A DNA stretch of 64,000 nucleotides from Eubacteriales bacterium (GTDB taxonomy: Bacteria > Bacillota > Clostridia > Oscillospirales > CAG-272). The stretch lies in NCBI GenBank assembly GCA_045538895.1, contig JAZQEH010000028.1, positions 1,882 to 65,881 of the forward strand, in the 5' to 3' direction. The notes under the pieces were generated by a model. It was not told the origin of the DNA. It saw only the letters and a program-made list of their open reading frames with translations, and searched no databases. The position numbers and the translations under genes were made by a program. Positions 1 through 64,000 of this stretch are shown here, in pieces; the first letter of the stretch is position 1; each line of letters opens with the position of its first letter.

Positions 1-1
1 G

Positions 2-154
2 GGAACGGAGGGGGACGGACTTTCTGACAAAACCATATCTGACTGCGATTTCACCGTGAAAATACCGATGTATCACGGTGTCGATTCGCTGAACGTTGCT
101 GCCGCATCTGCCGTAGCGTTCTATCAGCTCAGCAATAGCAAAAACAATATCTGA
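2..154 (+). CDS. 3' end of a SpoU/TrmH-family RNA methyltransferase gene (5' part outside window)
   Basis: Open frame from the window edge reads GTEGDGLSDKTISDCDFTVKIPMYHGVDSLNVAAASAVAFYQLSNSKNNI*. This carries the GxEGxGL, IPM and SLNV C-terminal knot motifs of SpoU methylases. It is absent from the ORF track because no start codon lies in the window. Confidence 0.6.
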   Translation, partial: GTEGDGLSDKTISDCDFTVKIPMYHGVDSLNVAAASAVAFYQLSNSKNNI

Positions 155-162
155 AATACACA

Positions 163-199
163 AATACCGCATTGATACTATACGTATCAATGCGGTATT
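163..199. terminator. Bidirectional stem-loop between convergent genes
   Basis: Perfect 15-bp inverted repeat aataccgcattgata / tatcaatgcggtatt with a 7-nt loop, followed by gtttgtg. It lies between the + strand methylase stop (154) and the - strand GH20 stop (211). Confidence 0.6.
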
Positions 200-210
200 G
201 TTTGTGAGAT

Positions 211-1812
211 TTAAAACACACTTGTCGAGGCTATCGTTGTATAACTGTTATATTGCGGCATTCTGCCTTTGGTTCCCTGCCTTATATAGTCAAGGACTTC
301 AACATCATATTCTTCGATAGTATCAATTTCACCGCTCAGGTATGCGGTGATTTTTTCTTTAGCGGTGATAAGTCTTTGCTTTAAGCCGCCAAGACGGATG
401 TCATGTATTTCAAAGCCGAAAGGCTTGTTTTCTTTCATCCAGAGTGCTTTGAATTTCTGATAGAATACTTCAAGCAGTTCGCTTGCTTTTTCAAAATCCT
501 TGACTATAGCGGCAAGTGCTGCCTTATCGCCGCTTTTGTAGATCTCTCTTGCACGCAATCCAAGGTCGTATTTTACGGAAAGAAGTTCGCAAAGTGCCGC
601 TTCGCTTTCAAAAATATACGCATACTTGCTACCCTTTGCATTTTCATACAATGTATCTGCATGTGCCCTGTAATCAGCAGGTGCATCCGTGTTTGCAGCT
701 AAATCAAAAGTACCGCAAAGAGGGTCATTGTAAAGCATTACCTTTGACACATTGGAACGGCGAAGATTGTCGGGAGATACACGGTTAGGCAGATCGAGAG
801 TCATCATCAGGTCATAATCCTCGCCGGTTACCTCTTTGAAGAGCTTTTTAATTTCCGCTTCGTCTGTAATTCCCTCGTAAATCTTGCGAAGTTTAAACAG
901 AACGGGAAGAAGCGAATAGAACGAACATTCCTTGCCGTTGTCCCCCCACATCGTAATGAAAATGTTTTCAATATCATTTTCCGCACAGGATTTCATAGCA
1001 GGAGTCATGGAATCTACCGACCACTTATTAAGCGGTGCAAACCCCGTCCAGCTCCATGCACCGCCGGCAAACCAGACAGGTCCGCCAAATTTTTTATGCT
1101 GTGCTATCATGCTGTCGTAGATTTCCTGCTCCTCATGATAATAATCCCAAAAAATCAGTTCCACACCGTCGGGACATTTTGAAACGATTTCATCGGTAAT
1201 AATGTCCTCTTTGGAATAGTATACCCCGTGATTTGCAAGGCGGAAAAACATATCAGACCACATAATAGGAGTGAATCCGTATTTCTTTGCAATGGCAATA
1301 ACCCTCTCAAGATGCTCGCTGAGAATATCAAATCGGTTGCGGTATCCGTTTATGTCGAGATACTTGCCAAGACCAAGCATATGTGCCTCATCCATACCGA
1401 TATGAACATACTCGGATTTAAACACCTGCTTCAGTGTTTTAAACATGTTTTCGATAAGCTCATACGTGCGTTCATCTCCGACAAGCAGAATATCGGCGGT
1501 ATCTCTTATCTTTGCATAATCTCCGTAGTGGAAAATCTGGTTGAGGTGTGCAAGTGTCTGTATGCAAGGGATAACCTCGATGTCAATGGACTCGCAATAG
1601 CTTACGATGTTCAAAAGCTCCTCCTTTGTATATCTGCCACGCATGTAACCAAAATACGGCTCACCGTCAACTTCATAAGTATCCTCGGTATAAAGTTGAA
1701 TCATATTGTAACCGAAAGATTTCAGAATTTTTGCAAAATTCTTTACCTCACACGGCTTCATCACCGCATTTCTCGACATATCAAGCATTACACCGAATCT
1801 TTTACTATTCAT
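211..1812 (-). CDS. GH20-family beta-N-acetylhexosaminidase-like enzyme, cytoplasmic
   Basis: 533-aa ORF with no signal peptide. It has the MLDMSRN N-terminal motif and HIGMDEA (adjacent Asp-Glu catalytic pair) typical of GH20 TIM barrels. It overlaps the upstream kinase gene by 4 nt. Confidence 0.75.
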   Translation of the reverse strand: MNSKRFGVMLDMSRNAVMKPCEVKNFAKILKSFGYNMIQLYTEDTYEVDGEPYFGYMRGRYTKEELLNIVSYCESIDIEVIPCIQTLAHLNQIFHYGDYAKIRDTADILLVGDERTYELIENMFKTLKQVFKSEYVHIGMDEAHMLGLGKYLDINGYRNRFDILSEHLERVIAIAKKYGFTPIMWSDMFFRLANHGVYYSKEDIITDEIVSKCPDGVELIFWDYYHEEQEIYDSMIAQHKKFGGPVWFAGGAWSWTGFAPLNKWSVDSMTPAMKSCAENDIENIFITMWGDNGKECSFYSLLPVLFKLRKIYEGITDEAEIKKLFKEVTGEDYDLMMTLDLPNRVSPDNLRRSNVSKVMLYNDPLCGTFDLAANTDAPADYRAHADTLYENAKGSKYAYIFESEAALCELLSVKYDLGLRAREIYKSGDKAALAAIVKDFEKASELLEVFYQKFKALWMKENKPFGFEIHDIRLGGLKQRLITAKEKITAYLSGEIDTIEEYDVEVLDYIRQGTKGRMPQYNSYTTIASTSVF

Positions 1813-2930
1813 AAGCTCCTCCGTATATTTAAGGTCACTTGTTTAATCTGTTCCCATTGCTCTTCCATATCTTTTACAAGTTTAAACTGTGTGCGACAGC
1901 GATCCAGATTATGTTTTGGATAATTGATATGGAAATAATTATCTCCGTCAAGATAGTCCGTAAGAAAACGAATGCCGCACTCAAGTGTCATAAGCTTTGC
2001 ACCAAACGGGAAATATGCAATCTCTGTTTCTGTGAAAATACCTCCGGCACCGGTCAAAAAGCCACGGGTATAACGGGCATACAAATCAATATCAAAATTG
2101 ACTTTAGAAAGATCTTTTTCATCCTCGGCACAATGATTTGCACCGAAGCGGATAGCATCGCCGAAATCATAGATCGACAAACCGGGCATAGTTGTATCAA
2201 GGTCTATGATGCAGATACCCTCAAGCGTATCTTTGTCAAATAGTATATTATTCAGTTTTGTGTCATTATGGGTGACACGCAAAGGAAGTTTTCCCTCCTT
2301 CAATGCGTTTACCGCAACCGAGCAATCGGCCTCACGGTCCAACACAAACTGTATCTCGTCTGCCACATCCTTTGCTCTGTGCAGTTTGTCAGTTTTCAAG
2401 GCGGAAAGAAACTTAACAAAGCGGGCTTGTGTATTGTGAAAATCAACAATAGCTTCATGGAGCGTATCCGCAGGATAGTCCTGCAAAAGCATCTGAAATC
2501 TGCCAAACGCACGTGCAGAGGCTTCAAAAGTTTCGGGAGCAGCATTTTGCAGGCATACCGTATTCTCAATAAAATAGAGCAAACGCCATACCTTGCCGTT
2601 AGAATCTGTATAATACATCTTTCCGTCTTTTGTCGGCAACAGATTAAGCGTTTCCCTCATAGGGTCGCCGCCACCGACTTCAATCTTCTTACGCAGATGC
2701 GAGGTAATGCCGATAAAATTCTCCATAACTTCATCGGGTTTCGGGAAAGCTGCCAAAGATAATCCTTGCAGAATATAACGAGCCACTTTTCCATCTTCCG
2801 ATTTGCAAACTACACAATACGTATCATTAATGTGTCCCTCACCGTGACGGATAACACTATCAAGCGTATACGGAAACTCATACGCAGCAATCACATCACG
2901 CAATAGTGTTTCGTTTACTGAAGTGTACAT
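1809..2930 (-). CDS. N-acetylhexosamine 1-kinase-like phosphotransferase (APH fold)
   Basis: HGEGHINDTY, HNDTKLNNILFD catalytic loop and IIDLDT metal-binding motif as in the NahK family. Start moved from the track position (2966) to ATG 2930, which is preceded by GGAGAAAG. Confidence 0.7.
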   Translation of the reverse strand: MYTSVNETLLRDVIAAYEFPYTLDSVIRHGEGHINDTYCVVCKSEDGKVARYILQGLSLAAFPKPDEVMENFIGITSHLRKKIEVGGGDPMRETLNLLPTKDGKMYYTDSNGKVWRLLYFIENTVCLQNAAPETFEASARAFGRFQMLLQDYPADTLHEAIVDFHNTQARFVKFLSALKTDKLHRAKDVADEIQFVLDREADCSVAVNALKEGKLPLRVTHNDTKLNNILFDKDTLEGICIIDLDTTMPGLSIYDFGDAIRFGANHCAEDEKDLSKVNFDIDLYARYTRGFLTGAGGIFTETEIAYFPFGAKLMTLECGIRFLTDYLDGDNYFHINYPKHNLDRCRTQFKLVKDMEEQWEQIKQVTLNIRRSL

Positions 2931-3067
2931 ACTTCTTTCTCCAATTCGCCTTTGGCTATTATCCATTAAAATTTTGATTATACGAACATTATATCATCTA
3001 ATATTGTATATCGCAATCCGGCATATCAAAATTCTCCGTTTTGACGAAAACTTATAAGTTGTATAAT

Positions 3068-3100
3068 GTAGAAACCCCTGTCTGTGACAGGGGTTTCTAC
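3068..3100 (-). terminator. Stem-loop downstream of the zinc-ribbon operon
   Basis: 15-bp perfect stem gtagaaacccctgtc / gacaggggtttctac with a 3-nt loop, about 30 nt after the stop at 3133. The U-tract is weak. Confidence 0.5.
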
Positions 3101-3132
3101 ATTATTATTCTGTTTTCAGCCGAAAGTTTTCT

Positions 3133-3714
3133 TTATGCACTGTAGAAGTCTTCGACATACCACTTCTTGCCGTCTTTCATAAGCATAAGTATCCAGACGT
3201 CGCTATCGTCTTTCTTCTTGCCTTTGATGTCAATGCTTATAGTGAGGACCGCAAAATCCTCATCCTCATCGGCTTCCATTATCTCATATTCGTACGTCCA
3301 CTTCTTGCCAAGCTCCGACTTATATTCGTCAGCCATCTCGTCAAGGCTATCCTGAAGTCTTTTTATAAGCACGGATTTGTTTTCATATCCGTAATCTTCA
3401 AGCTTCTCTGATATGTAATCTTCGGAGAAGGTGGACACGAGTTTTTTAGCATCGGCTTCAAACATTCCTGCAAAGAAGTCTTCAACGGTATCCTCATAAC
3501 CACCACTACCACCACTGAATGCAAAAAACACAATAACAGCGATTATTGCAATGATGATAATACCAATAGGACTTTTCTTTTTTCCCTGATTTGCAGAAGA
3601 CTGTACCACAGGCGGAACGTTTGCCGCAGGTGCAGCCTCGCCTACCGGACTTCCGCACGAGTTACAAAATTTCGTACCGTCAGCAAGCTGGGCACCACAG
3701 TTTTTACAAAACAT
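3133..3714 (-). CDS. Zinc-ribbon membrane protein (N-terminal CxxC-x12-CxxC, one TM helix, extracytoplasmic domain)
   Basis: Begins MFCKNCGAQLADGTKFCNSCG, then the hydrophobic helix IGIIIIAIIAVIVFFAF. SD AAAGGAG lies upstream. Confidence 0.75.
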   Translation of the reverse strand: MFCKNCGAQLADGTKFCNSCGSPVGEAAPAANVPPVVQSSANQGKKKSPIGIIIIAIIAVIVFFAFSGGSGGYEDTVEDFFAGMFEADAKKLVSTFSEDYISEKLEDYGYENKSVLIKRLQDSLDEMADEYKSELGKKWTYEYEIMEADEDEDFAVLTISIDIKGKKKDDSDVWILMLMKDGKKWYVEDFYSA

Positions 3715-3725
3715 TTTATTCTCCT

Positions 3726-4295
3726 TTACAACTCTTTTCCGCAGTTTTCACAGTGCTTAGCGCCCTCTTTATTCTGACGTCCGCACTCGCTGCAATAAAC
3801 ATAGTTCTCTTCTTCGGTCTTTTCTTCAGCGTTAACATTTGTGCCTGAACTCGTCTTTACCGGGGTAGCACCTCGCAAAGCGGAATGAATTACCGTACTC
3901 TGAATAGTAAGTTTATCCCATGCATCCTTAAGCGAAAGCGAAATATAAAGCTGAACGCCTACGCCAATCCAGAAGCCAAGCGAGAGCCATGTAGTAATAG
4001 CATCGTCAAAGCCCGAATCTATTACCGCCATAAGCACCGCAAAAACAGCCATTAACGCAAATCCAAAGTTTTTGGCAATGGTGCCTTTTTCATAAAGCTT
4101 GTAATACTTTCTTGCTTTTTCGATGTTTGCAGGATTTGCATAATTGAGTGCCGCTACGTACTTTTCCTTTGACGGAGCAAATGCGTTCTCTTTTACATTT
4201 TTGAGTGCAGCTTGTGCTGCTGAATAATCTGCAATATCGGTATCAAGATAGAACCTTTTCAGTTCCTCATCTTTATCCATAATTCCCTTACTCAT
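3726..4295 (-). CDS. Membrane protein with C-terminal zinc ribbon
   Basis: Two predicted TM helices (FGFALMAVFAVLMAVI, WLSLGFWIGVGVQLYISL) and C-terminal CSECGRQNKEGAKHCENCG. SD AAGGAG. Confidence 0.7.
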   Translation of the reverse strand: MSKGIMDKDEELKRFYLDTDIADYSAAQAALKNVKENAFAPSKEKYVAALNYANPANIEKARKYYKLYEKGTIAKNFGFALMAVFAVLMAVIDSGFDDAITTWLSLGFWIGVGVQLYISLSLKDAWDKLTIQSTVIHSALRGATPVKTSSGTNVNAEEKTEEENYVYCSECGRQNKEGAKHCENCGKEL

Positions 4296-4306
4296 AATAT
4301 ATCTCC

Positions 4307-6310
4307 TTAACCAAGCTTATTGCCGCAAGATGGACAGAATTTAGAAGTGCCATCAACCTTTGCCCCGCACTGTGTGCAGAATGAGCCTGCGGAAGTTGTT
4401 TGCGGTGCCGCACTCGGCTTTTTGAATACCGAGAACAATCCGCCGCCCTTCTTTTCTTTAAGAGCTGCTTGCATTTTTGTAATTGCAGGATGTATTACGC
4501 TACCGTTTAAGGTAAGAGTATTATACGATTCCTTTTTACCCATATTTATGAGAGATGTAAGCATTCCGCCCTCTTTACCGTTTGCATACTTTGCCGCCGC
4601 AGTAATCTCGGTTTCGTTAAGCATTTTCAATGCCGATATGAAATAAGCCTTGGACTCAGTTCTTCCCTTTTGCCTGATGTATTCAATACTTTTACCGATA
4701 GCCGCACTGTCATAAGCATCGGTATTCATATAAAGGTTGGAAAACTCTTCAAAATCCTCTGCTTCCCAGATATCAGTAACACGCTTTTGTACACGGTCGA
4801 GATACTTTTTCTTGACCTCACTCGAAGCGTCATACTCCTCAATCTTTTTCTTAAGCTCACCGCACTCGCTTTCGCTGCTGTTGGCAAGATTCTCTAAAAG
4901 ACTGTTCAGATAATCGTTATCAATCTGGTTTATACGCTTTTGTATACGATCGAGATACTCCTTCTTAACCTCACTCGAAGCGTCATACTCCTCGATCTTT
5001 TTCTTAAGCTCACCGCACTCGCTTTTGCTGCTGTTGGCAAGGTTCTTCAAAAGACTGTTCAGATAATCGTTATCAATCTGGTTTATACGCTTGTTGAGCA
5101 ACTGCAAATACTTGCTCTTTATAGCCTTGGTAAACTCTAAATGAGTTATTTCGGTCAAAAGCTTGCCGCATGCTTCCTTATCAAGCGTACCAATGTTTCC
5201 GCAAAGCTCGTTAAGCTTTGCATCATCTTTCTCCGCCTGCGTTTTCTGCTCACGGGTTTCGTAGATTACGCCGTCATACGTTCTTGCTTCTTCATCAAAC
5301 TTTTTGATAACAACCTCAAGCTCCTGCACTCTCTCGGAGGAAGTTACATGGAAATTCTTCATCATCTCTTTGAGTTTTTCCATAAGCAAAAGTGCGTCTT
5401 CCTCGGTTCTGACTGACTTGACGTTTATAGCTGCCTTAATCTCTTTGTCGATAAGATAAGACATATCAATGCTTAAATAATTTGCTATTGCCGCAATCTC
5501 ATATTTTGCACTCGGGAAATTCTCAAAAATATAATCGTAGTACTGCTTTTTGCTTGAGTCCAGTTCGATAAGTGAAAATGCAAGGCGTTCTTTTTCCTCG
5601 GCCGGGATTCCTCTTGTGCGGTTTTCAAGAAGCGCATCAGCCTGCTTTTCACTCATGCCGCTATCCCTGTTATCAACATATTCCATAAGAAGCTTAACTT
5701 CATCTTCCTCGGTAATTGTTGAATCCGCAAGATTCTGGTATATAGCCCTCGCTTTATCGGCGTCTGCCTGATATACAAAGTCAATAGGTGCTATCGAGTT
5801 ATCGTTAAGATAATTCAGGACATAAGTGCACAGTGCCATAACGTCATTATAAAGATGCGTGTATATAACAGTGCCTTCAAATTTACTCTTTATGCGGGAA
5901 ACGAAAACGTCATCATCTATTGTGCCTTCTTCATAATCGTACAAAGCATCAACTATAAACTCATTGAAATAGTATTGTAACTGCGATACACTTCTGTCTT
6001 CATCAACTATCGCATCGTCCCAGATGTCATTATCGGACAAATCGTAAATACCGTATTTAGTAAGATACTGTCTTGCCTTAGCCACATACCGCATAACGAT
6101 TTTATCCAAATAATCAACTTCGCCAAATGAATTTAAAAACCTTTCGCAATAGGTACTATTCAAAAATACCGTGCCGAATCTTTCTTTATACTCGGCTTTC
6201 ATCTCACGCTCTGCCTGTTCTCCCATTAAACGGAAATCAGTCAGAACTTTCATGTAATTCTTTCTGCCCTCGGAAAATTCCAATTCCCTGCCTAAAAGTG
6301 TGAATTTCAT
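4307..6310 (-). CDS. 667-aa hypothetical protein with internal 51-aa tandem duplication and C-terminal zinc ribbon
   Basis: No TM helix or P-loop seen. C-terminus is FCTQCGAKVDGTSKFCPSCG. SD AGGAGGA. See the repeat at 4797-5102. Confidence 0.7.
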   Translation of the reverse strand: MKFTLLGRELEFSEGRKNYMKVLTDFRLMGEQAEREMKAEYKERFGTVFLNSTYCERFLNSFGEVDYLDKIVMRYVAKARQYLTKYGIYDLSDNDIWDDAIVDEDRSVSQLQYYFNEFIVDALYDYEEGTIDDDVFVSRIKSKFEGTVIYTHLYNDVMALCTYVLNYLNDNSIAPIDFVYQADADKARAIYQNLADSTITEEDEVKLLMEYVDNRDSGMSEKQADALLENRTRGIPAEEKERLAFSLIELDSSKKQYYDYIFENFPSAKYEIAAIANYLSIDMSYLIDKEIKAAINVKSVRTEEDALLLMEKLKEMMKNFHVTSSERVQELEVVIKKFDEEARTYDGVIYETREQKTQAEKDDAKLNELCGNIGTLDKEACGKLLTEITHLEFTKAIKSKYLQLLNKRINQIDNDYLNSLLKNLANSSKSECGELKKKIEEYDASSEVKKEYLDRIQKRINQIDNDYLNSLLENLANSSESECGELKKKIEEYDASSEVKKKYLDRVQKRVTDIWEAEDFEEFSNLYMNTDAYDSAAIGKSIEYIRQKGRTESKAYFISALKMLNETEITAAAKYANGKEGGMLTSLINMGKKESYNTLTLNGSVIHPAITKMQAALKEKKGGGLFSVFKKPSAAPQTTSAGSFCTQCGAKVDGTSKFCPSCGNKLG
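4797..5102. repeat. Two tandem copies of a 153-bp unit inside the 667-aa CDS
   Basis: tcgagatac... restarts at 4797 and 4950 (period 153 nt). It encodes RINQIDNDYLNSLL.NLANSS.SECGELKKKIEEYDASSEVKK.YLDR twice with only a few substitutions. Confidence 0.85.
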
Positions 6311-6319
6311 TATATCCTC

Positions 6320-6556
6320 CTAATTTTTAAAAATACTTATACATACCAGAATGGCAACGATTATTATAATTGGTACAATGAATTTGATAACCGCTTCAAA
6401 CACCCATACCACTATTGAAGCAAGCACGGCGCCTACTGCCAATGAAATGAGTATCATTATCACCAAAGAAGCGGGACGTATTGCCGCAAGATATCCACGC
6501 CCCATTACAATCATAAAGACTATGAATGCAAAAATTATTGTCAGAATTTCGGTCAT
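6320..6556 (-). CDS. 78-aa polytopic small membrane protein
   Basis: Almost entirely hydrophobic, roughly three helices. Tightly packed between the Mor-like gene and the 667-aa gene, with GAGGA upstream. Confidence 0.6.
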   Translation of the reverse strand: MTEILTIIFAFIVFMIVMGRGYLAAIRPASLVIMILISLAVGAVLASIVVWVFEAVIKFIVPIIIIVAILVCISIFKN

Positions 6557-6558
6557 TT

Positions 6559-6843
6559 TTACTTATCCTCTTCGCCAACAACTACTGCAGATTCCAGACT
6601 CTCCTGTATCATACGGCGAATAGTTCTTTCTGAGTAGTCGTATTTCTGTGCCAACTCACGTATATTTGTGCCATCGTATTCTTTGATAACACTAAGCTGA
6701 ATCAAATGCGGATTGTACAGACGTACCGGGAAAGTAACCTGTTGCCCCTTGAAATGCAGATAGATTTTTAACGTTGCATCGAGTCCTATCATCTCGCTGA
6801 TCTCTTTATATACTGAGTTGTATAATTCAGACTCTTTTTCCAA
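6559..6843 (-). CDS. Mor-family-like small DNA-binding protein
   Basis: 94 aa. FKGQQVTFP ... IKEYDGTNIRELAQKYDYSERTIRRMI resembles the Mor transcription activator / C-terminal HTH family. TTG start preceded by AAGGAGGG. Confidence 0.6.
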   Translation of the reverse strand: MEKESELYNSVYKEISEMIGLDATLKIYLHFKGQQVTFPVRLYNPHLIQLSVIKEYDGTNIRELAQKYDYSERTIRRMIQESLESAVVVGEEDK

Positions 6844-6864
6844 GGCTTTCCCTCCTTTTCGACA

Positions 6865-6893
6865 ATTCTATCACTATGCCATTGCCAAGTAAA
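6865..6893 (-). promoter_or_regulatory. Candidate sigma-A promoter for the Mor/zinc-ribbon operon
   Basis: Minus strand reads TTTACT-17 nt-TAGAAT, about 20 nt upstream of the SD for the TTG start at 6843. Confidence 0.4.
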
Positions 6894-6920
6894 ATGCAAT
6901 TTACATTGTATTTGTCACAT

Positions 6921-6963
6921 AAAAAAAGAGTGATTACAAACTTATTATAGTTTGTAATCACTC
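6921..6963 (-). terminator. Rho-independent terminator after the kinase gene
   Basis: 14-bp stem gagtgattacaaac / gtttgtaatcactc, followed on the minus strand by TTTTTTT. Confidence 0.8.
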
Positions 6964-6993
6964 ACTGTTCGTCCACGAATTGTAGACTTTTTA

Positions 6994-9174
6994 TTATTTG
7001 TAACAAGCATTTATAATATATCCACCGCATGCCGCAGAATCTTTTGATTTTATCTCCACATAGACGGTATCCCCCGCTGCAACAGAGAACGTTTTTGTAC
7101 CCGACTCCTCGTTTTCAACCCAGGTAGTGGACGTAATCGTACCGCCGTCAGGCTTGCTTAAACTAATCTCCACGGTTGCTCCTACGTCTATATTATGAAA
7201 ATCCAAAATACATTTGCCGTCTTGGTCGAATGTGTAAGCATACCAATCACTTACGGTAGTATCAAGAACTCCGCTATGCGGTGTGGAGAGGTCAAGCAAT
7301 ACCGCATTTTCCTTATTCCAACCGGCATCACAGATATGCTCTGTAACAGAAAGCAGATAGTCGCCTTTGGCACTTGTCGTATTCTCTACGGAAATCTTGA
7401 TAAAGATTTCCTGTCCCTTGTCAAGACAAACGTCTATAAAGCCGTCTTTAGTATACTCTACGGAAAAATTCTTTATTTTAATACCGTTGGCATTATATAA
7501 AGCAAGTGCAGTTCTGCCATTCACGGGATTTTCATTTATCTGCGAATCAACGTAAAAGCGGTAAATTGAGTCGTTCTCTGTCGTCATAACCTTGAACCAC
7601 TCGTTTATGCCGTCCGTTTCGATAGTTTTTATGTACTCGGTGCCAAGCTCAAGAGAAACTGCATCTTCACGTGAAATACCGCTGTCCAACTGACGCTCCT
7701 CTACAGAAAAACTGTACGGTGCAGGGGCATTACCCCAAAACTTTATCCAATAGTTTTCTTCACTTTCGGATACAAAAGATAATGAAAGTTCCTCTGTTAT
7801 TGACTGCTTATCGGCAACAACGTCATACTTTGAATTATATACGGTTACACGTTTGGAAGTGGTCATATGTGCGTAATCTTCAAAAGAAAAATCAAGCACT
7901 ACAATTCTTTTGTCCTCCACCGTCGAAAACGAATACCATTCTTCAAAGGTTACACGCTCGCCGATAGGCTCTTTACTTACATTATACGTAGTATTTGTCT
8001 GCATCTGTGTCGCTGTATCCTTTGTCGCACCTCCGGCAAAAGGCTTCGGCTCGTCCGAAACATAGGTTGTGGTTTCGACAGGCACGGTTGTTTCAACGGG
8101 TTCGGTTGTTTCCGCTGCGGTTGTTTCCACTGCGGTTGTTTCCGCAGTAGTTGTTTCTGCAGCTGTTGTTTCCGTTGCCGTTGTTTCCACTGCGGTTGTT
8201 TCCACTGCGGTTGTTTCTGCAGCGGTTGTTTCAACGGGGATAACCGGTTCATCTTCGGTGGTTGTCGAGAGAACATATTCGTTGGCAGTTGTGGTTATAG
8301 CCGCTTCTGCAACATCGCTTTCATACGGCTCTTCCTCTGCATTTGTCCTTACAAAACGGCTTGCTAAAAAAGCACCGGACACAAGTGCTGCTGCAAGCAA
8401 CACCAACGCAATCGCTTTGCGGAAAAAGGCACCACCGTGTACGTGCTCTTCCAAGGCTTTCTTCAATGCGTCTACGTTTGCGTATCTGTCCTTCGGGTCA
8501 AACTCAAGGCACTTTTTTATAATATTTTTGAGTTTTCCGCTATAAACCATTTTGTGCTCTGCCGAAAGACTCTTGCCGCTCAGCATTTTATGCATCGTAA
8601 CGCCAAGGCAGTATATATCCGTCCTCGGCTCAGACTGACCGTAACCGAAATGCTCGGGAGAGGCATATTCCTCCGTGCCGAACAAAACTGTATTCTGTCT
8701 GTTTCCTTTTTTATACGTCCTTGAAATATCGAAGTCGAAAAGCTTTACGTTTCCGTCCTCTTCAATCATAATGTTCGACGGGTTGATATCATTATGTACT
8801 ATTGGCGGCTGCATTGCATGAACCTCTTTCAACGCATTGCATACCCCTATAATAATCCTCGCCGTTTCTTTCTCCGAAAAAGTACTCTTTTCCATGATTT
8901 CTTCAACCGTTTTTCCGCATACGTTTTCTTCAAGAATATATGTGTCCCCGTTTGCGTAAACATAATCATAGACAACAACGGTATTTGGATTCCGGATTTT
9001 TTGCAAAGCCATGCAAACGGCAGTCAAATCACGCTTCTTGCAGATTCTTAAAATGCAGGAGGCCTTTTTAAGCTCATAAAAAACAATACTTATTTTTGTT
9101 TTGTCGGTTTCTTTCACGTCCTCAATATGCTTAAGTTGGGACATAAAGAACTCAAACTTTATATTATTATCCAT
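6994..9174 (-). CDS. Membrane Ser/Thr-kinase-like protein (probable pseudokinase) with Thr-rich stalk and three PPC-like extracellular repeats
   Basis: Kinase-fold motifs HNDINPSN, DFD and SPE. One TM helix (AIALVLLAAALVSGAFLA). An (ETTAx)n linker. Three repeats with the W[YF]x[FV] signature of pre-peptidase C-terminal type beta-sandwiches. Confidence 0.8.
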   Translation of the reverse strand: MDNNIKFEFFMSQLKHIEDVKETDKTKISIVFYELKKASCILRICKKRDLTAVCMALQKIRNPNTVVVYDYVYANGDTYILEENVCGKTVEEIMEKSTFSEKETARIIIGVCNALKEVHAMQPPIVHNDINPSNIMIEEDGNVKLFDFDISRTYKKGNRQNTVLFGTEEYASPEHFGYGQSEPRTDIYCLGVTMHKMLSGKSLSAEHKMVYSGKLKNIIKKCLEFDPKDRYANVDALKKALEEHVHGGAFFRKAIALVLLAAALVSGAFLASRFVRTNAEEEPYESDVAEAAITTTANEYVLSTTTEDEPVIPVETTAAETTAVETTAVETTATETTAAETTTAETTAVETTAAETTEPVETTVPVETTTYVSDEPKPFAGGATKDTATQMQTNTTYNVSKEPIGERVTFEEWYSFSTVEDKRIVVLDFSFEDYAHMTTSKRVTVYNSKYDVVADKQSITEELSLSFVSESEENYWIKFWGNAPAPYSFSVEERQLDSGISREDAVSLELGTEYIKTIETDGINEWFKVMTTENDSIYRFYVDSQINENPVNGRTALALYNANGIKIKNFSVEYTKDGFIDVCLDKGQEIFIKISVENTTSAKGDYLLSVTEHICDAGWNKENAVLLDLSTPHSGVLDTTVSDWYAYTFDQDGKCILDFHNIDVGATVEISLSKPDGGTITSTTWVENEESGTKTFSVAAGDTVYVEIKSKDSAACGGYIINACYK
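8085..8240. repeat. 15-bp in-frame tandem repeat (ETTAx) in the kinase stalk
   Basis: gcggttgtttccact-like unit iterated about 10 times. Encodes ETTAAETTAVETTAVETTATETTAAETT... Confidence 0.85.
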
Positions 9175-9183
9175 TTTCCAAAA

Positions 9184-9609
9184 TCAAAGCAAGTTGTGGT
9201 CGCTTATACCCTCACTCTCAAGCAGCTCGACAATTTCTTCGAGTTTCTTTTTGTTTTTCAAACCGAACATTATAATGGCATCTGTCTTGTCTTTTGCGTA
9301 TAGCTCCTTATGTCTTGCGAGTTTAAGCAACTCGTTCAGCTCTTCATAGGTTGCACCGAGCGTAAACACCATTATAATTATGTGATTTCTTGTCGGGCGG
9401 CGTGTCCCGTTTACAATCGCATAAAACGTAGATTTTGCAATTCCTGACTCGGTTTGCACCTGCGAAAGCGTTTTACCGTATTTTTCGCACAGTTCAAATA
9501 CCCTTGTATTGAATATATCTTTCGGGATTTCCTGCAAAACAGCCTGCATTTCGTCCCACGTTTTTGCTTTGTCTATTCTGTTTTCAAGTTCATGCGTAGA
9601 AATAGCCAT
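9184..9609 (-). CDS. XRE-type helix-turn-helix protein
   Basis: SQVQTESGIAKSTFYAIVNGTRRPTRNHII is an HTH_3-like motif. Start set to ATG 9609 (GAAAGGGA upstream), because the track start at 9762 would overlap apbE and the terminator/promoter at 9643-9700. Confidence 0.65.
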   Translation of the reverse strand: MAISTHELENRIDKAKTWDEMQAVLQEIPKDIFNTRVFELCEKYGKTLSQVQTESGIAKSTFYAIVNGTRRPTRNHIIIMVFTLGATYEELNELLKLARHKELYAKDKTDAIIMFGLKNKKKLEEIVELLESEGISDHNLL

Positions 9610-9642
9610 TTGAAAATCCCTTTCGTAAATCATGTTGGTTTC

Positions 9643-9671
9643 ATTATACGATAGAATTATACAAAAAGCAA
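9643..9671 (-). promoter_or_regulatory. Sigma-A promoter for the HTH-kinase genes
   Basis: Minus strand reads TTGCTT-17 nt-TATAAT. The -35 lies inside the descending arm and U-tract of the apbE terminator. Confidence 0.55.
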
Positions 9672-9700
9672 GCAAATGCTTTGGCATTTGCTTGCTTTTT
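9663..9700 (-). terminator. Rho-independent terminator after apbE
   Basis: 17-bp perfect stem aaaaagcaagcaaatgc / gcatttgcttgcttttt with a 4-nt loop and a T-run on the minus strand. Confidence 0.8.
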
Positions 9701-9701
9701 A

Positions 9702-10733
9702 CTATTTCAAATAACCCTCGAAGCCCTCGGAATACCTTATTTCGCCGCTTGGCAGTACCCACATAGCCTCGGTGTCGGGCAATGATTCAATCAAAGCCTT
9801 TCCCTCTTCAAAGCTAAGACAAAACAATGCGGTGGAAAGTGCATCACCGATATCGGAGCCTTGTGCAAGCACAGTAACCGAACGGAAATTCTCTCCGGGC
9901 ATAAGCGTGTCGGGGTCAATTATATGGTGGTATGCCTTGCCGTCAACATAATAATAGCGCTGATATGAGCCGCTTGTAACAATAGCCTCATTATCGGCAC
10001 CGACTATTGCAAGAAATGCATCGTCCTCTCCGGTTTTATCAGGGTTTTCGATACCCACCGACCACTTTGTACCGTCGGGGCGGGGACCGACTGCACGGAC
10101 GTTTCCGCCAACGTTAAGAAGATATCCGCTTATTCCCTCTTTTTCGAGAGCCTTTGCAACCATCTCAACCGCATAACCTTTAGCAACCGCACCCACATCA
10201 AGCTGTATACCGTCAAGCAACGTAACGGTGTTGTTTTCTTCGTCAATTACAAGCTTTTCAATATCTGTATGAAGCGAGGCCTCTTTAAGCTTATCCATAT
10301 CGGGAAGCTTTGCACTTTCAGGGTGTTTTTCACCGTGAGTACGCTCATCATGCCACAGCGAAAGCACTCTGCCCATTGCGACGTTGGTTTTACTGTCGGT
10401 TGCATAATAGGTTTCCTTTGCAAAAAGGAGCATGTCTATTATTCTTTCGTCAACTTCAATGGCACCGCTTGCACGGTTTACGGTATGCAGATTTGTGATG
10501 CCATCGTAACTGTTATAGATGTTATAAAGACGGTGATACTCGTAAAGTTGCTCACATACGTCGGTACAAACCGCATCAAATTTTTCTTTGCTTTCCGCAT
10601 ATCCGACTATCGTTGTTGCAGTATCAAAATAGTCAAAATAGTATGCCGTAAACTTTTGTTTCTCACCTTCCACATCTGCACTGCACGATGAAAAGAGGAA
10701 AAGCAAGGCAATAAAAACTAAAAATCTTTTCAT
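9702..10733 (-). CDS. apbE: FAD:protein FMN transferase (ApbE family) lipoprotein
   Basis: Lipobox LFSSC. ApbE motifs FDTATTI, GAVAKGYA, TSGSYQRYY and HHIIDPDT. Confidence 0.9.
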   Translation of the reverse strand: MKRFLVFIALLFLFSSCSADVEGEKQKFTAYYFDYFDTATTIVGYAESKEKFDAVCTDVCEQLYEYHRLYNIYNSYDGITNLHTVNRASGAIEVDERIIDMLLFAKETYYATDSKTNVAMGRVLSLWHDERTHGEKHPESAKLPDMDKLKEASLHTDIEKLVIDEENNTVTLLDGIQLDVGAVAKGYAVEMVAKALEKEGISGYLLNVGGNVRAVGPRPDGTKWSVGIENPDKTGEDDAFLAIVGADNEAIVTSGSYQRYYYVDGKAYHHIIDPDTLMPGENFRSVTVLAQGSDIGDALSTALFCLSFEEGKALIESLPDTEAMWVLPSGEIRYSEGFEGYLK

Positions 10734-10744
10734 TTTCTTTTTAG

Positions 10745-10771
10745 AAAAGGGATGCTGAACGCATCCCTTTT
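10745..10771 (-). terminator. Stem-loop between the lipoprotein gene and apbE (terminator/attenuator)
   Basis: 11-bp stem aaaagggatgc / gcatccctttt starting 5 nt after the stop at 10776. Only 11 nt remain before the apbE ATG. Confidence 0.5.
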
Positions 10772-10775
10772 TAGT

Positions 10776-11843
10776 TTATTTTGCAGCCTTAACGATTGCC
10801 GCTGCGATGTCGGCAACACCCATAGTGCAGCCTGCGGTCTGGATTTCTTCAACAGCCTGATATCCGTTAACTACGAGAGCCGCAATTTCATCAGCGGTCT
10901 TACCGAGGCATGCAGCATTGAAAGCATCTGCCTGAGCATACCACTCAAGAACCTTGCCGTCGCCGTTCAGGTCATTGCCGTATGCTGCCATACCGTAAGC
11001 ATCGCCCTTTTCAAGCTTTGTTACGATTTCAGCAGAAGTATCGGTAGCAGAAGCACCGTTTGCGTCAAATGCAAAGCTTACAGCAGCAACGTCAACTTCA
11101 CATGCGGTAACCTTGCCGTCAGCCACAGCAACACCTGCTGCGTTGATTTCAAGCTCGATTGTACCGTTTGCTTCAGCAGTTGCATCCTTTGCATCTACTG
11201 CAGTTGCAACGGAAACCTTAACGGAATCGGTTGCAGAAGCTTCACAAGCAGCTGCATTAAGAACTGCCTTTTCAACAGCCTTGATGTAGTCACCAACACC
11301 CATGGTGCAACCTGCGGTCTGAACGTCCTCTACTGCCTGATAGCCGTTAACTACAAGAGCCTTAGCTTCATCAAGCGTCTTACCAACGATTGCGTTTTCA
11401 AAAATGTCGATCTGCTCGTTCCATTCAAGAACCTTGCCGTCACCGTTGAGGTCATTACCGTATGCAGCCATACCGTAAGCGGTGCCAAGCTCAGCCTTGG
11501 TCTTGAACTCGTCTGCTACAGTAGCAACACCTGCAGAAGTATATCCTACAGAAATGTCTGCACAGTCGATATCGCACTTAAGAATCTTGCCGTTTTCGTC
11601 AATGAGAACTGCCGCAACAGTTGCGGTAACCTCACCCTTACCGTTGCTTTCGCCGTCAGCATTTGTTACTTCGCCGTAAGTGGTGTAAACACCCATACCG
11701 AAGTTAACAACGGTAGCTTCTTCTCCACCGGAAACACTGTCGGTTGTAACAACACTGCCGGTTGTTTCAGCAACATCACCGCAAGCGGTAAATGCGCAAA
11801 GTGCCATAAGCACTACAAGGATCATGCTAATAATCTTTTTCAT
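10776..11843 (-). CDS. Lipoprotein with two FMN_bind-like domains (PplA-like candidate flavoprotein)
   Basis: Lipobox AFTAC. Internal duplication: AYGMAAYGNDLNGDGKVLEW...VVNGYQAVE[DE][VI]QTAGCTMGV occurs twice. Start set to ATG 11843 after GAGGAG. Confidence 0.7.
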   Translation of the reverse strand: MKKIISMILVVLMALCAFTACGDVAETTGSVVTTDSVSGGEEATVVNFGMGVYTTYGEVTNADGESNGKGEVTATVAAVLIDENGKILKCDIDCADISVGYTSAGVATVADEFKTKAELGTAYGMAAYGNDLNGDGKVLEWNEQIDIFENAIVGKTLDEAKALVVNGYQAVEDVQTAGCTMGVGDYIKAVEKAVLNAAACEASATDSVKVSVATAVDAKDATAEANGTIELEINAAGVAVADGKVTACEVDVAAVSFAFDANGASATDTSAEIVTKLEKGDAYGMAAYGNDLNGDGKVLEWYAQADAFNAACLGKTADEIAALVVNGYQAVEEIQTAGCTMGVADIAAAIVKAAK

Positions 11844-11898
11844 AAGTTTTCTCCTCAATGAAATTTTCACCTTATTATTACATATGATATAACGTTTG

Positions 11899-12396
11899 TC
11901 AATACTTTGACAATCTTTTTATTATAAAAAACGAAGCAAGCCCGATAAAAACGCCTGCGAGAGTTCCGCTGATTGCAAGTATAAACATATAATATCCTAT
12001 TTCTACGGTTTCAAGCAGACAAATTGCAACCAAGATCTGACCGAGATTGTGCATTACTCCGCCGACAACGCTGATACCAACCGTTGAAAAGGCATTGCTC
12101 TTTTTCATCAAAGCCATTGCAAGAAGACTTAAACCCGCTCCCGCAAGGCTATATATAAAGGTTGACGGATTAAAAAGTAATGCCGAAACAGTCAGCCTTA
12201 TAAAAGAAACCGCTGCCGCACTTTTTACGCCTAAAGTATACAGTGCCAGAATTATAACTATGTTCGGCAGTCCCACCTTTATACCCGGAACTGCGGAATA
12301 TATAGGCGGAAGCAGCATTTCTACATACGAAAGTATAATTGCTGCAGTAGCGAGTACCCCTGCGTACGTTATTCTTTTTACCTTTTTATTCATCAT
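11899..12396 (-). CDS. Gx transporter family membrane protein (heptaprenyl diphosphate synthase component I-like)
   Basis: 165 aa, five hydrophobic helices. Family-typical ITYAGVLATAAIILSYVE...GLPNIVIILALY. Confidence 0.7.
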   Translation of the reverse strand: MMNKKVKRITYAGVLATAAIILSYVEMLLPPIYSAVPGIKVGLPNIVIILALYTLGVKSAAAVSFIRLTVSALLFNPSTFIYSLAGAGLSLLAMALMKKSNAFSTVGISVVGGVMHNLGQILVAICLLETVEIGYYMFILAISGTLAGVFIGLASFFIIKRLSKY

Positions 12397-12764
12397 GCCA
12401 CCATATCAATACCGCCCGTTACGGCTTTATCCGTCCTTATCGCAATCACTACACCGTTAGGAAGACAAACTATTGTTTCGCCAACCTTTGATATCGGTGC
12501 ATGGTCAACACAGATTCCGTCGGGGCAGGATGCACTTTTTACATCGGCTTTACCGTTGCTTATTACAAGTGTATTTGTACCGCCCGCAGTTTCTATAAGA
12601 TACTCCGTATCCTGTGAAAGCTGAAAACGTGCGACCTCTTTACCGTCAATCAGCACAACGGCAAAGTCACCTGACGGTTGAATTGATTTGTATAGCAGAA
12701 GTCCTGCTACCGATAGAAGTAACAGGACAACCACAAGAACAATATCGTTTCTTTTTTTTGACAT
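12393..12764 (-). CDS. NusG domain II-containing membrane-anchored protein
   Basis: N-terminal TM helix, then VVLIDGKEVARF...NTLVISNGKADVKSASCPDGICV...TIVCLPNGVVI. Start set to ATG 12764 (GAGG upstream), 2 nt after the rnfB stop. Confidence 0.7.
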   Translation of the reverse strand: MSKKRNDIVLVVVLLLLSVAGLLLYKSIQPSGDFAVVLIDGKEVARFQLSQDTEYLIETAGGTNTLVISNGKADVKSASCPDGICVDHAPISKVGETIVCLPNGVVIAIRTDKAVTGGIDMVA

Positions 12765-12765
12765 A

Positions 12766-13578
12766 TTATGCCTCAAAATTAACGTTAGTAATACAATGTA
12801 CGGGGCAGTTTTCTACGCAAGTGCCGCATGCAGTACATTTATCATAGTCGATTTTTGCAAGGTTATTTGTAACGGTAATTGCCTTTTCGGGGCAATTAAG
12901 TTCGCACTTTTTGCAAGCGATACAAGCATTTTTGCAATTCTTCCTTGCAACTGCACCCTTTTCGGGATTGTTGCAAAGCACAACCTGCTTAGAAGTAACG
13001 GGAACGAGCGTAATAACTCCCTTAGGACAAGTTTTAGCACATTTGCCGCAACCTATACAAAGTCTTGAGTCAACACGTGCAACACCGTCAACTATACAGA
13101 TAGCATCGGAGAAGCAGACGTCGGCACAATCACCGCAGCCGATACAGCCGTAGTTGCACGCATTTGCACCGCCGTAAAGCACGGTTGCCGCAAAGCATGA
13201 TTTGATACCGTCATATATAGCCTTTTTAGGTGCGGCGTCACACGTGCCGTTACAATGCACAACTGCAACGCTCTTTTCCTTGAGTTCGCCCTCAACGACT
13301 GCAACGCCTAAGATTTCCGATATCTGCTCAACAACGCCTTGAGCACCGGGAATACAGAGATTTGTTTTTACGCCGTCATTTACAAGCGCCTTTGCATAGG
13401 AATCACAGCCTGCAAAGCCGCAAGCACCGCAGTTTGCACCCGGCAGACATGCACGGATTTTACTTTCACGCTCGTCAACCTTAACCGCAAAAAAGCGGGA
13501 AGCAAGCACCAGTACAATAGCAGCGATAAGCCCAATCACCGCAACGACAAGGAGTGCTGTCAAAATATCAATAATCAT
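12766..13578 (-). CDS. rnfB: Rnf complex subunit B (polyferredoxin)
   Basis: N-terminal TM helix, CGACGFAGC cluster and several CxxCxxCxxxCP 4Fe-4S motifs. Start set to ATG 13578 after AAGGAGGG; the track extension overlaps rnfA. Confidence 0.9.
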   Translation of the reverse strand: MIIDILTALLVVAVIGLIAAIVLVLASRFFAVKVDERESKIRACLPGANCGACGFAGCDSYAKALVNDGVKTNLCIPGAQGVVEQISEILGVAVVEGELKEKSVAVVHCNGTCDAAPKKAIYDGIKSCFAATVLYGGANACNYGCIGCGDCADVCFSDAICIVDGVARVDSRLCIGCGKCAKTCPKGVITLVPVTSKQVVLCNNPEKGAVARKNCKNACIACKKCELNCPEKAITVTNNLAKIDYDKCTACGTCVENCPVHCITNVNFEA

Positions 13579-13591
13579 TTCATGCCCTCCT

Positions 13592-14191
13592 TTATGCAAA
13601 CAGATTCTCAATAATTCCGGCAAAACCGAAGAATGCAAGAGAAACGAACGATGCCGCGATAAGTGTTACGGGAAGTCCTTTAAGGCTTTCGGGAACCGCA
13701 CTTTCGTCAATGTATCTGCGGATACCCGAGAACATTACCATCGCAAGCAAGAAGCCAAGACCGCAACCGAGAGAAGAAACCATGGATTCAAGGAAGGTAT
13801 AGCCGTCATTGATATTGTTGATGGTTACACCGAGAACCGCACAGTTGGTTGTGATAAGCGGCAGATATACACCGAGGCTCTTGTGGAGTGACGGAATAAA
13901 CTTCTTGAGAAGGATTTCTACGAACTGTACAAGCGAAGCGATAACGAGGATAAATACTATCGTCTGGAGATATCCGAGCCCGTTTGCATCAAGTACAAAT
14001 TTCTGGATAGGATATGTAACGGCAGTAGCCATAAGCATAACAAAGGTTACCGCAATACCCATACCGGTTGCCTGGTCAAGTTTTTTGGAAACGCCAAGGA
14101 AGGGACAGATTCCAAGGAAGCGGCTGAGTACGTAGTTATTAACAAGTACCGAGCCCATGAGGATGATAATAAGTGACTTGAAAGTATCCAT
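13592..14191 (-). CDS. rnfA: Rnf complex subunit A
   Basis: VNNYVLSRFLGICPFLGVS signature. Six-helix membrane protein. Confidence 0.9.
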   Translation of the reverse strand: MDTFKSLIIILMGSVLVNNYVLSRFLGICPFLGVSKKLDQATGMGIAVTFVMLMATAVTYPIQKFVLDANGLGYLQTIVFILVIASLVQFVEILLKKFIPSLHKSLGVYLPLITTNCAVLGVTINNINDGYTFLESMVSSLGCGLGFLLAMVMFSGIRRYIDESAVPESLKGLPVTLIAASFVSLAFFGFAGIIENLFA

Positions 14192-14874
14192 TATTTATCC
14201 TCCTTTGCCTGTGCACAACCGCCGTGACATACAGATGCGGTGGGACAGCCTGCACATGAAAATTCTTTCTTTTTAATAATTTTACCGTGGGTAAGCTTAT
14301 TTACAACGGCAATCATAATGCCGTAAACAAGCAGACCGCCGGGTGCTTTTGTCATAATTGCAATGGGGTGAGTTGACAAAACGGGAATCGGGATACCTGC
14401 AAACGAGCCTGCACCGAGCACCTCGCGGACAGTTGCGATAGAGAGGAGTGCAAGCACAAATCCGATACCCATACCGATACCGTCAAGTGCCGACTTGCCA
14501 ACTGTGTTCTTACCTGCAAACATCTCTGCTCTGCCTAAGATTATACAGTTAACGGTGATAAGTGCAAGGTAAACGCCGAGCATTTCATAAAGGTCGGGCA
14601 GAAACGCATGCATAAACATCTCAACCATTGTTACAAAGCCTGCAATTACAACGATGTAACAAGGAATACGTACTTCATCGGGAATAAGCTTGCGGAGAAG
14701 CGAAATGAATACGTTTGAACAAATGAGAACCGCCATGGTTGCAAAGCCCATTGCGATTGCACTTATTACAGAAGTGGTAGTCGCAAGAGTGGGACAGGTG
14801 CCGAGAATGAGAACAAAAACAGGGTTCTCACGGAGAATGCCTTTAAAAAGCACCGAAAGATTATTCTGCTTCAT
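14191..14874 (-). CDS. rnfE: Rnf complex subunit E (with Cys-rich C-terminal tail)
   Basis: ENPVFVLILGTCPTLATTT signature. C-terminal tail is FSCAGCPTASVCHGGCAQ. Confidence 0.9.
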   Translation of the reverse strand: MKQNNLSVLFKGILRENPVFVLILGTCPTLATTTSVISAIAMGFATMAVLICSNVFISLLRKLIPDEVRIPCYIVVIAGFVTMVEMFMHAFLPDLYEMLGVYLALITVNCIILGRAEMFAGKNTVGKSALDGIGMGIGFVLALLSIATVREVLGAGSFAGIPIPVLSTHPIAIMTKAPGGLLVYGIMIAVVNKLTHGKIIKKKEFSCAGCPTASVCHGGCAQAKEDK

Positions 14875-16049
14875 TAATTTGCACCTCCGTTAAGAATTGT
14901 AACTGCTTCAAAGACACGTGAAATTGCTTTCATGTATCCATCCGATGTAATAGTTGCACCGCTTATCGAGTCAACCTCGGTATATGTTTCTGCGGTCTTG
15001 CCGTTATACTGCGAGTAGTATTCGGGAGCAGCACATGCATCGCCAAAACCGTCGCTTTCCTTTTGCGAAACAGTTTCGCAGGCAACGATTTTACCATCTG
15101 CAGTTACGCTTACCTTAATGTAAATGTACTCGCCGGATGCCGGATGATATTTGTTACCACCGTTGATACCGTAGCCGGCAGCTTTTACGTCAAACACATA
15201 GTTGCCGCTTGAAGTTTTGTAAGCCGCAGTAATTGCCGTGGGCATGTCGGCATATGCAGAAACGTCAATATCGGTAAGCTCCCATGAGCGGATGGTTGCA
15301 ACGGCACCTGTAGCTGCCGCTTTTTCCTCAGTGGAAGCACCTGCGCTTATAACCTTGCCGTCAGCATCAACACCAATAAAGCTTTCGCCGATGCAAACAA
15401 CGTATCCTGCTTCATTATTCGCAGAATATACAGTGTCAACTCCCTCGATTACATCAAGCATAAATACAGAAGTAAAGCCGTCAGCCGCAGGGAGGGCAGC
15501 CCCCAGATTATCTGCTAAAATCTCCTCCTCGGTACGTAGATCCACCTCTGCACCGCCGAGTGCAAGCGCAGTATTAAGAGCATCCTTTACCGCATTCTTG
15601 TATGCTTCGGTAGTCTTTGTTGCACCTGCAACAGTGTCAACTGCACCGATAGTGTCGATTGTCGAGCCTACTACGCTATCACCGTAGGTCTTTTCATAGC
15701 CGAGTGTTTCTCCGCTGGAAAGACAGGTTGCACCGGTTACGCTTCCGTTTGCGTCAATACCTACCATAATACTCATGCCGGGATTGAAGCCCACAACAGA
15801 GAGCTTTACAACCGTGCCGCCGTTTTTCTCGGTATAAGCCTCGGTAACGCTTGCGGGAAGCGTATATGCGGAAAGGTCAACAGAAGTAAAGTCTTCGCCG
15901 TCCGGCATTACAACAAGCAAAGCCTCGTTTGCAGCCTTTGCTTCATTTGCGGCTATAACAGGAGCAGTAATGCTGTTTACCGCTGCAAGCATAACCGCTA
16001 TTGCCGCACAGATAAGGGTGAGTGAAAGTATACACTTTATGTATTTCAT
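14874..16049 (-). CDS. rnfG: Rnf complex subunit G, double-length with two FMN_bind domains
   Basis: 391 aa. N-terminal TM anchor. Two flavinylation-type motifs: DTVAGATKT (Thr codon 15618-15620) and DSISGATITS (Thr codon 14952-14954). Confidence 0.85.
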   Translation of the reverse strand: MKYIKCILSLTLICAAIAVMLAAVNSITAPVIAANEAKAANEALLVVMPDGEDFTSVDLSAYTLPASVTEAYTEKNGGTVVKLSVVGFNPGMSIMVGIDANGSVTGATCLSSGETLGYEKTYGDSVVGSTIDTIGAVDTVAGATKTTEAYKNAVKDALNTALALGGAEVDLRTEEEILADNLGAALPAADGFTSVFMLDVIEGVDTVYSANNEAGYVVCIGESFIGVDADGKVISAGASTEEKAAATGAVATIRSWELTDIDVSAYADMPTAITAAYKTSSGNYVFDVKAAGYGINGGNKYHPASGEYIYIKVSVTADGKIVACETVSQKESDGFGDACAAPEYYSQYNGKTAETYTEVDSISGATITSDGYMKAISRVFEAVTILNGGAN

Positions 16050-16975
16050 TACTTGTCACCTCCGATTATCTTGCGTGATGTCCATATATCAATATACGGA
16101 GTAAGAATGTTCATAAGTAAGATTGCAAATGACACGCCCTCGGGATAATTGCCGAACATACGGATCATAACGGTGATAATACCTGCGAGGAAGCCGAAAA
16201 GGATCTGACCGCTCCACGTTGCAGGAGACGTTACGTAGTCGGTAGCCATGAAAATCGCACCGATGAAAAGACCGCCCGAAAGGGTGTAAGCAAGTGCAGT
16301 TGCCGCATTGAAGTCAACAAGCACAAACGTAAAGAGGAAAACCGTGCCGATAAACGCTACGGGGAGATGCCATGTGATGATATGGCGGATCATGAGGTAC
16401 ACACCGCCGATAATGAGTGCGAGTGTACAGGTTTCACCGATCGCACCGCCGTAGTTGCCGAAGAAAAGAGTCATAAAGTCAGGGTGTGCACCGCTTTCTG
16501 CCAGAGTAGCAAGAGGAGTCGCACTTGAAACGGTATCAACCGTAGGGAATGCGCCCTTTGCCATTTCACCGAAAGCAACAAGCATGAACACACGGCCTGT
16601 AATTGCAGGGTTTACGATATTTTTACCGATACCGCCAAAGCAGCATTTTACAACCACTATTGCAAAAACCGAGCCAACAACAGCCTGCCAGAACGGAATG
16701 TTTGCAGGAAGATTAAGAGCAAGCAAAAGTCCGGTTACAACCGCACTGAAATCGTCAATGCTCTGCTCTTTTTTGATTATTGCATTGAAAACAAACTCCG
16801 AAAAAACGCACGTGCCGATGCAGATTGCGATAACCGCAAGTGCACGAAGTCCGAAAATGATAACACCGGCTATCGCCGCAGGAAGCAGTGAGAGTGCAAC
16901 CTCCATCATAACACGTCTTGTAGAGTGAGTGCTATGAATATGCGGCGAGGCGGAAAGATGCAACAAATTATCCAT
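16049..16975 (-). CDS. rnfD: Rnf complex subunit D
   Basis: Polytopic NqrB/RnfD-like membrane protein with SPHIHS near the N-terminus and TSPAT. Start set to ATG 16975, an 8-nt overlap with rnfC. Confidence 0.9.
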   Translation of the reverse strand: MDNLLHLSASPHIHSTHSTRRVMMEVALSLLPAAIAGVIIFGLRALAVIAICIGTCVFSEFVFNAIIKKEQSIDDFSAVVTGLLLALNLPANIPFWQAVVGSVFAIVVVKCCFGGIGKNIVNPAITGRVFMLVAFGEMAKGAFPTVDTVSSATPLATLAESGAHPDFMTLFFGNYGGAIGETCTLALIIGGVYLMIRHIITWHLPVAFIGTVFLFTFVLVDFNAATALAYTLSGGLFIGAIFMATDYVTSPATWSGQILFGFLAGIITVMIRMFGNYPEGVSFAILLMNILTPYIDIWTSRKIIGGDK

Positions 16976-18287
16976 TATGCTTTGCCTCCTCTCTTGCTTT
17001 AGCGGCTTTGAGCGCTGCCTTCGCAAGCTTATGTGTCTGGATAATGGGGCGGTTTGCAGGGCAACAGAATGCACAGCAGCCGCACTCCATACAAAGGTCT
17101 ACACGAAGTTTCTTCAAGGTTTCTTCTTCGCCAAGTCGGTATGCTTCTGCAATAGCCATCGGGTCAAGTCCGAAAGGACAGCGGTTTGTACAACTGCCGC
17201 AACGGATGCAGTTTGTGACCTTTCTCGGTGCAGAGTCCTTTTCGTTAAACGCAAGAAGTGCGTTTGTGTTTTTGAGTACAGGAAGTGACAGTGACGGAAC
17301 TGTAACACCCATCATGGGACCGCCGTAAAGAACCTTGCCGGGCTTACACTTGAGTCCGCCTGCAAACTCAAACACCTCTTCGATAGAAGTGCCGATAGGA
17401 GCAATAACGTTGCAGGGCTTGTTTATTGCACTGCCGTCAACGGTGATAAGTCGCTCAACAAGCGGTATGCCCGTCTTTAAATACTTACCGATTGCCGCAA
17501 CGGTGGAACAGTTAATAACGATACATCCAACGTCAATGGGAAGCTTGCCGCCGGGGACAACCTTTCTTGTAACGTGATAAATCATCACCTTTTCGCCGCC
17601 CTGAGGGTACCTTGCAGGAAGCACCTTTACGCTGACACCGCTATGCTTTGCGGCAATTTCCTGCATTTTGGAAATTGCTTCTTTTTTGTTGTTCTCAATA
17701 CCGAAAATTATCTTTTTAACGCCCAAATACTTTTCAAATGCCTCTATTGCACATTCGATATCGTCGCTGTATTCAAGCATAGCACGTGTATCGCTTGTGA
17801 TGTAAGGCTCACATTCGGCGGCATTGATGATAAGCTCCTCAATACGCTCGCTTTCTACGTTAAGCTTTACATAGGTAGGAAAGCCTGCGCCGCCAAGTCC
17901 TACTATACCGCTCTTTTTTACCGCCTCGATAAAGCTGTCACGGTCGGTAACGGCGGGAGGTGTGCAAGACTCGTCAAGAGTCATTTCTCCGTCGGATTCA
18001 ATGGTGATTGCAGGTGCGGCAGAGCCGTTTGCAACGCCTAACGGTTCAATCTTTTTTACAGTTCCCGAAACGGTTGCATAAACGGGTGAGGACACATATC
18101 CATTCTGCTCGGCGATAAGAGTACCTATATTTACATGGTCACCAACCTTGACAATCGGTGTTGCGGGAGCACCGATGTGCATAGAGGTCGGCAATGTCAC
18201 TGATTTTGGAGCATCCATTCTGACAGCCGCTATTTCTGCGGTATTCTTTCTGTGCGGAACATGGATACTGCGGAGGTTAAAAGCCAT
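16968..18287 (-). CDS. rnfC: Rnf complex subunit C
   Basis: GLGGAGFPT NADH/FMN-site motif and two C-terminal 4Fe-4S motifs (CIRCGSCTNRCP, CMECGCCAFCCP). Confidence 0.92.
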   Translation of the reverse strand: MAFNLRSIHVPHRKNTAEIAAVRMDAPKSVTLPTSMHIGAPATPIVKVGDHVNIGTLIAEQNGYVSSPVYATVSGTVKKIEPLGVANGSAAPAITIESDGEMTLDESCTPPAVTDRDSFIEAVKKSGIVGLGGAGFPTYVKLNVESERIEELIINAAECEPYITSDTRAMLEYSDDIECAIEAFEKYLGVKKIIFGIENNKKEAISKMQEIAAKHSGVSVKVLPARYPQGGEKVMIYHVTRKVVPGGKLPIDVGCIVINCSTVAAIGKYLKTGIPLVERLITVDGSAINKPCNVIAPIGTSIEEVFEFAGGLKCKPGKVLYGGPMMGVTVPSLSLPVLKNTNALLAFNEKDSAPRKVTNCIRCGSCTNRCPFGLDPMAIAEAYRLGEEETLKKLRVDLCMECGCCAFCCPANRPIIQTHKLAKAALKAAKAREEAKHNG

Positions 18288-18381
18288 ATTTCAGCCACCT
18301 TTCTTTTTAAAAACTTTGTTTAATGTTTCACAAAGTTTTACATAATTTTTACTGCAAAATGCACAAATTATTTCAGTTTAT

Positions 18382-18410
18382 AATATATACCTTTTTCGAC
18401 ATAAAGTCAA
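18382..18410 (-). promoter_or_regulatory. Sigma-A promoter of the rnf operon
   Basis: Minus strand reads TTGACT-17 nt-TATATT. A leader of roughly 100 nt, containing the hairpin aaactttgt/acaaagttt, precedes the SD AAAGGTGG. Confidence 0.55.
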
Positions 18411-18454
18411 CATTTTTTTGCACTTTACCAAGCATTTTCACATATAGAAAATGC

Positions 18455-18495
18455 TGAAAAAACAGAATAAAGTCCTCGGAACGAGGACTTTATTC
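18455..18495 (-). terminator. Rho-independent terminator after the PBP-LuxR regulator gene
   Basis: 14-bp stem gaataaagtcctcg / cgaggactttattc immediately after the stop at 18496, followed on the minus strand by TGTTTTTTC. Confidence 0.75.
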
Positions 18496-19650
18496 TTAAA
18501 TAAAGATATTCTTGTTTTTTTCTTCGTTTTCATTTATTACCGACAAAAGGCTTTCCTTTTTAATATAGCCACGGATAAGCTCGGCGGCATTGCCTTTTTT
18601 AGGCATTGCAAGAGCGTTTTTTATCTTTCTCACCCTATACCTTGCGGTTTCCGGAGAAATAAAGCAATATTCACTCATTTTTTCGTAATTATAGCCGCAT
18701 ATAAGGCAATAAATAAGCTTCAGATTTACAAGGTCGCTTGTTGCAAGCATACGTTCGAGCCTGCCAATGTCGCCGGTTTGTACGAGGATAGGCTTCTCCT
18801 CTCCCTGCAGAAGCGGAATAAAGGGCTTCGGGCTGCCACAGTTGGCGTCATATGCCATATTTGCGGTGCTTCCCCTTATCTTCAGCGTGGTCGGCAACAG
18901 GTTTTCAGACGCCACAAGCCCATACTTTATACGGTTGAAATACGTTTCAACAAGCAATCTGCCGCAATCGTAAAAGTTAGTTGTAACCGAGGTTATTCCC
19001 TCTCCGTAAAGTCTTGCCATAACGGTATCGGTATGGCTTATAACAAAAAGCTTATTGCTTTCGATTTTGTGGGACTTCAAATACTCTATAAGGCATATTG
19101 CAACAAGGTCGTTTGTGCATATAACGGCATCGAACTGTTCATGTACACTTATAAATTCATCAAATGAATCAAGCATGCTCTCATTGATATAAAAAATGCT
19201 ATCGTGACCGTCATTAACGTATTTACAGAACATCTTTTCTCGACCTGTGTCATTACAGGAGTTACGGTTCACGCCTACAAGTGCAATTCTTTCCTTTTTG
19301 CACATACGAAGATAGTCAACGGTATTTTTCATCGAACCGTCCGCATCGGTGCCGACAAGACTGTACGTAACTGGCAACGGCTGCACAATATGGTTAGCAG
19401 AAAGTATGAAATGAACGTTTGTATCCAAAAGTCCGTTTATCGCTTCATAAAGCCATGACATATTATCGTATAGAAGAATAACAGATGCTTCTTCACCGCA
19501 CTTTTCAACTGCGGCTCTTGCCTCCGAAATGCTTGTAAAAACCTTTGTACGGATACGTCTGCGAGAAGCCTCGTCCGCAATTCCGCGAAGCTTAGTGTCA
19601 CACCAGACACCGTGACGGTATGCGGCATCGCACAAAACAAACAGTGCCAT
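18496..19650 (-). CDS. Transcription regulator: LacI-type sugar-binding (PBP) domain with C-terminal LuxR-type HTH
   Basis: AVICTNDLVAI and ISHTD are PBP type-1 features. C-terminal LIYCLICGYNYEKMSEYCFISPETARYRVRKI is a LuxR/sigma-70 region-4-like HTH. Divergent from the giant gene. Confidence 0.6.
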   Translation of the reverse strand: MALFVLCDAAYRHGVWCDTKLRGIADEASRRRIRTKVFTSISEARAAVEKCGEEASVILLYDNMSWLYEAINGLLDTNVHFILSANHIVQPLPVTYSLVGTDADGSMKNTVDYLRMCKKERIALVGVNRNSCNDTGREKMFCKYVNDGHDSIFYINESMLDSFDEFISVHEQFDAVICTNDLVAICLIEYLKSHKIESNKLFVISHTDTVMARLYGEGITSVTTNFYDCGRLLVETYFNRIKYGLVASENLLPTTLKIRGSTANMAYDANCGSPKPFIPLLQGEEKPILVQTGDIGRLERMLATSDLVNLKLIYCLICGYNYEKMSEYCFISPETARYRVRKIKNALAMPKKGNAAELIRGYIKKESLLSVINENEEKNKNIFI

Positions 19651-19815
19651 AAATTCACCTCTGTTTACAACATTTATAATATATTACCAAAATACCATAA
19701 CAAAAGCAAATATTTTCGTTAAATTCGCATGATTTTTTTGCAAAAAATATTACCATACATTAATTATATATGTATGCTAAAATTTAAGTGTACAAAAATA
19801 CATAGGAGGTAAACT

Positions 19816-22800
19816 ATGAAAAAACTATTTGTTTTTGTTTCTGCTTTGTTGTGCATAGTTCTTTTTGCACTCTCGGCAGGAGCTACCGAAAACGTGGCTT
19901 TTGTAGCCGCAGGCGGTATAGGTGACGGCTCAAGTGCCCAGTCACCGCTTGGTTCACTTGCAAACGCATTTGCCGCAGTAGGCGACGGCGGTACTGTCGT
20001 GCTTACAAGTGACCTTACCATCGGCTCGGCAGTAAATCTGCCCGACCACACAGGCACAGTTACGCTAACAAGCGTATACGGTGGCGTTGACTACCGTGCA
20101 ACAAACGATGCGGCTCTCCGCTATACTGCATCCGCTCGTCTTGTACTCGGCGGTCCGACCGTTATCGACTATTTCGACATTGAAATTGACAGCGGTGCAA
20201 ACGGCGGTGCGGTACTCGCTGCCGACTTCAACGACCTCACTATAGGTTACAACGTCGATATCAGCTACAACTACGCTGTTTCGGGTGTTAAGATGTATGT
20301 CATCGGCGGCCCCAACAACGATGCAACCGGCAACATCCTCGGTGCAGGTGAAAGCTGTACCATCGAAATTTACAGCGGTGCATATGAACAGGTAGTCGCA
20401 TTCAGCCGTTCTGTTGCAAATGTGTCGCACAACGGTACCGTTTATATGACTCTTGGCGGTAATGTTTCGGCGCGTCTTTGCTTCCTCGGTGCAGTAACCA
20501 CAGGTGCAAAGGGCGGTTCTTGTGAAGTCACCCTCAAAGAGAACGCAAAAGCAACATGGTTTTATCCCAGCGGTAATGCAAGCTCGATGAACGGCAGCGT
20601 TACCGTCAATGTAAAAGACAACGCAACCATCTCCAATATTGACCGCTATGCGGATTCTCTCTTCCCGAACGGTACAAAAACCATCAACCTTTACGGCGAT
20701 TCCTACACCGTTCCCACAAATCTTGAAAAATACTTCAACACTGTAAATGCATTTGAAGAAGAGCCCCAGCCCCCTGTGGTTTCAGACGCAGTTTTTGTTG
20801 CAGACGGCGGAACAGGTGACGGAACAAGTGAAAGCTCGCCCATAGGTTCTCTTGCATCCGCTTATGCTTCACTCAAAGAAACAGGCGGCACAATTACTCT
20901 TGTTTCCGATACCACGCTTAACACAGACACAACTTTCGCAGACCTTAACGGCAGCGTTACATTCAATGCGAAAAACGATGCTGTTTTAAAACTCAACGGC
21001 AACATCAGCTTCAGCAACAACGAAAATGACGGAACCGTTACCTTTGACCTCCCCGTTTCGGCTTCCAATGCCGCAATCTTCGGCGGTTTTAATGACGTTG
21101 TATTTACCGAAAACTTTGCGGTAACCGGTACACTTGATTTCTTTGGCGGTGTTGATGCCACAAACATTACAAACAATGCTCTGGCAATCACCGAAAAGGC
21201 ATATTCGGTTACTGTAAACGGCGGTACGTTCAACAAGTTTGCTCTTGGCAACTATCGCTCGGAATACAATGATACAGTAGGTTCAATAGCTGCACCCGTA
21301 ACTCTTACGGTAAACGGCGGTACATTCAATACCTCGTTCAGCGTTTCGGGTATGTCTATCCTTGCAGACAATGCAAGTATCAGCATAACCGGCGGTACAT
21401 TCAACTGTCCCGTATACGTTCAGGGCGGTATGAATTCTGTTATCGCACAGGGTGTTAAAATTTCAGGTACAGTTGCTTCCGACCGCAAGTATTACGCAAT
21501 TGACGGCGATATTACCCTTTCAATAAGCGGCGGTACATTCAACGGCGGCACTATCGGTGCATACGAAGTACAGCCTGCATACACACAGGTTATGCGCGGT
21601 AACTACACTGTTTCCGTTACAGGCGGTAATTTCGCAAGCGGCACCGTATTTGATGCAACTCAGGTAAAGGCTTATGCATCTTCCTCAAAGGTTGCAACCA
21701 TTACATACCCTGACACATATACGTTTACCACAAAACTCTTCGATACCGTTAACGGTGCTGCACAAAACGACAAAGAACCTGTCCGTATTGCATTTGTCGG
21801 TGACTCCATCACCGAGGGCTATACTGTTGCGGCAGAAGGTGTAGACAGACTTACCGGCTCATATCCTGCTCTCATAGCTTCTCTTGCTGAAAGCGACTCA
21901 AAGGATGTTGTAGTTTCAAACTACGGTATTTCTTCTGCAGGTCTTTTAAGAGCAACTGCATATTACTATCCCAATTATCTTGCATACAAGATGCTGCTTG
22001 AAGAAACCGATGCCGATTACATCGTAATCGCTATCGGTGTAAATGACAATGCGGCAGGCGGCACCACCGGTGCACAAATCGAATTTGAAACAAACTACCG
22101 CTCCCTTATCGAAACCGTTGGAGCACTTCCCGAAACAGAAAAGGTATTTATCACAAATGCAATTTTCTGGAACGCTTCAAAGCTCGGTTCTATCCGTGCT
22201 ACATCGGTTATCCGTCCCACTCAGGAAAAAATTGCAAAAGAATTTGAAAGTGTAAACGCTGACAAATACATATTTGTTGACCTCTACGGTCTTACACTTG
22301 ACGCAGCAAAGAACGGCACTCTTCTTTCCTCTGATATTCTGCATCCCTCAAAAGCAGGCTTCAGCAAGATGGCTGACGTTCTCTATGGCGTAATGTTTGA
22401 AAATGCTCCTGCTACCACAACAGCTTACAAGAGCAACGACGTTTATATAAGTGCAAGTGGAAATGCTTTTGGCAGCGGCACAAAGGACGACCCCATATCA
22501 CATATCGAATTTGCCTTTGCAAAGCTCCCCTTGAATGAGGAATCCACCGTTCACATCGTTGGAAAAGTTCCATTCAGCTCAAGCTTGTTCATCCCCGTTG
22601 GTCCCTCAAAGCTCACTATTGTTGGCGAGGGTGACGGTGCAATTCTTGAAAACGGCTCTGTATCGTTCAAGATCGGCTGTGACGTTAAATTTGACAACAT
22701 CACACTCGCTACAACCGCCACAACCGAAATCTACGGTTGTTACAACGATATCGAAATGACCGACACCGTTGCGCTCAGCGGCAACTGGTCATTCTTTGCA

Positions 22801-25800
22801 GGCCACAACATTTACCGTGAGGGTGCTACCAACGTGGCTCATGATACCGTTGCATCCGCATCGGACAACAAGGACTGCAATATCAACATCTCGGCAACCG
22901 GCACATTCACAAACTTTGCATTAGGTAACCGCCGTAGCGACGGCATAGCTCCCATTGGCACATACAGCGGTAATCTCACAGCATACGTTGGCAACAATGT
23001 CCGTGTAAGTGGAACAAGCATTGTCGGCATAGTGGGCCAAAACTACCTCACAGGTACTGTTACTGCCTCTATTCCCTCAACGGTTGTTCTTGAAGAATAT
23101 GCAAGCATCGGCACTGTTACTTCTCCCATTGTGTACGATGAAAGCAAAAACACGGGCAGCGTTTCCGTTACATCAAGAAACGTTATAGCACCCACAGTAG
23201 CATACGTATCATACGGTGCAAGCGGTAGCGGTGATTCTCCCGAAACACCCGCAGGCACTCTTGCAGGCGCATATGCACTTCTCGATGCAACCAAGGATTG
23301 CACTATCGTGCTTATGAGTGACTATCCTGTAAGCGCTCTTACCACCCTGCCCGCTCACGGTGCTAAGGTAACAATCACAAGCGTTTACGGCGGCGTTGAC
23401 TACCGCACGACCAACAACGCTGCTCTCCGCTATACTGCATCTGCACGAATCGTGCTTGGCGGTGACACCGTAATTGACAACCTGAACATCGAAATCGACC
23501 AGAGTGCAAACAGCGGTGCGGTAATTGCCGCAAACTTTCATGACCTGAAGCTCGGCTACGGTGTTGAAATCATCCACAACTACACCGTTGCAAACTCCAG
23601 AATGTATATCATCGGCGGCTCCAACAACGATGCAAACGGCAACGGTCTTGCCGCAGGTGAAGTATGCAACATCGAAATTTTAAGCGGCGACTATTATCAG
23701 GTAACCGCATTCAGCCGCGGCACTGCCAACAAGGCTCACTACGGCACGGTTAACCTGAAAATCGGCGGCGACGCTACCGTTTTTGAAACATACCTCGGTG
23801 CAGTTACAACCGGTGCGTCAGGCGGTACTGTTAACTTTGAAATCTGTGAAAACGCAAAACTCCACACAAACGGTCTTGCACTCAGCGGTAATGCAGGCAA
23901 CATGAACGGCGACGTTACGGTTACCGTACGTGACAACGCAAGCATTTCAAAATTTGCAAGATATGACGCATCCATCCACGCAGGAACAAAGACTATCAAC
24001 GTTTACGGCGAAAGCATTTCTCTCCCCGCTTCGCTTGAAACGTACTTTGACGTTGTTAACATCTACATCCCCAAGGATAGCGTTACCGTTACCGAAAGCA
24101 TTGATACGGACAAGATCGTTTCCGTTACTGCGGACGGTGCGGCACTTCAGGCAGAGGTAACATCTACTGCAAACGGCTTAACAGTTGAATATACCGAAAG
24201 CCTTGAAAACTTTACGCTTGCTATTACCGTAAAGGATACTTCATATACCGTATATGAATACACCGTTACAGAAACAAACGGCACTGCAAAGGCAGTTCTC
24301 GCAAGCACAAAAACTTATGCAGGTGACGTTGTTTACGTTGGTGCAAAAGACGGAAGCGGTCTTACCCCCGCATCCCCTGTTTCATCCCTTGAAAAGGCGT
24401 ACAACACATTGCTCGGCGACGGCGGCACTATCGTAGTAGTTGATGCCGTAACAATGGCAAGAGTTACAGCTCCTGCACATTCCGGCAAGATTACCGTTAC
24501 ATCCGTTTACGGCGGCACAGACTACCGTGAAAGCGGTGCAAAGCTTGTATGCGCAACCTCGATAGGATGGCAGCTCGGCGGTGAAACCGTAATCGAAAAC
24601 ATTACTGTTGATATCGCAACCACCGCAGTAATCAGTGCGGCATTCAATCCCCTCACCATCGGTGACGGTGTAGAAATAATCAACGATTATTCCTCAAATG
24701 ATGCAAACGGCTTGTATCTCGTCGGCGGACACAACAACTCTACCGCTACCCTCTCCGTTTACCCCGATGACACATCAATAACCGTTCGCAGCGGTCACAT
24801 CAGATGCATTATCGGCTTCTCTCGCTATAGCGGCGCAAGAGTTCATACCGGTAAAGCTACAATCAACGTTGAGGGCGATGCATACGTACGCTACGTTTTC
24901 GCCGGTGCGGTTGAAAACAATGCTACATCAAAGGATGCTGTTATCAACGTACGTGATAAGGCAATCGTTGAAAACCTTTTCGCAGGCGGCAGCACAAAAA
25001 CAAACTATACTACCGGCAAGACTGTTATCGACGTAACCGAGCTTAACGGCGGCGATATTTATGAGTTTGACACTGTTGGTATTTTCACATCCGACGGAAA
25101 AGTAGAACTCCACTATGACCCTCGCACAGTTGCAGAGGGTATCACAACAATGGCAGCAATGGCACGCTTCAACGTGCTCTCCACATGTGACCTCGCAGGT
25201 GCACACACATTTGGTGCAGCATACGCTAATCCCTTTGGCGGCGGGCTTACCGCTCACACCTGTGAAATCTGCGAATATACGTGCCTTATTGAAGCGGCTC
25301 CCGCAAAGGTTGCTGACAAGGTAGTATTCGTAGCAGACGGCGGATTTGGCAACGGTCTTAGTCCTCTCCATCCTTTCGGAAGCCTTGAGGATGCATTCAA
25401 CGCTCTCGGAAGTGACGGCGGCACTATCGTACTTGTAGACGAATGCACACTCCCTGTAAACCTTGTATGGAGATTCGGTGCTTCCCACGTTTCGTTTATG
25501 GAACCCGTTCACAAGGGTAACGTACTTATCACAAGTGTTTACTCAGATGCAGACTACCGTGAAAACGGTGCAAAGCTTATCTTTGACGGCAATATGCACT
25601 ACCGTTTGAGCGGTCCTACCACATTTGACAACATCGTATTCGACACCGTAGGCAATCCCACAACAAACCTTATCGCAGCCAGATACAATCCTCTCGTTTT
25701 CGGTGAAAACTGCAAGATGAACAGGACAAATGCTGACGGTTACAACCTCTGGGTTGTAGGCGGATATCAGTACTTCCGCTTCAGCGATTTCACCGGTGTT

Positions 25801-26778
25801 GAAATTGACGACCCCAGACTCGAAATGGTAAACTCTGCACGTCCCCGTGCATGGGATTTTGCGCCCGATGACCTCACAGATATGCAGTATGTCAGCGGCA
25901 GCGGCAAGACTCACACCGTTACTCTTCAGGAAGAAGCCGCAGCAGCATTCACTGCTATGTTCAATGACATGAGAGAAGCGGGACTTTACGTTCCTTATCC
26001 CAGCTGGCCCTTCCGTAGCGCACATACACAGTACGGTATCTTCTCTGACTCGGTTGGTAATATCCGTGCTAAAGGATACGACTTCAACACTGCATACAAC
26101 TCTGTAGCAAAGTCCGCTAACCCTCCCGGATTCAGCGAACACCAGCTCGGTCTTGCATTTGACATCTACGATGAAAGACTCGAAGAACAGTACGGTGCGG
26201 GCAAGGCACACGAGCATTACCATGACACCGCAGAGTGGCAGTGGATCATCGACAACGGTGCAAAGTACGGCTTTATCCACCGTTTCCTTGCAAACAAGAC
26301 CGCTCAGACAGGTATCATGTATGAAGCATGGCACTTCCGTTACGTAGGCGTAGAGCATGCGATGGCAATAGCCGAAACTGACGGATACTGCCTTGAAGAA
26401 TACGTAGGTCAGACCATCGGTCTCTTCGACCAGAACTCAAGCGTAACCGTTCTCTCGGGTGACTTCTATCAGGTAATGGGCGGTTCCCGCGGATGCGATA
26501 ACCTCACATTTACAGGTACAAGACACGTAACCGTTGGCGAAAAGGCAAACGTTATCAACCTTGTTGACGTTGATGCTGAAGTTGGCGAGGTTGTCAACCC
26601 CACCCTTGGCGACGCAACCGGCGATAAAACCGTAAATCTCGTTGACGTACTCCGTGTATTCAAGTACCTCATTGATAACAGCACTAAAATCGTTACCGAG
26701 GCAGCTGACGCAAACGTTGACGGCAAGATTGATATACTTGATGTGCTTTATATCATCAAGCTTATCGTAAACAGCTAA
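19816..26778 (+). CDS. 2320-aa secreted multidomain protein: six beta-helix-like modules, SGNH/GDSL esterase, VanY-type (M15B) peptidase, C-terminal type I dockerin
   Basis: Signal peptide MKKLFVFVSALLCIVLFALSAGA and SD AGGAGG. GDSITEGY (about 21799) and DILHPS (about 22333) are SGNH blocks. SEHQLGLAFD (about 26134) and EAWHFRYVG (26323) are the M15B zinc/catalytic motifs. Dockerin duplicate Ca-binding loops GDATGDKTVNLVDVL / DANVDGKIDILDVL at 26608-26775. Confidence 0.9.
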   Translation: MKKLFVFVSALLCIVLFALSAGATENVAFVAAGGIGDGSSAQSPLGSLANAFAAVGDGGTVVLTSDLTIGSAVNLPDHTGTVTLTSVYGGVDYRATNDAALRYTASARLVLGGPTVIDYFDIEIDSGANGGAVLAADFNDLTIGYNVDISYNYAVSGVKMYVIGGPNNDATGNILGAGESCTIEIYSGAYEQVVAFSRSVANVSHNGTVYMTLGGNVSARLCFLGAVTTGAKGGSCEVTLKENAKATWFYPSGNASSMNGSVTVNVKDNATISNIDRYADSLFPNGTKTINLYGDSYTVPTNLEKYFNTVNAFEEEPQPPVVSDAVFVADGGTGDGTSESSPIGSLASAYASLKETGGTITLVSDTTLNTDTTFADLNGSVTFNAKNDAVLKLNGNISFSNNENDGTVTFDLPVSASNAAIFGGFNDVVFTENFAVTGTLDFFGGVDATNITNNALAITEKAYSVTVNGGTFNKFALGNYRSEYNDTVGSIAAPVTLTVNGGTFNTSFSVSGMSILADNASISITGGTFNCPVYVQGGMNSVIAQGVKISGTVASDRKYYAIDGDITLSISGGTFNGGTIGAYEVQPAYTQVMRGNYTVSVTGGNFASGTVFDATQVKAYASSSKVATITYPDTYTFTTKLFDTVNGAAQNDKEPVRIAFVGDSITEGYTVAAEGVDRLTGSYPALIASLAESDSKDVVVSNYGISSAGLLRATAYYYPNYLAYKMLLEETDADYIVIAIGVNDNAAGGTTGAQIEFETNYRSLIETVGALPETEKVFITNAIFWNASKLGSIRATSVIRPTQEKIAKEFESVNADKYIFVDLYGLTLDAAKNGTLLSSDILHPSKAGFSKMADVLYGVMFENAPATTTAYKSNDVYISASGNAFGSGTKDDPISHIEFAFAKLPLNEESTVHIVGKVPFSSSLFIPVGPSKLTIVGEGDGAILENGSVSFKIGCDVKFDNITLATTATTEIYGCYNDIEMTDTVALSGNWSFFAGHNIYREGATNVAHDTVASASDNKDCNINISATGTFTNFALGNRRSDGIAPIGTYSGNLTAYVGNNVRVSGTSIVGIVGQNYLTGTVTASIPSTVVLEEYASIGTVTSPIVYDESKNTGSVSVTSRNVIAPTVAYVSYGASGSGDSPETPAGTLAGAYALLDATKDCTIVLMSDYPVSALTTLPAHGAKVTITSVYGGVDYRTTNNAALRYTASARIVLGGDTVIDNLNIEIDQSANSGAVIAANFHDLKLGYGVEIIHNYTVANSRMYIIGGSNNDANGNGLAAGEVCNIEILSGDYYQVTAFSRGTANKAHYGTVNLKIGGDATVFETYLGAVTTGASGGTVNFEICENAKLHTNGLALSGNAGNMNGDVTVTVRDNASISKFARYDASIHAGTKTINVYGESISLPASLETYFDVVNIYIPKDSVTVTESIDTDKIVSVTADGAALQAEVTSTANGLTVEYTESLENFTLAITVKDTSYTVYEYTVTETNGTAKAVLASTKTYAGDVVYVGAKDGSGLTPASPVSSLEKAYNTLLGDGGTIVVVDAVTMARVTAPAHSGKITVTSVYGGTDYRESGAKLVCATSIGWQLGGETVIENITVDIATTAVISAAFNPLTIGDGVEIINDYSSNDANGLYLVGGHNNSTATLSVYPDDTSITVRSGHIRCIIGFSRYSGARVHTGKATINVEGDAYVRYVFAGAVENNATSKDAVINVRDKAIVENLFAGGSTKTNYTTGKTVIDVTELNGGDIYEFDTVGIFTSDGKVELHYDPRTVAEGITTMAAMARFNVLSTCDLAGAHTFGAAYANPFGGGLTAHTCEICEYTCLIEAAPAKVADKVVFVADGGFGNGLSPLHPFGSLEDAFNALGSDGGTIVLVDECTLPVNLVWRFGASHVSFMEPVHKGNVLITSVYSDADYRENGAKLIFDGNMHYRLSGPTTFDNIVFDTVGNPTTNLIAARYNPLVFGENCKMNRTNADGYNLWVVGGYQYFRFSDFTGVEIDDPRLEMVNSARPRAWDFAPDDLTDMQYVSGSGKTHTVTLQEEAAAAFTAMFNDMREAGLYVPYPSWPFRSAHTQYGIFSDSVGNIRAKGYDFNTAYNSVAKSANPPGFSEHQLGLAFDIYDERLEEQYGAGKAHEHYHDTAEWQWIIDNGAKYGFIHRFLANKTAQTGIMYEAWHFRYVGVEHAMAIAETDGYCLEEYVGQTIGLFDQNSSVTVLSGDFYQVMGGSRGCDNLTFTGTRHVTVGEKANVINLVDVDAEVGEVVNPTLGDATGDKTVNLVDVLRVFKYLIDNSTKIVTEAADANVDGKIDILDVLYIIKLIVNS
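19888..20754 (+). repeat. Intragenic duplicated module (copy 1), paralogous to 23182-24066
   Basis: About 290-aa modules are colinear with long identical stretches, e.g. TSVYGGVDYR.TN.AALRYTASAR.VLGG and YLGAVTTGA.GG. Similarity is also visible at the DNA level. Confidence 0.8.
23182..24066 (+). repeat. Intragenic duplicated module (copy 2), paralogous to 19888-20754
   Basis: See copy 1. Weaker copies of the same module start near aa 326, 880, 1500 and 1838 of the protein. Confidence 0.8.
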
Positions 26779-26789
26779 TACGATTCAAG

Positions 26790-26825
26790 AATTATGCGGC
26801 GGAATACCGCCGCATAATTTATCAA
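26790..26825 (+). terminator. Stem-loop terminator after the giant gene
   Basis: 13-bp perfect stem aattatgcggcgg / ccgccgcataatt with a 4-nt loop, followed by TTTATC. It ends about 10 nt before the next ATG. Confidence 0.65.
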
Positions 26826-26831
26826 AGAAAT

Positions 26832-28988
26832 ATGGAAAACAGAATTATACACGTCGCAAACAGCGACGAATTTGAAAAGGCATTTCAAGAATTAGCAAAC
26901 GGCGGTACGGTAGTCCTTACCGATACGGTTATTGCAAAACAGGCACGGCTTGCCCATCACAGCGGTATTATCACCGTTACAGGCAAGACACTGTGCTTTA
27001 ATGAGTCGGTAACCGTTACGCTCGGAGGAGAAACCGTTTTTGAAAACATAACCTTTGACATTGCTTCGTCAGGAGTAATTGCGGCTGACTTCAATCCCGT
27101 TACATTCGGTGACGGCATTAAAGTAAACTGCGACATGTCGATAGAACAAAACGGACTCTACGTAGTTGGCGGCGAAAACAACTGTTTAAACGAAAAAGAG
27201 GAGTACTGCGGCGATACAAGCATCACCGTTGCAAGCGGCGCCTTCAGCCGCATTGTCGGTTTTTCAAGAGGATGTGCAAGCCGAAGTCACACAGGACATG
27301 CGACTCTTACCGTTAAAGGCGATGCCTATGTACGTTATCTTGTTGCAGGTGCAATGGGCGACGGTGCCACCGCAAAAAGCGCTACCCTCAATCTACATGA
27401 CAGTGCAGTTATTGAAGCTGTACACATGGGAGGTGCCAAGGAGGAAAACACACTTTTTGGCGATATGGATATCTTTGTTGACGGCGGAGATATTTTCCGC
27501 TTTGACAGGGTGTGTCTTTCGGCAGTACGTGGAAAGCGTTCTCTGGTTTATAATGAAGAAACTGCACCGAAAGGGCTTTTATATCTTGCAAAGCTTGCAC
27601 GTTTTGATGATATAAAAACCACGTGTGATACAGACGGTCACACTTTCGGCAAGCCTTTTGCCAATCCTTTCGGCGGTGAAGCGATGATACGCAAATGCAG
27701 TGTATGCGGCAAAACCGAAATTGTAGGCGACAGCAATTATGCACCGCAGAAAGACGTTGTTTTTGCTGCTGATGGCGGTTTCGGTGACGGTTCCTCACCG
27801 TATTACCCAATCGACGGCTATGCTAAAGCATTTGAACAACTTGAAAACGGAGGCACGCTTGTGCTTTGCGGCAAATGTGTCCTGAAAGCAAATCTCGTTG
27901 ACCAGTTCAGAGAAGTTACCGATGCATATCAGGAGCCGCGTCACAAAGAAAAAATCACCGTTACAAGCGTATACGGCGGAACAGACTACCGCAAAGACGG
28001 TGCCTGCCTTTACTTTGAAAATAATACCGACTACAGAATGTCGGGGGCTACCACGTTTGAAAACATGGATTTTGATGCGGCAAGCAACGTAAAAGGCAAC
28101 CGCATTATAGCAAGATACTCGCCCCTCGTTATCGGCGAAAACTGTCACACCCCCGTGCGTGACGGCTACAAGCTTGACATAATAGGCGGATACCTTAAAT
28201 TCAGGTATTCGGATTTTGACGGTGCTGAAATAGAGAACGAGTATGAAGAACTTGTAGGCGTTTGCCGTACTCTGCCGCTCGACTATGAAATAGCCGACCT
28301 TGAGCCTATTAAAAGATATCCTAACTTCTCGCTGAGAAGCAAGGCGGCAAGAGCCTTTAACGAAATGTTCGACGATATGGAAAAGGACGGACTGAAAGTA
28401 CCCACCGTAACCGATGCAATGCGTCCATATGCACGGCAGTACGCCTTGTTTACAGGTTACCTCGGCCGCCTGCGTCGCACGTTTGGTTACAGCTTTGACG
28501 AAGCACTCCGTGTAGTAATGCGTTCCTGTGCCGTTCCCTGCTGCTCTGAGCATCAATGGGGTGTTGCGGTTGATATGTACCACCTTGACATGGTGCAGTA
28601 CGGTTCGAAAAAGCATCACTATTTTGATATCACTCCCGAATGGGAATGGGTGCATGAAAACGGCAAAAAATACGGTATAGTTTTGCGTTATGCCGCAGAT
28701 AAAACCGATATCACGGGATGTATCTATGAAGCATGGCACTTCCGTTATGTCGGCAAAACTGTTGCAAGAATACTCCTTGCAAGAGGACTTTGCCTTGAAG
28801 AATACATGGGAGCAAAGCTTGGACTTTTGAACCTTGATTCAAGCGTTACCGTAAAAAGCGGTGTGTTTAACTCAATCACCCCGTTCTCCCGTGAAACGGG
28901 ACTCATGCAACTTACAGGCAAGCATTTTGTTTCTATTTCTGACGGAGTTACCGTAAAAGAAAAGAACAACGAACTTTCGGAGTGCTGA
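26832..28988 (+). CDS. 718-aa signal-less paralog of the C-terminal third of the giant protein (two beta-helix-like modules plus intact VanY/M15B domain, no dockerin)
   Basis: Colinear with giant residues about 1490-2230. CSEHQWGVAVD (about 28545) and EAWHFRYVG (28728) are retained. The N-terminus MENRIIHVANSDEFEK is hydrophilic. No GG-containing SD upstream. Confidence 0.8.
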   Translation: MENRIIHVANSDEFEKAFQELANGGTVVLTDTVIAKQARLAHHSGIITVTGKTLCFNESVTVTLGGETVFENITFDIASSGVIAADFNPVTFGDGIKVNCDMSIEQNGLYVVGGENNCLNEKEEYCGDTSITVASGAFSRIVGFSRGCASRSHTGHATLTVKGDAYVRYLVAGAMGDGATAKSATLNLHDSAVIEAVHMGGAKEENTLFGDMDIFVDGGDIFRFDRVCLSAVRGKRSLVYNEETAPKGLLYLAKLARFDDIKTTCDTDGHTFGKPFANPFGGEAMIRKCSVCGKTEIVGDSNYAPQKDVVFAADGGFGDGSSPYYPIDGYAKAFEQLENGGTLVLCGKCVLKANLVDQFREVTDAYQEPRHKEKITVTSVYGGTDYRKDGACLYFENNTDYRMSGATTFENMDFDAASNVKGNRIIARYSPLVIGENCHTPVRDGYKLDIIGGYLKFRYSDFDGAEIENEYEELVGVCRTLPLDYEIADLEPIKRYPNFSLRSKAARAFNEMFDDMEKDGLKVPTVTDAMRPYARQYALFTGYLGRLRRTFGYSFDEALRVVMRSCAVPCCSEHQWGVAVDMYHLDMVQYGSKKHHYFDITPEWEWVHENGKKYGIVLRYAADKTDITGCIYEAWHFRYVGKTVARILLARGLCLEEYMGAKLGLLNLDSSVTVKSGVFNSITPFSRETGLMQLTGKHFVSISDGVTVKEKNNELSEC

Positions 28989-29017
28989 CACATTTTTGAT
29001 AAATTATGCAAATTCTA

Positions 29018-29046
29018 TTGAGAAAACGAAAGAATACTGCTATAAT
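29018..29046 (+). promoter_or_regulatory. Sigma-A promoter of the SPFH gene
   Basis: TTGAGA-17 nt-TATAAT, then SD GTGAGGT and the ATG at 29078. Confidence 0.6.
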
Positions 29047-29077
29047 ATAATCAAAAGCACGAAAGTGAGGTACCGAT

Positions 29078-30403
29078 ATGGGACTTATTAAAGCAGGACT
29101 TGGCGCACTCGGCGGCGTACTTGCCGACCAGTGGAAAGAATTTTTCTATTGTGACGCTCTCGACAGCGAAACACTTATGGTAAAGGGGCAAAAGCGTACA
29201 AGCGGCCGTTCCTCAAATACCAAGGGCGAAGACAACATCATTTCAAACGGCTCAGGTATTGCCGTAGCAGACGGTCAGGCAATGGTTATTGTTGAGCAAG
29301 GTAAAATCGTAGAATTCTGCGCAGAGCCCGGCGAGTTTACATACGACACCTCGACAGAGCCTTCCATTTTCTGCGGTAGCCTCGGCGAAAGCATTAAAGA
29401 AACATTCAAGACCGTAGGCAAGCGTTTCACCTACGGCGGCGATACGGGCAAGGACCAGAGAATCTACTACTTCAACACAAAGGAGATTTCGGGCAACAAG
29501 TTTGGTACTAAAACCCCTATTCCTTTCCGTGTAGTTGTAAATGAAGCACTCGGCTTCAAACTTTCCGTAGACATTCGTTGCAACGGTGAGTTCTCCTATA
29601 TCATCACCGACCCGCTTCTCCTTTACACAAAGGTAATGGGTAACGTATCCGACAGATATATGCGTAGCGACATGGAAGACATTGTTCGCTCCGAGCTTCT
29701 CGATGCACTTCAGCCTGCTTTCTCCGCAGTTGCGGCTACAGGCGTTGAGTATTACGAGATCCCCGGTCATTCCAGAGACGTAAAGAATGCTCTTGAAGAA
29801 GAACTCAGCGACCTTTGGGGCAAAAAGCGTGGTATTACCATTTATTCATTCAATATCAATTCCCTTTCTATTCCCGATGAGCAGAAGAAGAAGATTACCG
29901 AGTGGGAAGAGAATGCCATGACGCTCAATCCCAATGTCGCAGGTGCGAGAATTGTTGGCGGTCAGGTAGACGCAATGCGTACTGCTGCTGCTAATGAAGC
30001 AGGTGCAATGACCGGCTTTATGGGCATGGGCATGGCAATGAATGCAGGCGGCATGAATGCACAGAACCTCTTTGCAATGGGACAGCAGCAACAAGCAGTT
30101 CCCAATCCTCAAGCTGCTGCAACTCCCGATGCTGCAATGGGCTGGAAGTGTGCTTGCGGTGCAGTTGCAACAGGCAATTTCTGTCCCGAGTGCGGTGCAA
30201 AGAAGCCTGTGGCTGACGGCTGGACATGTGCATGCGGTACAGAAAACAAAGGTAAATTCTGCTCCAACTGCGGTGCAAAGAAACCCGCAGGCGCACCGCA
30301 GTATAAGTGCGACAAGTGCGGCTGGGAGCCCGAGGCAGGCGCAACACCTCCCAAGTTCTGTCCCGAATGCGGCGACAAGTTCGACAACGACGATATAAAA
30401 TAA
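29078..30403 (+). CDS. SPFH/Band-7-like (YdjI-type) protein with three C-terminal zinc ribbons
   Basis: N-terminus MGLIKAGLGALGGVLADQWKEFFYCDAL is typical of the YdjI-like SPFH family. C-terminus has CACG..CPECG, CACG..CSNCG and CDKCG..CPECG. Confidence 0.75.
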   Translation: MGLIKAGLGALGGVLADQWKEFFYCDALDSETLMVKGQKRTSGRSSNTKGEDNIISNGSGIAVADGQAMVIVEQGKIVEFCAEPGEFTYDTSTEPSIFCGSLGESIKETFKTVGKRFTYGGDTGKDQRIYYFNTKEISGNKFGTKTPIPFRVVVNEALGFKLSVDIRCNGEFSYIITDPLLLYTKVMGNVSDRYMRSDMEDIVRSELLDALQPAFSAVAATGVEYYEIPGHSRDVKNALEEELSDLWGKKRGITIYSFNINSLSIPDEQKKKITEWEENAMTLNPNVAGARIVGGQVDAMRTAAANEAGAMTGFMGMGMAMNAGGMNAQNLFAMGQQQQAVPNPQAAATPDAAMGWKCACGAVATGNFCPECGAKKPVADGWTCACGTENKGKFCSNCGAKKPAGAPQYKCDKCGWEPEAGATPPKFCPECGDKFDNDDIK

Positions 30404-30425
30404 TTTCATTTTAAAACAAAAGCCA

Positions 30426-30459
30426 TGCAAAACTGAAAGTCAGTTTTGCATTGCTTTTT
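30426..30459 (+). terminator. Rho-independent terminator after the SPFH gene
   Basis: 11-bp stem tgcaaaactga / tcagttttgca followed by TTGCTTTTTG. Confidence 0.75.
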
Positions 30460-30493
30460 GATTTGTATACGGCAGATTATTGTTTAGCGAAGT

Positions 30494-30629
30494 AACGAAG
30501 GCGTTCTTTCTTAAGAAGAAAGAACCAAAGAAAAACTGTAAAATATTTAATAAGTAGCCGTGGCTACAGACAATTTGTTTTTACAAAAAGGTTTGGAAGT
30601 GTCGGAACCTTTCCGGGGCAGGTTCTGCC
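30494..30629 (+). repeat. Intergenic repeat element, copy A (inverted copy at 57051-57187)
   Basis: aacgaaggcgttctttct..agaaagaaccaaagaaaaactgtaaaa...agcc..ggcta...aaaaaggtttgga.gtgtcggaacctttcc....aggttctg is shared with the reverse complement of 57051-57187. Confidence 0.8.
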
Positions 30630-30652
30630 GCCGTTACCATAAAAATAATTTG

Positions 30653-31573
30653 TTACATATTCGCAATATACTCTTCTGCGTAGTAAGCCGCTACTGCACC
30701 GTCTGCTGCAGCGGTAACAATCTGTCTGAGTGCTTTTGTACGCACGTCCCCTGCGGCAAAAACTCCCGACACATTGGTTTTTGTTGTTTCGTCAGCCACT
30801 ATATACCCAGCCGCATCAAGTTCTATCTGCCCTTTAAAAATGTCGGTTGCAGGAGTTCTTCCGATGCTGATAAATACTCCGTCAAGCGTGATATCCTCGC
30901 ACTCTCCGTTTTTATTCTGTATCTTCACTCCGCTTATCTTTTTATCGTAGATAAACTCCTTTACCTCACTGTTCCACTTGAACTCAACGTTCTCTGCCTT
31001 AAGAAGCGGCTCATGATAAATCTTTGTTGCACGCATAGTATCACGGCGATGAATAAGATAAACCTTTGTGCAGATTTTTGAAAGCAGAAGGGCATCCGCC
31101 GCCGCAGAGTTACCTCCGCCTACAACCGCAACAGTTTTGCCCTTGTAAAACATTCCGTCGCAAGCCGCACAGTAGCCCACTCCTCTACCAACAAGTTTTT
31201 CCTCATCGGCAACACCGAGATGCTTATGCTCTGCACCTGTCGCAATGATCACCGCTTTTGTCTTATATTCGCCACTATCAGTTACTATAGTTTTAATCTT
31301 GTGCAAAAGGTCAACAGAAAGCACCTCGGTCTGAACGGTTTTTGCACCGAAACGTTCTGCTCCCTGCTGCATCTTAAAACCGAGAGTAAATCCGTCTACT
31401 CCCTCGTCAAAACCGGGGTAATTGTCAATCTGCTGTGTCTGTGTCATCTGTCCGCCTGCAGAAAACTTTTCAAGAACCAGCGTGTCAAGTCCTGCACGTA
31501 CAGCATACATCGCCGCAGTGTAGCCTGCCGGTCCGCCACCGATTACTATTATATCGTAAATAACGTCTTTCAT
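30653..31573 (-). CDS. trxB: Thioredoxin-disulfide reductase
   Basis: GGGPAGYTAA FAD motif, CAACDG redox-active disulfide and GGGNSA NADPH motif. Start set to ATG 31573 after GAGGAG, because the -10 of its promoter falls inside the track's N-terminal extension. Confidence 0.92.
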   Translation of the reverse strand: MKDVIYDIIVIGGGPAGYTAAMYAVRAGLDTLVLEKFSAGGQMTQTQQIDNYPGFDEGVDGFTLGFKMQQGAERFGAKTVQTEVLSVDLLHKIKTIVTDSGEYKTKAVIIATGAEHKHLGVADEEKLVGRGVGYCAACDGMFYKGKTVAVVGGGNSAAADALLLSKICTKVYLIHRRDTMRATKIYHEPLLKAENVEFKWNSEVKEFIYDKKISGVKIQNKNGECEDITLDGVFISIGRTPATDIFKGQIELDAAGYIVADETTKTNVSGVFAAGDVRTKALRQIVTAAADGAVAAYYAEEYIANM

Positions 31574-31602
31574 ATTTTTCTCCTCGTTTACGCTTTGATT
31601 CA

Positions 31603-31631
31603 ATTATATCATGTTAAGGTAGTATAATCAA
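31603..31631 (-). promoter_or_regulatory. Sigma-A promoter of trxB
   Basis: Minus strand reads TTGATT-17 nt-TATAAT. Confidence 0.6.
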
Positions 31632-31677
31632 CTGCAAAAGTGAATATTAGCTCAAACCGTGCGGTTTGGCATTTTTA

Positions 31678-31706
31678 TTGACTTTATGTGCGTTTTAGTG
31701 TAAAAT
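31678..31706 (+). promoter_or_regulatory. Sigma-A promoter of the regulator/transglutaminase/pilus-like operon
   Basis: TTGACT-17 nt-TAAAAT, then SD AAGGAGG and the ATG at 31748. Confidence 0.6.
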
Positions 31707-31747
31707 TATAGTAGATAAGTATACATAAAAGCAAGGAGGTATTCGCC

Positions 31748-32929
31748 ATGGCAAGCATCACTTTAAACGTAAAAATGCTCGGCAAATTTACATTGTCGTA
31801 TGAAGACGTGCAGATTACTTCTGACAACAGCCGTTCAAGCAAGCTTTGGTGTACCCTTGCATACCTGATTTATCACCGTGGCAGAGTGATTTCTGCCGAT
31901 GAGCTTATCACGCTTCTCCGTGCAGACGAAAAAGAAAACGCAAATCCGCAGAGCACCCTCAAAACTACGGTTTTTCGTTTGCGTGCCCTTTTAAATACTG
32001 TTTATGACGGTTTGGGCAGAGATTTGATTGTCAGCCGTGACAAGGGATATACAATCAACCCCGATTTTGAAATTATAACGGACTATGAGAAATTTGAAAA
32101 GTTGCTATCCAAAAAAGATACCGACAGTCATGTTGAAGCTTTGGAGCTTTATAGCGGTAATTTTTTGAATTCTTTTTCTTCCGAAGCCTGGATCATCCCT
32201 ATCTCTGCATATTACTACAACACATATGCGCAAGCACTCGTGCAAACCGTGCCGCTTCTTGAAGAAAAAGGCTTATTTGAACTCGGTGTAACTCTTTGCA
32301 AAAATGCTATTGCCATTGATTCATACGCAGAGCCTTTTTACCAAATGCTTATGCAATGTCTGCTTGCACTTAACAAGCGTAACGAGGTTGCGGTAATTTA
32401 TGAGAATATGAGCAAAACTTTGCTTTCCACCTTTGGTGTGATGCCCGATGCAGAAAGCCGTGCTCTCTACCGTGAGGCTCTCCGCACTGTTAATCTGCAC
32501 GTCCTCACACCCGATACGCTTTATGAGCAGCTTGATGAAATTGGGCCGATTACAAGTGCCCTGCTTTGCGATTTTGATTTTTTCAAAATGCTGTATCAGG
32601 CAAATGCACGAATGATCGCACGCAGCGGTGATGCCGTTCACATTGCACTGCTGACGGTGGTTTCCTGCACAAAGAAGGAGCTTCAACGCCGCAGTCTTGA
32701 CCTTGCAATGGACAATCTGCAAGCCCTGCTTTGCTCGTCATTACGCAAAGGGGATGCTATTTCACGCTGTGCTTCTTCCCAGTTTGTGATAATGCTTCCG
32801 CAAGCAAATTATGAAAACAGTATTGCGGTATGCAACAGAATTATTGATGCGTTTTCCCGTAAATACCCCCACTCTCCCGCAAGAATTGATTACTTTGTTA
32901 AAGCTATCGTTCCGGCAAAGGACAGTTAG
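31748..32929 (+). CDS. SARP-type regulator (OmpR-like winged helix + BTAD) fused to a degenerate GGDEF domain
   Basis: N-terminus LGKFTLSYEDVQI...SKLWCTLAYLIYHRGRVISADELITLL...TTVFRLRALL follows the SARP pattern. C-terminus RKGDAISRCASSQFVIMLP aligns to RxxD-x5-GGDEF, with the active site replaced by ASSQF. Confidence 0.75.
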   Translation: MASITLNVKMLGKFTLSYEDVQITSDNSRSSKLWCTLAYLIYHRGRVISADELITLLRADEKENANPQSTLKTTVFRLRALLNTVYDGLGRDLIVSRDKGYTINPDFEIITDYEKFEKLLSKKDTDSHVEALELYSGNFLNSFSSEAWIIPISAYYYNTYAQALVQTVPLLEEKGLFELGVTLCKNAIAIDSYAEPFYQMLMQCLLALNKRNEVAVIYENMSKTLLSTFGVMPDAESRALYREALRTVNLHVLTPDTLYEQLDEIGPITSALLCDFDFFKMLYQANARMIARSGDAVHIALLTVVSCTKKELQRRSLDLAMDNLQALLCSSLRKGDAISRCASSQFVIMLPQANYENSIAVCNRIIDAFSRKYPHSPARIDYFVKAIVPAKDS

Positions 32930-32938
32930 GATTTTAAT

Positions 32939-34198
32939 ATGTTAAAACGGATTTTTCTTATCTCTTTAATTCTTTTTGTCATTTCAAGCTTTGTGTCTTG
33001 TATCGAAACTACTGTTATCGAACATACGGCTTCAGATATCGTTTCGGTTACCGATGCGGCGACAACTCCTCATGAAACCGAAACCGTAGCAGCAACGGCT
33101 GAGGTTACTACTACCGCCGAAGTCACTACCACTACAGAGGTTACTACCACCGCCGAGGTTACTACCACTACAGAGGTCACTACCACCGCTGAGGTTACTA
33201 CCACTACAGAGGTTACTACGACAGCCGAGGTTACTACTACTGCCGAGGTTACTACTACTGCCGAGGTCACTACCACCGCCGAGGTCACTACCACCGCCGA
33301 GGTTACTACCACCGCCGAGGTTACTACTACCGCCGAGGTCACTACCACCGAGGTTACTACGACCACAGATGAAGTTACAGACAATATACCTCCGGCTATT
33401 ATAGACTTTGTGCCTACTGCTTCGGGTATCCATACAAAAGAGTGTGACGATGCTATTATTGACTACTCAAACGCTCATAACGGATACATCATGATTAAAT
33501 TCACAACACCTACACCATCACGCATCAAGGCACAGGTAAAATGCATAAACAACACGTATACATACAATATCACGCCCGAAAAATGGACTGTACTTCCCCT
33601 CTCCGAGGGAAACGGAGTTTATACCGTTACAGTTTTCCAAAACGTTTCAGGCTCTAAATATGCAACTGTGCTTTCTGCTGACGTTACTGCAAGCATAACA
33701 GACGAAACGTCGGTTTTCCTTTATCCCAATCAGTACGTTGACTATTCGGAGGCACAAAAAACAGTAAGCAAAGCCTCATCGCTCACGAAAGGGCTTACGG
33801 ATCCTCTTGACAAAGTTGCAAAAATCTACAACTTTGTGACAAGCACGCTTACCTACGACACAAAGAAAGCCCAAACCGTTCAAAGCGGATATCTGCCTGT
33901 ACTTGATGACGTACTTGCGGCAAAAAAGGGTATCTGCTTTGACTATGCCGCTTTAATGGCAGGTATGCTCCGCAGTCAGGGAGTGCCGTGCAAGCTTGTT
34001 GTCGGATATGCCGGTGAAGCCTACCATGCATGGATCAACGTATGGTCCGAGAGTTCGGGCTGGATAAACGGTGTTATCTTCTTTAACGGAACCGCTTGGG
34101 AAATGATGGACCCGACTTTCGCATCCGCAAGCAGTGACGAAACGCTTATAAAATATATTGGCGACGGTAAAAACTATACCGTAAAATACCTATACTAA
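32939..34198 (+). CDS. Transglutaminase-like (Cys-protease fold) lipoprotein with Thr-rich stalk
   Basis: Signal/lipobox SSFVSC. (AEVTTT)n linker. Transglutaminase core KKGICFDYAALMAGMLRSQGVPCKLVVGYAGEAYHAWINVW, with the catalytic Cys codon at 33935-33937. Confidence 0.8.
   Translation: MLKRIFLISLILFVISSFVSCIETTVIEHTASDIVSVTDAATTPHETETVAATAEVTTTAEVTTTTEVTTTAEVTTTTEVTTTAEVTTTTEVTTTAEVTTTAEVTTTAEVTTTAEVTTTAEVTTTAEVTTTAEVTTTEVTTTTDEVTDNIPPAIIDFVPTASGIHTKECDDAIIDYSNAHNGYIMIKFTTPTPSRIKAQVKCINNTYTYNITPEKWTVLPLSEGNGVYTVTVFQNVSGSKYATVLSADVTASITDETSVFLYPNQYVDYSEAQKTVSKASSLTKGLTDPLDKVAKIYNFVTSTLTYDTKKAQTVQSGYLPVLDDVLAAKKGICFDYAALMAGMLRSQGVPCKLVVGYAGEAYHAWINVWSESSGWINGVIFFNGTAWEMMDPTFASASSDETLIKYIGDGKNYTVKYLY
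33098..33366. repeat. 18-bp in-frame tandem repeat (AEVTTT), about 15 copies
   Basis: gccgaggttactaccacc-type unit with synonymous variation. Entirely within the transglutaminase CDS. Confidence 0.9.
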
Positions 34199-34211
34199 AA
34201 AGGAGTTTTGC

Positions 34212-35240
34212 ATGAAAAAGGCTACACTTTCTTATGAAGAAATTTCGCAAATATGCTTGGAATTATCCCTTTTTCTGCACGCAGGTGCTGATATCGGCAG
34301 CGGTCTTGTGCTTCTTGCAAATGAAGTTGAAGACAGCAAAATGAAGAACTCCTTGAATTCTATTGCAAAGCTTATTGACGACGGTTGTACCGCCTCGTCT
34401 GCATTTGAAATATCCTCTCTTTTCCCCGATGACGTTATCAGAATGCTTGAAACGGGCGAAAAAACAGGCAGACTTGAGGAAACCTTTACGCATCTTGCAA
34501 AATACTATGAAAGCCGTCACACACAGGACGAATCTGTACGCAATGCACTTGTATACCCGTCTGTGCTGATGCTTGTCATGCTTTCGGTGATAGTAATACT
34601 GTTAACAAAGGTTCTCCCTATTTTCAGCGACGTGTATGCTTCACACGGAGGTACTCTCACGGGTATTGCAGGCTCTCTTTTAGAGTTTGGCACATTTCTC
34701 ACTTCATCTCTTCCGTTTATAGCGGTAGTTGCGGTTATATTTATTATTTTGCTTGCATTTTTCGCATTTTCCGAAAGCTTCAGGGAATTTTTGATTTTCA
34801 AAAAATTCAAAGGTATAAACAATTCTTTGACAACTGCACGCTTTGCAATGGCACTTTCCATGGGTATTTCAAGTGGTCTTACTCATGAAGAAGCCGTGCG
34901 GAATGCCTCTGAAATGCTTGTAAGTACAAATGCAAAAAAGCAAAGCGAAGTTTGCCTTGACATGCTTTCAAAGGGTGAATCTCTTGCAAATGCTATTTCT
35001 GCAACAAAGCTTATGCCTGCAGCAGAATGCAGACTCCTATCCATCGGATTTGCAAGCGGAAAAGGCGAAGAAGCAATGCAAAAAATAGCACTGCGACTTG
35101 AAAAAAGTGCAGAAAATGAAGTCGAGCGTCGTATTGGCTTTATCGAGCCTTGTATTGTTGTTATAACCTCTCTTTTGGTTGGTCTCGTTTTGCTTGCAGT
35201 TATGCTTCCGCTTACCGACATTATGTCATCTATCGGTTAA
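34212..35240 (+). CDS. Type II secretion / type IV pilus platform protein (GspF/PilC family), compact
   Basis: Two T2SSF-like halves, each a cytoplasmic helical bundle followed by TM helices. ETGEKTGRLEETF and ASGKGEEAMQKIA are the paired family motifs. SD AAGGAG. Confidence 0.8.
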   Translation: MKKATLSYEEISQICLELSLFLHAGADIGSGLVLLANEVEDSKMKNSLNSIAKLIDDGCTASSAFEISSLFPDDVIRMLETGEKTGRLEETFTHLAKYYESRHTQDESVRNALVYPSVLMLVMLSVIVILLTKVLPIFSDVYASHGGTLTGIAGSLLEFGTFLTSSLPFIAVVAVIFIILLAFFAFSESFREFLIFKKFKGINNSLTTARFAMALSMGISSGLTHEEAVRNASEMLVSTNAKKQSEVCLDMLSKGESLANAISATKLMPAAECRLLSIGFASGKGEEAMQKIALRLEKSAENEVERRIGFIEPCIVVITSLLVGLVLLAVMLPLTDIMSSIG

Positions 35241-35242
35241 TT

Positions 35243-35566
35243 ATGAAAAACACAAGTTTTGTAATAAGGCTTTTTAATGCCCTGAAAATACCTACCTTAA
35301 TTGCCGTTTGTGCAGTATTGTTTTTCTTTGCGATAGCGAACATGAACGAATCTCAAAGCGAAGAAATGCGTTTGCGGCTTGAAGATGCTATCCGTCAAAG
35401 TGCGGTTGCATGCTATGCGGCAGAGGGAAAGTACCCCGAAAGCCTTGATTATCTTGAAAAAAACTACGGAGTGCAAATTGACCGTGAACGCTACAATGTG
35501 TTTTATGAGGTCTTTGCTGAAAACCTGATGCCAAATGTAGCAGTAGTGGAGGACAGGTATGAATAA
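35243..35566 (+). CDS. 107-aa membrane-anchored hypothetical protein
   Basis: One N-terminal TM helix (IPTLIAVCAVLFFFAIA). The ATG lies 2 nt after the pilC-like stop. The track's longer start overlaps the upstream gene. Confidence 0.5.
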   Translation: MKNTSFVIRLFNALKIPTLIAVCAVLFFFAIANMNESQSEEMRLRLEDAIRQSAVACYAAEGKYPESLDYLEKNYGVQIDRERYNVFYEVFAENLMPNVAVVEDRYE

Positions 35567-36029
35567 GCCATCAAAGGAGCGTATGCTTTCAATAGTTCCC
35601 TTGCTGCTGCTTTTGATTTTAACATTGTGCATACTCTGCGTCACCGTTACGGGAATAGGAGTGGCACGCAGAGTTTCTGCACGTGATGATGCATGCTATG
35701 CTTTGCGTACTGCATGCCAGTACACTTCGGTAAAAATGCAGCAGGCTACTTCCAACGGTTTTGTTTTTGTTGAAGATTTTGGCGGTTGCGATACGCTCGT
35801 TATAAAAGAAAGCATCGGCGGTATCGAATATCTTACCCGTATATACTGTTATGACGGGTACTTGCGTGAACTGTTTTCAAAAGCTGACGCCGTTTTTTCA
35901 CCGAGCGACGGTGAAAAGCTGATAAAGCTCAAATCAATGACTATTGATACAAGTAATAATCTTTATGAGATTGTTTTCACCGAAGAAAACGGCACCTCAC
36001 GCACACTTACATACGGAGGTGCAAAATGA
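35559..36029 (+). CDS. 156-aa membrane-anchored hypothetical protein (minor-pseudopilin-like position)
   Basis: N-terminal TM helix LSIVPLLLLLILTLCILCV. SD GGAGGA. 8-nt overlap with the upstream gene. Confidence 0.55.
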   Translation: MNKPSKERMLSIVPLLLLLILTLCILCVTVTGIGVARRVSARDDACYALRTACQYTSVKMQQATSNGFVFVEDFGGCDTLVIKESIGGIEYLTRIYCYDGYLRELFSKADAVFSPSDGEKLIKLKSMTIDTSNNLYEIVFTEENGTSRTLTYGGAK

Positions 36030-36397
36030 GAAGTAAAACACCGCTGTTTTTAATTGAACTTACAATAATGCTGCTTGTTTTTGCAGTTGCAACGGCCCTG
36101 TGCCTTAACGCTTTTTCAAAAGCCGAGCTTATTTCGCTTGAAAACGAAAAACGTGATATTGCAGTTGTAAAAGCACAAAACGTTGCAGAAAAACTCAAGT
36201 ATTACGGCAGTTACGAACCGCTCGGTGCGTACCATGACGGAGAAAAGTGGGTACTTGAAGACGGCAGCCTTACAATACATATCTTCGAGTGCAATACCGC
36301 ATCACCGCTCTGCAAAAAAGCCGACATTATTGTAAATGAGAGTGGCGAAGAGCTTTTCTCGCTTACCGCCGCATACCAAGTGGAGGTGTCGCCATGA
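36026..36397 (+). CDS. 123-aa pilin-like protein with atypical prepilin N-terminus
   Basis: MRSKTPLFLIELTIMLLVFAVATAL: LFLIE-L-IML matches the type IV pilin FTLIE hydrophobic N-terminus including Glu+5, but Pro replaces the usual Gly at -1. SD GGAGGTG. Confidence 0.55.
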   Translation: MRSKTPLFLIELTIMLLVFAVATALCLNAFSKAELISLENEKRDIAVVKAQNVAEKLKYYGSYEPLGAYHDGEKWVLEDGSLTIHIFECNTASPLCKKADIIVNESGEELFSLTAAYQVEVSP

Positions 36398-36786
36398 AAG
36401 GTAAATTCCCAATGATTGGTATAAGCTCGCTTCTGGTAATTTTTGCGGTGCTTTGCTTAACCGTTTTTGCCCTGCTCTCTCTTAATACCGCCACTTCTGC
36501 GACAAAACTCTCAACCCTTTCTGCTGAAAATACCGCCGCATACTATAATGCCGATTGCAAAGCCAACGAAATTCTCGCATCTCTTCGCAATGGAGAAATT
36601 CCAAGCGGTGTTACACTCGAAAACGGTGTTTATTCATACTCCTGCAAAATATCCGAAACGCAGGTGCTTGAGGTATCAGTAATTGTAAACTCCTCAAGCG
36701 ACTATACCGTTTTAAGATGGCAAAGCGTTTTTGCGGGAGATTGGGAGAACGATACAGGCATTGAAGTCTGGGACGGAATTTTTTAG
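36394..36786 (+). CDS. 130-aa membrane-anchored hypothetical protein
   Basis: N-terminal TM helix IGISSLLVIFAVLCLTVFALLSL. SD GGAGGTG. 4-nt overlap with the upstream gene. Confidence 0.55.
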   Translation: MKGKFPMIGISSLLVIFAVLCLTVFALLSLNTATSATKLSTLSAENTAAYYNADCKANEILASLRNGEIPSGVTLENGVYSYSCKISETQVLEVSVIVNSSSDYTVLRWQSVFAGDWENDTGIEVWDGIF

Positions 36787-36799
36787 AGGTACGAAAAAT

Positions 36800-37852
36800 A
36801 TGACAGATATAAAAAAACATCTCACAAATGCCGTTGAAAACGGTGCCTCGGATCTGTTTATAGTTGCCGGTGCAACTTTGGGACAAAAAATCAAAGGACA
36901 GATTTGCAGTTTTGATACTGAAAAGTTTTCTTCATCCGATACCGAAAAGCTTATCCGTGAAATTTATGAACTCGCCGCACGTCCTATTGAACCGTTTTTG
37001 GGAAAGGGAGACGATGACTTTTCATTTGCCATTGCAGGACTTGCACGCTTCAGAGTAAGTGCCTACCGTCAACGTGGCTCTCTTGCCGCAGTTATACGAA
37101 TTGTATCCTTTACCGTACCCGACTACAAAGAATTCGGAATTCCGGAGGAGGTAATGAAGCTTTCGGAGGTAACGCACGGGCTTATCCTTGTAACAGGTAC
37201 CGCAGGTAGCGGCAAGTCTACAACACAGGCATGTATTATAGACCGTATAAATCACACACGTGCATGCCATATCATCACGCTTGAAGATCCTATTGAGTTT
37301 CTGCACCGTAACGACAAAAGCATCATCAGCCAACGTGAAATTGCGATTGATACCGTTGATTGCCTTTCGGGACTGCGTGCATGCTTACGACAGACTCCCG
37401 ATGTAATTCTGCTTGGAGAAATGCGTGACGCCGAAACAATTCGCACGGCAATGACCGCTGCAGAAACCGGTCATACCGTTATTGCAACTCTGCACACCAA
37501 AGGAACGGCAAACAGTATCGACCGCATTATAGATGCTTTTCCCGCATCGCAGCACAGTCAGATCCGTGTTCAACTCGCCTCGGTCTTACATACAGTTGTT
37601 TCGCAACAACTTTTGCCAAGCAAAGACAGGCTTATTCCCGCATTTGAAATCATGCACACAAACAACGCCATCCGCAACATGATTCGTGAGGGCAAGACTC
37701 ATCAGCTTTCAGCCGCGATTGCTTCAAGCTCATCTGAGGGAATGCTTGCAATGGACAATTCCATACTGACACTTATGAACTCGGGAAAGATAACGAAAGA
37801 AACCGCACTTGCTTTTGCGGATAATCCCGAACTTCTGTTAAGAAAGATATGA
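36800..37852 (+). CDS. pilT: PilT-family hexameric secretion ATPase
   Basis: Walker A GTAGSGKST, Asp-box ITLEDPIEF, and the PilT-specific AIRNMIREGK motif (about 37664-37696). 350 aa, with no N-terminal extension or tetra-Cys motif of PilB/GspE. Start set to ATG 36800 after AGAGGT. Confidence 0.85.
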   Translation: MTDIKKHLTNAVENGASDLFIVAGATLGQKIKGQICSFDTEKFSSSDTEKLIREIYELAARPIEPFLGKGDDDFSFAIAGLARFRVSAYRQRGSLAAVIRIVSFTVPDYKEFGIPEEVMKLSEVTHGLILVTGTAGSGKSTTQACIIDRINHTRACHIITLEDPIEFLHRNDKSIISQREIAIDTVDCLSGLRACLRQTPDVILLGEMRDAETIRTAMTAAETGHTVIATLHTKGTANSIDRIIDAFPASQHSQIRVQLASVLHTVVSQQLLPSKDRLIPAFEIMHTNNAIRNMIREGKTHQLSAAIASSSSEGMLAMDNSILTLMNSGKITKETALAFADNPELLLRKI

Positions 37853-37889
37853 ATAAATATCCCCCCGTTTAACGGGGGGATATTTATTC
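37851..37889. terminator. Bidirectional terminator between pilT and the sortase gene
   Basis: 19-bp perfect inverted repeat gaataaatatccccccgtt / aacggggggatatttattc. It overlaps both stop codons. Confidence 0.8.
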
Positions 37890-38714
37890 ATATCTGTGAA
37901 CAAAATGCACTACCCAACGGGTTTCTTCGCTTCCGCTTTCACTACAGGTTGAAAGTGTCAGCACCCTGTCACCGTTTTCGGCACTCGGTATAATTCCGCT
38001 ATCAATAACCGAGTTTCTGATGCAATAGTTTATATATGCCTGCTTGCCCGATACGTCTTTAAGCCCCAGGCGATAGCTGTGTCCGTTTATCGCATCGGCA
38101 TCATATGCGGCAAACGCATCATAACGCATAACGGCATTTTCAGTAACAATATACACCGACGGATGCGACTTGAGATATTCAATATCGCTATAATGCTTTA
38201 AAGAATTGAACATTGCATCTCTGTACATACGGTGACCGTAAATAATAGAGTGAAAATCTGTAAAATCACTGTTTGAACGGTAGTCAAGATAAATTGAGCC
38301 ACCGGCATTTCGGCTATTATCCCAAGCATAGTCAAGATAATGCGTATTATCCTCGCCTTGCAGAAGCGGATAGTTTACCGTAGAATTGGGAATGATTATC
38401 CAACCGATAACTTCATCATTTTTCGCCTGTAGTGCAGAAATGTCGATATCAAGCAAAGTTTCTGCAAAGGCATCAATTTCCGCAGGCTCTTCGACCGTTT
38501 CCTCTGCCAATTCGGCTTTAGTAACGGTTTCTTCTGCGGTATCTACGGTGAAAAGAGTCGTATTTTCAACGGTTACTTCAGGCGGTGTACTTGCAATAAC
38601 TATTGCATCATTTTTTGCCATATCGCTGCGGATATAATCCGAAATCTGCACTATAACTCCGCAAAGCCCGACGGCAAGCAAAACAATCAGCATAACTTTT
38701 AAAACCGTTTTCAT
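37884..38714 (-). CDS. srtB: Class B sortase
   Basis: N-terminal TM anchor. GWIIIPNSTVNYPLLQGEDNTHYL, IIYGHRM and TLSTCS (catalytic Cys) follow the SrtB pattern. Confidence 0.85.
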   Translation of the reverse strand: MKTVLKVMLIVLLAVGLCGVIVQISDYIRSDMAKNDAIVIASTPPEVTVENTTLFTVDTAEETVTKAELAEETVEEPAEIDAFAETLLDIDISALQAKNDEVIGWIIIPNSTVNYPLLQGEDNTHYLDYAWDNSRNAGGSIYLDYRSNSDFTDFHSIIYGHRMYRDAMFNSLKHYSDIEYLKSHPSVYIVTENAVMRYDAFAAYDADAINGHSYRLGLKDVSGKQAYINYCIRNSVIDSGIIPSAENGDRVLTLSTCSESGSEETRWVVHFVHRYE

Positions 38715-38783
38715 CTTTTCACCCCTTTCTTATAAGTCAAGGCTTGGTTGCCCAAGCCTCAACTTTTTAGGATTTTATAAGGA

Positions 38784-41429
38784 TTATGAGTTTTCTTCCT
38801 TTTTCTTTCTTTCATACAGGTGAAGCACCATAAGACCTGTAGCCGAAAGTGCGCTGATGCCAAACCACATGTAGGTATCGCCCGTTTTCGGAACGTCCTC
38901 ATCCGGTATATCGGTAAGCGGAACGTCCTCTTCAGGGATTTCTATGAGTTCCACCGCCTTAGTAGTTTCCTCGGGAACAGTGGTAGTTACTTCGGTTTCC
39001 GTAGTTGTTTCCTCGGGGATGGTTGTTGTTTCCTCGATGGTAGTTTCCTCTATTTCTTCGGGAGCAGTTGTTTCTTCGGGGACATACACCGTTGTTTCCT
39101 CGGGGATAGTAGTTGTTTCTTCGGTAACAGTAGTTGTTTCCTCCGGCTCTTCCTTAGGAGCAGTTGTCGTGGTTTGTGCAGTTGTTATGATTCTGCCAAT
39201 GGGCTTCTTTTTGGTGGTTTCCTCAGGAGTTGTTACAGTAGTCTCCTCGGGAGTTGTTACTGTGCTTTCCTCGGGAGTAGTTGCTGTAGTCTCCTCGGGA
39301 GTTGTTGCTGTGGTCTCCTCGGGAGTGATTACTGTAGTCTCCTCGGGAGTTGTTGCAGTGCTTTCCTCGGGAGTTGTTGCTGTGGTCTCCTCGGGAGTTG
39401 TTGCAGTGCTTTCCTCGGGAGTTGTTGCAGTGCTTTCCTCGGGAGTTGTTGCAGTGCTTTCCTCGGGAGTTGTTACTGTGGTTTCCTCGGGAGTTGTTAC
39501 TGTGCTTTCCTCGGGAGTTGTTGCAGTGCTTTCCTCGGGAGTTGTTGCAGTGCTTTCCTCGGGAGTTGTTACTGTGGTTTCCTCGGGGATTCTCTCGTTT
39601 TTAATTCTGCTGACTTCTTTACCGCTGTTGTTTGTCAGTTTAACGGTGCCGTAAGATACAGTTACGCTAAAACTTTCATTTGCAGCGATATATCCCTCGG
39701 GAGCCTCGGTTTCGCTCAACGTATAGGTGTGACCGGACGGAATGTTTTTAAAAGTTACTTTACCGTCATTATCCGAGGTAGCCGTCTTGTTGCCGATAGT
39801 TGCATCGCCGCCGCAAACCGGACATGACTTGCCGCTATGCTTAAGAGTGAACTCTGCACCTGCAAGTGCTTTACCACCCGCATTTGTTTTCTCAAACTCA
39901 AGTGTGCCGAGATATCCCTTTACAGAAGGAATCGGGAAATCAATCTTCTTTTCATTGCTTATACCGTTTTCGGTGCGAATCTGATAGGTCAATGACGTAG
40001 GACCGTTTGTTTTGTATATATCTTCAACCTTGAAACCGCCGTTTTCATTCATCAAACGAACACGGTACTTAAGAGTGTAGGTGTAGGTGGTTACGTTGCT
40101 TTCGGTTTTAACGGTGTAGCCTGACTTTTTCATATCCCAACGGATACTGTCGGTGTTTGCCACGTATTCGGCAGTGTTCTCACCGTTAATTTCTGCAGCA
40201 CCGTTTAATGATGTGCCGGCAGCCTTGCCTTTTTTATTGTAGAAATGAAGGAATTCAATGTTCTCGGTTTTGCCGTCATTCATTGCATCGTTAACTACCC
40301 AGGATGCTTTAACCTCGTTCTGAGTAATCTCACGTATTTCTGCAAAAATGGTATTATATGCTGCGGTCAATCCCTTGGAATCGCTGCTTGAATAATAGTA
40401 GCCCGAACCGATTGTATTGCCAAGCCATTTTTCAAACTGACCGTCTTTAATGATATATCCGTTTTTATAGCAGTCGATTACCGAAAAGCCTGCTTTAACG
40501 TTATTCACGTCCGCTTTCTCATATGCTGCTATCGTCTGTCCCGATACGTCAACACCGATTGAGAAAATTGTGGTGTCCTTTTTAATCTTTGCCGCAAGCT
40601 TCTGTGCCTTATCTGCCGCACGGTCGCTATAGCTTGTGCCGTAGGTACACGGTTTTCCCTTTTTGTCGTTGTTCAGATGACTTCCGTCACCGTCATAAGG
40701 GTTCACGCCAGTGTATCCACTTGAAATATAGGTTGTCGGGAATCCGTCACTCAGGAAAATAATATAACGGTTATCAATCTTTGCCTTGTCGAGCATATCG
40801 TCTGCTCTCTTTAGTCCTGCCTCAATATTGGTGAAGCGGTCTACCGAGCTTGCATAATTCGATGCGTTGATGATTTTGCCCGTCTTGCTCTTCATCTCGG
40901 AAATAAGAGTGCTCGCCTGCTTCGCGGTTGCACAGGTGGACATTGCAAAAACTTCATGTGCATGTGTATTGAATGCCACGAACCCAAGTTTTCTGTCTGC
41001 CGTTGTGCCTTTGGAATAGTTTGCAAACGTATTGATAAAGGTTTCCGCTGCTGACATCGCCGCACTGTAGCGTGAAACGTTGGTTTTGCCGATCATGCTA
41101 TTCATGGTATTGGAAATATCCATTACGATTACAACTGCGATATCCTGTGCCTTGTAGATTTCCTCAACCTTATTTGTTGTAACCACTTCAAGCGTAATAT
41201 CAAAGTAGTTTTCCTTATCGGTTGCGGCTATCGTTTTGCTGACAGAAACACCGTCTTTGTTCAGACCGTTTTGCGGATTAGCTCCGCCCTTTTCAACAAT
41301 CTGTACTGTGTTATCCGCATTTTCAACCGCAATTACACCGATTGAGCTTATGCTCATAACGAGTGCAACTGCAAGCATAAGTGCAAGAACTCTCTTGCCA
41401 AGTCCTATCAAATTAATATTTTTTGCCAT
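38784..41429 (-). CDS. Cell-wall-anchored adhesin: vWFA domain, CnaB/SpaA-type domain, (TTPEESTx)n stalk, VPKTG sorting signal
   Basis: Signal peptide. MIDAS-like VVIVMDISNT. GAEFTLKH...DGKVTFKNIPSGHTYTLSETEAPEGY is CnaB-like. C-terminus is VPKTG (38880-38894), then a hydrophobic helix and KKKEE. Confidence 0.85.
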   Translation of the reverse strand: MAKNINLIGLGKRVLALMLAVALVMSISSIGVIAVENADNTVQIVEKGGANPQNGLNKDGVSVSKTIAATDKENYFDITLEVVTTNKVEEIYKAQDIAVVIVMDISNTMNSMIGKTNVSRYSAAMSAAETFINTFANYSKGTTADRKLGFVAFNTHAHEVFAMSTCATAKQASTLISEMKSKTGKIINASNYASSVDRFTNIEAGLKRADDMLDKAKIDNRYIIFLSDGFPTTYISSGYTGVNPYDGDGSHLNNDKKGKPCTYGTSYSDRAADKAQKLAAKIKKDTTIFSIGVDVSGQTIAAYEKADVNNVKAGFSVIDCYKNGYIIKDGQFEKWLGNTIGSGYYYSSSDSKGLTAAYNTIFAEIREITQNEVKASWVVNDAMNDGKTENIEFLHFYNKKGKAAGTSLNGAAEINGENTAEYVANTDSIRWDMKKSGYTVKTESNVTTYTYTLKYRVRLMNENGGFKVEDIYKTNGPTSLTYQIRTENGISNEKKIDFPIPSVKGYLGTLEFEKTNAGGKALAGAEFTLKHSGKSCPVCGGDATIGNKTATSDNDGKVTFKNIPSGHTYTLSETEAPEGYIAANESFSVTVSYGTVKLTNNSGKEVSRIKNERIPEETTVTTPEESTATTPEESTATTPEESTVTTPEETTVTTPEESTATTPEESTATTPEESTATTPEETTATTPEESTATTPEETTVITPEETTATTPEETTATTPEESTVTTPEETTVTTPEETTKKKPIGRIITTAQTTTTAPKEEPEETTTVTEETTTIPEETTVYVPEETTAPEEIEETTIEETTTIPEETTTETEVTTTVPEETTKAVELIEIPEEDVPLTDIPDEDVPKTGDTYMWFGISALSATGLMVLHLYERKKKEENS
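39214..39588. repeat. 24-bp in-frame tandem repeat (TTPEE[ST]T[AV]), about 16 copies
   Basis: ctcgggagttgttgcagtgctttc-type unit. Within the adhesin CDS. Confidence 0.9.
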
Positions 41430-41461
41430 CGTTTCAATCCTCTTTCTGTAGTATTTTGGGA

Positions 41462-41556
41462 TCGAAATACCGGCGGTCCGGCCGACATAGTTTACAATAA
41501 ACCTTAGTCCCGTGACTTTGCGTCCTGCCCTTTCGGACAGTTTGCCCTTTTCATGT
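41462..41556 (-). promoter_or_regulatory. c-di-GMP-I (GEMM-I) riboswitch aptamer in the adhesin leader
   Basis: Minus strand reads AAAGGGCAAACUGUCCGAAAGGGCAGGACGCAAAGUCACGGGACUAAGGUUUAUUGUAAACUAUGUCGGCCGG. It contains the GGCAAAC block, a GAAA-capped hairpin, the GACGCAAAG junction, and CUAAG/UAUG tetraloop-receptor halves. Confidence 0.8.
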
Positions 41557-41573
41557 ATCTCTGCTTTGCTTTT

Positions 41574-41999
41574 TTAACTCTCAAGCTGCTTGACTCGGTC
41601 ATGCACCAAAGCACTGTCCATTAACGAAACAAGCTCCAGTACACTGCGAAAGCTTTGCTCTGTATTCCCTTCAAGCCAGTTCAAGGAGCCTTGCCAGCTC
41701 GCATTTCGCCTGAAAAGGATTTTTATAGAGAAAGTTGCCGCCCTTCCGCACATCATCCAAAGTCCGTATTCCTCTTTTGGCAAGTCATACGCAGGAGTAT
41801 CAAATCTCCTGATTGCTTCAAATGCCTGCGGAAATCTCAATTCATCAAGCCCACGCTCAATCATAAACAAAAGCTGGGATAAACTTTCAAACGTCTGTAT
41901 TTCCTTTAAATAAAGATTGTACAGCCGCCCTCTGGGTACGCCTTTGGCATAGGAATCTATGCACACTATTGTGGTTCTGTGATTTTCGCCTTTAACCAA
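41574..41999 (-). CDS. 141-aa hypothetical cytoplasmic protein upstream of the riboswitch
   Basis: TTG start preceded by GGTGGA. No motif recognised. An extended -10 (TGGTATACT) lies at 42032-42040 on the minus strand. Confidence 0.5.
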   Translation of the reverse strand: MVKGENHRTTIVCIDSYAKGVPRGRLYNLYLKEIQTFESLSQLLFMIERGLDELRFPQAFEAIRRFDTPAYDLPKEEYGLWMMCGRAATFSIKILFRRNASWQGSLNWLEGNTEQSFRSVLELVSLMDSALVHDRVKQLES

Positions 42000-42127
42000 T
42001 AGATTCCACCGCCTCTCTATCTTGTGTATTCAGTATACCAGAAAGTGGTTACAGTTACGGTTACATTTGCAACCTTTTCTTTCATTTTTTTGAGTTTTTT
42101 TGTAACCGAGGAAAATATACAAAACAC

Positions 42128-42154
42128 GGCATAGCAACTAATGTTGCTATGCCG
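42128..42154. repeat. 27-nt palindromic hairpin, copy 1 (identical copy at 42397-42423)
   Basis: ggcatagcaactaatgttgctatgccg: 11-bp stem with a 4-nt loop. Confidence 0.85.
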
Positions 42155-42273
42155 CAGCCTGATGACTTTGTCATCAGGCTGACCAGATGGTGAGAAACAC
42201 AGGCAGATTTTGGATTTTTGTTTCGTCGACGTACAGGTGTACGGTAGAGGCAAAAATCCCAAAAAGCAAGTAA

Positions 42274-42312
42274 CGGCAAGGGCTTTTTTTATGCCCTTGC
42301 CGCATTTTGTTT
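42274..42312. terminator. Bidirectional stem-loop terminator in the 42.0-42.4 kb spacer
   Basis: 10-bp stem cggcaagggc / gcccttgccg, followed by cattttgttttt on the + strand and ttacttgcttttt on the - strand. Confidence 0.6.
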
Positions 42313-42396
42313 TTAATACAAAGAGGAAAGCTATTTGTTCTTATTCCCTTTGCTCTTATTATTACTTGCGGTCTGACGTGTTTGTCAGCACTCTGA

Positions 42397-42423
42397 GGCA
42401 TAGCAACTAATGTTGCTATGCCG
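42397..42423. repeat. 27-nt palindromic hairpin, copy 2
   Basis: Identical to 42128-42154. It begins 4 nt after the stop of the GGDEF gene. Confidence 0.85.
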
Positions 42424-42427
42424 TATT

Positions 42428-43768
42428 TTAGTCAGATACAAACACAAATCTGTGCTTCCCTGCACGCTTTGCACGGTAAAGTGCGTTGTCAGCCATTTCG
42501 TAAAGTTCCTCAAGAGAAGTTGAATCAACGCCGAAAAGGCTGATGCCTACGCTGCCCGATACCCCCTTAACCGGAAGAGTATCGCACACGCTTTGCATAG
42601 CATCTATCAATGCTTTTGCCTTTTCAGCGATAATCTCCTTGGTAGGTGCATACTTCATAAGCACCAAAAACTCGTCACCGCCGACTCTGCCCACCAAATC
42701 ACTGTCACGGAAGCAGCCGCTTATCCCCTTTGCAAGCTTTGCCAGAAATTTATCGCCTGCAACATGACCGCACGTATCATTAACAAGCTTAAAGTTATCA
42801 ACGTCAATCATAAACAGTGCGTGAACATCCGATGCGCCGCTACCGTCAAAAAAGCGTTTTGCATATCGCATGGTAGCAGAACGGTTAAGAATACCCGTAA
42901 GCTCGTCACGCTCTGCCGCATGCATAAGTCGGTTTTCTTCCTCTTTTTTCTCATTTATATCACGTGAAATGATTACCGCACATAAATGATTGTCAAAAGG
43001 ATTGGTTATAAACTTCATTTCATCGCGAACCCAGCGGTTTTTGCCGTCATTAAAGCGACGCAGATACTCCATTGACAAATCACGTTTTCCGCTTTCGTAT
43101 ACTGCACGAAGCGAAGCCGGTGTAAACGAATGATAAAAGGTATACGTTGGACCTTTTTCATCAACAATACCGTCAGCAGCTTTGGAAACGAATATTTCCA
43201 TATTCTCATGCTCGCTTATGCAAACGCCGTTTACCTCCTGACGGTGCTCGGATATGATTCTCCAATCGACAATATCAATAAGCATTGAAAAATACGTGTC
43301 CTCGGGAAGCGTAAACATGTATGCCATTTCCCTGTCATAATTCTGTGCAGCAATCATATCCGCAGTAATATCACGGCTGAAGCCTGCGATACCGATAATC
43401 CCGCCATTTGAGTCACGCAATATATACTTTGAGGTGGATGCATATCTCGGCTGACCGTTTGCATCATCGGCAAGCGGCTCAATATAATTGAGTTTATCCT
43501 CGCCGAGAGCCATAAGCTTTTTGTCATCCTCTACGTATCGGTGTGCAAGCTCATAGCTGCCCATTATATCAAAATCGGTAAAGCCGACAATTTCATCCAC
43601 GTTGCTTTTTCCAAGCATCTGTGCAAACGGTAAATTTGCTGCGTGATATACCAAATTCTTATCCTTGATAAATATCATATTAGGAGTATTATCAAGTATA
43701 TTCTGAAAAGCGTTCAGCATAAGACGTGCTTGCTCTTCATTTTTAATAATAGCCTCTATATCCTTCAT
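42428..43768 (-). CDS. PAS-domain diguanylate cyclase (GGDEF with I-site)
   Basis: N-terminal PAS-like regions. C-terminus RDSDLVGRVGGDEFLVL has an intact GGDEF plus an RxxD I-site 5 residues upstream. Confidence 0.88.
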   Translation of the reverse strand: MKDIEAIIKNEEQARLMLNAFQNILDNTPNMIFIKDKNLVYHAANLPFAQMLGKSNVDEIVGFTDFDIMGSYELAHRYVEDDKKLMALGEDKLNYIEPLADDANGQPRYASTSKYILRDSNGGIIGIAGFSRDITADMIAAQNYDREMAYMFTLPEDTYFSMLIDIVDWRIISEHRQEVNGVCISEHENMEIFVSKAADGIVDEKGPTYTFYHSFTPASLRAVYESGKRDLSMEYLRRFNDGKNRWVRDEMKFITNPFDNHLCAVIISRDINEKKEEENRLMHAAERDELTGILNRSATMRYAKRFFDGSGASDVHALFMIDVDNFKLVNDTCGHVAGDKFLAKLAKGISGCFRDSDLVGRVGGDEFLVLMKYAPTKEIIAEKAKALIDAMQSVCDTLPVKGVSGSVGISLFGVDSTSLEELYEMADNALYRAKRAGKHRFVFVSD

Positions 43769-43771
43769 AGC

Positions 43772-44824
43772 CTATACCTCTGCATGCGGCTCCATAAACC
43801 CGTCAAGCGAGCTTGCCGCTTTAAAAGCCTCCATAACCTTTGGGTTAAACACACCGCACTCATTATCAAGTATCATTTTCACAGCAGTGTCGTGAGTGTA
43901 TGATTCCTTATATACCCGTTTTGAAGTAAGTGCATCGTATACGTCAGCGACACCTGCAATCTGTGCCCAAATAGGAATATCGTCGCCGGAAAGCCCCTCT
44001 GGATATCCGCCTCCGTCAAAACGCTCATGGTGATAACGGCAAATATCATACGCATATCTGTATATTCCCTTATCAAGCATATCGGGAACTCTCTGCAAAA
44101 GCTCGCTTCCCCGAACAGTATGCTCCTGTATGGTTCTGAACTCCTCTGCGGTAAGCTTGCCCGGTTTATTGAGTATCGTATCGGGAATCGCAATTTTGCC
44201 TATATCGTGCAGTACTGCTGCCGAAGCGATTTTGTCTATCTCGTCAAGAGGTAACCGATACTCAGGGAACATAGAGCATAACTGAAGCATCAATTTTTTG
44301 GTATATGCACATATACGCTTTACATGCTCGCCCGATTCGCAATCTCTGAACTCAATAGCCGTTGCCAGAACGCTGAGCATGCCGTGCATAAGCTCCTGTA
44401 AATGGCTGTTCTGTTCTCTCACGGTGTCCTCGAGCTTGTGTCGGTAGGTGAACAGTTCTATCATGCTATGAACACGGAACTCTAAAAAGTGGTCACGGAA
44501 CGGCTTGCTGATAAGGTCAACCGCACCGAATACGTATCCCCGACGGACAAACTCATCGTCTGCATCCTCTGCCGTAAGAAAAAACGGCAACAATGCAGTC
44601 AATCCGCTTTCTTTTGCCTTGCGTAAAAGCTCAATGCCATCCATATCCGGCAAATGCTCTGCCAACAGTACTGCTGAAATATCTGTTTTTCCCTCAAAAA
44701 GCGAAAGTGCTTCTTTGCCGCAATCGGCAATTATAATACTATACCTTTCGGAAAACAGGCTTGCAAGTTTTTTGCGGTCTGCCGAGTTTGAATTAACAAT
44801 TAGAATCGTCCCCAATTTCTTCAT
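43772..44824 (-). CDS. Atypical receiver domain + HD-GYP c-di-GMP phosphodiesterase
   Basis: LHDIGKIAIPD (HD) and HHERFDGGGYPEGL (GYP). The receiver has LLAEHLPDMDG, with Glu in place of the phospho-Asp. Start set to ATG 44824 after GGAAGGA. Confidence 0.85.
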   Translation of the reverse strand: MKKLGTILIVNSNSADRKKLASLFSERYSIIIADCGKEALSLFEGKTDISAVLLAEHLPDMDGIELLRKAKESGLTALLPFFLTAEDADDEFVRRGYVFGAVDLISKPFRDHFLEFRVHSMIELFTYRHKLEDTVREQNSHLQELMHGMLSVLATAIEFRDCESGEHVKRICAYTKKLMLQLCSMFPEYRLPLDEIDKIASAAVLHDIGKIAIPDTILNKPGKLTAEEFRTIQEHTVRGSELLQRVPDMLDKGIYRYAYDICRYHHERFDGGGYPEGLSGDDIPIWAQIAGVADVYDALTSKRVYKESYTHDTAVKMILDNECGVFNPKVMEAFKAASSLDGFMEPHAEV

Positions 44825-44857
44825 GGTACGCGGTCCTTCCAAGTAATTTCATACTTA

Positions 44858-44886
44858 ATTTTAGCACAAATACAAACCGCAGTCAA
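44858..44886 (-). promoter_or_regulatory. Sigma-A promoter of the HD-GYP/GGDEF operon
   Basis: Minus strand reads TTGACT-17 nt-TAAAAT, directly after the upstream terminator U-tract. Confidence 0.6.
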
Positions 44887-44920
44887 CAAAAAAGGGTTAA
44901 AGCATACGCTTTAACCCTTT
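44885..44920 (-). terminator. Rho-independent terminator after the 256-aa lipoprotein gene
   Basis: 14-bp stem aaaagggttaaagc / gctttaaccctttt followed by a T-run on the minus strand. Confidence 0.75.
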
Positions 44921-44924
44921 TAAA

Positions 44925-45695
44925 TTACTGTGCTGCCGCTACTGCAGTGATGTGAGTGTTAACACCCTCGTACCAGTAAATAAAGCCTGTTACGTCAACA
45001 ACGTCGCCTGCCTTAAGTGCAGAAACTGCTGCGTAAACTTCGGTTTCGGGACCGGTGAGGTAACGCTCTACGCAGAAGGAGTAAGAAGCTCCGCCAAGAC
45101 CGAGAGTAACATAAATGTCATCGCCGGGCTCGCCGTTCTTGAACTCGATTGCTTCAACAGTCATGCCCTTGAAAACAGCAAGCTTGTTCTGGTGGTTGAT
45201 AAGCTCCTCGGTGCCGAGAAGTGCGGTTGCATCCATAGGCTCTGCAATAAAGGTATCTGCACCTTCAACAAACTCGAAAGTAGCGTCCATAACCTCAACT
45301 TCGCCTGCCCATGCACCCTTGTAACCGGTTACTCTGATTTTAGTACCGGGAACAAGCTTTGCAGCATCTTCTTCGGAACATGCCATTTCATAGAGGAAAT
45401 AAGCACCGTCTGCATCCTGTGCATAAACGGTAATCTTGTTGTCCCACCAGCTTTGGGTTGCCTGAACGTAAGCCTCGATAACAACCTCGGCATCCATCTC
45501 TGCCGCTGCATATTCAGCATAGGTCATTACCTTTGCAGTAACCTCTTCGGTAACTACTGCTTCGGTGGTAACAGCCTCGGTTACAACTGCTTCAGTAGTA
45601 GTAACTGCTTCGGTTGTTTCAACAACTTCTGCTTCGCATGCTGCAAAAGCAAATACAAGTGTAAGTGCCATAAGCATTGCAATAATCTTTTTCAT
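44925..45695 (-). CDS. Hypothetical lipoprotein with Thr/Glu/Val-rich linker
   Basis: Lipobox FAFAAC. Linker TTEAVTTTEAVVTEAVTTEAVVTEE. SD AAGGAG. Own promoter TTGACT-16 nt-TATAAT at 45734-45761 (minus strand). Confidence 0.7.
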   Translation of the reverse strand: MKKIIAMLMALTLVFAFAACEAEVVETTEAVTTTEAVVTEAVTTEAVVTEEVTAKVMTYAEYAAAEMDAEVVIEAYVQATQSWWDNKITVYAQDADGAYFLYEMACSEEDAAKLVPGTKIRVTGYKGAWAGEVEVMDATFEFVEGADTFIAEPMDATALLGTEELINHQNKLAVFKGMTVEAIEFKNGEPGDDIYVTLGLGGASYSFCVERYLTGPETEVYAAVSALKAGDVVDVTGFIYWYEGVNTHITAVAAAQ

Positions 45696-45770
45696 TTTTC
45701 TAAATCTCCTTATGTAAAAATTACATTGTAATTATTATACAACTTTTAACGGTCAAGTCAAGTACTAATG

Positions 45771-47339
45771 TCAATTTTTTGCTTTTTTGACAATACTTTT
45801 AATAAAGTATACACCTATCAATACCCACGCCAGAGCAAGAGAAGTTAAAAGCACGGTTGCAGCCGCTGGCAGCTTGTCAAACTCAAGCCTTACCTTTTGG
45901 TCAAGGCGATAAAGCATGCTGACGTTTTCATACAGTTCGTCAATATACGCATCATCAACCGCCTTTTTGCGGTATGCCGCCTTTGTCACATCGTTAATCA
46001 TCGTACCGGCGGCATCACGAAGCGAAGCGGAACCGTTGAATACAGGCGTTACAAAGGTATTGTCTGTATTTTCAAGCAAAAGCTCGGCAGCATCAATTTT
46101 AACGTTGTAATAGGTGGTATTGTCCTCACCTTTTCTCGAAAGATAATCGGTGTACTCCTGCGACTCATGTGCCTTTGAGGTTACAGGCAAATATCCTTCT
46201 GTGGAGGAATATGCGATCTGCACCTCGTTTGTCAGCAAATACTGAACAAACAACCATGAAGCAAGCACCTCGCCTGCATCATCCTTATTGAATATACAAA
46301 CCGAAGGCCCTTGCGAAATCATCTGTATGTTTTCGGTGTCGAACTGCGGCACAGTCATTACTGCGGTTTCAAATTTTGCAAGCTTATCCTCGCTGATATC
46401 AACAAGCGGAGCCTCGGCACCCATCCACGTAGCACCTGCGGTTGAGTCCACCGCAAAAATACATTCGCCTGCGTTTAAAAGATTTGCGGGATATCCCGAA
46501 CGCTCAAACGTAGAAAAGGCACCGCTCTTTGCGTTTTCGTATATCTTAAGAAGCAGTTCTCTTGTGGTATCGTTGAAAATACGCACATCACCGTATTTGC
46601 TTGAATACTCGCCGCCGCTCTGCTTAAGCAGCTGTATCATCATGTTGTCGGTTGATTTGTATACAAACGGAATCATGACGTCTGAGCCGTTCACCTTGTA
46701 TTTGCCGTTTGCATCCTTTGCGAGTGCGGCATTGGAAACTTCCCACACAAAGTCCCACGTAAGCACGTCGGGCAAGGTGTAGCCAAGCTTTTCAACATAG
46801 GTTTTGTTGACATAGCATGCCTCGGTTGAACGCATAAACGGCATTGCATAATAGTGACCGTCGATGATACATTCATTCATAAACGATGGAATCAACTCGT
46901 CACGGCTTGGAGCATCAAACCTAATCTCGCTGCCCGATAGACCGTAGCGTGAGTCGCTCATGAGTTCATCAAGTGCAACAATTACATTGTCGCCCTGCAT
47001 ATACTCTGCAACGTGGTCGGGATATGTGATACAAACATTTGGTGTTGTATTTGTTGCAAGGTTTGTAAGCACATCGTTTCGTATCATACCGTAATCGGTA
47101 TACGAAGAAAGCGTTACCTTGATATTGGGGTAAATCTTTTCAAAGTCCTCAACAGCTTTAGCGTATATGGCACGCTGGTTCTCGTTGTTTTCGTTCTTTG
47201 CCCAGAAAGTTATCTCATACTGTTTTTCGGTGTCAAAATCATCGGGAATTTCAAACAGCTCATGTTCCACCCTACCGTGGCAACCAAAAAGACAAAGCAC
47301 AGTACACGCAAGCACAAGGCATAAAATAAACTTTCTCAT
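45771..47339 (-). CDS. ABC transporter solute-binding protein (family 1, carbohydrate type) with N-terminal lipobox and C-terminal TM helix
   Basis: Lipobox LFGC. SBP_bac_1-like body. C-terminus AAATVLLTSLALAWVLIGVYFIKSIVKKAKN. Confidence 0.8.
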   Translation of the reverse strand: MRKFILCLVLACTVLCLFGCHGRVEHELFEIPDDFDTEKQYEITFWAKNENNENQRAIYAKAVEDFEKIYPNIKVTLSSYTDYGMIRNDVLTNLATNTTPNVCITYPDHVAEYMQGDNVIVALDELMSDSRYGLSGSEIRFDAPSRDELIPSFMNECIIDGHYYAMPFMRSTEACYVNKTYVEKLGYTLPDVLTWDFVWEVSNAALAKDANGKYKVNGSDVMIPFVYKSTDNMMIQLLKQSGGEYSSKYGDVRIFNDTTRELLLKIYENAKSGAFSTFERSGYPANLLNAGECIFAVDSTAGATWMGAEAPLVDISEDKLAKFETAVMTVPQFDTENIQMISQGPSVCIFNKDDAGEVLASWLFVQYLLTNEVQIAYSSTEGYLPVTSKAHESQEYTDYLSRKGEDNTTYYNVKIDAAELLLENTDNTFVTPVFNGSASLRDAAGTMINDVTKAAYRKKAVDDAYIDELYENVSMLYRLDQKVRLEFDKLPAAATVLLTSLALAWVLIGVYFIKSIVKKAKN

Positions 47340-48178
47340 CCCTTTGTACCTCCCCTGACAACACCTGCCATAATCTTTTTGCGGAAGATAAGGAACACCA
47401 CTATAAGCGGCAGCGAGATTACTACAACCGCCGCCATCATTGCAGGGATGTTTTCACGTCCGAATCCGCTCTCTCTTATCTCCTGAATACCGTTTGAAAC
47501 AAGATAATACGCTTCGTTATCGGTAATAAGACGGGGCCAGATGTAGGAATTCCAGCACTCAATAACCTTTAAAATCGTAACGGTTACGATAGTCGGGCGG
47601 CACATCGGTATCATCACACGGAACAGATATTTTATGTCCGAGGTGCCGTCAACCTTTGCAGCATAGTAAAGATTGTCAGGTATCTGCGAAAAGTTTTCTT
47701 TTAATAAATAAATGTAGAAAACCGATGTCACCGAGGGAAGAATAAGCCCCATAAAGGTGTTACGCAAATCGAGATTTGTAATTGTAACATAGTTTGTAAT
47801 AATTACAAGCTCGCTCGGTATCATCATAAGCGAAAGAAAAAGCGTGAAAAGAATGTCCTTGCCCTTAAAATTAAGGCGTGCAAATGCAAATGCCGCAGGC
47901 ACGATGACCACAAGCATACACGCCGTTGTTGCCACCGTGAAAATAATGGTGTTCAAAAAATAATCGGCAAGCGGTACTGCGGTAAAAGCCTCCTTGTAAT
48001 TGTCAAGTGTCGGAGATGCTACGATAAGCTGCGGAACACGCTCGGCATTGTATGAACCAAAGCTTTTAAGCGATGTAATTACCATGAAGTAAAACGGGAA
48101 AAGTACGGCTATTGCCCATACGGACAGCAAAATGTAAACTATAATTTTTGAAATACTGATTTTTTTCATCGCCGCCAC
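47336..48178 (-). CDS. Carbohydrate ABC transporter permease
   Basis: BPD_transp_1 EAA-type loop (AAKVDGTSDIKYLFRVMIPMCRP). Six TM helices. Confidence 0.88.
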   Translation of the reverse strand: MAAMKKISISKIIVYILLSVWAIAVLFPFYFMVITSLKSFGSYNAERVPQLIVASPTLDNYKEAFTAVPLADYFLNTIIFTVATTACMLVVIVPAAFAFARLNFKGKDILFTLFLSLMMIPSELVIITNYVTITNLDLRNTFMGLILPSVTSVFYIYLLKENFSQIPDNLYYAAKVDGTSDIKYLFRVMIPMCRPTIVTVTILKVIECWNSYIWPRLITDNEAYYLVSNGIQEIRESGFGRENIPAMMAAVVVISLPLIVVFLIFRKKIMAGVVRGGTKG

Positions 48179-48179
48179 C

Positions 48180-49070
48180 TCAATAATGAACGTGCTTTTT
48201 GCTGACTATCAGGTTTATGCACGTTATGGTCAGCACTATTGCAAAAAGTATTATCGCTGCTGCGGATGCATATGAGGGATATCCGCCACCGTTTGAGTAG
48301 AGCATGTCATACACATAGCCGACTATCGTGTTCATTCCGGCAACGTTCAGATTTGTTCCGAAAAGAGCAACCGCATCGCTATATGCCTTGAAAGCACCGA
48401 TAAAGCCTGTGATTATCAGGTAAAAGAGCATCGGCGAAATCATCGGCAGAGTAATTTTGGTGAATATACGGAATTTTGAAGTACCGTCTACCTTTGCGGC
48501 GTTATAATAATCCTGATTTACCGATGCAAGTGCACTTGTAAGCACCAGAATCTTAAACGGCATTACTACCCACACCGTATAAAGGCACAGTACAAACATT
48601 TTTGCAGCATATGAGCCGTCGATAAAATCTATGGCTGTACCGCCGAGGAGCGTTATTATACCGTTGACAAAACCGTCGGTATACGGTGTCTTTTTGAACA
48701 GTATCATAAAAACAAGTCCGACTGCCAGCGTATTTGTAACGTACGGCAAAAAATACACGGTCTGATAAAGTTCACGAAGCGGCTTTATCGAAGCAAGCCC
48801 CATTGAAATAAGAAGTGAAAGGGCTGTTGAAAGCGGTACTGTTATAAGAACCAGAATAAACGTATTCTGCAATGCCTGTAAAAAATACGGGTCATGCAAC
48901 ACATAGGAATAATTATATGTGCCTATACCTAAACTTGTCTGCGATGCAAAGTTGTACCCCTCCTCAACAGAGTAAATAAACACGTCAACAAGGGGATACA
49001 CAAGGAAAATACCAAGGAAAAGTATCGCAGGCAAAAGATACAGCCACGCTTTATAGCTTTGCTTATCCAT
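48180..49070 (-). CDS. Carbohydrate ABC transporter permease
   Basis: AAKVDGTSKFRIFTKITLPMISP loop. Start set to ATG 49070, an 8-nt overlap with the ATPase gene. Confidence 0.88.
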   Translation of the reverse strand: MDKQSYKAWLYLLPAILFLGIFLVYPLVDVFIYSVEEGYNFASQTSLGIGTYNYSYVLHDPYFLQALQNTFILVLITVPLSTALSLLISMGLASIKPLRELYQTVYFLPYVTNTLAVGLVFMILFKKTPYTDGFVNGIITLLGGTAIDFIDGSYAAKMFVLCLYTVWVVMPFKILVLTSALASVNQDYYNAAKVDGTSKFRIFTKITLPMISPMLFYLIITGFIGAFKAYSDAVALFGTNLNVAGMNTIVGYVYDMLYSNGGGYPSYASAAAIILFAIVLTITCINLIVSKKHVHY

Positions 49071-50166
49071 TTTTGCCTCCCATAACAATTCGCTCCTCGG
49101 TTTCTTTATCGTAAATATCAAGCTTACTCGGCTTTACCGAAAATCTGACCGCCGCAGAAGCGATATTTACATTTGAATCAGAGCCAACTATCGCACGGAC
49201 GGTGGCATGAGCGTTATCGTTTTTGGCAACTACGCTGATATCCCTGCCCATTACCTCAACACGGTCAAGTTTGCAAGTGAGCGGACCGTTTTCGTCAAGA
49301 ACAAAGCCCTCGGGACGGATACCGACGTAAACTTCTCTGTCGCTTACGCCTTTGGCATCCATTATGTAATCTTCGCCAATGTAAAGTTTTTCGCCATTAA
49401 CAAATCCGTTGAACACGTTAATAGGCGGTGTGCCGAGGAATTTTGCAACAAAGAGGTTGCAAGGGTCATCGTATACCTCCTGCGGTTTGCCTACCTGCTG
49501 AATAACGCCGTCACGCATAACCACGATAATGTCGGAAATGCTCATTGCTTCTTCCTGGTCATGCGTTACAAACACGGTGGTGATACCCGTTTCATTCTGA
49601 ATTCGTCTTATCTCCTCGCGGGTCTGCAAACGAAGACGTGCGTCAAGGTTTGAAAGAGGCTCATCAAGCAAAAGCACACGGGGCATCTTCACAAGTGCAC
49701 GTGCAATGGCAACTCTCTGTTGCTGACCACCCGAAAGTTCGCTCGGCTTTCTGTCCATAAGTGTATCAATCTGTACAAGCTTGGCAATTTCAAATGCTTT
49801 TTCACGCATCTGTGCTTTAGTAAGCTTTTCCTTGCCCTTAAGATTCTGCAATGGGAAAATAATGTTCTGCAAAACCGTAAGATGCGGATAAAGTGCGTAG
49901 TTCTGGAACACAAGTCCGACTCCGCGTTTTTCCGGTTCAAGGTCGGTAACATCGTCATCACCGAAAAAGATTCTGCCGCTTGTAGGCTTCTGCAAGCCAC
50001 AGATGAGATTGAGTGCGGTACTCTTTCCGCAACCGGAGGGGCCGAGCAAACCGATAAGCTTACCGTCCGGAAACTCAAAATTAAAATTATTTACCGCAAT
50101 TACCTCGCCGCCTTTTTTATTACGCGACGGAAACTTTTTGGTTAAATTCTCAAGTACAACTTTCAT
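49063..50166 (-). CDS. ABC transporter ATP-binding protein (MalK/UgpC type)
   Basis: Walker A GPSGCGKST, signature LSGGQQQRVAIARA, Walker B LLLDEPLS, and a C-terminal TOBE-like domain. Confidence 0.92.
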   Translation of the reverse strand: MKVVLENLTKKFPSRNKKGGEVIAVNNFNFEFPDGKLIGLLGPSGCGKSTALNLICGLQKPTSGRIFFGDDDVTDLEPEKRGVGLVFQNYALYPHLTVLQNIIFPLQNLKGKEKLTKAQMREKAFEIAKLVQIDTLMDRKPSELSGGQQQRVAIARALVKMPRVLLLDEPLSNLDARLRLQTREEIRRIQNETGITTVFVTHDQEEAMSISDIIVVMRDGVIQQVGKPQEVYDDPCNLFVAKFLGTPPINVFNGFVNGEKLYIGEDYIMDAKGVSDREVYVGIRPEGFVLDENGPLTCKLDRVEVMGRDISVVAKNDNAHATVRAIVGSDSNVNIASAAVRFSVKPSKLDIYDKETEERIVMGGKNG

Positions 50167-50205
50167 TTTGTTTTCCTTTTAAATGCAAATTGTTTTTTTG
50201 CCTAT

Positions 50206-50234
50206 ATTATACCGCTTTATACATTATTTTTCAA
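50206..50234 (-). promoter_or_regulatory. Sigma-A promoter of the sugar ABC operon
   Basis: Minus strand reads TTGAAA-17 nt-TATAAT. Confidence 0.6.
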
Positions 50235-50253
50235 GAATAATATAAATTAATGT

Positions 50254-50418
50254 AATAAGATAAATTATTGTTTATGGAATGGTGACGTACCAACCGTGGT
50301 AGGGGACGGCGCCTTCGACGTCCCGCATTAACAAAGACGAAACGGGATGTCCAGGGGGCCATCCCCTACCGGTTTGTGGTTTCCCATTTGCTCTCATAAA
50401 CAATTAATTTATCTTATT
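50254..50418. other. GC-rich structured island flanked by 23/24-nt AT-rich terminal inverted repeats (MITE-like element or small RNA)
   Basis: Left arm aataagataaattattgtttatg (50254-50276) is the reverse complement of right arm cataaacaattaatttatcttatt (50395-50418) apart from one inserted base. The core folds into an outer helix plus two GC hairpins. Confidence 0.6.
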
Positions 50419-50445
50419 GCCATTCGGTATCATCGGTGTTATAAT
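50417..50445 (+). promoter_or_regulatory. Sigma-A promoter of the MATE gene
   Basis: TTGCCA-17 nt-TATAAT. The -35 starts within the last 2 nt of the right inverted-repeat arm. Confidence 0.6.
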
Positions 50446-50490
50446 AGACATGAGGTGATTCCTTTGGAGCAAAACGCAAAATACATAAAA

Positions 50491-51933
50491 ATGACCACCA
50501 CACCGGTTGAAAAACTTATCGCTTCGCTTGCAGTGCCTACCATAATCAGCATGCTTGTAACTTCTTTTTACAACCTTGCCGACACGCTTTTTGTACGTCA
50601 GCTTGAAAATGACAGCATGGTTGCCGCAGTTGGAGTAATCATGCCGCTTATGTCGATAATTCAGGCTTTCGGCTTTTTCTGCGGCCATGGCTCTGCAAAC
50701 TATATCTCCCGTGCATTCGGCAGACGTGACATGAGCAGTGCAGAAAAAATGGCTGCTACAGGTTTTGGATTTGCTTTTTTAATAGGCGTTTTAATCAGCG
50801 TAATCGGACTTACTTTTCGAACACCTCTTGTTACCCTGCTTGGCGCCAAAACCGCCGACACCGTTCGTGAAAGCATAAACTACATGACGTATATTCTGCT
50901 GGCAACACCGTTTATGATGGGGGCTATCGTTATAAACAACCAGCTGCGTATGCAAGGAAACGCTTTTTTTGCAATGATAGGTCTTACATCGGGTGCTGTA
51001 ATTAACCTTATTTTAGACCCGATACTGATTTTTGAAAAAGGCGACTCAATCTTCAGCGGAGCGATTACTATGCCATTCGGTTTCGGTCTCGGTGTTGCGG
51101 GCGCGGCACTTGCTACCGCACTCAGCCAGACAGTAAGCTTTATTCTGCTTGCGATAGGCATGTACCGCAGCGACAACGTAAAAATCAAAATCAGAAATTT
51201 TACACCTACAAAGTATTACATCGGAGGCATAGTTCAAGGCGGTCTTCCCTCTCTTGCAAGACAAGGACTTGCAAGCATTGCCACCTCCTGCCTTAACAAT
51301 TCCATAGGTTTCTTCGTGCTCCCTGCGATGATAGATGCAACTCAGGCCGCTATGACGGGTGTATCACGAATTATGATGTTCCTCTACTCCGCTATCATCG
51401 GTTTCGGTCAGGGCTTTCAGCCGGTTTGCGGTTTCAACTACGGTGCGAAAAAATACGACCGTGTTATAAAGGCATACTATTTCTGCATCAGAGTAGCATT
51501 TATTGTGCTTGTTTGCCTGTCGGTACTCGGTGCAATTTTCGCCGTTCCGATTACCGATGCCATTGCCGGCAGCAGTAAAGAAGCAGCTGAAATAGCAGCA
51601 TTTGTACTCCGCCTGCAGCTTATCGCTTTTCCCCTTATGGCATGGGTTACAATGAGCAACATGATGCTCCAGAATATCGGCAAAACCGCCAGTGCAACTC
51701 TTGTTGCAATGCTACGCCAAGGTATTGCGTTCATCCCAGCGGTATTGCTTTTACCACTTCTTACAGAAGCACTCGGCTTTTCGGGATTGCTTGGCATTGA
51801 GCTTGCACAACCTATAGCCGACGTTATCTCTTTTGCGATTTCTGCCCCGATAGGCAAAGCTGCTATTAATGAAATGAGAAAAGAACTGGTAAAAGAAAAG
51901 TACCATTTGCAAGAACCGATTATAAAAAAATAA
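50491..51933 (+). CDS. MATE-family multidrug/toxin efflux transporter
   Basis: 12-TM MatE pattern (LAVPTIISMLV..., duplicated halves). A conservative ATG start is given. An in-frame TTG at 50463 preceded by GAGGTG is an alternative. The track start at 50347 lies upstream of the promoter. Confidence 0.85.
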   Translation: MTTTPVEKLIASLAVPTIISMLVTSFYNLADTLFVRQLENDSMVAAVGVIMPLMSIIQAFGFFCGHGSANYISRAFGRRDMSSAEKMAATGFGFAFLIGVLISVIGLTFRTPLVTLLGAKTADTVRESINYMTYILLATPFMMGAIVINNQLRMQGNAFFAMIGLTSGAVINLILDPILIFEKGDSIFSGAITMPFGFGLGVAGAALATALSQTVSFILLAIGMYRSDNVKIKIRNFTPTKYYIGGIVQGGLPSLARQGLASIATSCLNNSIGFFVLPAMIDATQAAMTGVSRIMMFLYSAIIGFGQGFQPVCGFNYGAKKYDRVIKAYYFCIRVAFIVLVCLSVLGAIFAVPITDAIAGSSKEAAEIAAFVLRLQLIAFPLMAWVTMSNMMLQNIGKTASATLVAMLRQGIAFIPAVLLLPLLTEALGFSGLLGIELAQPIADVISFAISAPIGKAAINEMRKELVKEKYHLQEPIIKK

Positions 51934-51959
51934 CCGTTCAAAAGAACGGTTATTTTTTT
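51931..51959 (+). terminator. Rho-independent terminator after the MATE gene
   Basis: 9-bp stem taaccgttc / gaacggtta followed by TTTTTTT. It abuts the stop of the convergent ATPase gene. Confidence 0.75.
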
Positions 51960-52689
51960 ATAAAACCTTTGAAAGAAAATCTTTAAGACGTGGGTTCTTG
52001 GGATTTGAGAAGAACTCCTCGGGAGCATTTTCTTCAATCACCTTACCCTCATCCATGAAGATAATGCGGTTTGCAACCTCACGTGCAAAGCCCATTTCAT
52101 GAGTAACGATTACCATGGTCATGCCGTCATCGGCAAGCTTTTTCATAAGGTCAAGCACCTCGCCAACCATTTCAGGGTCAAGGGCACTTGTAGGCTCGTC
52201 AAAAAGCATAACCTGCGGATTCATGGCAAGCGCACGTGCAATGGCAATTCTCTGCTTCTGTCCGCCGGAAAGCTGTGCAGGATATGCATTTGCCTTTTCG
52301 GGAAGCCCTACGATTTCAAGAAGCTCTTTTGCCTTTTTCTCCGCATCCGCCTTGCTCTGTTTTAACAGCTTTATCGGAGCAAGTGTGATGTTTTCGAGTA
52401 TCGAAAGATGCGGGAAGAGATTAAAATGCTGAAAAACCATTCCCATCTTCATGCGAAGCTTGTTTATATCGCATTTTTTATCCGTTATAAGCTGACCGTC
52501 AAAATATATCTCACCTGCAGTAGGCTCCTCAAGACGGTTAAGGCAACGGAGGAAGGTGGATTTGCCGCTACCGGAAGGACCGACAACTACTACCTTTTCG
52601 CCCTTTGCAATATGCTGGTCAACACCCTTTAAAACCTTGATTTCGTCATTCTCGCCGAAATCCTTATAAAGTCCTTTAACGCTTATCAC
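51958..52689 (-). CDS. Amino-acid ABC transporter ATP-binding protein (GlnQ type)
   Basis: Walker [35 protein letters not shown]. Start set to GTG 52689, overlapping the permease stop. Confidence 0.9.
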
Positions 52690-54079
52690 TCTTAGCCAGC
52701 CTCCTTTCCAGAATAGCCACGCACTTGGAAAGCCCGAGTACCACAACGAGGTAAATCAAAGCTACCGCAATAAGAGGCATAAAGTTACTGTATGTAATTG
52801 AACGTATCTTGATGCCGCCGAGAGTGAGGTCGGCAACGCCGATATAGAATGCAACAGAGGATTCCTTAAGCAATGTGATAAACTCGTTTGCAAGTGACGG
52901 AAGCACCGCCTTGAACGCCTGCGGAATGATGATATACCACATTGTCTGAACGTAGTTAAAGCCAAGGCTTCTGCCCGCCTCGGTCTGTCCCTCGTCAATG
53001 GACATGATACCGCCACGCACGATTTCGGATACGTATGCACCCGAATTGAGTCCGAAGCAGATCACGGCTGCGGTAAACTTTTCAACACCCATCGGAAGCA
53101 GAACTACAAAGTACATTATAAGAAGCTGCACCATAATAGGTGTGCCACGCATAATAGCAAGATATACCTTGCATATGCCGGAGAGAATACCGATTTTGCC
53201 TGTCTTCTGATTAACGCAACGAATTACCGCAACAACAAAACCTATTGCAATACCGAGAAGCACTGCAAACGCTGTGATTTTAAGCGTTGTAAACAAGCCG
53301 TTTACAAGATACATGTACTGATTATTTACAACAAAGTTACGGTGAAAATCGTACTTCAGCGTATTCCAGAGTTTTTCAATCGGTACACTTGTATCAGGCT
53401 TTGTACTGTCATAATTCTTAAGCGCTATATAATCGTTAATACCTGTTCTTAAAGTATTGTAGTTGGAAATATCAATAGTTTCGCCGTTATAGTTAACGGT
53501 TTTTGTATTTGTAATAAGTTCCTTTGCACTTAAAAGCCCGCCGAAAACGGTGTCGACAAGCTCGTCACTGAGATACGGCTCAAATACACCGGGGGTAGTT
53601 TCGTAAAGCTCGATAACTACTTCACCGCTTAACGGTGCAGTCGCAAGCAAATCCTCTTCAACAAGTTTTGCTACGTGAAGCTTGATTTTGGTTGCATTGG
53701 TCTTTTTACCGCTTTCGCTATTGTCAAGATAGAATTTATATACGCTTTCGAGATATTTATCAAGATTGTTTTCAAATGCCGATTTGATATCCAGAGTCTT
53801 ATAAGTACATTCGAGCGTGATGCTCTTATCCATGCCGTAAGACAGATCCGTAACTGTGACCTCGGTATTTGCAGCAACATACTGCGCACCTGTTGAAACG
53901 TTACCGGGAAGCCCTGCAATAGTATCATCCACGATTATTTGAGCATCAGCAATGGAAATCTTAGTGTCAATTCTATTATTAAGCTTTTGAACAAAGTAAA
54001 TACCGAATACTATGGCAACTGTCAAAGCAACACAAATAAGTGCCGCCAGCAGCCCTTTAAACTTTTTCTTTTTCTTCAT
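52676..54079 (-). CDS. Amino-acid ABC permease with ~250-aa N-terminal extracytoplasmic extension
   Basis: The C-terminal ~210 aa is HisM/GlnP-like ([22 protein letters not shown]). The N-terminus is a TM helix followed by a large non-hydrophobic domain. Confidence 0.85.
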
Positions 54080-54145
54080 CTTTTCTCCATATTACAAACG
54101 GGAATGTCAAGCATTCCCGTTTGATTATGTACTTGTAAGTCTTAA

Positions 54146-54979
54146 TTACTTGATGTACTTTGCAACGATAGCATCAATAGTGCCATCAGCGGTAAGCTCA
54201 TCAATAGCAACGTTGAGCTTGTCAAGAAGCTCGGTGTTTTCCTTAGCAACGCAGATTGCATAGTCTTCATCAGCATATGCAGTGTCGAGAAGCTTAAGGC
54301 CGGCATTTTCGTTAACGAGTGCCTTTGCAGGCTCATTGTCGATAATTACGCAGTCAACGTCGCCGCCAACAAGACCGAGAACAGCCTCGTTACCGTTGGA
54401 GTAACGAACAACGTTTGCATCGCCGAAGTCATCGGTGGAGTAGATGTCACCGGTGGTTGCAAGCTGAACGCCTACCTTGTAGTTTGCACCGTCTGCATAG
54501 AGGTCATCTACAGTAGCGATAGCGGAGCCTTCCTTAACGATGATGGACTGAACACCGTTTGCATAGCTGGAGGTGAAGTTGATGCTCTGAAGACGCTCTT
54601 CGGTAACGGTCATACCAGCCATACCGAAGTCAGCTTCGCCTGCCTGAACTGCAGCGATGATGGAGCTGAACTCCATATCGGAGATAACAAGCTTCATGCC
54701 AAGCTTTGCAGCGATAGCTTCTGCGATTTCAGCATCGATACCGATGATCTTGTCACCCTCATAGTACTCGTAGGGCTGGAAGTATGCATTGGTAGCCATA
54801 ACGAGAACCTGCTCTTCAGCGGGCTCGGTTTCTGCTGCGGTGGTTTCTGCTGCAGTAGTGTTAACTGCTTCTTTGTTTTCAGCAGTGGTGTCTGCTGTGG
54901 TTTCTGCAACGTCGCCGCAAGCTGCGAAGCAGCATACAAGCATCATGGTTGCAAGAAGAACGGATAAAAACTTTTTCAT
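54146..54979 (-). CDS. Amino-acid ABC substrate-binding lipoprotein (SBP_bac_3)
   Basis: Lipobox CFAAC. TTAAETTAAETE linker. PYEY...GIDAEIA and GMTVTEER family motifs. Confidence 0.88.
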   Translation of the reverse strand: MKKFLSVLLATMMLVCCFAACGDVAETTADTTAENKEAVNTTAAETTAAETEPAEEQVLVMATNAYFQPYEYYEGDKIIGIDAEIAEAIAAKLGMKLVISDMEFSSIIAAVQAGEADFGMAGMTVTEERLQSINFTSSYANGVQSIIVKEGSAIATVDDLYADGANYKVGVQLATTGDIYSTDDFGDANVVRYSNGNEAVLGLVGGDVDCVIIDNEPAKALVNENAGLKLLDTAYADEDYAICVAKENTELLDKLNVAIDELTADGTIDAIVAKYIK

Positions 54980-55022
54980 GATAAATTCCTCTTTCTAAAG
55001 ATTAAATTTTACATCGGGATTG

Positions 55023-55051
55023 ATTATACACCCCTAATGTCACAATGTCAA
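55023..55051 (-). promoter_or_regulatory. Sigma-A promoter of the amino-acid ABC operon
   Basis: Minus strand reads TTGACA-17 nt-TATAAT. Confidence 0.65.
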
Positions 55052-55094
55052 TACTTTTTCTCCATTAAATTTATATATATGCAAAAACATAGCA

Positions 55095-55128
55095 TAAATA
55101 TAAAAACCGCCTGTAAAGAGGCGGTTTT
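55095..55128 (-). terminator. Terminator after the GH43 gene
   Basis: 10-bp stem aaaaccgcct / aggcggtttt with a 6-nt loop. The following sequence on the minus strand is T-rich. Confidence 0.65.
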
Positions 55129-55134
55129 GAATTT

Positions 55135-56040
55135 TTATCTTTCTGCGGTAATAATACCGTCTTTTACGTTGAGTTTACAGATACGGGCGGTACGACGCTC
55201 GGTATATCCGCTTTCAACAGCACCGAGAACGTCTCTGCCGTGGTAAATTGCATAATACTGACCGTCAAGCTTGATAACGCTATGGTGGCCTACGCCCTCT
55301 TCCACGTCATTTTTAATCATAACGGGATCGAACTTACCGTCAAGCGTATGCTTTACAAAATCAACTTTAGTAAGGTCTTCTTCTGTGGATTTTGCCGCCG
55401 CATAACCGATATGGTACGTATCATTCTCGTAGCATGCTCCGCTGAACATTACATACTGCCACTCGCCTTCTCTGAACCAGAAAGGCCCCTCAATGGTATG
55501 CCAATCCTTACCGTCACCAAAGCGGTTACGCTTGAAAATCTCCTCGTCGTATGTAGGGACTATAACCTCTTTACGTATTCCTGCAGGAGTCATGGGGTCA
55601 ATAAGCTTGTCAACAAACACTCTTGTACCGATACGGTCGGTTTCAGTATTATCCTCGGCATACCAAAGGAAAAGTCCTGCGCCTGTTTGTACAACGTGAG
55701 CATCTATTGTAAAACGATCAAAGAGACACTTGGTTTCGGTAAAAGGACCGAGCGGTGAAGAACCTACCGCAACGTGCAAAAACTGGAAGCAATCTTTATT
55801 CTGGCACGAGAAATAGAGATAATACTTGCCGTCAAGCTTGATAATACATGGAGCCCAATACTGAACCCATCCGTCAACCTTGCAAATAACGCCCTCGGAT
55901 TTCCACTCGCCGAAAATATCATCAGCCGAATATGCCTGAACACCGCTATTTGCAGTAGCGTAGATATAATACTTGCCGCCGTCCTCAAAAATAAACGGGT
56001 CCGGCTGCGACAAATTAGGCTTATCAATTATGAGTTTCAT
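55135..56040 (-). CDS. Glycoside hydrolase family 43-like enzyme, cytoplasmic
   Basis: DPFIFEDGGKYYIYAT, YWAPCIIKLDGKYYLYFS and IEGPFWF follow the five-bladed propeller pattern. Start set to ATG 56040 after AAGGAG. Confidence 0.78.
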   Translation of the reverse strand: MKLIIDKPNLSQPDPFIFEDGGKYYIYATANSGVQAYSADDIFGEWKSEGVICKVDGWVQYWAPCIIKLDGKYYLYFSCQNKDCFQFLHVAVGSSPLGPFTETKCLFDRFTIDAHVVQTGAGLFLWYAEDNTETDRIGTRVFVDKLIDPMTPAGIRKEVIVPTYDEEIFKRNRFGDGKDWHTIEGPFWFREGEWQYVMFSGACYENDTYHIGYAAAKSTEEDLTKVDFVKHTLDGKFDPVMIKNDVEEGVGHHSVIKLDGQYYAIYHGRDVLGAVESGYTERRTARICKLNVKDGIITAER

Positions 56041-56159
56041 AACGTCACTCCTTACAAACACATATTATTACACATTATTATACTAAAAAAAACGATACTT
56101 GTCAATGCAGTGAATATATGTAAAAGAAGTTGTATTGTGTAAAAAGTATCACCTTTTCA

Positions 56160-56188
56160 TTGACATGGGCTTTTTTTTACCTTAAAAT
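56160..56188 (+). promoter_or_regulatory. Sigma-A promoter abutting the radical SAM start codon (leaderless candidate)
   Basis: TTGACA-17 nt-TAAAAT, with only agacct (6 nt) between the -10 and the ATG at 56195. No SD. Confidence 0.55.
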
Positions 56189-56194
56189 AGACCT

Positions 56195-57034
56195 ATGAAA
56201 CGTTTTTATAAGATTTATCTCGAAATATCAAATGTATGCAATTTGCATTGCTCATTCTGCCCCGGTACAAAACGCAAACCAAAGATTATGAGTGAGGGTG
56301 AATTTGCATTTATTCTGCCGCGCATTAAGCCATACACCGATTATCTGTACTTTCATCTCATGGGTGAGCCGCTCTGCCATCCGTTGCTCGAAAGTTTTTT
56401 AAGCATTGCAGAAAAACACGGCTTCAAGGTGATACTGACAACCAACGGCACCCTCCTCAAAGAGAGAAAAAAGCTTCTGCTTAATTCTGCCGCTTTGCAT
56501 AAAGTTAACATTTCGCTTCATGCGTTTGAGGCAAACGACCTTGCTATGCCGTTTTCGGAATATCTTGACGGCTGTTTTGAATTTGGAAAGGAAGCAGAGG
56601 GGAAAAAGCTTACCGTATACCGTCTGTGGAACGGCGGCGGTGCCAATGCGAAAAACGGTGAAATAACAGCCGCTATTGAAAAGCACTTTCCAAAGCCGTG
56701 GAAAGCAAGCCGAGGTAGCGAAAGAATCGGTGACAAAGTTTTCCTTGAATACGGTGAAAAGTTTGACTGGCCAAGCCTTGATGCCACCGACGGTGGCGAA
56801 AAAATGTTTTGCTACGGGCTACGTGACCAGATTGGTATTCTCGCTGACGGGCGCGTTGTACCCTGCTGCCTTGACCATGACGGCAACATCACCCTTGGAA
56901 ACATTTTTGAAGAAGATTTGGAAACAATAATCAATTCCCCGCGTGCTAAAGCTATTCTTGACGGCTTCAGTTGCGGTAAAGCAACCGAGGAGTTATGCCG
57001 CAAGTGCGGATATGCGCATGCGAGATTTAAATAG
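56195..57034 (+). CDS. Radical SAM protein with C-terminal SPASM-like Cys cluster
   Basis: CNLHCSFCPG (CxxxCxxC). C-terminal VVPCCLDHDGN...CRKCGY. Confidence 0.8.
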   Translation: MKRFYKIYLEISNVCNLHCSFCPGTKRKPKIMSEGEFAFILPRIKPYTDYLYFHLMGEPLCHPLLESFLSIAEKHGFKVILTTNGTLLKERKKLLLNSAALHKVNISLHAFEANDLAMPFSEYLDGCFEFGKEAEGKKLTVYRLWNGGGANAKNGEITAAIEKHFPKPWKASRGSERIGDKVFLEYGEKFDWPSLDATDGGEKMFCYGLRDQIGILADGRVVPCCLDHDGNITLGNIFEEDLETIINSPRAKAILDGFSCGKATEELCRKCGYAHARFK

Positions 57035-57050
57035 ATGCAAATTAATAATT

Positions 57051-57187
57051 GTCAGAACCTTTTAAGGAAAGGTTCCGACACCTCCAAACCTTTTTTAAAA
57101 AAGGTTATTGTGTAGCCATGGCTGAATTTATATTTTTTACAGTTTTTCTTTGGTTCTTTCTTCGTGGAGAAAGAACGCCTTCGTTTC
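57051..57187 (-). repeat. Intergenic repeat element, copy B (inverted relative to 30494-30629)
   Basis: The reverse complement aligns with copy A over about 135 nt. The three hairpin stems are conserved while the loop sequences differ. Confidence 0.8.
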
Positions 57188-57189
57188 TC

Positions 57190-57240
57190 CCATAAACAAC
57201 ACAAAGCCTTGCAAATCCTTTTGGATTTGCAAGGCTTTGT
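57190..57240 (-). terminator. Terminator after the SLH protein gene
   Basis: 18-bp perfect stem acaaagccttgcaaatcc / ggatttgcaaggctttgt with a 4-nt loop, 5 nt after the stop at 57246. Confidence 0.7.
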
Positions 57241-57245
57241 TTATT

Positions 57246-60200
57246 TTACCATCTGTCGGTAATTGTTACGATTTCTGCGGAGATAAGCTTGAGTGCGTTT
57301 GCTCCGATATCGAAGGTAACAGTCGTTGCATTACCCTTAAGCGGAATCGGAATATACGTTGCATCAACTGCATTTGCATACACTGTATCGCCGGTCTTGT
57401 AGAAAGGAATGGTTGCATAGGTCTCACCGTTCCATGTCATGGGAACGTCAACCGTACGTGCAACGGGATTTGCGAAATACACCTTGAGGTATGTTTCTTT
57501 ACCTGTTGATTCCTTTGCACTGCCGCTGATAGATGCAGTAATAATATTACTGTCACCGGAGAGAGTAACCTTTGGTGACTCAACCTTTTCCTCTGCACGG
57601 ACAACAACTATGTCATCAAGGCATGCGTATTTGAACTCGCTCGTGCCTGCTGCTACAGACATACCTATTTCCATGGTGGGAGCGGTTGCAGTGAAAATAA
57701 ACGTGCGGAGTACATAGAAGTCGGGGGAATTAACGGTAACAAAAGGATATGCGGTTGCACCCACTTCTCTTGCAAAGAGGTGTGCGGTGGTCTTTGTGCT
57801 TGCATTGATGTATGCAGTAACCTTGTACTGTGCACCGACGGTAAGACCGTTTACAGTTGTGTAAACGCTGTTTTCATCAGATGCGGAGCCGTTAACCTGT
57901 GCCGCATATTTACCTGTGTAGAAGTTCTTGCTTACTGCTGCGTTACCCTTTGCAGTGAATATACCGAGAGTACCGCTTTCAAAATCTTCACCGATAACAG
58001 ACTTTGCCTCGTAAACACGGTACTTGGGAATGTAATAATTATTACCCATTATGTAGCCGCCATTTTCGACGAGAATCTTTTCAAAGTTTGCCTGATACAT
58101 CTTTACGATATCGGTAATAAGAATACGCTTGGGGAGATTTTCTGCGTGCATCCAGTACTGCGACTTGTCAGCAAGTTCGGGAAGAATATCGTTTACAATA
58201 ACACCCTTACCGTCCTGATAAATCATTTCGTTGATAATGGGCTTTGCATTATCTTCGAGATTTTCCCATCCCTGCATTACGCCGATAATACCAAGGGCAC
58301 TTGCTGCAGCACTTTCGCCGCCGTGACCTGCAAGACCGATAATCTTACATGTTTCCTCATAACCGCCGTTTGCATAAAGAAGTGCAAGCGTCATGATAGG
58401 ACCGTTAATGGAGTTTTCGCTCATGCGTTCACGGTTGTAATGTTCACGGAGGAGTTTAGAGTCTGCCTCAATTACGGACTTGCGCCAATCATCGGGATAC
58501 TTTGCAAAAAGCTTGAAGCATTCGTCAATGAGCTTGTACTCATAAGAATCTGCGGGGAGCATGCTCTGTGCCTTGCGGATAAGCGTGGGGATATCCTTTT
58601 CAAAATATGCCATTGCATACATTGCAGAGAGATACTTTGCCCACGGAGTTGCATCCGAGTCTGCTACGTTGCTACTGAACATTGCGGTAAGGTCAAACGC
58701 AACGTTAGGCATGCCGGCTGCATCCATACCGAGGGTTTCGTTTTCAATAATAGGCTCGCCGATGGTTGAATAAAGGTTGCCGAACTCTGCAGTGCCGGTA
58801 AAGGGGGGCATGTAGCCGAGGTGTGCGGAAAGGCCGTATGCACCGGTTGAACGGTGACCGCCGCCCATATCCCACTGATTGTAGCCAACCCATGCATTCT
58901 GGATAGCGTCAGAGGTTACAATGCCGTACTTTGCATAGGAATCACGGATAACGTACTGATTGAGAATATCAATGGAATAGTCATCGTCAGTCCATACTTC
59001 CCAGAGCTTTGTTTCTTCATTGAAAAGAAGATGGTCGGCATGCTTGTTGTTTTCGTTAGGCTCGGCATAGGGGCCTTTGAGCAAGCCCGCATACCACTCG
59101 TCGGGAAGTGCTACCATGGGAACACCGTTTTTATAAACGTGCTCGTAGCCGGTAAGTACGCCTACAAGATTTGCCATAAAGCCGGAGAGAGTTTTGTCAT
59201 AATACTCACTCTTGGTTATAATGTTAAAACCTGTGGGGTCTGCGGGAACGTCAGGGTTTACCGTTTCATCGGGGAGTTGCGGCATGTCGGGCTGAGGCTT
59301 TACTGCGGAAAAGGCTGCCGAAGCAGCCTTGTCAAGAGAGTCAGAAGCGAATACACCTGCATTAATCAGGTTTGTGGCAACAAGATTGCCGTCTTTTGCG
59401 GTGGAATACAGCGTATTGAAGAAGATTTCAAACGCAGCACCGCGGTTAAAGCTTGCAGCTGCAGAAGCAGTTGCAGTCATGCCAATCTTATTTGCAAGTG
59501 TGAAAGGATTGTTCCATACGAACTCGCCTGCTTTATCGCTGTAACCGATTGCACGGAGCAAAAGTGTAAGTGTCTGTGCTTCGTCAACCTTGCCGTTGGG
59601 GTCGAAGGTTGTAGCACTTCTACCGCTTGTAATGCCGTTAGCATACGCATAACCGATGTAGTTACTTGCCCAAGCAGGAACGTCGGTAAAGGGATGCGGG
59701 AAGTTGCCTGCCTTAACCTCTGCTTCCTTACCGAGGAAACGGATAACCTGTACTACAGATTCTGCACGGGTAAGGCTACCCTCTTCATCAAAGTTAATGC
59801 TGCCGTCCTTGTTTGTGCCCTTGCCGGCAAGAAGACCGAGTTGATTGAGGAAAACCGCACTCTTGTATCCGCCGGAAATAGCAGGCTTTGTAAATGCAGG
59901 AGCCACGGGAGGCTCTTCCTCTTCTTTATACTTTTCAACGTTGTCAAAAATAGAAGCGATTGACGAGAAATTGGAGCGGCGCTCTATCTTCTCGGAAACA
60001 ACAAGTGTGGTTTCACCCTCAAAAGTAAGCTTCTTTGCAGGTGTATAACGGCAATCCCATTCTACGATGTCACCGAAAGTACCTGAAAGCCAAGTGAGAG
60101 AGATTGCACCAACGGTAACATTAGCGGTGCCACCGTAGAATGTGTTGACGTGTGCATTGTCGGTAACGGTAATATTTACGTCACCGAGAACAGAGCCGTC

Positions 60201-60911
60201 GCCGTCAGAGGTACAGTGAAGTGTACCGATTTCAGCATTGCCGCCGATATGGATGTTTGCAGTACCTGTAAACGTGCCCTCAAACTCACGGTTAAAAGCA
60301 ACGATGTAATACTTGCTACCAGAAAGAACAGTGATATTTATGTCCTTGTCATCGAAAAGCGGAGGATTGTTAACGCTGTTCTGATAACCGCCGATAATAG
60401 CGATACTTGTCTTTACCTTGCTGCCGGTAAGACCTTCACCGGTAATGGTAATGCCCTCGCCCATAGTAAGAGGATTGTGATTTGCTACAACAAGCCATCT
60501 TTTGCCCGTTGCATTGAGATTGATGTTTTCAAAGGTGGTAGGACCGTTACAAACAAAGTGACCGGATGCACCGATATTGATGCAGGCGCCTGCGGTCTGG
60601 CGGTAGTCAACACCGTCGAAAACGCTGGTAATTGTAACAGCACCCTTATAAGCTTCACCGTAGTTGTACATCTTTGTAAGGTCGGTAGGACCGCAAACTA
60701 CGATAGTACCGCCCTCGCTAAGGTCAAGCGCCTCAAACGCATCCTGCCACGTGCCTACAGGATCGTCGGCTCTTGCACCGCTACCGTACGCACCACCGCT
60801 AAGGTAAACCTCAGAATAGTACTCTGCGGCGTTTGCTACGCTTGCAAATGCAAAAAGCATAAGCACAGTAACCGTTAAGCATGTAAGGATCTTAAAGAAC
60901 TGTTTTTTCAT
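57246..60911 (-). CDS. 1221-aa secreted SLH-anchored protein: beta-helix-like module, three SLH repeats, degenerate ADP-ribosylglycohydrolase-like domain (tentative), CBM-like C-terminal domains
   Basis: Signal peptide. N-terminal module GGAYGSGARADDPVGTWQDAFEAL..GGTIVV...VTITSVFDGVDYR is the same type as in the giant protein. SLH motif FTDVPAWASNYIGYAYANGITSG. GHGGESAAASALGIIGVMQG resembles the ARH C-terminal motif without its Asp residues. Confidence 0.8.
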   Translation of the reverse strand: MKKQFFKILTCLTVTVLMLFAFASVANAAEYYSEVYLSGGAYGSGARADDPVGTWQDAFEALDLSEGGTIVVCGPTDLTKMYNYGEAYKGAVTITSVFDGVDYRQTAGACINIGASGHFVCNGPTTFENINLNATGKRWLVVANHNPLTMGEGITITGEGLTGSKVKTSIAIIGGYQNSVNNPPLFDDKDINITVLSGSKYYIVAFNREFEGTFTGTANIHIGGNAEIGTLHCTSDGDGSVLGDVNITVTDNAHVNTFYGGTANVTVGAISLTWLSGTFGDIVEWDCRYTPAKKLTFEGETTLVVSEKIERRSNFSSIASIFDNVEKYKEEEEPPVAPAFTKPAISGGYKSAVFLNQLGLLAGKGTNKDGSINFDEEGSLTRAESVVQVIRFLGKEAEVKAGNFPHPFTDVPAWASNYIGYAYANGITSGRSATTFDPNGKVDEAQTLTLLLRAIGYSDKAGEFVWNNPFTLANKIGMTATASAAASFNRGAAFEIFFNTLYSTAKDGNLVATNLINAGVFASDSLDKAASAAFSAVKPQPDMPQLPDETVNPDVPADPTGFNIITKSEYYDKTLSGFMANLVGVLTGYEHVYKNGVPMVALPDEWYAGLLKGPYAEPNENNKHADHLLFNEETKLWEVWTDDDYSIDILNQYVIRDSYAKYGIVTSDAIQNAWVGYNQWDMGGGHRSTGAYGLSAHLGYMPPFTGTAEFGNLYSTIGEPIIENETLGMDAAGMPNVAFDLTAMFSSNVADSDATPWAKYLSAMYAMAYFEKDIPTLIRKAQSMLPADSYEYKLIDECFKLFAKYPDDWRKSVIEADSKLLREHYNRERMSENSINGPIMTLALLYANGGYEETCKIIGLAGHGGESAAASALGIIGVMQGWENLEDNAKPIINEMIYQDGKGVIVNDILPELADKSQYWMHAENLPKRILITDIVKMYQANFEKILVENGGYIMGNNYYIPKYRVYEAKSVIGEDFESGTLGIFTAKGNAAVSKNFYTGKYAAQVNGSASDENSVYTTVNGLTVGAQYKVTAYINASTKTTAHLFAREVGATAYPFVTVNSPDFYVLRTFIFTATAPTMEIGMSVAAGTSEFKYACLDDIVVVRAEEKVESPKVTLSGDSNIITASISGSAKESTGKETYLKVYFANPVARTVDVPMTWNGETYATIPFYKTGDTVYANAVDATYIPIPLKGNATTVTFDIGANALKLISAEIVTITDRW

Positions 60912-60937
60912 ACAATTTCCTCTTTTCTATGTTTCTT

Positions 60938-62395
60938 TTATTTTATATTATTTGTAAACTGCTCGTTTATCTGAGAAACAAGGTTCTCGGCAGTAAGTCT
61001 GTTCTTTTCATACAATACTGAAAGCGAATTTCCTCTTTCAAGGATATAACCAATCTCGTCCTTGTATCCGCCAACGTTGTAATAAACGCCAACGTCATAG
61101 ACTCTTGTATCGAAAATCAAGTCAAGCATTGCGGAGCTTTCTGCATCACGCACATACTTACCCTGAAGTGTTTTTTCGTAATATGCCGCCGTAAGCCCAT
61201 CCGCACCGTTCTTGGCAAGCTCCTCTACAACATATCCGCTTCGCTTTACATTATCTACAAGCAAAGGAATACAGAGAAACTGCGAGTGCCATGCACTTAC
61301 GTAGTGACCGTACTCGTCCTGATTTGTATCGTATTTCGGAAAAGGAAGAATACCGAAGTTTGTGTCGATTTCACGGAGGAAATCGGTGTATGACAGCATG
61401 TGGAAGTAGAAAAGTGCTCTGTCATTATTGAACATAGCCACACGTTCTTCATTGGAAGCCTGGTCGCCCGAAGCACCGGTAATGTAATTGTACTTCCAGT
61501 TGAAAGTATGCGTATCATCGTCAACGATGTCAAGATATCTCGCATAGAGATTATCGACACGCTCGTTATAAAGTGTGAGTTCTATCTTTCCGTTTTCGTT
61601 TACGGTACAAATCTTTTCACCTGCCGCCGCAAGAATAGCAAGATTGTTGTCACGTGCAGAAAGAAGACCGAACGTATCGTTTTTATCGTATACACCGTCA
61701 TTGTTGTTATCGGCACCGACCTGCTTTACCATAGAGCCGAACTTTTCAAGCGTCCAGTTGCCGCTCTTTACAAGGTCATACGGATTATCCATGCCGTAAT
61801 CTTCAATCATCTCTTTATTGAAGAACAAAGCATGGGTGCTTCTGTTGTCAACAACCGAGATGTCACCGGTAGTGTAATACATCTGGCCGTTGATTGCAAG
61901 GTCTGCCGTTGCTTTCTGGTCCCAGTGTGCCTCTTCAAGATTAATATACGGCACAGAGTTAAGGTCCTGCAAAAAACCGTTCAAAGCAAGCATTGCAACG
62001 TCGTATGTACCGATCATTGCGGCATCGTACGTAGGTGTACCGCTTATCACGTTAGTATAGATCTTCTGAAATCCCGTACCCTGCCCCATTGCGGTGCCAA
62101 AGCCGATAAATTCATCGGTAAGAACGCTCACGCCGTATTCATTCTCGATTTTCTTGTTACGTTCGTAAATTGCAATATCAACGAGTGCTTCGGAATTTTC
62201 ATCGGCTGAAAAATCGTTCCACTCCTGATTGCCCGCCACAATAAAACGGAACTCGCCGGATATATCACCGATTTGCGGCTCTAAGTCAACGGCAGAGGTT
62301 GTAACAACATCATTGGTTGATTCTGCAGTCCCGCATGAGGAAAGCAACGCACAAACCGTAAGAGAAGCCAAAGCTAACGCTAAAAACTTTCGCAT
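60938..62395 (-). CDS. ABC transporter solute-binding lipoprotein (large family-1 type)
   Basis: Lipobox LLSSC. 485 aa. No permease or ATPase genes adjacent. Confidence 0.7.
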   Translation of the reverse strand: MRKFLALALASLTVCALLSSCGTAESTNDVVTTSAVDLEPQIGDISGEFRFIVAGNQEWNDFSADENSEALVDIAIYERNKKIENEYGVSVLTDEFIGFGTAMGQGTGFQKIYTNVISGTPTYDAAMIGTYDVAMLALNGFLQDLNSVPYINLEEAHWDQKATADLAINGQMYYTTGDISVVDNRSTHALFFNKEMIEDYGMDNPYDLVKSGNWTLEKFGSMVKQVGADNNNDGVYDKNDTFGLLSARDNNLAILAAAGEKICTVNENGKIELTLYNERVDNLYARYLDIVDDDTHTFNWKYNYITGASGDQASNEERVAMFNNDRALFYFHMLSYTDFLREIDTNFGILPFPKYDTNQDEYGHYVSAWHSQFLCIPLLVDNVKRSGYVVEELAKNGADGLTAAYYEKTLQGKYVRDAESSAMLDLIFDTRVYDVGVYYNVGGYKDEIGYILERGNSLSVLYEKNRLTAENLVSQINEQFTNNIK

Positions 62396-62533
62396 TCAAA
62401 TACCTTTATCCGCAGTCTGGATTTGCAAGAAGCATACTGCTATGCTTTTATAGTATCACAACAGCAACAGTTCATTCAACAAAGGGGTTTTAAAAAACAA
62501 ATTTTTGATAGAAATATTGTGATTTTTGTAATG

Positions 62534-63301
62534 CTATCTATGTTTTTTTCTCCATTCGTCGGGAGAGCAGCCCTCGCTTTTGACAAACGTGCGATACAGA
62601 TTTATATAGCTGCCAAAGCCGCATTCGATGCTGATACTGTATAGCGAACTTTCTGAATTCTGCAAAAGCTGCTTCGCCATGCCTATTTTTATATCTGTAA
62701 TATATGCATGCGGAGGTTTCCCCGTTTCTTTTTTGAATATACTGATAATGTGATTTTTGCTATACCCACAGCGTGCCGCGATCGCTTCAAGCGAAAACGG
62801 GCGGCGGATATCTCTGGTTACCTCTGAAATAACCTTTGCAACAACCTCGTTAGAGCTGCCTTTATCCTGATGCCTTTTCAAAAGCGATAGAATTTTATAG
62901 AAGACCGCAGATTTTTCAATCATGCTTGCACCGGTCATACGCAAAGTTTCAAGTTCATTGAAATAAGGAAAAAGCTCGGCAAAATCAACTTTACCCCGAA
63001 TAGGCAGGGACTCCTCCTCGTCGGCAGTATATTCGCAGTCGGTCCACTGTATAAAAAAGTATTTCGGGGAATCGCTTTCAAGCAACCCCTCCTGCAAAAG
63101 CCCATGCCGCTGAATATAATACTCACCTGCATGCACTTCAACAGGCACACCGTCTTCGCGAAAACGAAGTACCCCCTCAAAAACCATTACAAGCACGTCC
63201 CACTTGTAAACTCTCGTCAGGTGTCTTTCGTGCTTTTCAAAATATCTGAAAGAGGAGTAAGCGTAAAGCGGTAATTTTTTCAAAGAAAGTCTTTTTTTCA
63301 T
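62534..63301 (-). CDS. AraC-family transcription regulator
   Basis: Cupin-like N-terminal domain. C-terminal double HTH (LEAIAARCGYSKNHIISIFKKETGKPPHAYITDIKI...IECGFGSYINLYRTF). Confidence 0.88.
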   Translation of the reverse strand: MKKRLSLKKLPLYAYSSFRYFEKHERHLTRVYKWDVLVMVFEGVLRFREDGVPVEVHAGEYYIQRHGLLQEGLLESDSPKYFFIQWTDCEYTADEEESLPIRGKVDFAELFPYFNELETLRMTGASMIEKSAVFYKILSLLKRHQDKGSSNEVVAKVISEVTRDIRRPFSLEAIAARCGYSKNHIISIFKKETGKPPHAYITDIKIGMAKQLLQNSESSLYSISIECGFGSYINLYRTFVKSEGCSPDEWRKKHR

Positions 63302-64000
63302 ATAATCCCCCTTTCTGCATAATTATAGCACACCTTTTCTGCAATGTAAATAAAAACATCAAAGCCGTTGTCGGCTTTGATGTTCAGGATAATCATAATT
63401 GAGTTCAATACGTCTTTTATATCTAACACCGCATCGTTTGACGAATCTGCCGCAGCTTTATCTATAACAACGTTTTCACCTGTTATATAGCGTACCGTCC
63501 GCAAAACGTCAAGCAATGCAACTTCTCCGTCTGCAGTAGCATCACCGTACTGCACAATACTCTTTTCGCATATTGCGTAAATGCCGTCCGTATCGGCGGT
63601 GAATGAAATCGTGCCGTTTTCGCAAGTGTGCGGAATCTCTACAAGAAAGTCACCGTCGACACGGTAAACCGTGCCGCAGTCAGCGAACTCGTACCATATT
63701 TTGCCGCTTTGCACCTCAATAAGCGAAAAACGTGTATCCCCTGCCCTTGCAGCAACGCTTTCATAAACGTCGCCCTCAAAAACTTCGGTTATACCGGCAA
63801 GTTTCTTTATAAGCGTATCAAGGTTAAGCACGCCATAGCCGTAATACACGTCATATCCGGCGTCACCGTAATCGGTTACGGTTTGTTTCAGCAACTCAAG
63901 AAAACCGTCGCCGTCAAGTGAATCATCCGCCTGTTTTGCTATTGCCGCTGCTGCGGCAACAACCGGGCTTGCATAAGACGTTCCGCTATCAATCCAATAG
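63298..64000 (-). CDS. 3' part of a subtilisin-like (S8) serine protease with C-terminal dockerin (5' end outside window)
   Basis: The frame stays open to the window edge and reads YWIDSGTSYASPVVAAAAAIAK (catalytic Ser motif GTSxAxP), then YGYGVLNL. The C-terminal dockerin-like pair is GDATADGEVALLDVL / DSSNDAVLDIKDVL. The track start at 63894 is an internal TTG. Confidence 0.8.
   Translation of the reverse strand, partial: YWIDSGTSYASPVVAAAAAIAKQADDSLDGDGFLELLKQTVTDYGDAGYDVYYGYGVLNLDTLIKKLAGITEVFEGDVYESVAARAGDTRFSLIEVQSGKIWYEFADCGTVYRVDGDFLVEIPHTCENGTISFTADTDGIYAICEKSIVQYGDATADGEVALLDVLRTVRYITGENVVIDKAAADSSNDAVLDIKDVLNSIMIILNIKADNGFDVFIYIAEKVCYNYAERGII

Follow-up and report, generated by a model that had tools for sequence, protein, structure and literature searches.

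The ten genes that run from rnfC to apbE are an Rnf unit of an uncultured gut Oscillospirales bacterium, and the ninth of them encodes a 355-aa lipoprotein. Judged by its sequence and its relatives, this protein probably carries electrons on two flavins, in divergent domains, and may give Rnf a way to send electrons out of the cell. The gene content of the locus, the repeats of the lipoprotein, their homology to an FMN_bind protein, the conservation of a Thr in each repeat and the synteny of the gene were all observed directly. Clustering of eetA, eetB, apbE and rnf is already known, and what is new here is the unannotated lipoprotein between eetB and apbE. The genes are all on the minus strand in the order rnfCDGEAB, eetA (NusG_II), eetB (PF07456), lipoprotein gene, apbE, and the features lie as follows in the window, that is, the whole stretch of 64,000 nucleotides that was analysed:

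18382-18410, minus strand: promoter-like site 5' of rnfC, just past the terminator of the preceding gene (18464-18496); consensus matches only
16968-18287, minus strand: rnfC (ORF)
16049-16975, minus strand: rnfD (ORF)
16517-16519, minus strand: codon of RnfD Thr153, predicted flavinylated, in the variant motif V-S-S-A-T (read from sequence)
14874-16049, minus strand: rnfG, 391 aa (ORF and Pfam/NCBIfam matches)
15618-15620 and 14952-14954, minus strand: codons of RnfG Thr144 (AGAT) and Thr366 (SGAT), predicted flavinylated
14191-14874, minus strand: rnfE (ORF)
13592-14191, minus strand: rnfA (ORF)
12766-13578, minus strand: rnfB (ORF and Pfam/NCBIfam matches)
12393-12764, minus strand: eetA, single-pass membrane protein with a NusG_II domain (PF07009, E 3.2e-29)
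11899-12396, minus strand: eetB, PF07456 'Gx transporter', ECF-S-like FAD-export subunit (E 1.2e-34)
11874-11902, minus strand: sigma-70-like site in the eetB-lipoprotein spacer, TTGACA, 17 nt, AATAAT, with TG (11/12 consensus matches)
10776-11843, minus strand: gene of the 355-aa lipoprotein (ORF; ATG start preceded by GAGGAG)
11244-11714, minus strand: lipoprotein domain 1, residues 44-200, motif A177-G-C179-T180, Thr codon 11304-11306
10779-11243, minus strand: lipoprotein domain 2, residues 201-355, motif A337-G-C339-T340, Thr codon 10824-10826
10744-10772, minus strand: stem-loop between the lipoprotein gene and apbE (-17.2 kcal/mol, z -6.35)
9702-10733, minus strand: apbE, FAD:protein FMN transferase (PF02424, E 4.2e-67)
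9663-9701, minus strand: intrinsic terminator 3' of apbE, 18-bp stem and UUUUUGU (-24.6 kcal/mol, z -7.5)

An earlier note on this DNA had described the four genes directly after rnfB, and the ORFs and Pfam matches on the minus strand bear out that layout. The rnfB stop and the eetA start are separated by a 1-nt gap, the eetB start codon overlaps the eetA stop codon, and the remaining spacers measure 55 nt (eetB-lipoprotein) and 42 nt (lipoprotein-apbE). This gene spacing, together with the strong terminator after apbE, fits a single transcription unit extending past rnfB. A unit ending at rnfB, which the note had set against its own interpretation, was rejected on the 1-nt gap and the absence of a hairpin at that point; we found no terminator between rnfB and the downstream genes, and the terminator of the unit follows apbE. 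The order rnfCDGEAB is itself kept in 70+ related loci. The stem-loop that precedes apbE is probably an attenuator or a terminator that lets part of the transcription through. Those orthologous spacers that were inspected have an equivalent hairpin and T-run with differing stem sequences, and all 75 of the 75 lipoprotein-apbE spacers fold at -15.7 kcal/mol or better. The conserved hairpin 3' of the lipoprotein gene would probably hold apbE expression below that of the structural genes. Being terminator-like, this hairpin counts against our best explanation of the locus. The sigma-70-like site at 11874-11902 could be an internal promoter, and the promoter evidence there is weak because shuffled sequence yielded just as many sites of this kind. 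A 369-aa ORF on the plus strand (10752-11861) was rejected as a gene; it shadows the lipoprotein gene, which is rich in Ala, Gly and Thr.

In connection with flavin supply, the NusG_II and PF07456 proteins are EetA and EetB, which together export FAD in the electron-transfer system of Listeria. In Listeria, EetB needs ECF-T and ATPase partners, and these were not found among the window genes that were scanned, a set that leaves out several ORFs at ~30.5-45.7 kb. Rivera-Lugo et al. (2023, PMC9973259) give PF07009 the name EetA in their Data Set S1, describe EetB as the FAD-export subunit that supplies ApbE for extracytosolic flavinylation, and report that eetA/eetB cluster with apbE and rnf in 572 Clostridia genomes. 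The NusG_II and Gx genes, by which the earlier note saw the Rnf operon extended, are thus not a new extension of it. Indeed, the present locus has the same EetA, EetB and ApbE genes beside rnf, and its PF07456, PF07009 and PF02424 genes all lie within five genes of rnfB, the spacing by which an rnf-eetAB-apbE cluster is recognised. Given the identity of EetA, EetB and ApbE and the published clustering, three of the four 'extra' genes are ordinary and serve to flavinylate RnfG and RnfD. The published model of such clusters has no extra flavoprotein, whereas the present locus has a lipoprotein gene between eetB and apbE, one that is missing from the other Oscillospirales examples of the same data set (PMC9973259).

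RnfG has two FMN_bind domains (Pfam, two stretches, E 8.6e-25), with one predicted flavinylated Thr in AGAT and one in SGAT, and its orthologues are 333-472 aa long, most of them with two [STA]GAT motifs. The RnfD motif is less regular, the pattern [STA]G[AC][ST] being unmatched in 43 of 67 RnfD orthologues. Méheust et al. (2021, PMC8238504) proposed that Rnf complexes with a multi-flavinylated RnfG have an additional path by which electrons reach extracytosolic acceptors, and RnfG here likewise carries two FMN_bind domains; in contrast to that proposal, a further, putatively two-flavin lipoprotein is separately encoded in the present operon. ApbE is itself a lipoprotein with its own lipobox (N-terminus MKRFLVFIALLFLFSSC).

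The lipoprotein has a signal peptide, a lipobox Cys at residue 21 (codon 11781-11783) and two domains whose TAGCT motifs have the flanking strings LVVNGYQAVEDVQTAGCTMGVGD and LVVNGYQAVEEIQTAGCTMGVAD. The two-copy arrangement with AGCT at these Thr codons, first read by the earlier note, was confirmed: the halves share 53% identity across 139 aligned residues, and their profiles match each other at E 6.6e-56 (hhalign). The family has 524 close homologues, its cluster representatives number 1,697 at E<=1e-3, and an alignment of 40 sequences shows no deviation from A-G-C-T in either repeat, which argues that the pattern of repeats and motifs is not due to chance. Compared with the motif D-x-x-[ST]-G-A-[ST], the Thr and Gly are kept and three positions depart, namely Asp at -6 (Val/Ile), Ser/Thr at -3 (Ala) and Ala at -1 (Cys). 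The last residue is nearly always Thr or Ser among 569 family domain instances, in which the variants SGCT, ASVT, SSVT and canonical DLASGAT occur. In published mutagenesis bearing on what ApbE tolerates, Thr-to-Ala abolished flavinylation, Asp-to-Ala had a minor effect, and Gly-to-Ala or Ala-to-Val left ~50% (PMC12052999).

The Cys beside the Thr, to which the earlier note had drawn attention, occurs in every motif of all 81 distinct Rnf-linked orthologue sequences. As a family-wide requirement it was rejected: Val or Ala, and also Thr or Ile, stand before the final Thr/Ser in other branches. It is highly improbable, in our estimation, that flavin chemistry has been lost and that Cys179 and Cys339 work as a pair, as a thiol-disulfide, metal or cluster site at the domain interface. 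The constancy of the Cys among the Rnf-linked orthologues, the non-canonical motif, and a relative whose fusion partner is thioredoxin-like and has a CGPS motif would suit such a site, but the branches with Val, Ala, Thr or Ile keep the Thr/Ser, at least one non-Cys variant lies with rnf and apbE as well, an Fe-S cluster would require more than two Cys per protein, and the tight linkage to apbE would be left unexplained. We also consider it quite unlikely that the invariant Cys is catalytic beside a flavin-bearing Thr, which would make the lipoprotein a new extracytoplasmic flavo-thiol centre for Rnf-driven electron exit to thiols, flavins or oxygen outside the cell, an exit so far unrecognized in quinone-free gut Clostridia; the Cys could then pair with the flavin as a thiol, add to it at C4a or hold it by a second covalent bond.

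By profile comparison, the repeats are homologous to a bona fide FMN_bind protein. A profile built from 42 diverse family domains had a sole match in the PDB, 2KZX (E 6.7e-8, 35.8 bits), a 131-aa uncharacterized FMN_bind protein solved by NMR and the only solved structure matched by the family profile, while a narrower family profile matched the same entry at E 0.0057. Both alignments place AGCT over SGAT, with the Y-x-M and E-W-x-E-Q motifs also aligned, and the motifs common to 2KZX and the family are Y-x-M..YG, E-W-x-E-Q and [SA]-G-[AC]-T-I. The Thr of AGCT thereby falls on the Thr of SGAT, in agreement with the alignment of the repeat ends to the FMN_bind motif in the earlier note. The match is confined to the helical C-terminal half of the domain, ~70 residues, and the stretch of 2KZX that it covers passes the Pfam FMN_bind cut-off of 22 with 25.2 bits. 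Unlike the lipoprotein, 2KZX has just one short domain, and its SGAT is canonical.

The relation to FMN_bind thus stood in the profile comparison and did not appear with the Pfam model or with Foldseek. Neither repeat matched Pfam FMN_bind (PF04205) at E<=10, the full lipoprotein gave no match to it at E<=0.1, and Pfam and NCBIfam searches with the lipoprotein and with each half returned nothing relevant. The repeat unit of one family member, P0264, reached 21.9 bits on Pfam FMN_bind, just below the cut-off of 22. Among ten divergent multi-domain members the repeats were likewise without a Pfam FMN_bind match, the only one being to a separate N-terminal domain fused in P0221. A PDB sequence search with the single lipoprotein gave chance matches only, and Foldseek against the PDB with the full model and the single-domain model found no FMN_bind structure and nothing significant; the reference structure 3O6U appeared only at E 1.0, and the weak matches of the full model included several MHC class I chains (sheet platform and helices). 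When each half was compared by hhalign with the two RnfG domains of its own clade, the motif was in register at a probability of 6-19%, with RnfG alignments of low diversity. Bridging searches with the P0264 repeat unit and the 2KZX fragment retrieved 2 and 3 proteins and added no link.

This homology bears on a reading in which the lipoprotein handles flavin rather than carrying electrons, as an outer-face FAD/FMN holder between EetB and ApbE or as a scavenger. The position of the gene between eetB and apbE and the concern of EetA/EetB with flavin trafficking are in keeping with it, but we find it very unlikely, as the domain is homologous to an FMN_bind protein with the FMN-receiving Thr/Ser kept in nearly all family domains, and as the fusions within the family are to electron-carrying FMN_bind and redoxin domains. 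Moreover, ECF-type transporters are not known to use separate binding proteins.

An AlphaFold2 model of the full lipoprotein (pLDDT 88.4, pTM 0.84) and a model of domain 2 alone (pLDDT 95.8) show in each domain three long beta strands, of 13-16 residues in both models, followed by about five helices. The domains are 155-157 aa long, and family proteins contain two copies in 249 cases, four in 11 and six in 2, with an odd number in 7 of 269. The FMN-bind2 subtype has been described as ~160 aa long, with an even copy number, an extended three-stranded sheet and no InterPro signature, the sheet pairing two domains into a pseudo-symmetric two-flavin unit (Huang, Méheust, Barquera and Light, 2024, PMC11334425). 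The modelled lipoprotein fits this subtype by its published anatomy: the two are alike in ~160-aa domains, long beta1-beta3 strands and even copy number. For the reference proteins NTW96865.1 and WP_312031774.1 no InterPro id is given, consistent with the missing Pfam matches of the lipoprotein. That paper presents structure models only, and its text contains neither an rnf linkage nor a Cys-containing motif (PMC11334425). By analogy, the long three-stranded sheet of each lipoprotein domain would pack on its twin to form a membrane-tethered two-flavin unit.

Synteny was scored in 80 species loci, 74 of them with enough sequence. The lipoprotein gene lies directly downstream of rnfB-eetA-eetB in 73/74 of these (the automatic score was 72; the count includes L010, whose eetA-eetB gap is zero), and apbE follows it directly in 72/74. 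In three related loci (L006, L053, L073) apbE is non-adjacent. A distant four-domain relative takes the place of the lipoprotein in the order eetA-eetB-relative-apbE-rnfCDG, and three relatives (P0215, P0221, P0237) are fused to canonical RnfG-like FMN_bind domains, one of them with apbE directly 3'. This fixed position in the rnf operon, the co-occurrence with a doubled RnfG and the lack of an acceptor or reductase gene nearby are also what would be expected if the lipoprotein were flavinylated and acted as an internal Rnf accessory, docking on RnfG and tuning ferredoxin/NAD+ flow with no electron exit. We regard this as rather unlikely. Family members also occur without rnf, either with apbE as their only neighbour of this kind or among several clustered FMN_bind proteins, and one carries a redoxin domain as a fusion; the Rnf complexes whose structures are solved do without such a subunit (PMC12174285). 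Related Oscillospirales, moreover, have apbE-eetA-eetB-rnf without the lipoprotein, and Rnf therefore does not need it.

The electron-carrier reading draws on two known systems. The PplA locus of Listeria monocytogenes and the present locus both combine a lipoprotein with two predicted sites, an ApbE-type transferase (FmnB in Listeria), EetA and EetB. Electron input is by Ndh2 and demethylmenaquinone (DmkA, DmkB) in Listeria and would be by Rnf here, and neither the locus nor the scanned genes of the window include ndh2, dmkA or dmkB. The layout is PplA/FmnB-like with Rnf in place of Ndh2/DmkA, as the earlier note had pictured it. In contrast to PplA, the lipoprotein has no Pfam FMN_bind match and carries AGCT, not [ST]GAT. 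An earlier survey found cad/pplA-apbE pairs only in genomes without rnf (PMC7074142). A precedent for a conduit is MmcA, a multihaem cytochrome encoded in the rnf operon of Methanosarcina acetivorans that passes Rnf electrons to membrane or extracellular acceptors (PMC12174285); it too is an extra outer-face electron carrier encoded with rnf, but it is an unrelated archaeal protein that uses haem, not flavin. The interpretation in the earlier note as a whole is partly supported: the FMN_bind relation, the adjacency to apbE and the unit past rnfB held, whereas eetA/eetB are no new extension of Rnf, the Cys is not general to the family, and neither Pfam nor Foldseek gave a match to FMN_bind.

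RnfCDGEAB is a ferredoxin:NAD+ ion pump. On the sequence evidence we lean, if only slightly, towards a scheme in which ApbE flavinylates the lipoprotein, which adjoins the doubled RnfG and carries electrons off Rnf. From the known families, EetB with EetA would export FAD, and the lipoprotein ApbE would use it to put FMN on Thr residues at the outer face, at five predicted sites: RnfD Thr153, RnfG Thr144 and Thr366, and lipoprotein Thr180 and Thr340. The Thr of AGCT would be the attachment site, the Cys occupying the small-residue position that precedes it. Besides the covalent flavin, we infer the direction of electron flow and the acceptor: electrons would pass from the extra RnfG FMN domain to the lipoprotein flavins and on to an acceptor outside the membrane, with free flavins, iron, oxygen, thiols or a separate reductase as candidates. 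Neither in the locus nor among the scanned window genes is an acceptor, reductase or cell-wall-spanning partner encoded nearby. This counts against the scheme, as do the missing Pfam and Foldseek matches, the low hhalign probability with RnfG, the limited span of the 2KZX match, the three departures of the motif, the ECF-T and ATPase partners not found, the three loci with non-adjacent apbE and the Oscillospirales that have rnf without the lipoprotein. Such a route would be a sink for ferredoxin/NADH electrons in a quinone-free fermenter.

Many gut Clostridia lack quinones and cytochromes, yet some are known to pass electrons to acceptors outside the cell. The putative flavin lipoprotein, which many uncultured Oscillospirales species keep in their rnf operon beside a doubled RnfG, is a concrete candidate for such an electron-exit route and, if the scheme is true, would be the flavin counterpart of the cytochrome MmcA of the Methanosarcina rnf operon. 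The family of 1,697 cluster representatives has no Pfam model and is missed by current domain libraries, so flavinylation surveys based on Pfam FMN_bind would undercount ApbE substrates. If true, the AGCT motif would also widen the known sequence range of ApbE targets.

In the window, the six rnf genes are followed by four further genes on the same strand:

16968-18287, minus strand: rnfC
16049-16975, minus strand: rnfD
14874-16049, minus strand: rnfG
14191-14874, minus strand: rnfE
13592-14191, minus strand: rnfA
12766-13578, minus strand: rnfB
12393-12764, minus strand: NusG_II-domain membrane protein, EetA (PF07009, E 3e-29)
11899-12396, minus strand: PF07456 'Gx transporter' protein, EetB (E 1e-34)
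10776-11843, minus strand: lipoprotein, 355 aa
10744-10772, minus strand: G+C-rich hairpin of 11 bp, then a T-run, in the lipoprotein-apbE spacer (-17.2 kcal/mol, z -6.35)
9702-10733, minus strand: ApbE (PF02424, E 4e-67)
9663-9701, minus strand: terminator directly 3' of apbE, an 18-bp stem then a U-run (-24.6 kcal/mol, z -7.5)

The earlier note had treated this block as an extended rnf operon, and indeed the transcription unit does not end at rnfB. The gap between rnfB and eetA is 1 nt, the eetB start codon overlaps the eetA stop codon, and the spacers on either side of the lipoprotein gene measure 55 nt (from eetB) and 42 nt (to apbE). This tight spacing, the rnfB-eetA junction, where we looked for a hairpin and found none, and the terminator stem and U-run lying directly after apbE all argue that the unit extends past rnfB. 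In the orthologous lipoprotein-apbE spacers of loci L007-L086, the folding energy is -15.7 kcal/mol or better for all 75 examined, and a hairpin with a T-run, its stem differing in sequence, was present in each of the 25 inspected individually. We infer that this element is probably a conserved leaky terminator that holds ApbE below the level of the structural genes. At 11874-11902 (minus strand), a sigma-70-like site close to the consensus (TTGACA, 17 nt, TG-n-AATAAT) extends into the end of eetB and precedes the start codon of the lipoprotein gene by 30 nt; it could be an internal promoter, in a scan where such sites were overall no commoner than in shuffled sequence.

Three of the four additional genes form a known arrangement. 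Rivera-Lugo et al. (2023; PMC9973259) assign PF07009 to EetA and PF07456 to EetB in their Data Set S1, and show that EetB is the subunit that binds the substrate in an ECF-type exporter of FAD, on which flavinylation by FmnB, an ApbE homologue, depends. By the counts of that study, eetB neighbours eetA in 3,328 genomes, apbE in 2,169 and rnf in 572 genomes of Clostridia. EetA, EetB and ApbE after rnfB are thus already explained: they serve flavinylation of RnfG and RnfD. The rnf-eetAB-apbE cluster is common to those genomes and the window, and the lipoprotein gene, missing from the apbE-eetA-eetB-rnfC clusters of other Oscillospirales in that data set, is the only unusual gene of the block.

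The start codon of the lipoprotein gene is an ATG with GAGGAG in front of it, and the lipobox Cys is residue 21. As proposed from the sequence alone, the predicted ORFs follow the described order and the protein is duplicated, its halves sharing 53% identity over 139 residues and each ending in VVNGYQAVE[DE][VI]QTAGCTMGV, with the motif Thr codons at 11304-11306 and 10824-10826. A 369-aa ORF on the plus strand (10752-11861), antisense to the whole gene, was rejected: its translation, rich in Cys, is not plausible as a protein, and since the minus-strand gene has hundreds of homologues we regard it as the shadow of an Ala/Gly/Thr-rich gene. The lipoprotein belongs to a large unannotated family. 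Its 524 close homologues are without exception labelled 'hypothetical' and come from uncultured Clostridia, and the family has 1,697 cluster representatives at E<=1e-3.

The suggested similarity of the repeats to FMN_bind held at the level of profiles but not of Pfam, as neither the whole protein nor either half matched Pfam or NCBIfam. Against the PDB, the full-length family profile found a single chain, 2KZX, the NMR structure of a 131-aa FMN_bind protein (E 0.084); the same chain was matched by a single-domain profile at E 0.0057 and by a profile of 42 diverse domain instances at E 6.7e-8. All three alignments matched Y-x-M..YG and E-W-x-E-Q and placed AGCT over SGAT, and the aligned segment of 2KZX itself scores 25.2 bits for Pfam FMN_bind, above the cut-off of 22. 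The repeat unit of one family protein, P0264, with the motif D-x-x-S-G-C-T, reaches 21.9 bits for FMN_bind (cut-off 22). By these comparisons, the repeat is a divergent relative of the FMN-binding domain, at least in its C-terminal half. AlphaFold2 models of the full protein (pLDDT 88.4, pTM 0.84) and of a single domain (pLDDT 95.8) were confident, the domain consisting of three strands of 13-16 residues followed by about five helices.

Huang et al. (2024; PMC11334425) describe FMN-bind2, a less common subtype of the FMN-binding domain, under a term that we did not find elsewhere in the literature searched. Domains of this subtype, detected by BLAST and lacking an InterPro identifier, comprise about 160 aa and often come as two or four copies; their beta1-beta3 sheet is lengthened and pairs with that of the adjacent domain, so that the two form a pseudo-symmetric unit with two flavins. 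Our lipoprotein has domains of 155-157 aa with long strands and a confident two-domain model, and the domain is present in two copies in 249 family proteins, four in 11 and six in 2. All checkable points of the published description agree. That paper mentions neither a linkage to rnf nor a Cys-containing motif.

We surveyed the motif at the AGCT position in 569 domain instances from 269 family proteins. AGCT accounts for 421 of them, followed by ASVT (18), SGCT (13) and SSVT (12); ASCS, ASCT, TGCT and ADCT also occur, and SGAT and SSAT once each, one protein (P0146) carrying DLASGAT, the canonical D-x-x-S-G-A-T. With hardly an exception the motif ends in Thr or Ser, while the penultimate residue may be Cys, Val, Ala, Thr or Ile, a pattern expected if the Thr bears the flavin and the preceding site needs only a small side chain. 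This agrees with published mutagenesis (reviewed in PMC12052999), where flavinylation is lost on replacing Thr by Ala, is little affected by Asp-to-Ala, and falls to about half with Gly-to-Ala or Ala-to-Val. Within the Rnf-linked clade the motif Cys is as conserved as the Thr, being found in every motif of all 81 distinct orthologue sequences, down to about 41% identity to the window protein.

A scan of one genome per species yielded 354 stretches encoding relatives. The best 80 of these, which we examined, all come from uncultured gut Oscillospirales (Acutalibacteraceae, Oscillospiraceae, Candidatus Faeciplasma, Flemingiibacterium, Fimenecus). Among the 74 loci with enough upstream sequence, rnfB-eetA-eetB lies directly upstream of the lipoprotein gene in 72 by the criteria of our script; a 73rd (L010) was missed solely through a zero eetA-eetB gap, and in the last (L048) the block is adjacent and divergent. 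Similarly, apbE is directly downstream in 72 of the 74 loci with enough downstream sequence, and the flanks of the ten-gene block vary among the loci inspected. The window RnfG is also doubled, its 391 aa holding two complete FMN_bind domains, one with the motif AGAT, whose last residue is Thr144, the other with SGAT, whose last residue is Thr366; its orthologues in related loci have 333-472 aa, most with two [STA]GAT motifs. In a distant eetA-eetB-X-apbE-rnfCDG locus, X is a four-domain relative with SGAT and SSVT motifs, and RnfG has a single domain (177 aa). The RnfD motif is V-S-S-A-T, ending at Thr153 (16517-16519, minus strand), with Ser where Gly is usual, and 43 of 67 RnfD orthologues do not match [STA]G[AC][ST]; judged by these motifs, ApbE of this clade may accept looser motifs generally.

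More distant relatives keep the link to flavinylation. In one fusion of a canonical FMN_bind domain to the lipoprotein's domain type (the module), apbE comes directly next; another is one of three FMN_bind proteins encoded in a row (locus L089, 1237-5727: 503 aa, FMN_bind plus module; 571 aa, FMN_bind plus FKBP_C; and 391 aa), on a 7-kb contig with no rnf gene. In P0237, three canonical FMN_bind domains precede the module. By eye, the canonical domains of P0237 and of P0215, another family protein, resemble RnfG domain 1, which suggests that RnfG-type and module-type flavin domains act side by side. A further protein, P0258 (locus L088, 8001-9872), joins the module to a Big_2 domain and a thioredoxin/AhpC-like domain with a one-Cys active site, W-C-G-P-S; apbE lies 3.6 kb from its gene, beside rubredoxin and flavodiiron genes, all 2-5 kb downstream. 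This architecture suggests that some members may act in thiol chemistry or peroxide reduction outside the cytoplasm.

Elsewhere in the window, three consecutive genes (3133-6310, minus strand) encode products with zinc-ribbon ends, one of them, of 667 aa, in which a stretch of about 55 residues is duplicated almost exactly (…INQIDNDYLNSLL.NLANSS.SECGELKKKIEEYDASSEVKK…). A 726-aa Ser/Thr protein kinase (6994-9174, minus strand) crosses the membrane once; after this segment comes a run of imperfect T-T-A-x-E-T-T repeats (around 8000-8300), which create several long shadow ORFs on both strands. At 19816-28988 (plus strand), a 2,320-aa protein with GDSL lipase, VanY peptidase and a C-terminal dockerin, the last pointing to a putative cellulosome-type organism, is followed by a 718-aa VanY protein.

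From what is known of these families, EetB and EetA would export FAD, ApbE would transfer FMN to Thr, and Rnf would move electrons via FMN on RnfG and RnfD. In our proposal, ApbE would also load Thr180 and Thr340 of the lipoprotein, and the extra RnfG domain would pass electrons to the lipoprotein, which would deliver them to something outside the membrane. A second electron route of this kind has been proposed for multi-flavinylated RnfG (Méheust et al., 2021; PMC8238504), and MmcA of the Methanosarcina rnf operon offers a precedent (PMC12174285), haem-based where the lipoprotein is a predicted flavin carrier. Counting against an external sink, the window genes scanned include no acceptor or reductase gene near the locus, and no ECF-T, Ndh2 or quinone genes; the lipoprotein may instead have a role internal to Rnf. 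On balance, we consider it quite probable that the lipoprotein is a covalent flavoprotein, and its service as an electron exit slightly less likely than not; weighing the two, we lean only a little towards the combined statement.

The parallel to Listeria PplA/FmnB drawn in the earlier note stands for the layout, which works alike; EetA, EetB and an ApbE-type transferase are also shared with that system, but its defining input, Ndh2 with demethylmenaquinone, is absent from the window locus. Because this feature is lacking and the likeness to PplA is drawn at the level of layout, we do not file the locus under the PplA system. As an earlier survey reported cad/pplA-apbE pairs to be confined to genomes without rnf (PMC7074142), the window clade would, by analogy, be a counter-example in function, if not in family. 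Singly, the rnf-eetAB-apbE cluster, FMN-bind2 and the doubled RnfG are already known; the novelty lies in their fixed combination within a single operon across many gut species, and in the motif with its Cys.

Follow-up and report, generated by a model that had tools for sequence, protein, structure and literature searches.

A dockerin-bearing, putative surface protein of an uncultured Clostridia bacterium with a VanY-type peptidase nested in a beta-helix-like module

Results

A 2,320-aa multidomain protein with a predicted surface anchor

The window analysed in this study, a stretch of 64,000 nucleotides (64 kb) from an uncultured gut-type Clostridia bacterium, contains an intact open reading frame on the forward strand (19816-26778) whose ATG is preceded, 7 nt upstream, by an AGGAGG ribosome-binding site and whose product is a secreted protein of 2,320 aa. 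The exact protein was not found in the assembly collection; an 84%-identical ortholog of 2,321 aa with the same layout, assembled independently in three samples (L001-L003), indicates that the reading frame is complete. Its N-terminus (MKKLFVFVSALLCIVLFALSAGA/TENV) was called a Sec-type signal peptide (aa 1-23; 19816-19884; cleavage after AGA) by eye, and a similarly hydrophobic N-terminus is present in 137 of 148 family representatives. A lipoprotein identity was rejected, as the only cysteine of the signal peptide lacks a preceding lipobox. At the other end, secreted forms of the family terminate in a surface anchor, namely a dockerin in nearly all cases and a transmembrane helix in one (P0145).

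The original prediction had assigned to this protein a signal peptide, six repeat modules, an SGNH esterase, a complete VanY motif set and a dockerin. Pfam searches and motif positions bear out this inventory, and every motif was located where it had been placed: FVGDSITEG at 21793-21819 (with GDS itself at 21799-21807), DILHPS at 22333, SEHQLGLAFD at 26134, EAWHFRYVG at 26323 and, in the dockerin, two calcium-binding loops (26611 and 26707). No glycoside hydrolase (GH), polysaccharide lyase (PL) or carbohydrate-binding module (CBM) family of Pfam scored at E<=1 with the whole protein or at E<=10 with single modules, which leaves a generic SGNH esterase as its sole carbohydrate-enzyme-like element.

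Six beta-helix-like modules that belong to an uncurated family

The opening motifs of the six modules lie at aa 27, 325, 876, 1128, 1506 and 1834, that of module 3 being the most divergent. Modules 1 (19885-20763; hallmark TSVYGGxDYR), 4 (23182-24075) and 5 (24325-25185) are of what we term the A-type, and modules 2 (20764-21780) and 3 (22390-23181) of the B-type. Module 4 is followed by an 83-aa domain rich in threonine, valine and glutamate (24076-24324), which occupies the same position in relatives and has no Pfam match, and modules 5 and 6 are joined by a Cys/His-rich linker (TCD...H...H.C..C; 25186-25305), which recurs in relatives and is kept throughout the family alignment (A1) except in one clade. 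In self-comparisons, module 1 matched modules 4 (58% aa identity, E 1e-60 to 1e-67), 5 (E 1e-22) and 6 (E 1e-20), and module 2 matched module 3 (27% identity, E 3e-9), so that the internal similarity far exceeds chance.

Modules 1 and 4 had been noted as similar even at the DNA level, and this similarity is real, amounting to 69% identity over 642 nt (E 1.6e-68). Its interpretation as a recent internal duplication did not hold. The two modules share 55-58% of their amino acids, while modules 1 and 4 are 96% and 84% identical, respectively, to their counterparts in the L001-L003 ortholog. As each is closer to its counterpart than to the other, the duplication is old and predates the split from the L001-L003 species. 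The same layout in the independent assemblies led us to reject an assembly artefact.

The modules had also been described as pectate-lyase-type, or polysaccharide-type, which proved to be a guess at the fold class. None of the six matched a Pfam family at E<=10, including Beta_helix, Pectate_lyase, NosD and similar models, and a sequence search of the PDB with modules 1-2 returned no match. The AF2 model of module 1 (pLDDT 92.3, pTM 0.91) found no PDB structure at E<=1e-3 in Foldseek; the weaker matches of the module models all belonged to the beta-helix fold class (best E 6.5e-2 in the PDB and 4.9e-3 in BFVD, with TM <= 0.44). The modules appear to share with right-handed parallel beta-helix proteins, such as the pectate lyase clan and phage tailspikes, an N-terminal cap motif and stacked short strands, but differ from them in having neither an HMM match nor identifiable lyase or hydrolase catalytic residues. 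An exhaustive search of 1.84 billion proteins retrieved 350 representative relatives of module 1, compared with six proteins in a word-indexed search, whose index misses this module family. Relatives are fused to GH43 (7 of 40), rhamnosidase or CBM9 domains; besides, the module occurs on an SLH-anchored protein within the window and on single-module proteins with sortase-like tails.

Long arrays of such modules, their weak structural likeness to phage tail fibres and adhesins, and the resemblance of the single-module relatives to wall-anchored surface proteins might suggest a mainly structural surface fibre or adhesin, in which the enzyme domains would be accessory or vestigial. We regard this as very unlikely, given that both enzyme domains retain full catalytic motifs in orthologs down to ~40% identity and that the cassette carrying the VanY domain is also maintained as a separate, anchorless protein (see below).

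The SGNH/GDSL esterase domain

Between modules 2 and 3 lies an SGNH/GDSL hydrolase domain (21781-22389), as judged from a Lipase_GDSL_2 match well above the Pfam cut-off (aa 660-848, E 2.7e-18, 67.5 versus 32.9 bits) and from the conserved blocks I (Ser664 of GDS), III (GVND, 741-744, with N743 and D744) and V (DILH, 840-843, with D840 and H843); the block II glycine could not be assigned with confidence. A PDB sequence search with this region gave nothing useful and a word-indexed homolog search returned no homologs. The cassette made up of this domain and its two flanking B-type modules is also found in P0129, P0137, P0138 and P0141.

A VanY domain nested in the last module

Module 6 is split. 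Its N-terminal part (25306-25815) corresponds to residues 13-165 of module 1, and its C-terminal part (26416-26565) to residues 179-214 of module 1 and to residues 1285-1322 within module 4 (E 3.8e-5 against module 4, and 2.5e-4 in a second comparison); the intervening loop carries the VanY domain (25816-26415). In an AF2 model of aa 1500-2262 (pLDDT 87.4, pTM 0.83), the beta strands pick up again after VanY. The order of module 5, (Cys linker), N-terminal part of module 6, VanY and C-terminal part of module 6 is constant in 15 representative proteins. This nesting within a conserved cassette had not been part of the original prediction. In a scan of genome contigs with generic VanY patterns, one full-cassette locus (L004) was among the matches listed, a number that gives no basis for prevalence.

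Profile, residues and predicted fold agree in placing this domain in the M15B (VanY/LdcB) group. The Pfam VanY match (aa 2036-2178, E 1.2e-27, 96.8 versus 25 bits) spans positions 3-131 of the 132 in the profile; R2067, H2109, D2116, E2170 and H2173 align with VanY-B; and the SEH..G.A.D and E.WH motifs are invariant in the family alignment. Thus, the complete VanY-type motif set was confirmed, with all catalytic motifs present. Sequence matches in the PDB included VanY-B (5hnm, 2e-20) and LdcB (4ox5, 1.4e-17), and Foldseek aligned the model with 5hnm, 4ox3, 4mph and 4mur (E 4e-9 to 2e-6, target-normalised TM 0.68-0.79). The possibility that the C-terminal catalytic region would score to a non-peptidoglycan family was also pursued, and the region scored to a peptidoglycan peptidase family. 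The substrate-specific NCBIfam models for VanY-B/G, VanXY and LdcB were not reached (76.4 versus 400, 75.2 versus 250 and 75.2 versus 275 bits), and these scores do not separate the subfamilies.

A C-terminal dockerin

A dockerin is commonly taken as a sign that its protein takes part in breaking down fibre. The C-terminal domain of the present protein (26605-26775) is a dockerin, as judged from a duplicated calcium loop-helix segment (loops DATGDKTVNLVD and DANVDGKIDILD at aa 2266-2277 and 2298-2309) and a Dockerin_1 match above the cut-off (aa 2264-2317, E 1.7e-8, 34.9 versus 22.9 bits). A subtilase-dockerin protein is likewise encoded in the window, which implies that the dockerin is not reserved for plant-cell-wall enzymes in this organism. 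A related genome (MAG L085) encodes a membrane-anchored cohesin protein. No homolog of this cohesin was detected in the 64-kb window, in what is a weak, single-sequence test.

The dockerin, together with the GH43, rhamnosidase and CBM9 fusions of module relatives, would fit an enzyme of the cellulosome type, whose modules and esterase act on plant polysaccharides and whose VanY fold has been co-opted either to act on something other than peptidoglycan or simply to bind. SGNH esterases are indeed common as carbohydrate esterases in dockerin proteins, and CE3 and CE12 entries are listed for Ruminococcus flavefaciens FD-1 (Rincon et al. 2010, PMC2930009, Table 2). Still, we consider this quite unlikely: no catalytic or zinc-binding residue of VanY varies within the family, which speaks for an active peptidase, recognised carbohydrate-active families are missing from the Pfam results with the 2,320-aa protein, and the partner genes described next encode peptidases rather than sugar-utilisation functions.

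A conserved regulator and a putative cytoplasmic partner peptidase

Two features of the neighbourhood had gone unmentioned in the original prediction, a conserved regulator and an adjacent paralog of the cassette. Upstream, on the reverse strand (18496-19650), lies a divergent gene for a one-component regulator with a LacI-type ligand-binding domain (Peripla_BP_3, E 2.9e-9 in Pfam) and a C-terminal helix-turn-helix; the ortholog in L004 also matches HTH_30. Full-length orthologs of this regulator (41-85% identity) adjoin the large VanY gene in all ten loci compared (10/10).

Downstream, a reading frame on the forward strand (26832-28988) encodes a 718-aa paralog of the cassette, consisting of module 5, the Cys linker and module 6 with its nested VanY domain. 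It aligns with the large protein, over aa 1524-2246 of the latter, at 42% identity (E 8e-170), and its VanY domain (E 1.4e-26 in Pfam) has intact catalytic motifs. Signal peptide and dockerin are both absent from the paralog, which ends in a conserved ...SEC. The corresponding family comprises ~15 proteins of 684-734 aa. Across loci, a cytoplasmic-type peptidase follows the large gene in seven of ten cases, being a signal-peptide-less paralog in three and an M20D amidohydrolase in four; in L086, both are adjacent. The two genes are 4 nt apart in L001. In the window, they are separated by a perfect 13-bp hairpin (AATTATGCGGCGG-aata-CCGCCGCATAATT; 26790-26819, forward strand) that lacks a T-run and was not scored as a terminator on that strand; promoter and terminator scans were at chance level. 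We rejected a mobile or phage origin, since the neighbours are housekeeping genes (the Rnf complex and others) and the composition shift is not marked.

Taken as a set, the regulator with its ligand-binding domain, the large multi-enzyme protein outside the cell and the peptidase inside it have the look of an inducible catabolic unit, and the module family is shared with extracellular glycoside hydrolases. It is a real if minor possibility that the docked protein scavenges or attacks foreign walls, i.e. the peptidoglycan of other bacteria or necromass: the esterase would remove O-acetyl groups, VanY would clip stem peptides, and the cytoplasmic paralog or M20D enzyme would finish imported fragments as nutrients, or else the enzyme would weaken competitors. 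Against this, a carboxypeptidase that takes off terminal D-Ala only neither lyses cells nor yields much nutrient, and the conserved unit, among the loci compared, does not include a transporter, glycosidase or amidase. A competitive role for such proteins has been proposed before (Bensoussan et al. 2017, PMC6487960), as discussed below.

Discussion

The present analysis points to a ligand-regulated, surface-tethered enzyme stalk that may serve stem-peptide trimming or turnover on the wall of its producer or on released wall fragments. Its domain calls, the VanY fold match, the invariant residues, the surface anchors, the regulator at ten of ten loci, the partner genes and the L085 cohesin all contribute to this reading, which we hold with about even confidence and prefer over the killing of competitors. 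Six beta-helix-like modules would form an elongated scaffold, with the SGNH esterase placed between modules 2 and 3 and the VanY/LdcB-type zinc carboxypeptidase accommodated by a loop of module 6, and the dockerin would bind a cohesin displayed on the surface of the producing cell. Within the peptidase, H2109, D2116 and H2173 would hold the zinc ion, E2170 would act as catalytic base and R2067 would grip the substrate carboxylate, so as to take the C-terminal D-alanine off peptidoglycan stem peptides. Expression may be controlled by the adjacent ligand-sensing regulator, and the cytoplasmic partner, here the signal-peptide-less copy of the VanY cassette and in other genomes an M20D amidohydrolase, might perform, inside the cell, a step in the same metabolism of peptides or cell-wall precursors.

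M15B-type carboxypeptidases trim stem peptides and leave cross-links uncut. Some phage lysins of the VanY family are endopeptidases, so lysis could still be encoded as far as the sequence tells. On the other hand, several observations sit less well with the preferred reading. The substrate-specific NCBIfam models were missed by a wide gap (~75 bits versus 250-400), the 64-kb window yielded no cohesin in the weak test mentioned above, the fusions of module relatives to GH43, rhamnosidase and CBM9 imply a nutrient-acquisition setting, and beta-helix modules are present in the cytoplasmic paralog, too. Besides, the LdcB/DacB enzymes are small, constitutive, membrane-anchored housekeeping proteins, which a 2,320-aa, putatively inducible multi-enzyme protein does not resemble.

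More speculatively, regulator, surface protein and cytoplasmic peptidase might together constitute an undescribed, ligand-induced system of uncultured Oscillospiraceae-type Clostridia for processing peptidoglycan peptides, in which the module would be a new glycan-strand-binding platform that places the nested M15B domain on stem peptides, and the cassette would have one site of action outside the cell, in docked form, and another within it, as the signal-peptide-less copy or an M20D enzyme. We deem this broader scenario unlikely.

Either way, the locus is a well-resolved case of what is probably cohesin-dockerin display of a peptidoglycan-type enzyme. It defines a cassette in which VanY is set into a module from an uncurated family (~350 representative clusters), and it identifies cytoplasmic partner peptidases as well as a dedicated regulator; the ligand of this regulator could disclose the inducing signal. 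If the substrate were confirmed, the system would illustrate how Clostridia of the gut and rumen handle cell-wall peptides, or harvest them, at the cell surface, and would add a new module family to domain databases.

The combination of dockerin and VanY had been called unexpected in the original prediction, yet both had been found together before. One of the 222 dockerin proteins tabulated for R. flavefaciens FD-1 is entered as a "VanY protease" (Rincon et al. 2010, PMC2930009, Table 2), and dockerin-bearing D-Ala-D-Ala carboxypeptidases were reported from a bovine rumen metagenome, where they and lysozymes were proposed to act in attack and defence (Bensoussan et al. 2017, PMC6487960). The pairing having been noted in 2010 and 2017, our findings represent an annotation-level advance rather than a surprise. 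In these reports, as here, a VanY-type peptidase and a dockerin share one polypeptide in gut- or rumen-type Clostridia; the earlier reports give annotations only, and neither a nested layout nor repeat modules, a paralog or a regulator are described in them. The nested design and the conserved regulator and partner genes had not been reported previously.

Among characterised enzymes, the LD-carboxypeptidases LdcB/DacB and the DD-peptidases VanY-B/VanXY (4ox5, 4mph, 5hnm, 4mur) have the same fold (TM 0.7-0.8), the zinc ligands H-x6-D ... H, the catalytic glutamate and the substrate-binding arginine. They are stand-alone proteins of ~180-270 aa, either membrane-anchored or free of any anchor, whereas the present domain sits within a loop of a beta-helix-like module, in a dockerin protein of 2,320 aa, and has a His-rich insertion (KAHEHYHD) that they lack. 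S-layer and cell-wall-protein families that include peptidoglycan enzymes are comparable in overall design, in that they combine catalytic domains with a stalk and are attached to the cell surface non-covalently, through a dedicated anchor. Paenibacillus ChiW (PDB 5gzt; SLH, beta-helix and GH18) is also a large exported protein with a beta-rich, non-catalytic stalk, catalytic domains and such an anchor, its structural similarity to our models not being significant (E 1.8). In ChiW and the S-layer-type proteins, the anchor is an SLH or CWB2 domain and the catalytic domains are appended to the stalk, whereas here a dockerin takes the place of the anchor and a catalytic domain is nested within the stalk itself.

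Architecture of the large protein

The large dockerin-bearing protein is a real, well-defined feature, its open reading frame (19816-26778, +) running uninterrupted over 2,320 codons behind an AGGAGG ribosome-binding site 7 nt upstream. Pfam called three domains, namely Lipase_GDSL_2 (aa 660-848, E 2.7e-18), VanY (aa 2036-2178, E 1.2e-27), and Dockerin_1 (aa 2264-2317, E 1.7e-8), and the six module-opening motifs lie at aa 27, 325, 876, 1128, 1506, and 1834. With every quoted motif recovered at its place, the anatomy in the original prediction was correct: the protein is exported and modular, and carries two intact hydrolase domains and a dockerin.

Self-comparison divided the modules (M1-M6) into an A-type (M1, M4, M5, M6; common hallmark T-S-V-Y-G-G-x-D-Y-R) and a B-type (M2, M3), with inter-module E-values from 1e-67 (M1 vs M4, 55-58% aa identity) to 3e-9 (M2 vs M3). 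M1 and M4 are indeed alike at the DNA level (69% identity over 642 nt), yet this divergence is too large to mislead an assembler and, since the same architecture recurs in independent assemblies, an artefact is excluded. Nor was the duplication recent, as had been proposed. M1 and M4 are 96% and 84% identical to their counterparts in an ortholog (locus L001), compared with 55% to each other in both genomes, so the duplication is older than the divergence of these lineages.

An uncurated module family

None of the six modules matched Pfam, even at E<=10, and neither NCBIfam models nor a PDB sequence search gave a match. Module 1 modelled alone (pLDDT 92.3, pTM 0.91) found no PDB structure at E<=1e-3; its best matches (E 0.065-2, TM <= 0.35) were all beta-helix or beta-solenoid proteins, including phage tail fibres, antifreeze proteins, pectin methylesterase, and PL3 and PL6 lyases. 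Among predicted viral structures, a phage tail protein came first (E 4.9e-3, prob 0.98, TM 0.40). Given such weak structural matches and no family match, the suggested beta-helix fold class is plausible, whereas membership of a pectate-lyase family is unsupported, and catalytic residues of the modules cannot be inferred.

Searched exhaustively with HMMER, 1.84 billion representatives yielded 350 module 1 relatives, 134 of them at E<=1e-10; nearly all carry a signal peptide, and they are either single modules with sortase-like tails or multi-module giants. In 40 sampled relatives, the module was accompanied by the Pfam families VanY and Dockerin_1 (13 proteins each), GH43 (7), GDSL (5), SLH and S9 (2 each), and, once each, Rhamnosidase, CBM9, M14, and others. 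The family looks like a general-purpose stalk displaying enzymes on the surface. In the single-module relatives P0123-P0126 (alignment A3), signal peptide and module are followed by a Thr/Pro/Ala-rich linker, P[AD]TGD, a hydrophobic stretch, and a KKRER tail, an ending that resembles a sortase sorting signal. Within the window, a single A-type module (aa 40-277, E 6e-25 against module 4) sits in a 1,221-aa protein (57246-60911, -) that has a signal peptide, an SLH domain, and a region weakly resembling ADP-ribosylglycohydrolases; the uncurated module therefore also serves an SLH-anchored protein in the same genome.

A peptidase nested in module 6

The assignment of the catalytic region to M15B, with intact motifs, was borne out by sequence, structure superposition, and family alignment. 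By sequence, the VanY region matched the solved structures of VanY-B (5hnm, 2e-20), LdcB (4ox5, 1.4e-17), and VanXY (4mur, 3e-15), on which the VanY part of an AlphaFold model of aa 1500-2262 (20-sequence family alignment as input; pLDDT 87.4, pTM 0.83) superposes (TM 0.68-0.79, E as low as 4e-9). Throughout the family alignment, zinc ligands H2109, D2116, and H2173 and catalytic Glu E2170 do not vary; Arg R2067, which binds the carboxylate, occurs in 18/20 sequences. The active site thus apparently works. NCBIfam did not discriminate DD- from LD-carboxypeptidases, with VanY-B/G, VanXY, and LdcB all at ~75 bits, far below cut-offs. In one dockerin-bearing clade (L004 2905-7362, P0011, P0019), R2067 is replaced by Gln (AMQSY), which hints at a different substrate specificity.

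Residues 1834-1985, before VanY, align with M1 13-165, and residues 2206-2246, after it, with M1 179-214 and M4 1285-1322 (E 3.8e-5); in the model, beta strands restart beyond the helical VanY domain. The module alignment on both sides identifies VanY as an insertion in the module 6 loop after the "GG.NN" turn. As all 15 VanY-bearing representatives share the order module 5, (Cys/His linker), module 6 N-part, VanY, module 6 C-part, the arrangement is a conserved cassette and no chance fusion. The linker, a Cys/His-rich knuckle (TCD..H...H.C..C; 25186-25305, +), may be an extracellular zinc-binding element typical of the clade. A membrane-anchored cohesin protein of a related MAG (L085, 13452-14444) has similar H...C..C repeats, as does a fragment (3-437) that precedes the L086 paralog.

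Neighbouring genes and anchors

The gene that follows (26832-28988, +) repeats just the VanY cassette as a 718-aa protein, 42% identical to aa 1524-2246 (E 8e-170), with intact catalytic motifs and without signal peptide or dockerin. This form (684-734 aa) is common to ~15 relatives, most of which end in a conserved (S/T)EC, e.g. ELSEC, EASEC, or ESTEC (alignment A1). Predicted to be cytoplasmic, the paralog retains two beta-helix-like modules. An ortholog of the large protein (2,321 aa, 84% identical), assembled independently in three samples (L001-L003), likewise has a paralog behind it (71% identical) and the same divergent regulator (18496-19650, - in the window) in front. Reading nine further loci, we found a full-length regulator ortholog (Peripla_BP_3 sensor, C-terminal HTH; 41-85% identity) adjoining the large gene at 10/10 distinct loci. 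Downstream lies the signal-peptide-less paralog (window, L001, L084) or a signal-peptide-less M20D amidohydrolase (L004, L087 twice in tandem, L091; TIGR01891, 178-190 bits, cut-off 153.75); L086 has both side by side, GCA_045540755.1 has them at separate loci (L084, L091), and L089, L092, and L093 lack a partner. The regulator is dedicated, and cytoplasmic peptidase partners recur. In L087 (6687-20428, JGI 3300022753) and L088, a three-gene unit of regulator, 1,475-aa VanY-dockerin protein, and M20D amidohydrolase is tandemly duplicated.

Directly upstream of the regulator are Rnf complex genes (14874-18287, -; RnfC, RnfD, FMN-binding RnfG-like protein), a context not conserved at the L001 locus. 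Downstream, the genes in 31748-41429 relate to surface structures: they encode a BTAD/GGDEF-like regulator, a transglutaminase-like protein (32939-34198), pilus components of the T2SS-F and T2SS-E types (34212-37852), and an 881-aa VWA, GBS104-like Ig, and SpaA tip-pilin-like protein (38784-41429, -).

A dockerin closes all but a few of the secreted VanY-cassette proteins; P0145 has a transmembrane helix there instead, and the L093 protein an unassigned C-terminal domain. In L085, the cohesin protein lies 1.4 kb from the paralog. A subtilase (Peptidase_S8) C-terminus followed by a dockerin (63298-63999, -, cut by the window end) is the second non-CAZyme dockerin protein within the window.

Discussion

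We favour, at about even confidence, a role in trimming and turning over stem peptides, either on the wall of the producer itself or on released fragments, because the secreted forms bear cell-surface anchors and M15B carboxypeptidases of this kind are not known to cleave cross-links. The large protein would be docked on the producer's surface, its VanY peptidase would remove terminal D-Ala from peptidoglycan stem peptides, and the partner (paralog or M20D) would serve the intracellular side of the same metabolism. Scavenging of, or attack on, foreign cell walls would fit the catabolic-operon look of the gene unit and the association of the module with extracellular glycosidases; we consider it rather unlikely. 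Invariant catalytic residues and peptidase partner genes make a role on plant fibre, with the VanY fold re-purposed, improbable, and for the same reasons a mainly structural role seems more improbable still. Besides, the VanY domain differs from VanY-B in a His-rich insertion (26164-26235, aa 2117-2140; A1 columns 650-680), which reads KAHEHYHD in large proteins and KKHHY[FY]D in paralogs; with one His nearly invariant, it may form an extra metal- or substrate-binding element.

The main value of the locus lies in a clean, testable cassette and gene set and in an uncurated module family. To call the union of dockerin and VanY unexpected overstated its novelty, since both the pairing and speculation on its role, attack included, are on record: one "VanY protease" is listed among 16 peptidase modules that the 222 dockerin-bearing proteins of R. 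flavefaciens FD-1 carry (Rincon et al. 2010, PMC2930009, Table 2), and two dockerin-bearing D-Ala-D-Ala carboxypeptidases from the bovine rumen were suggested to act in defence or attack (Bensoussan et al. 2017, PMC6487960).
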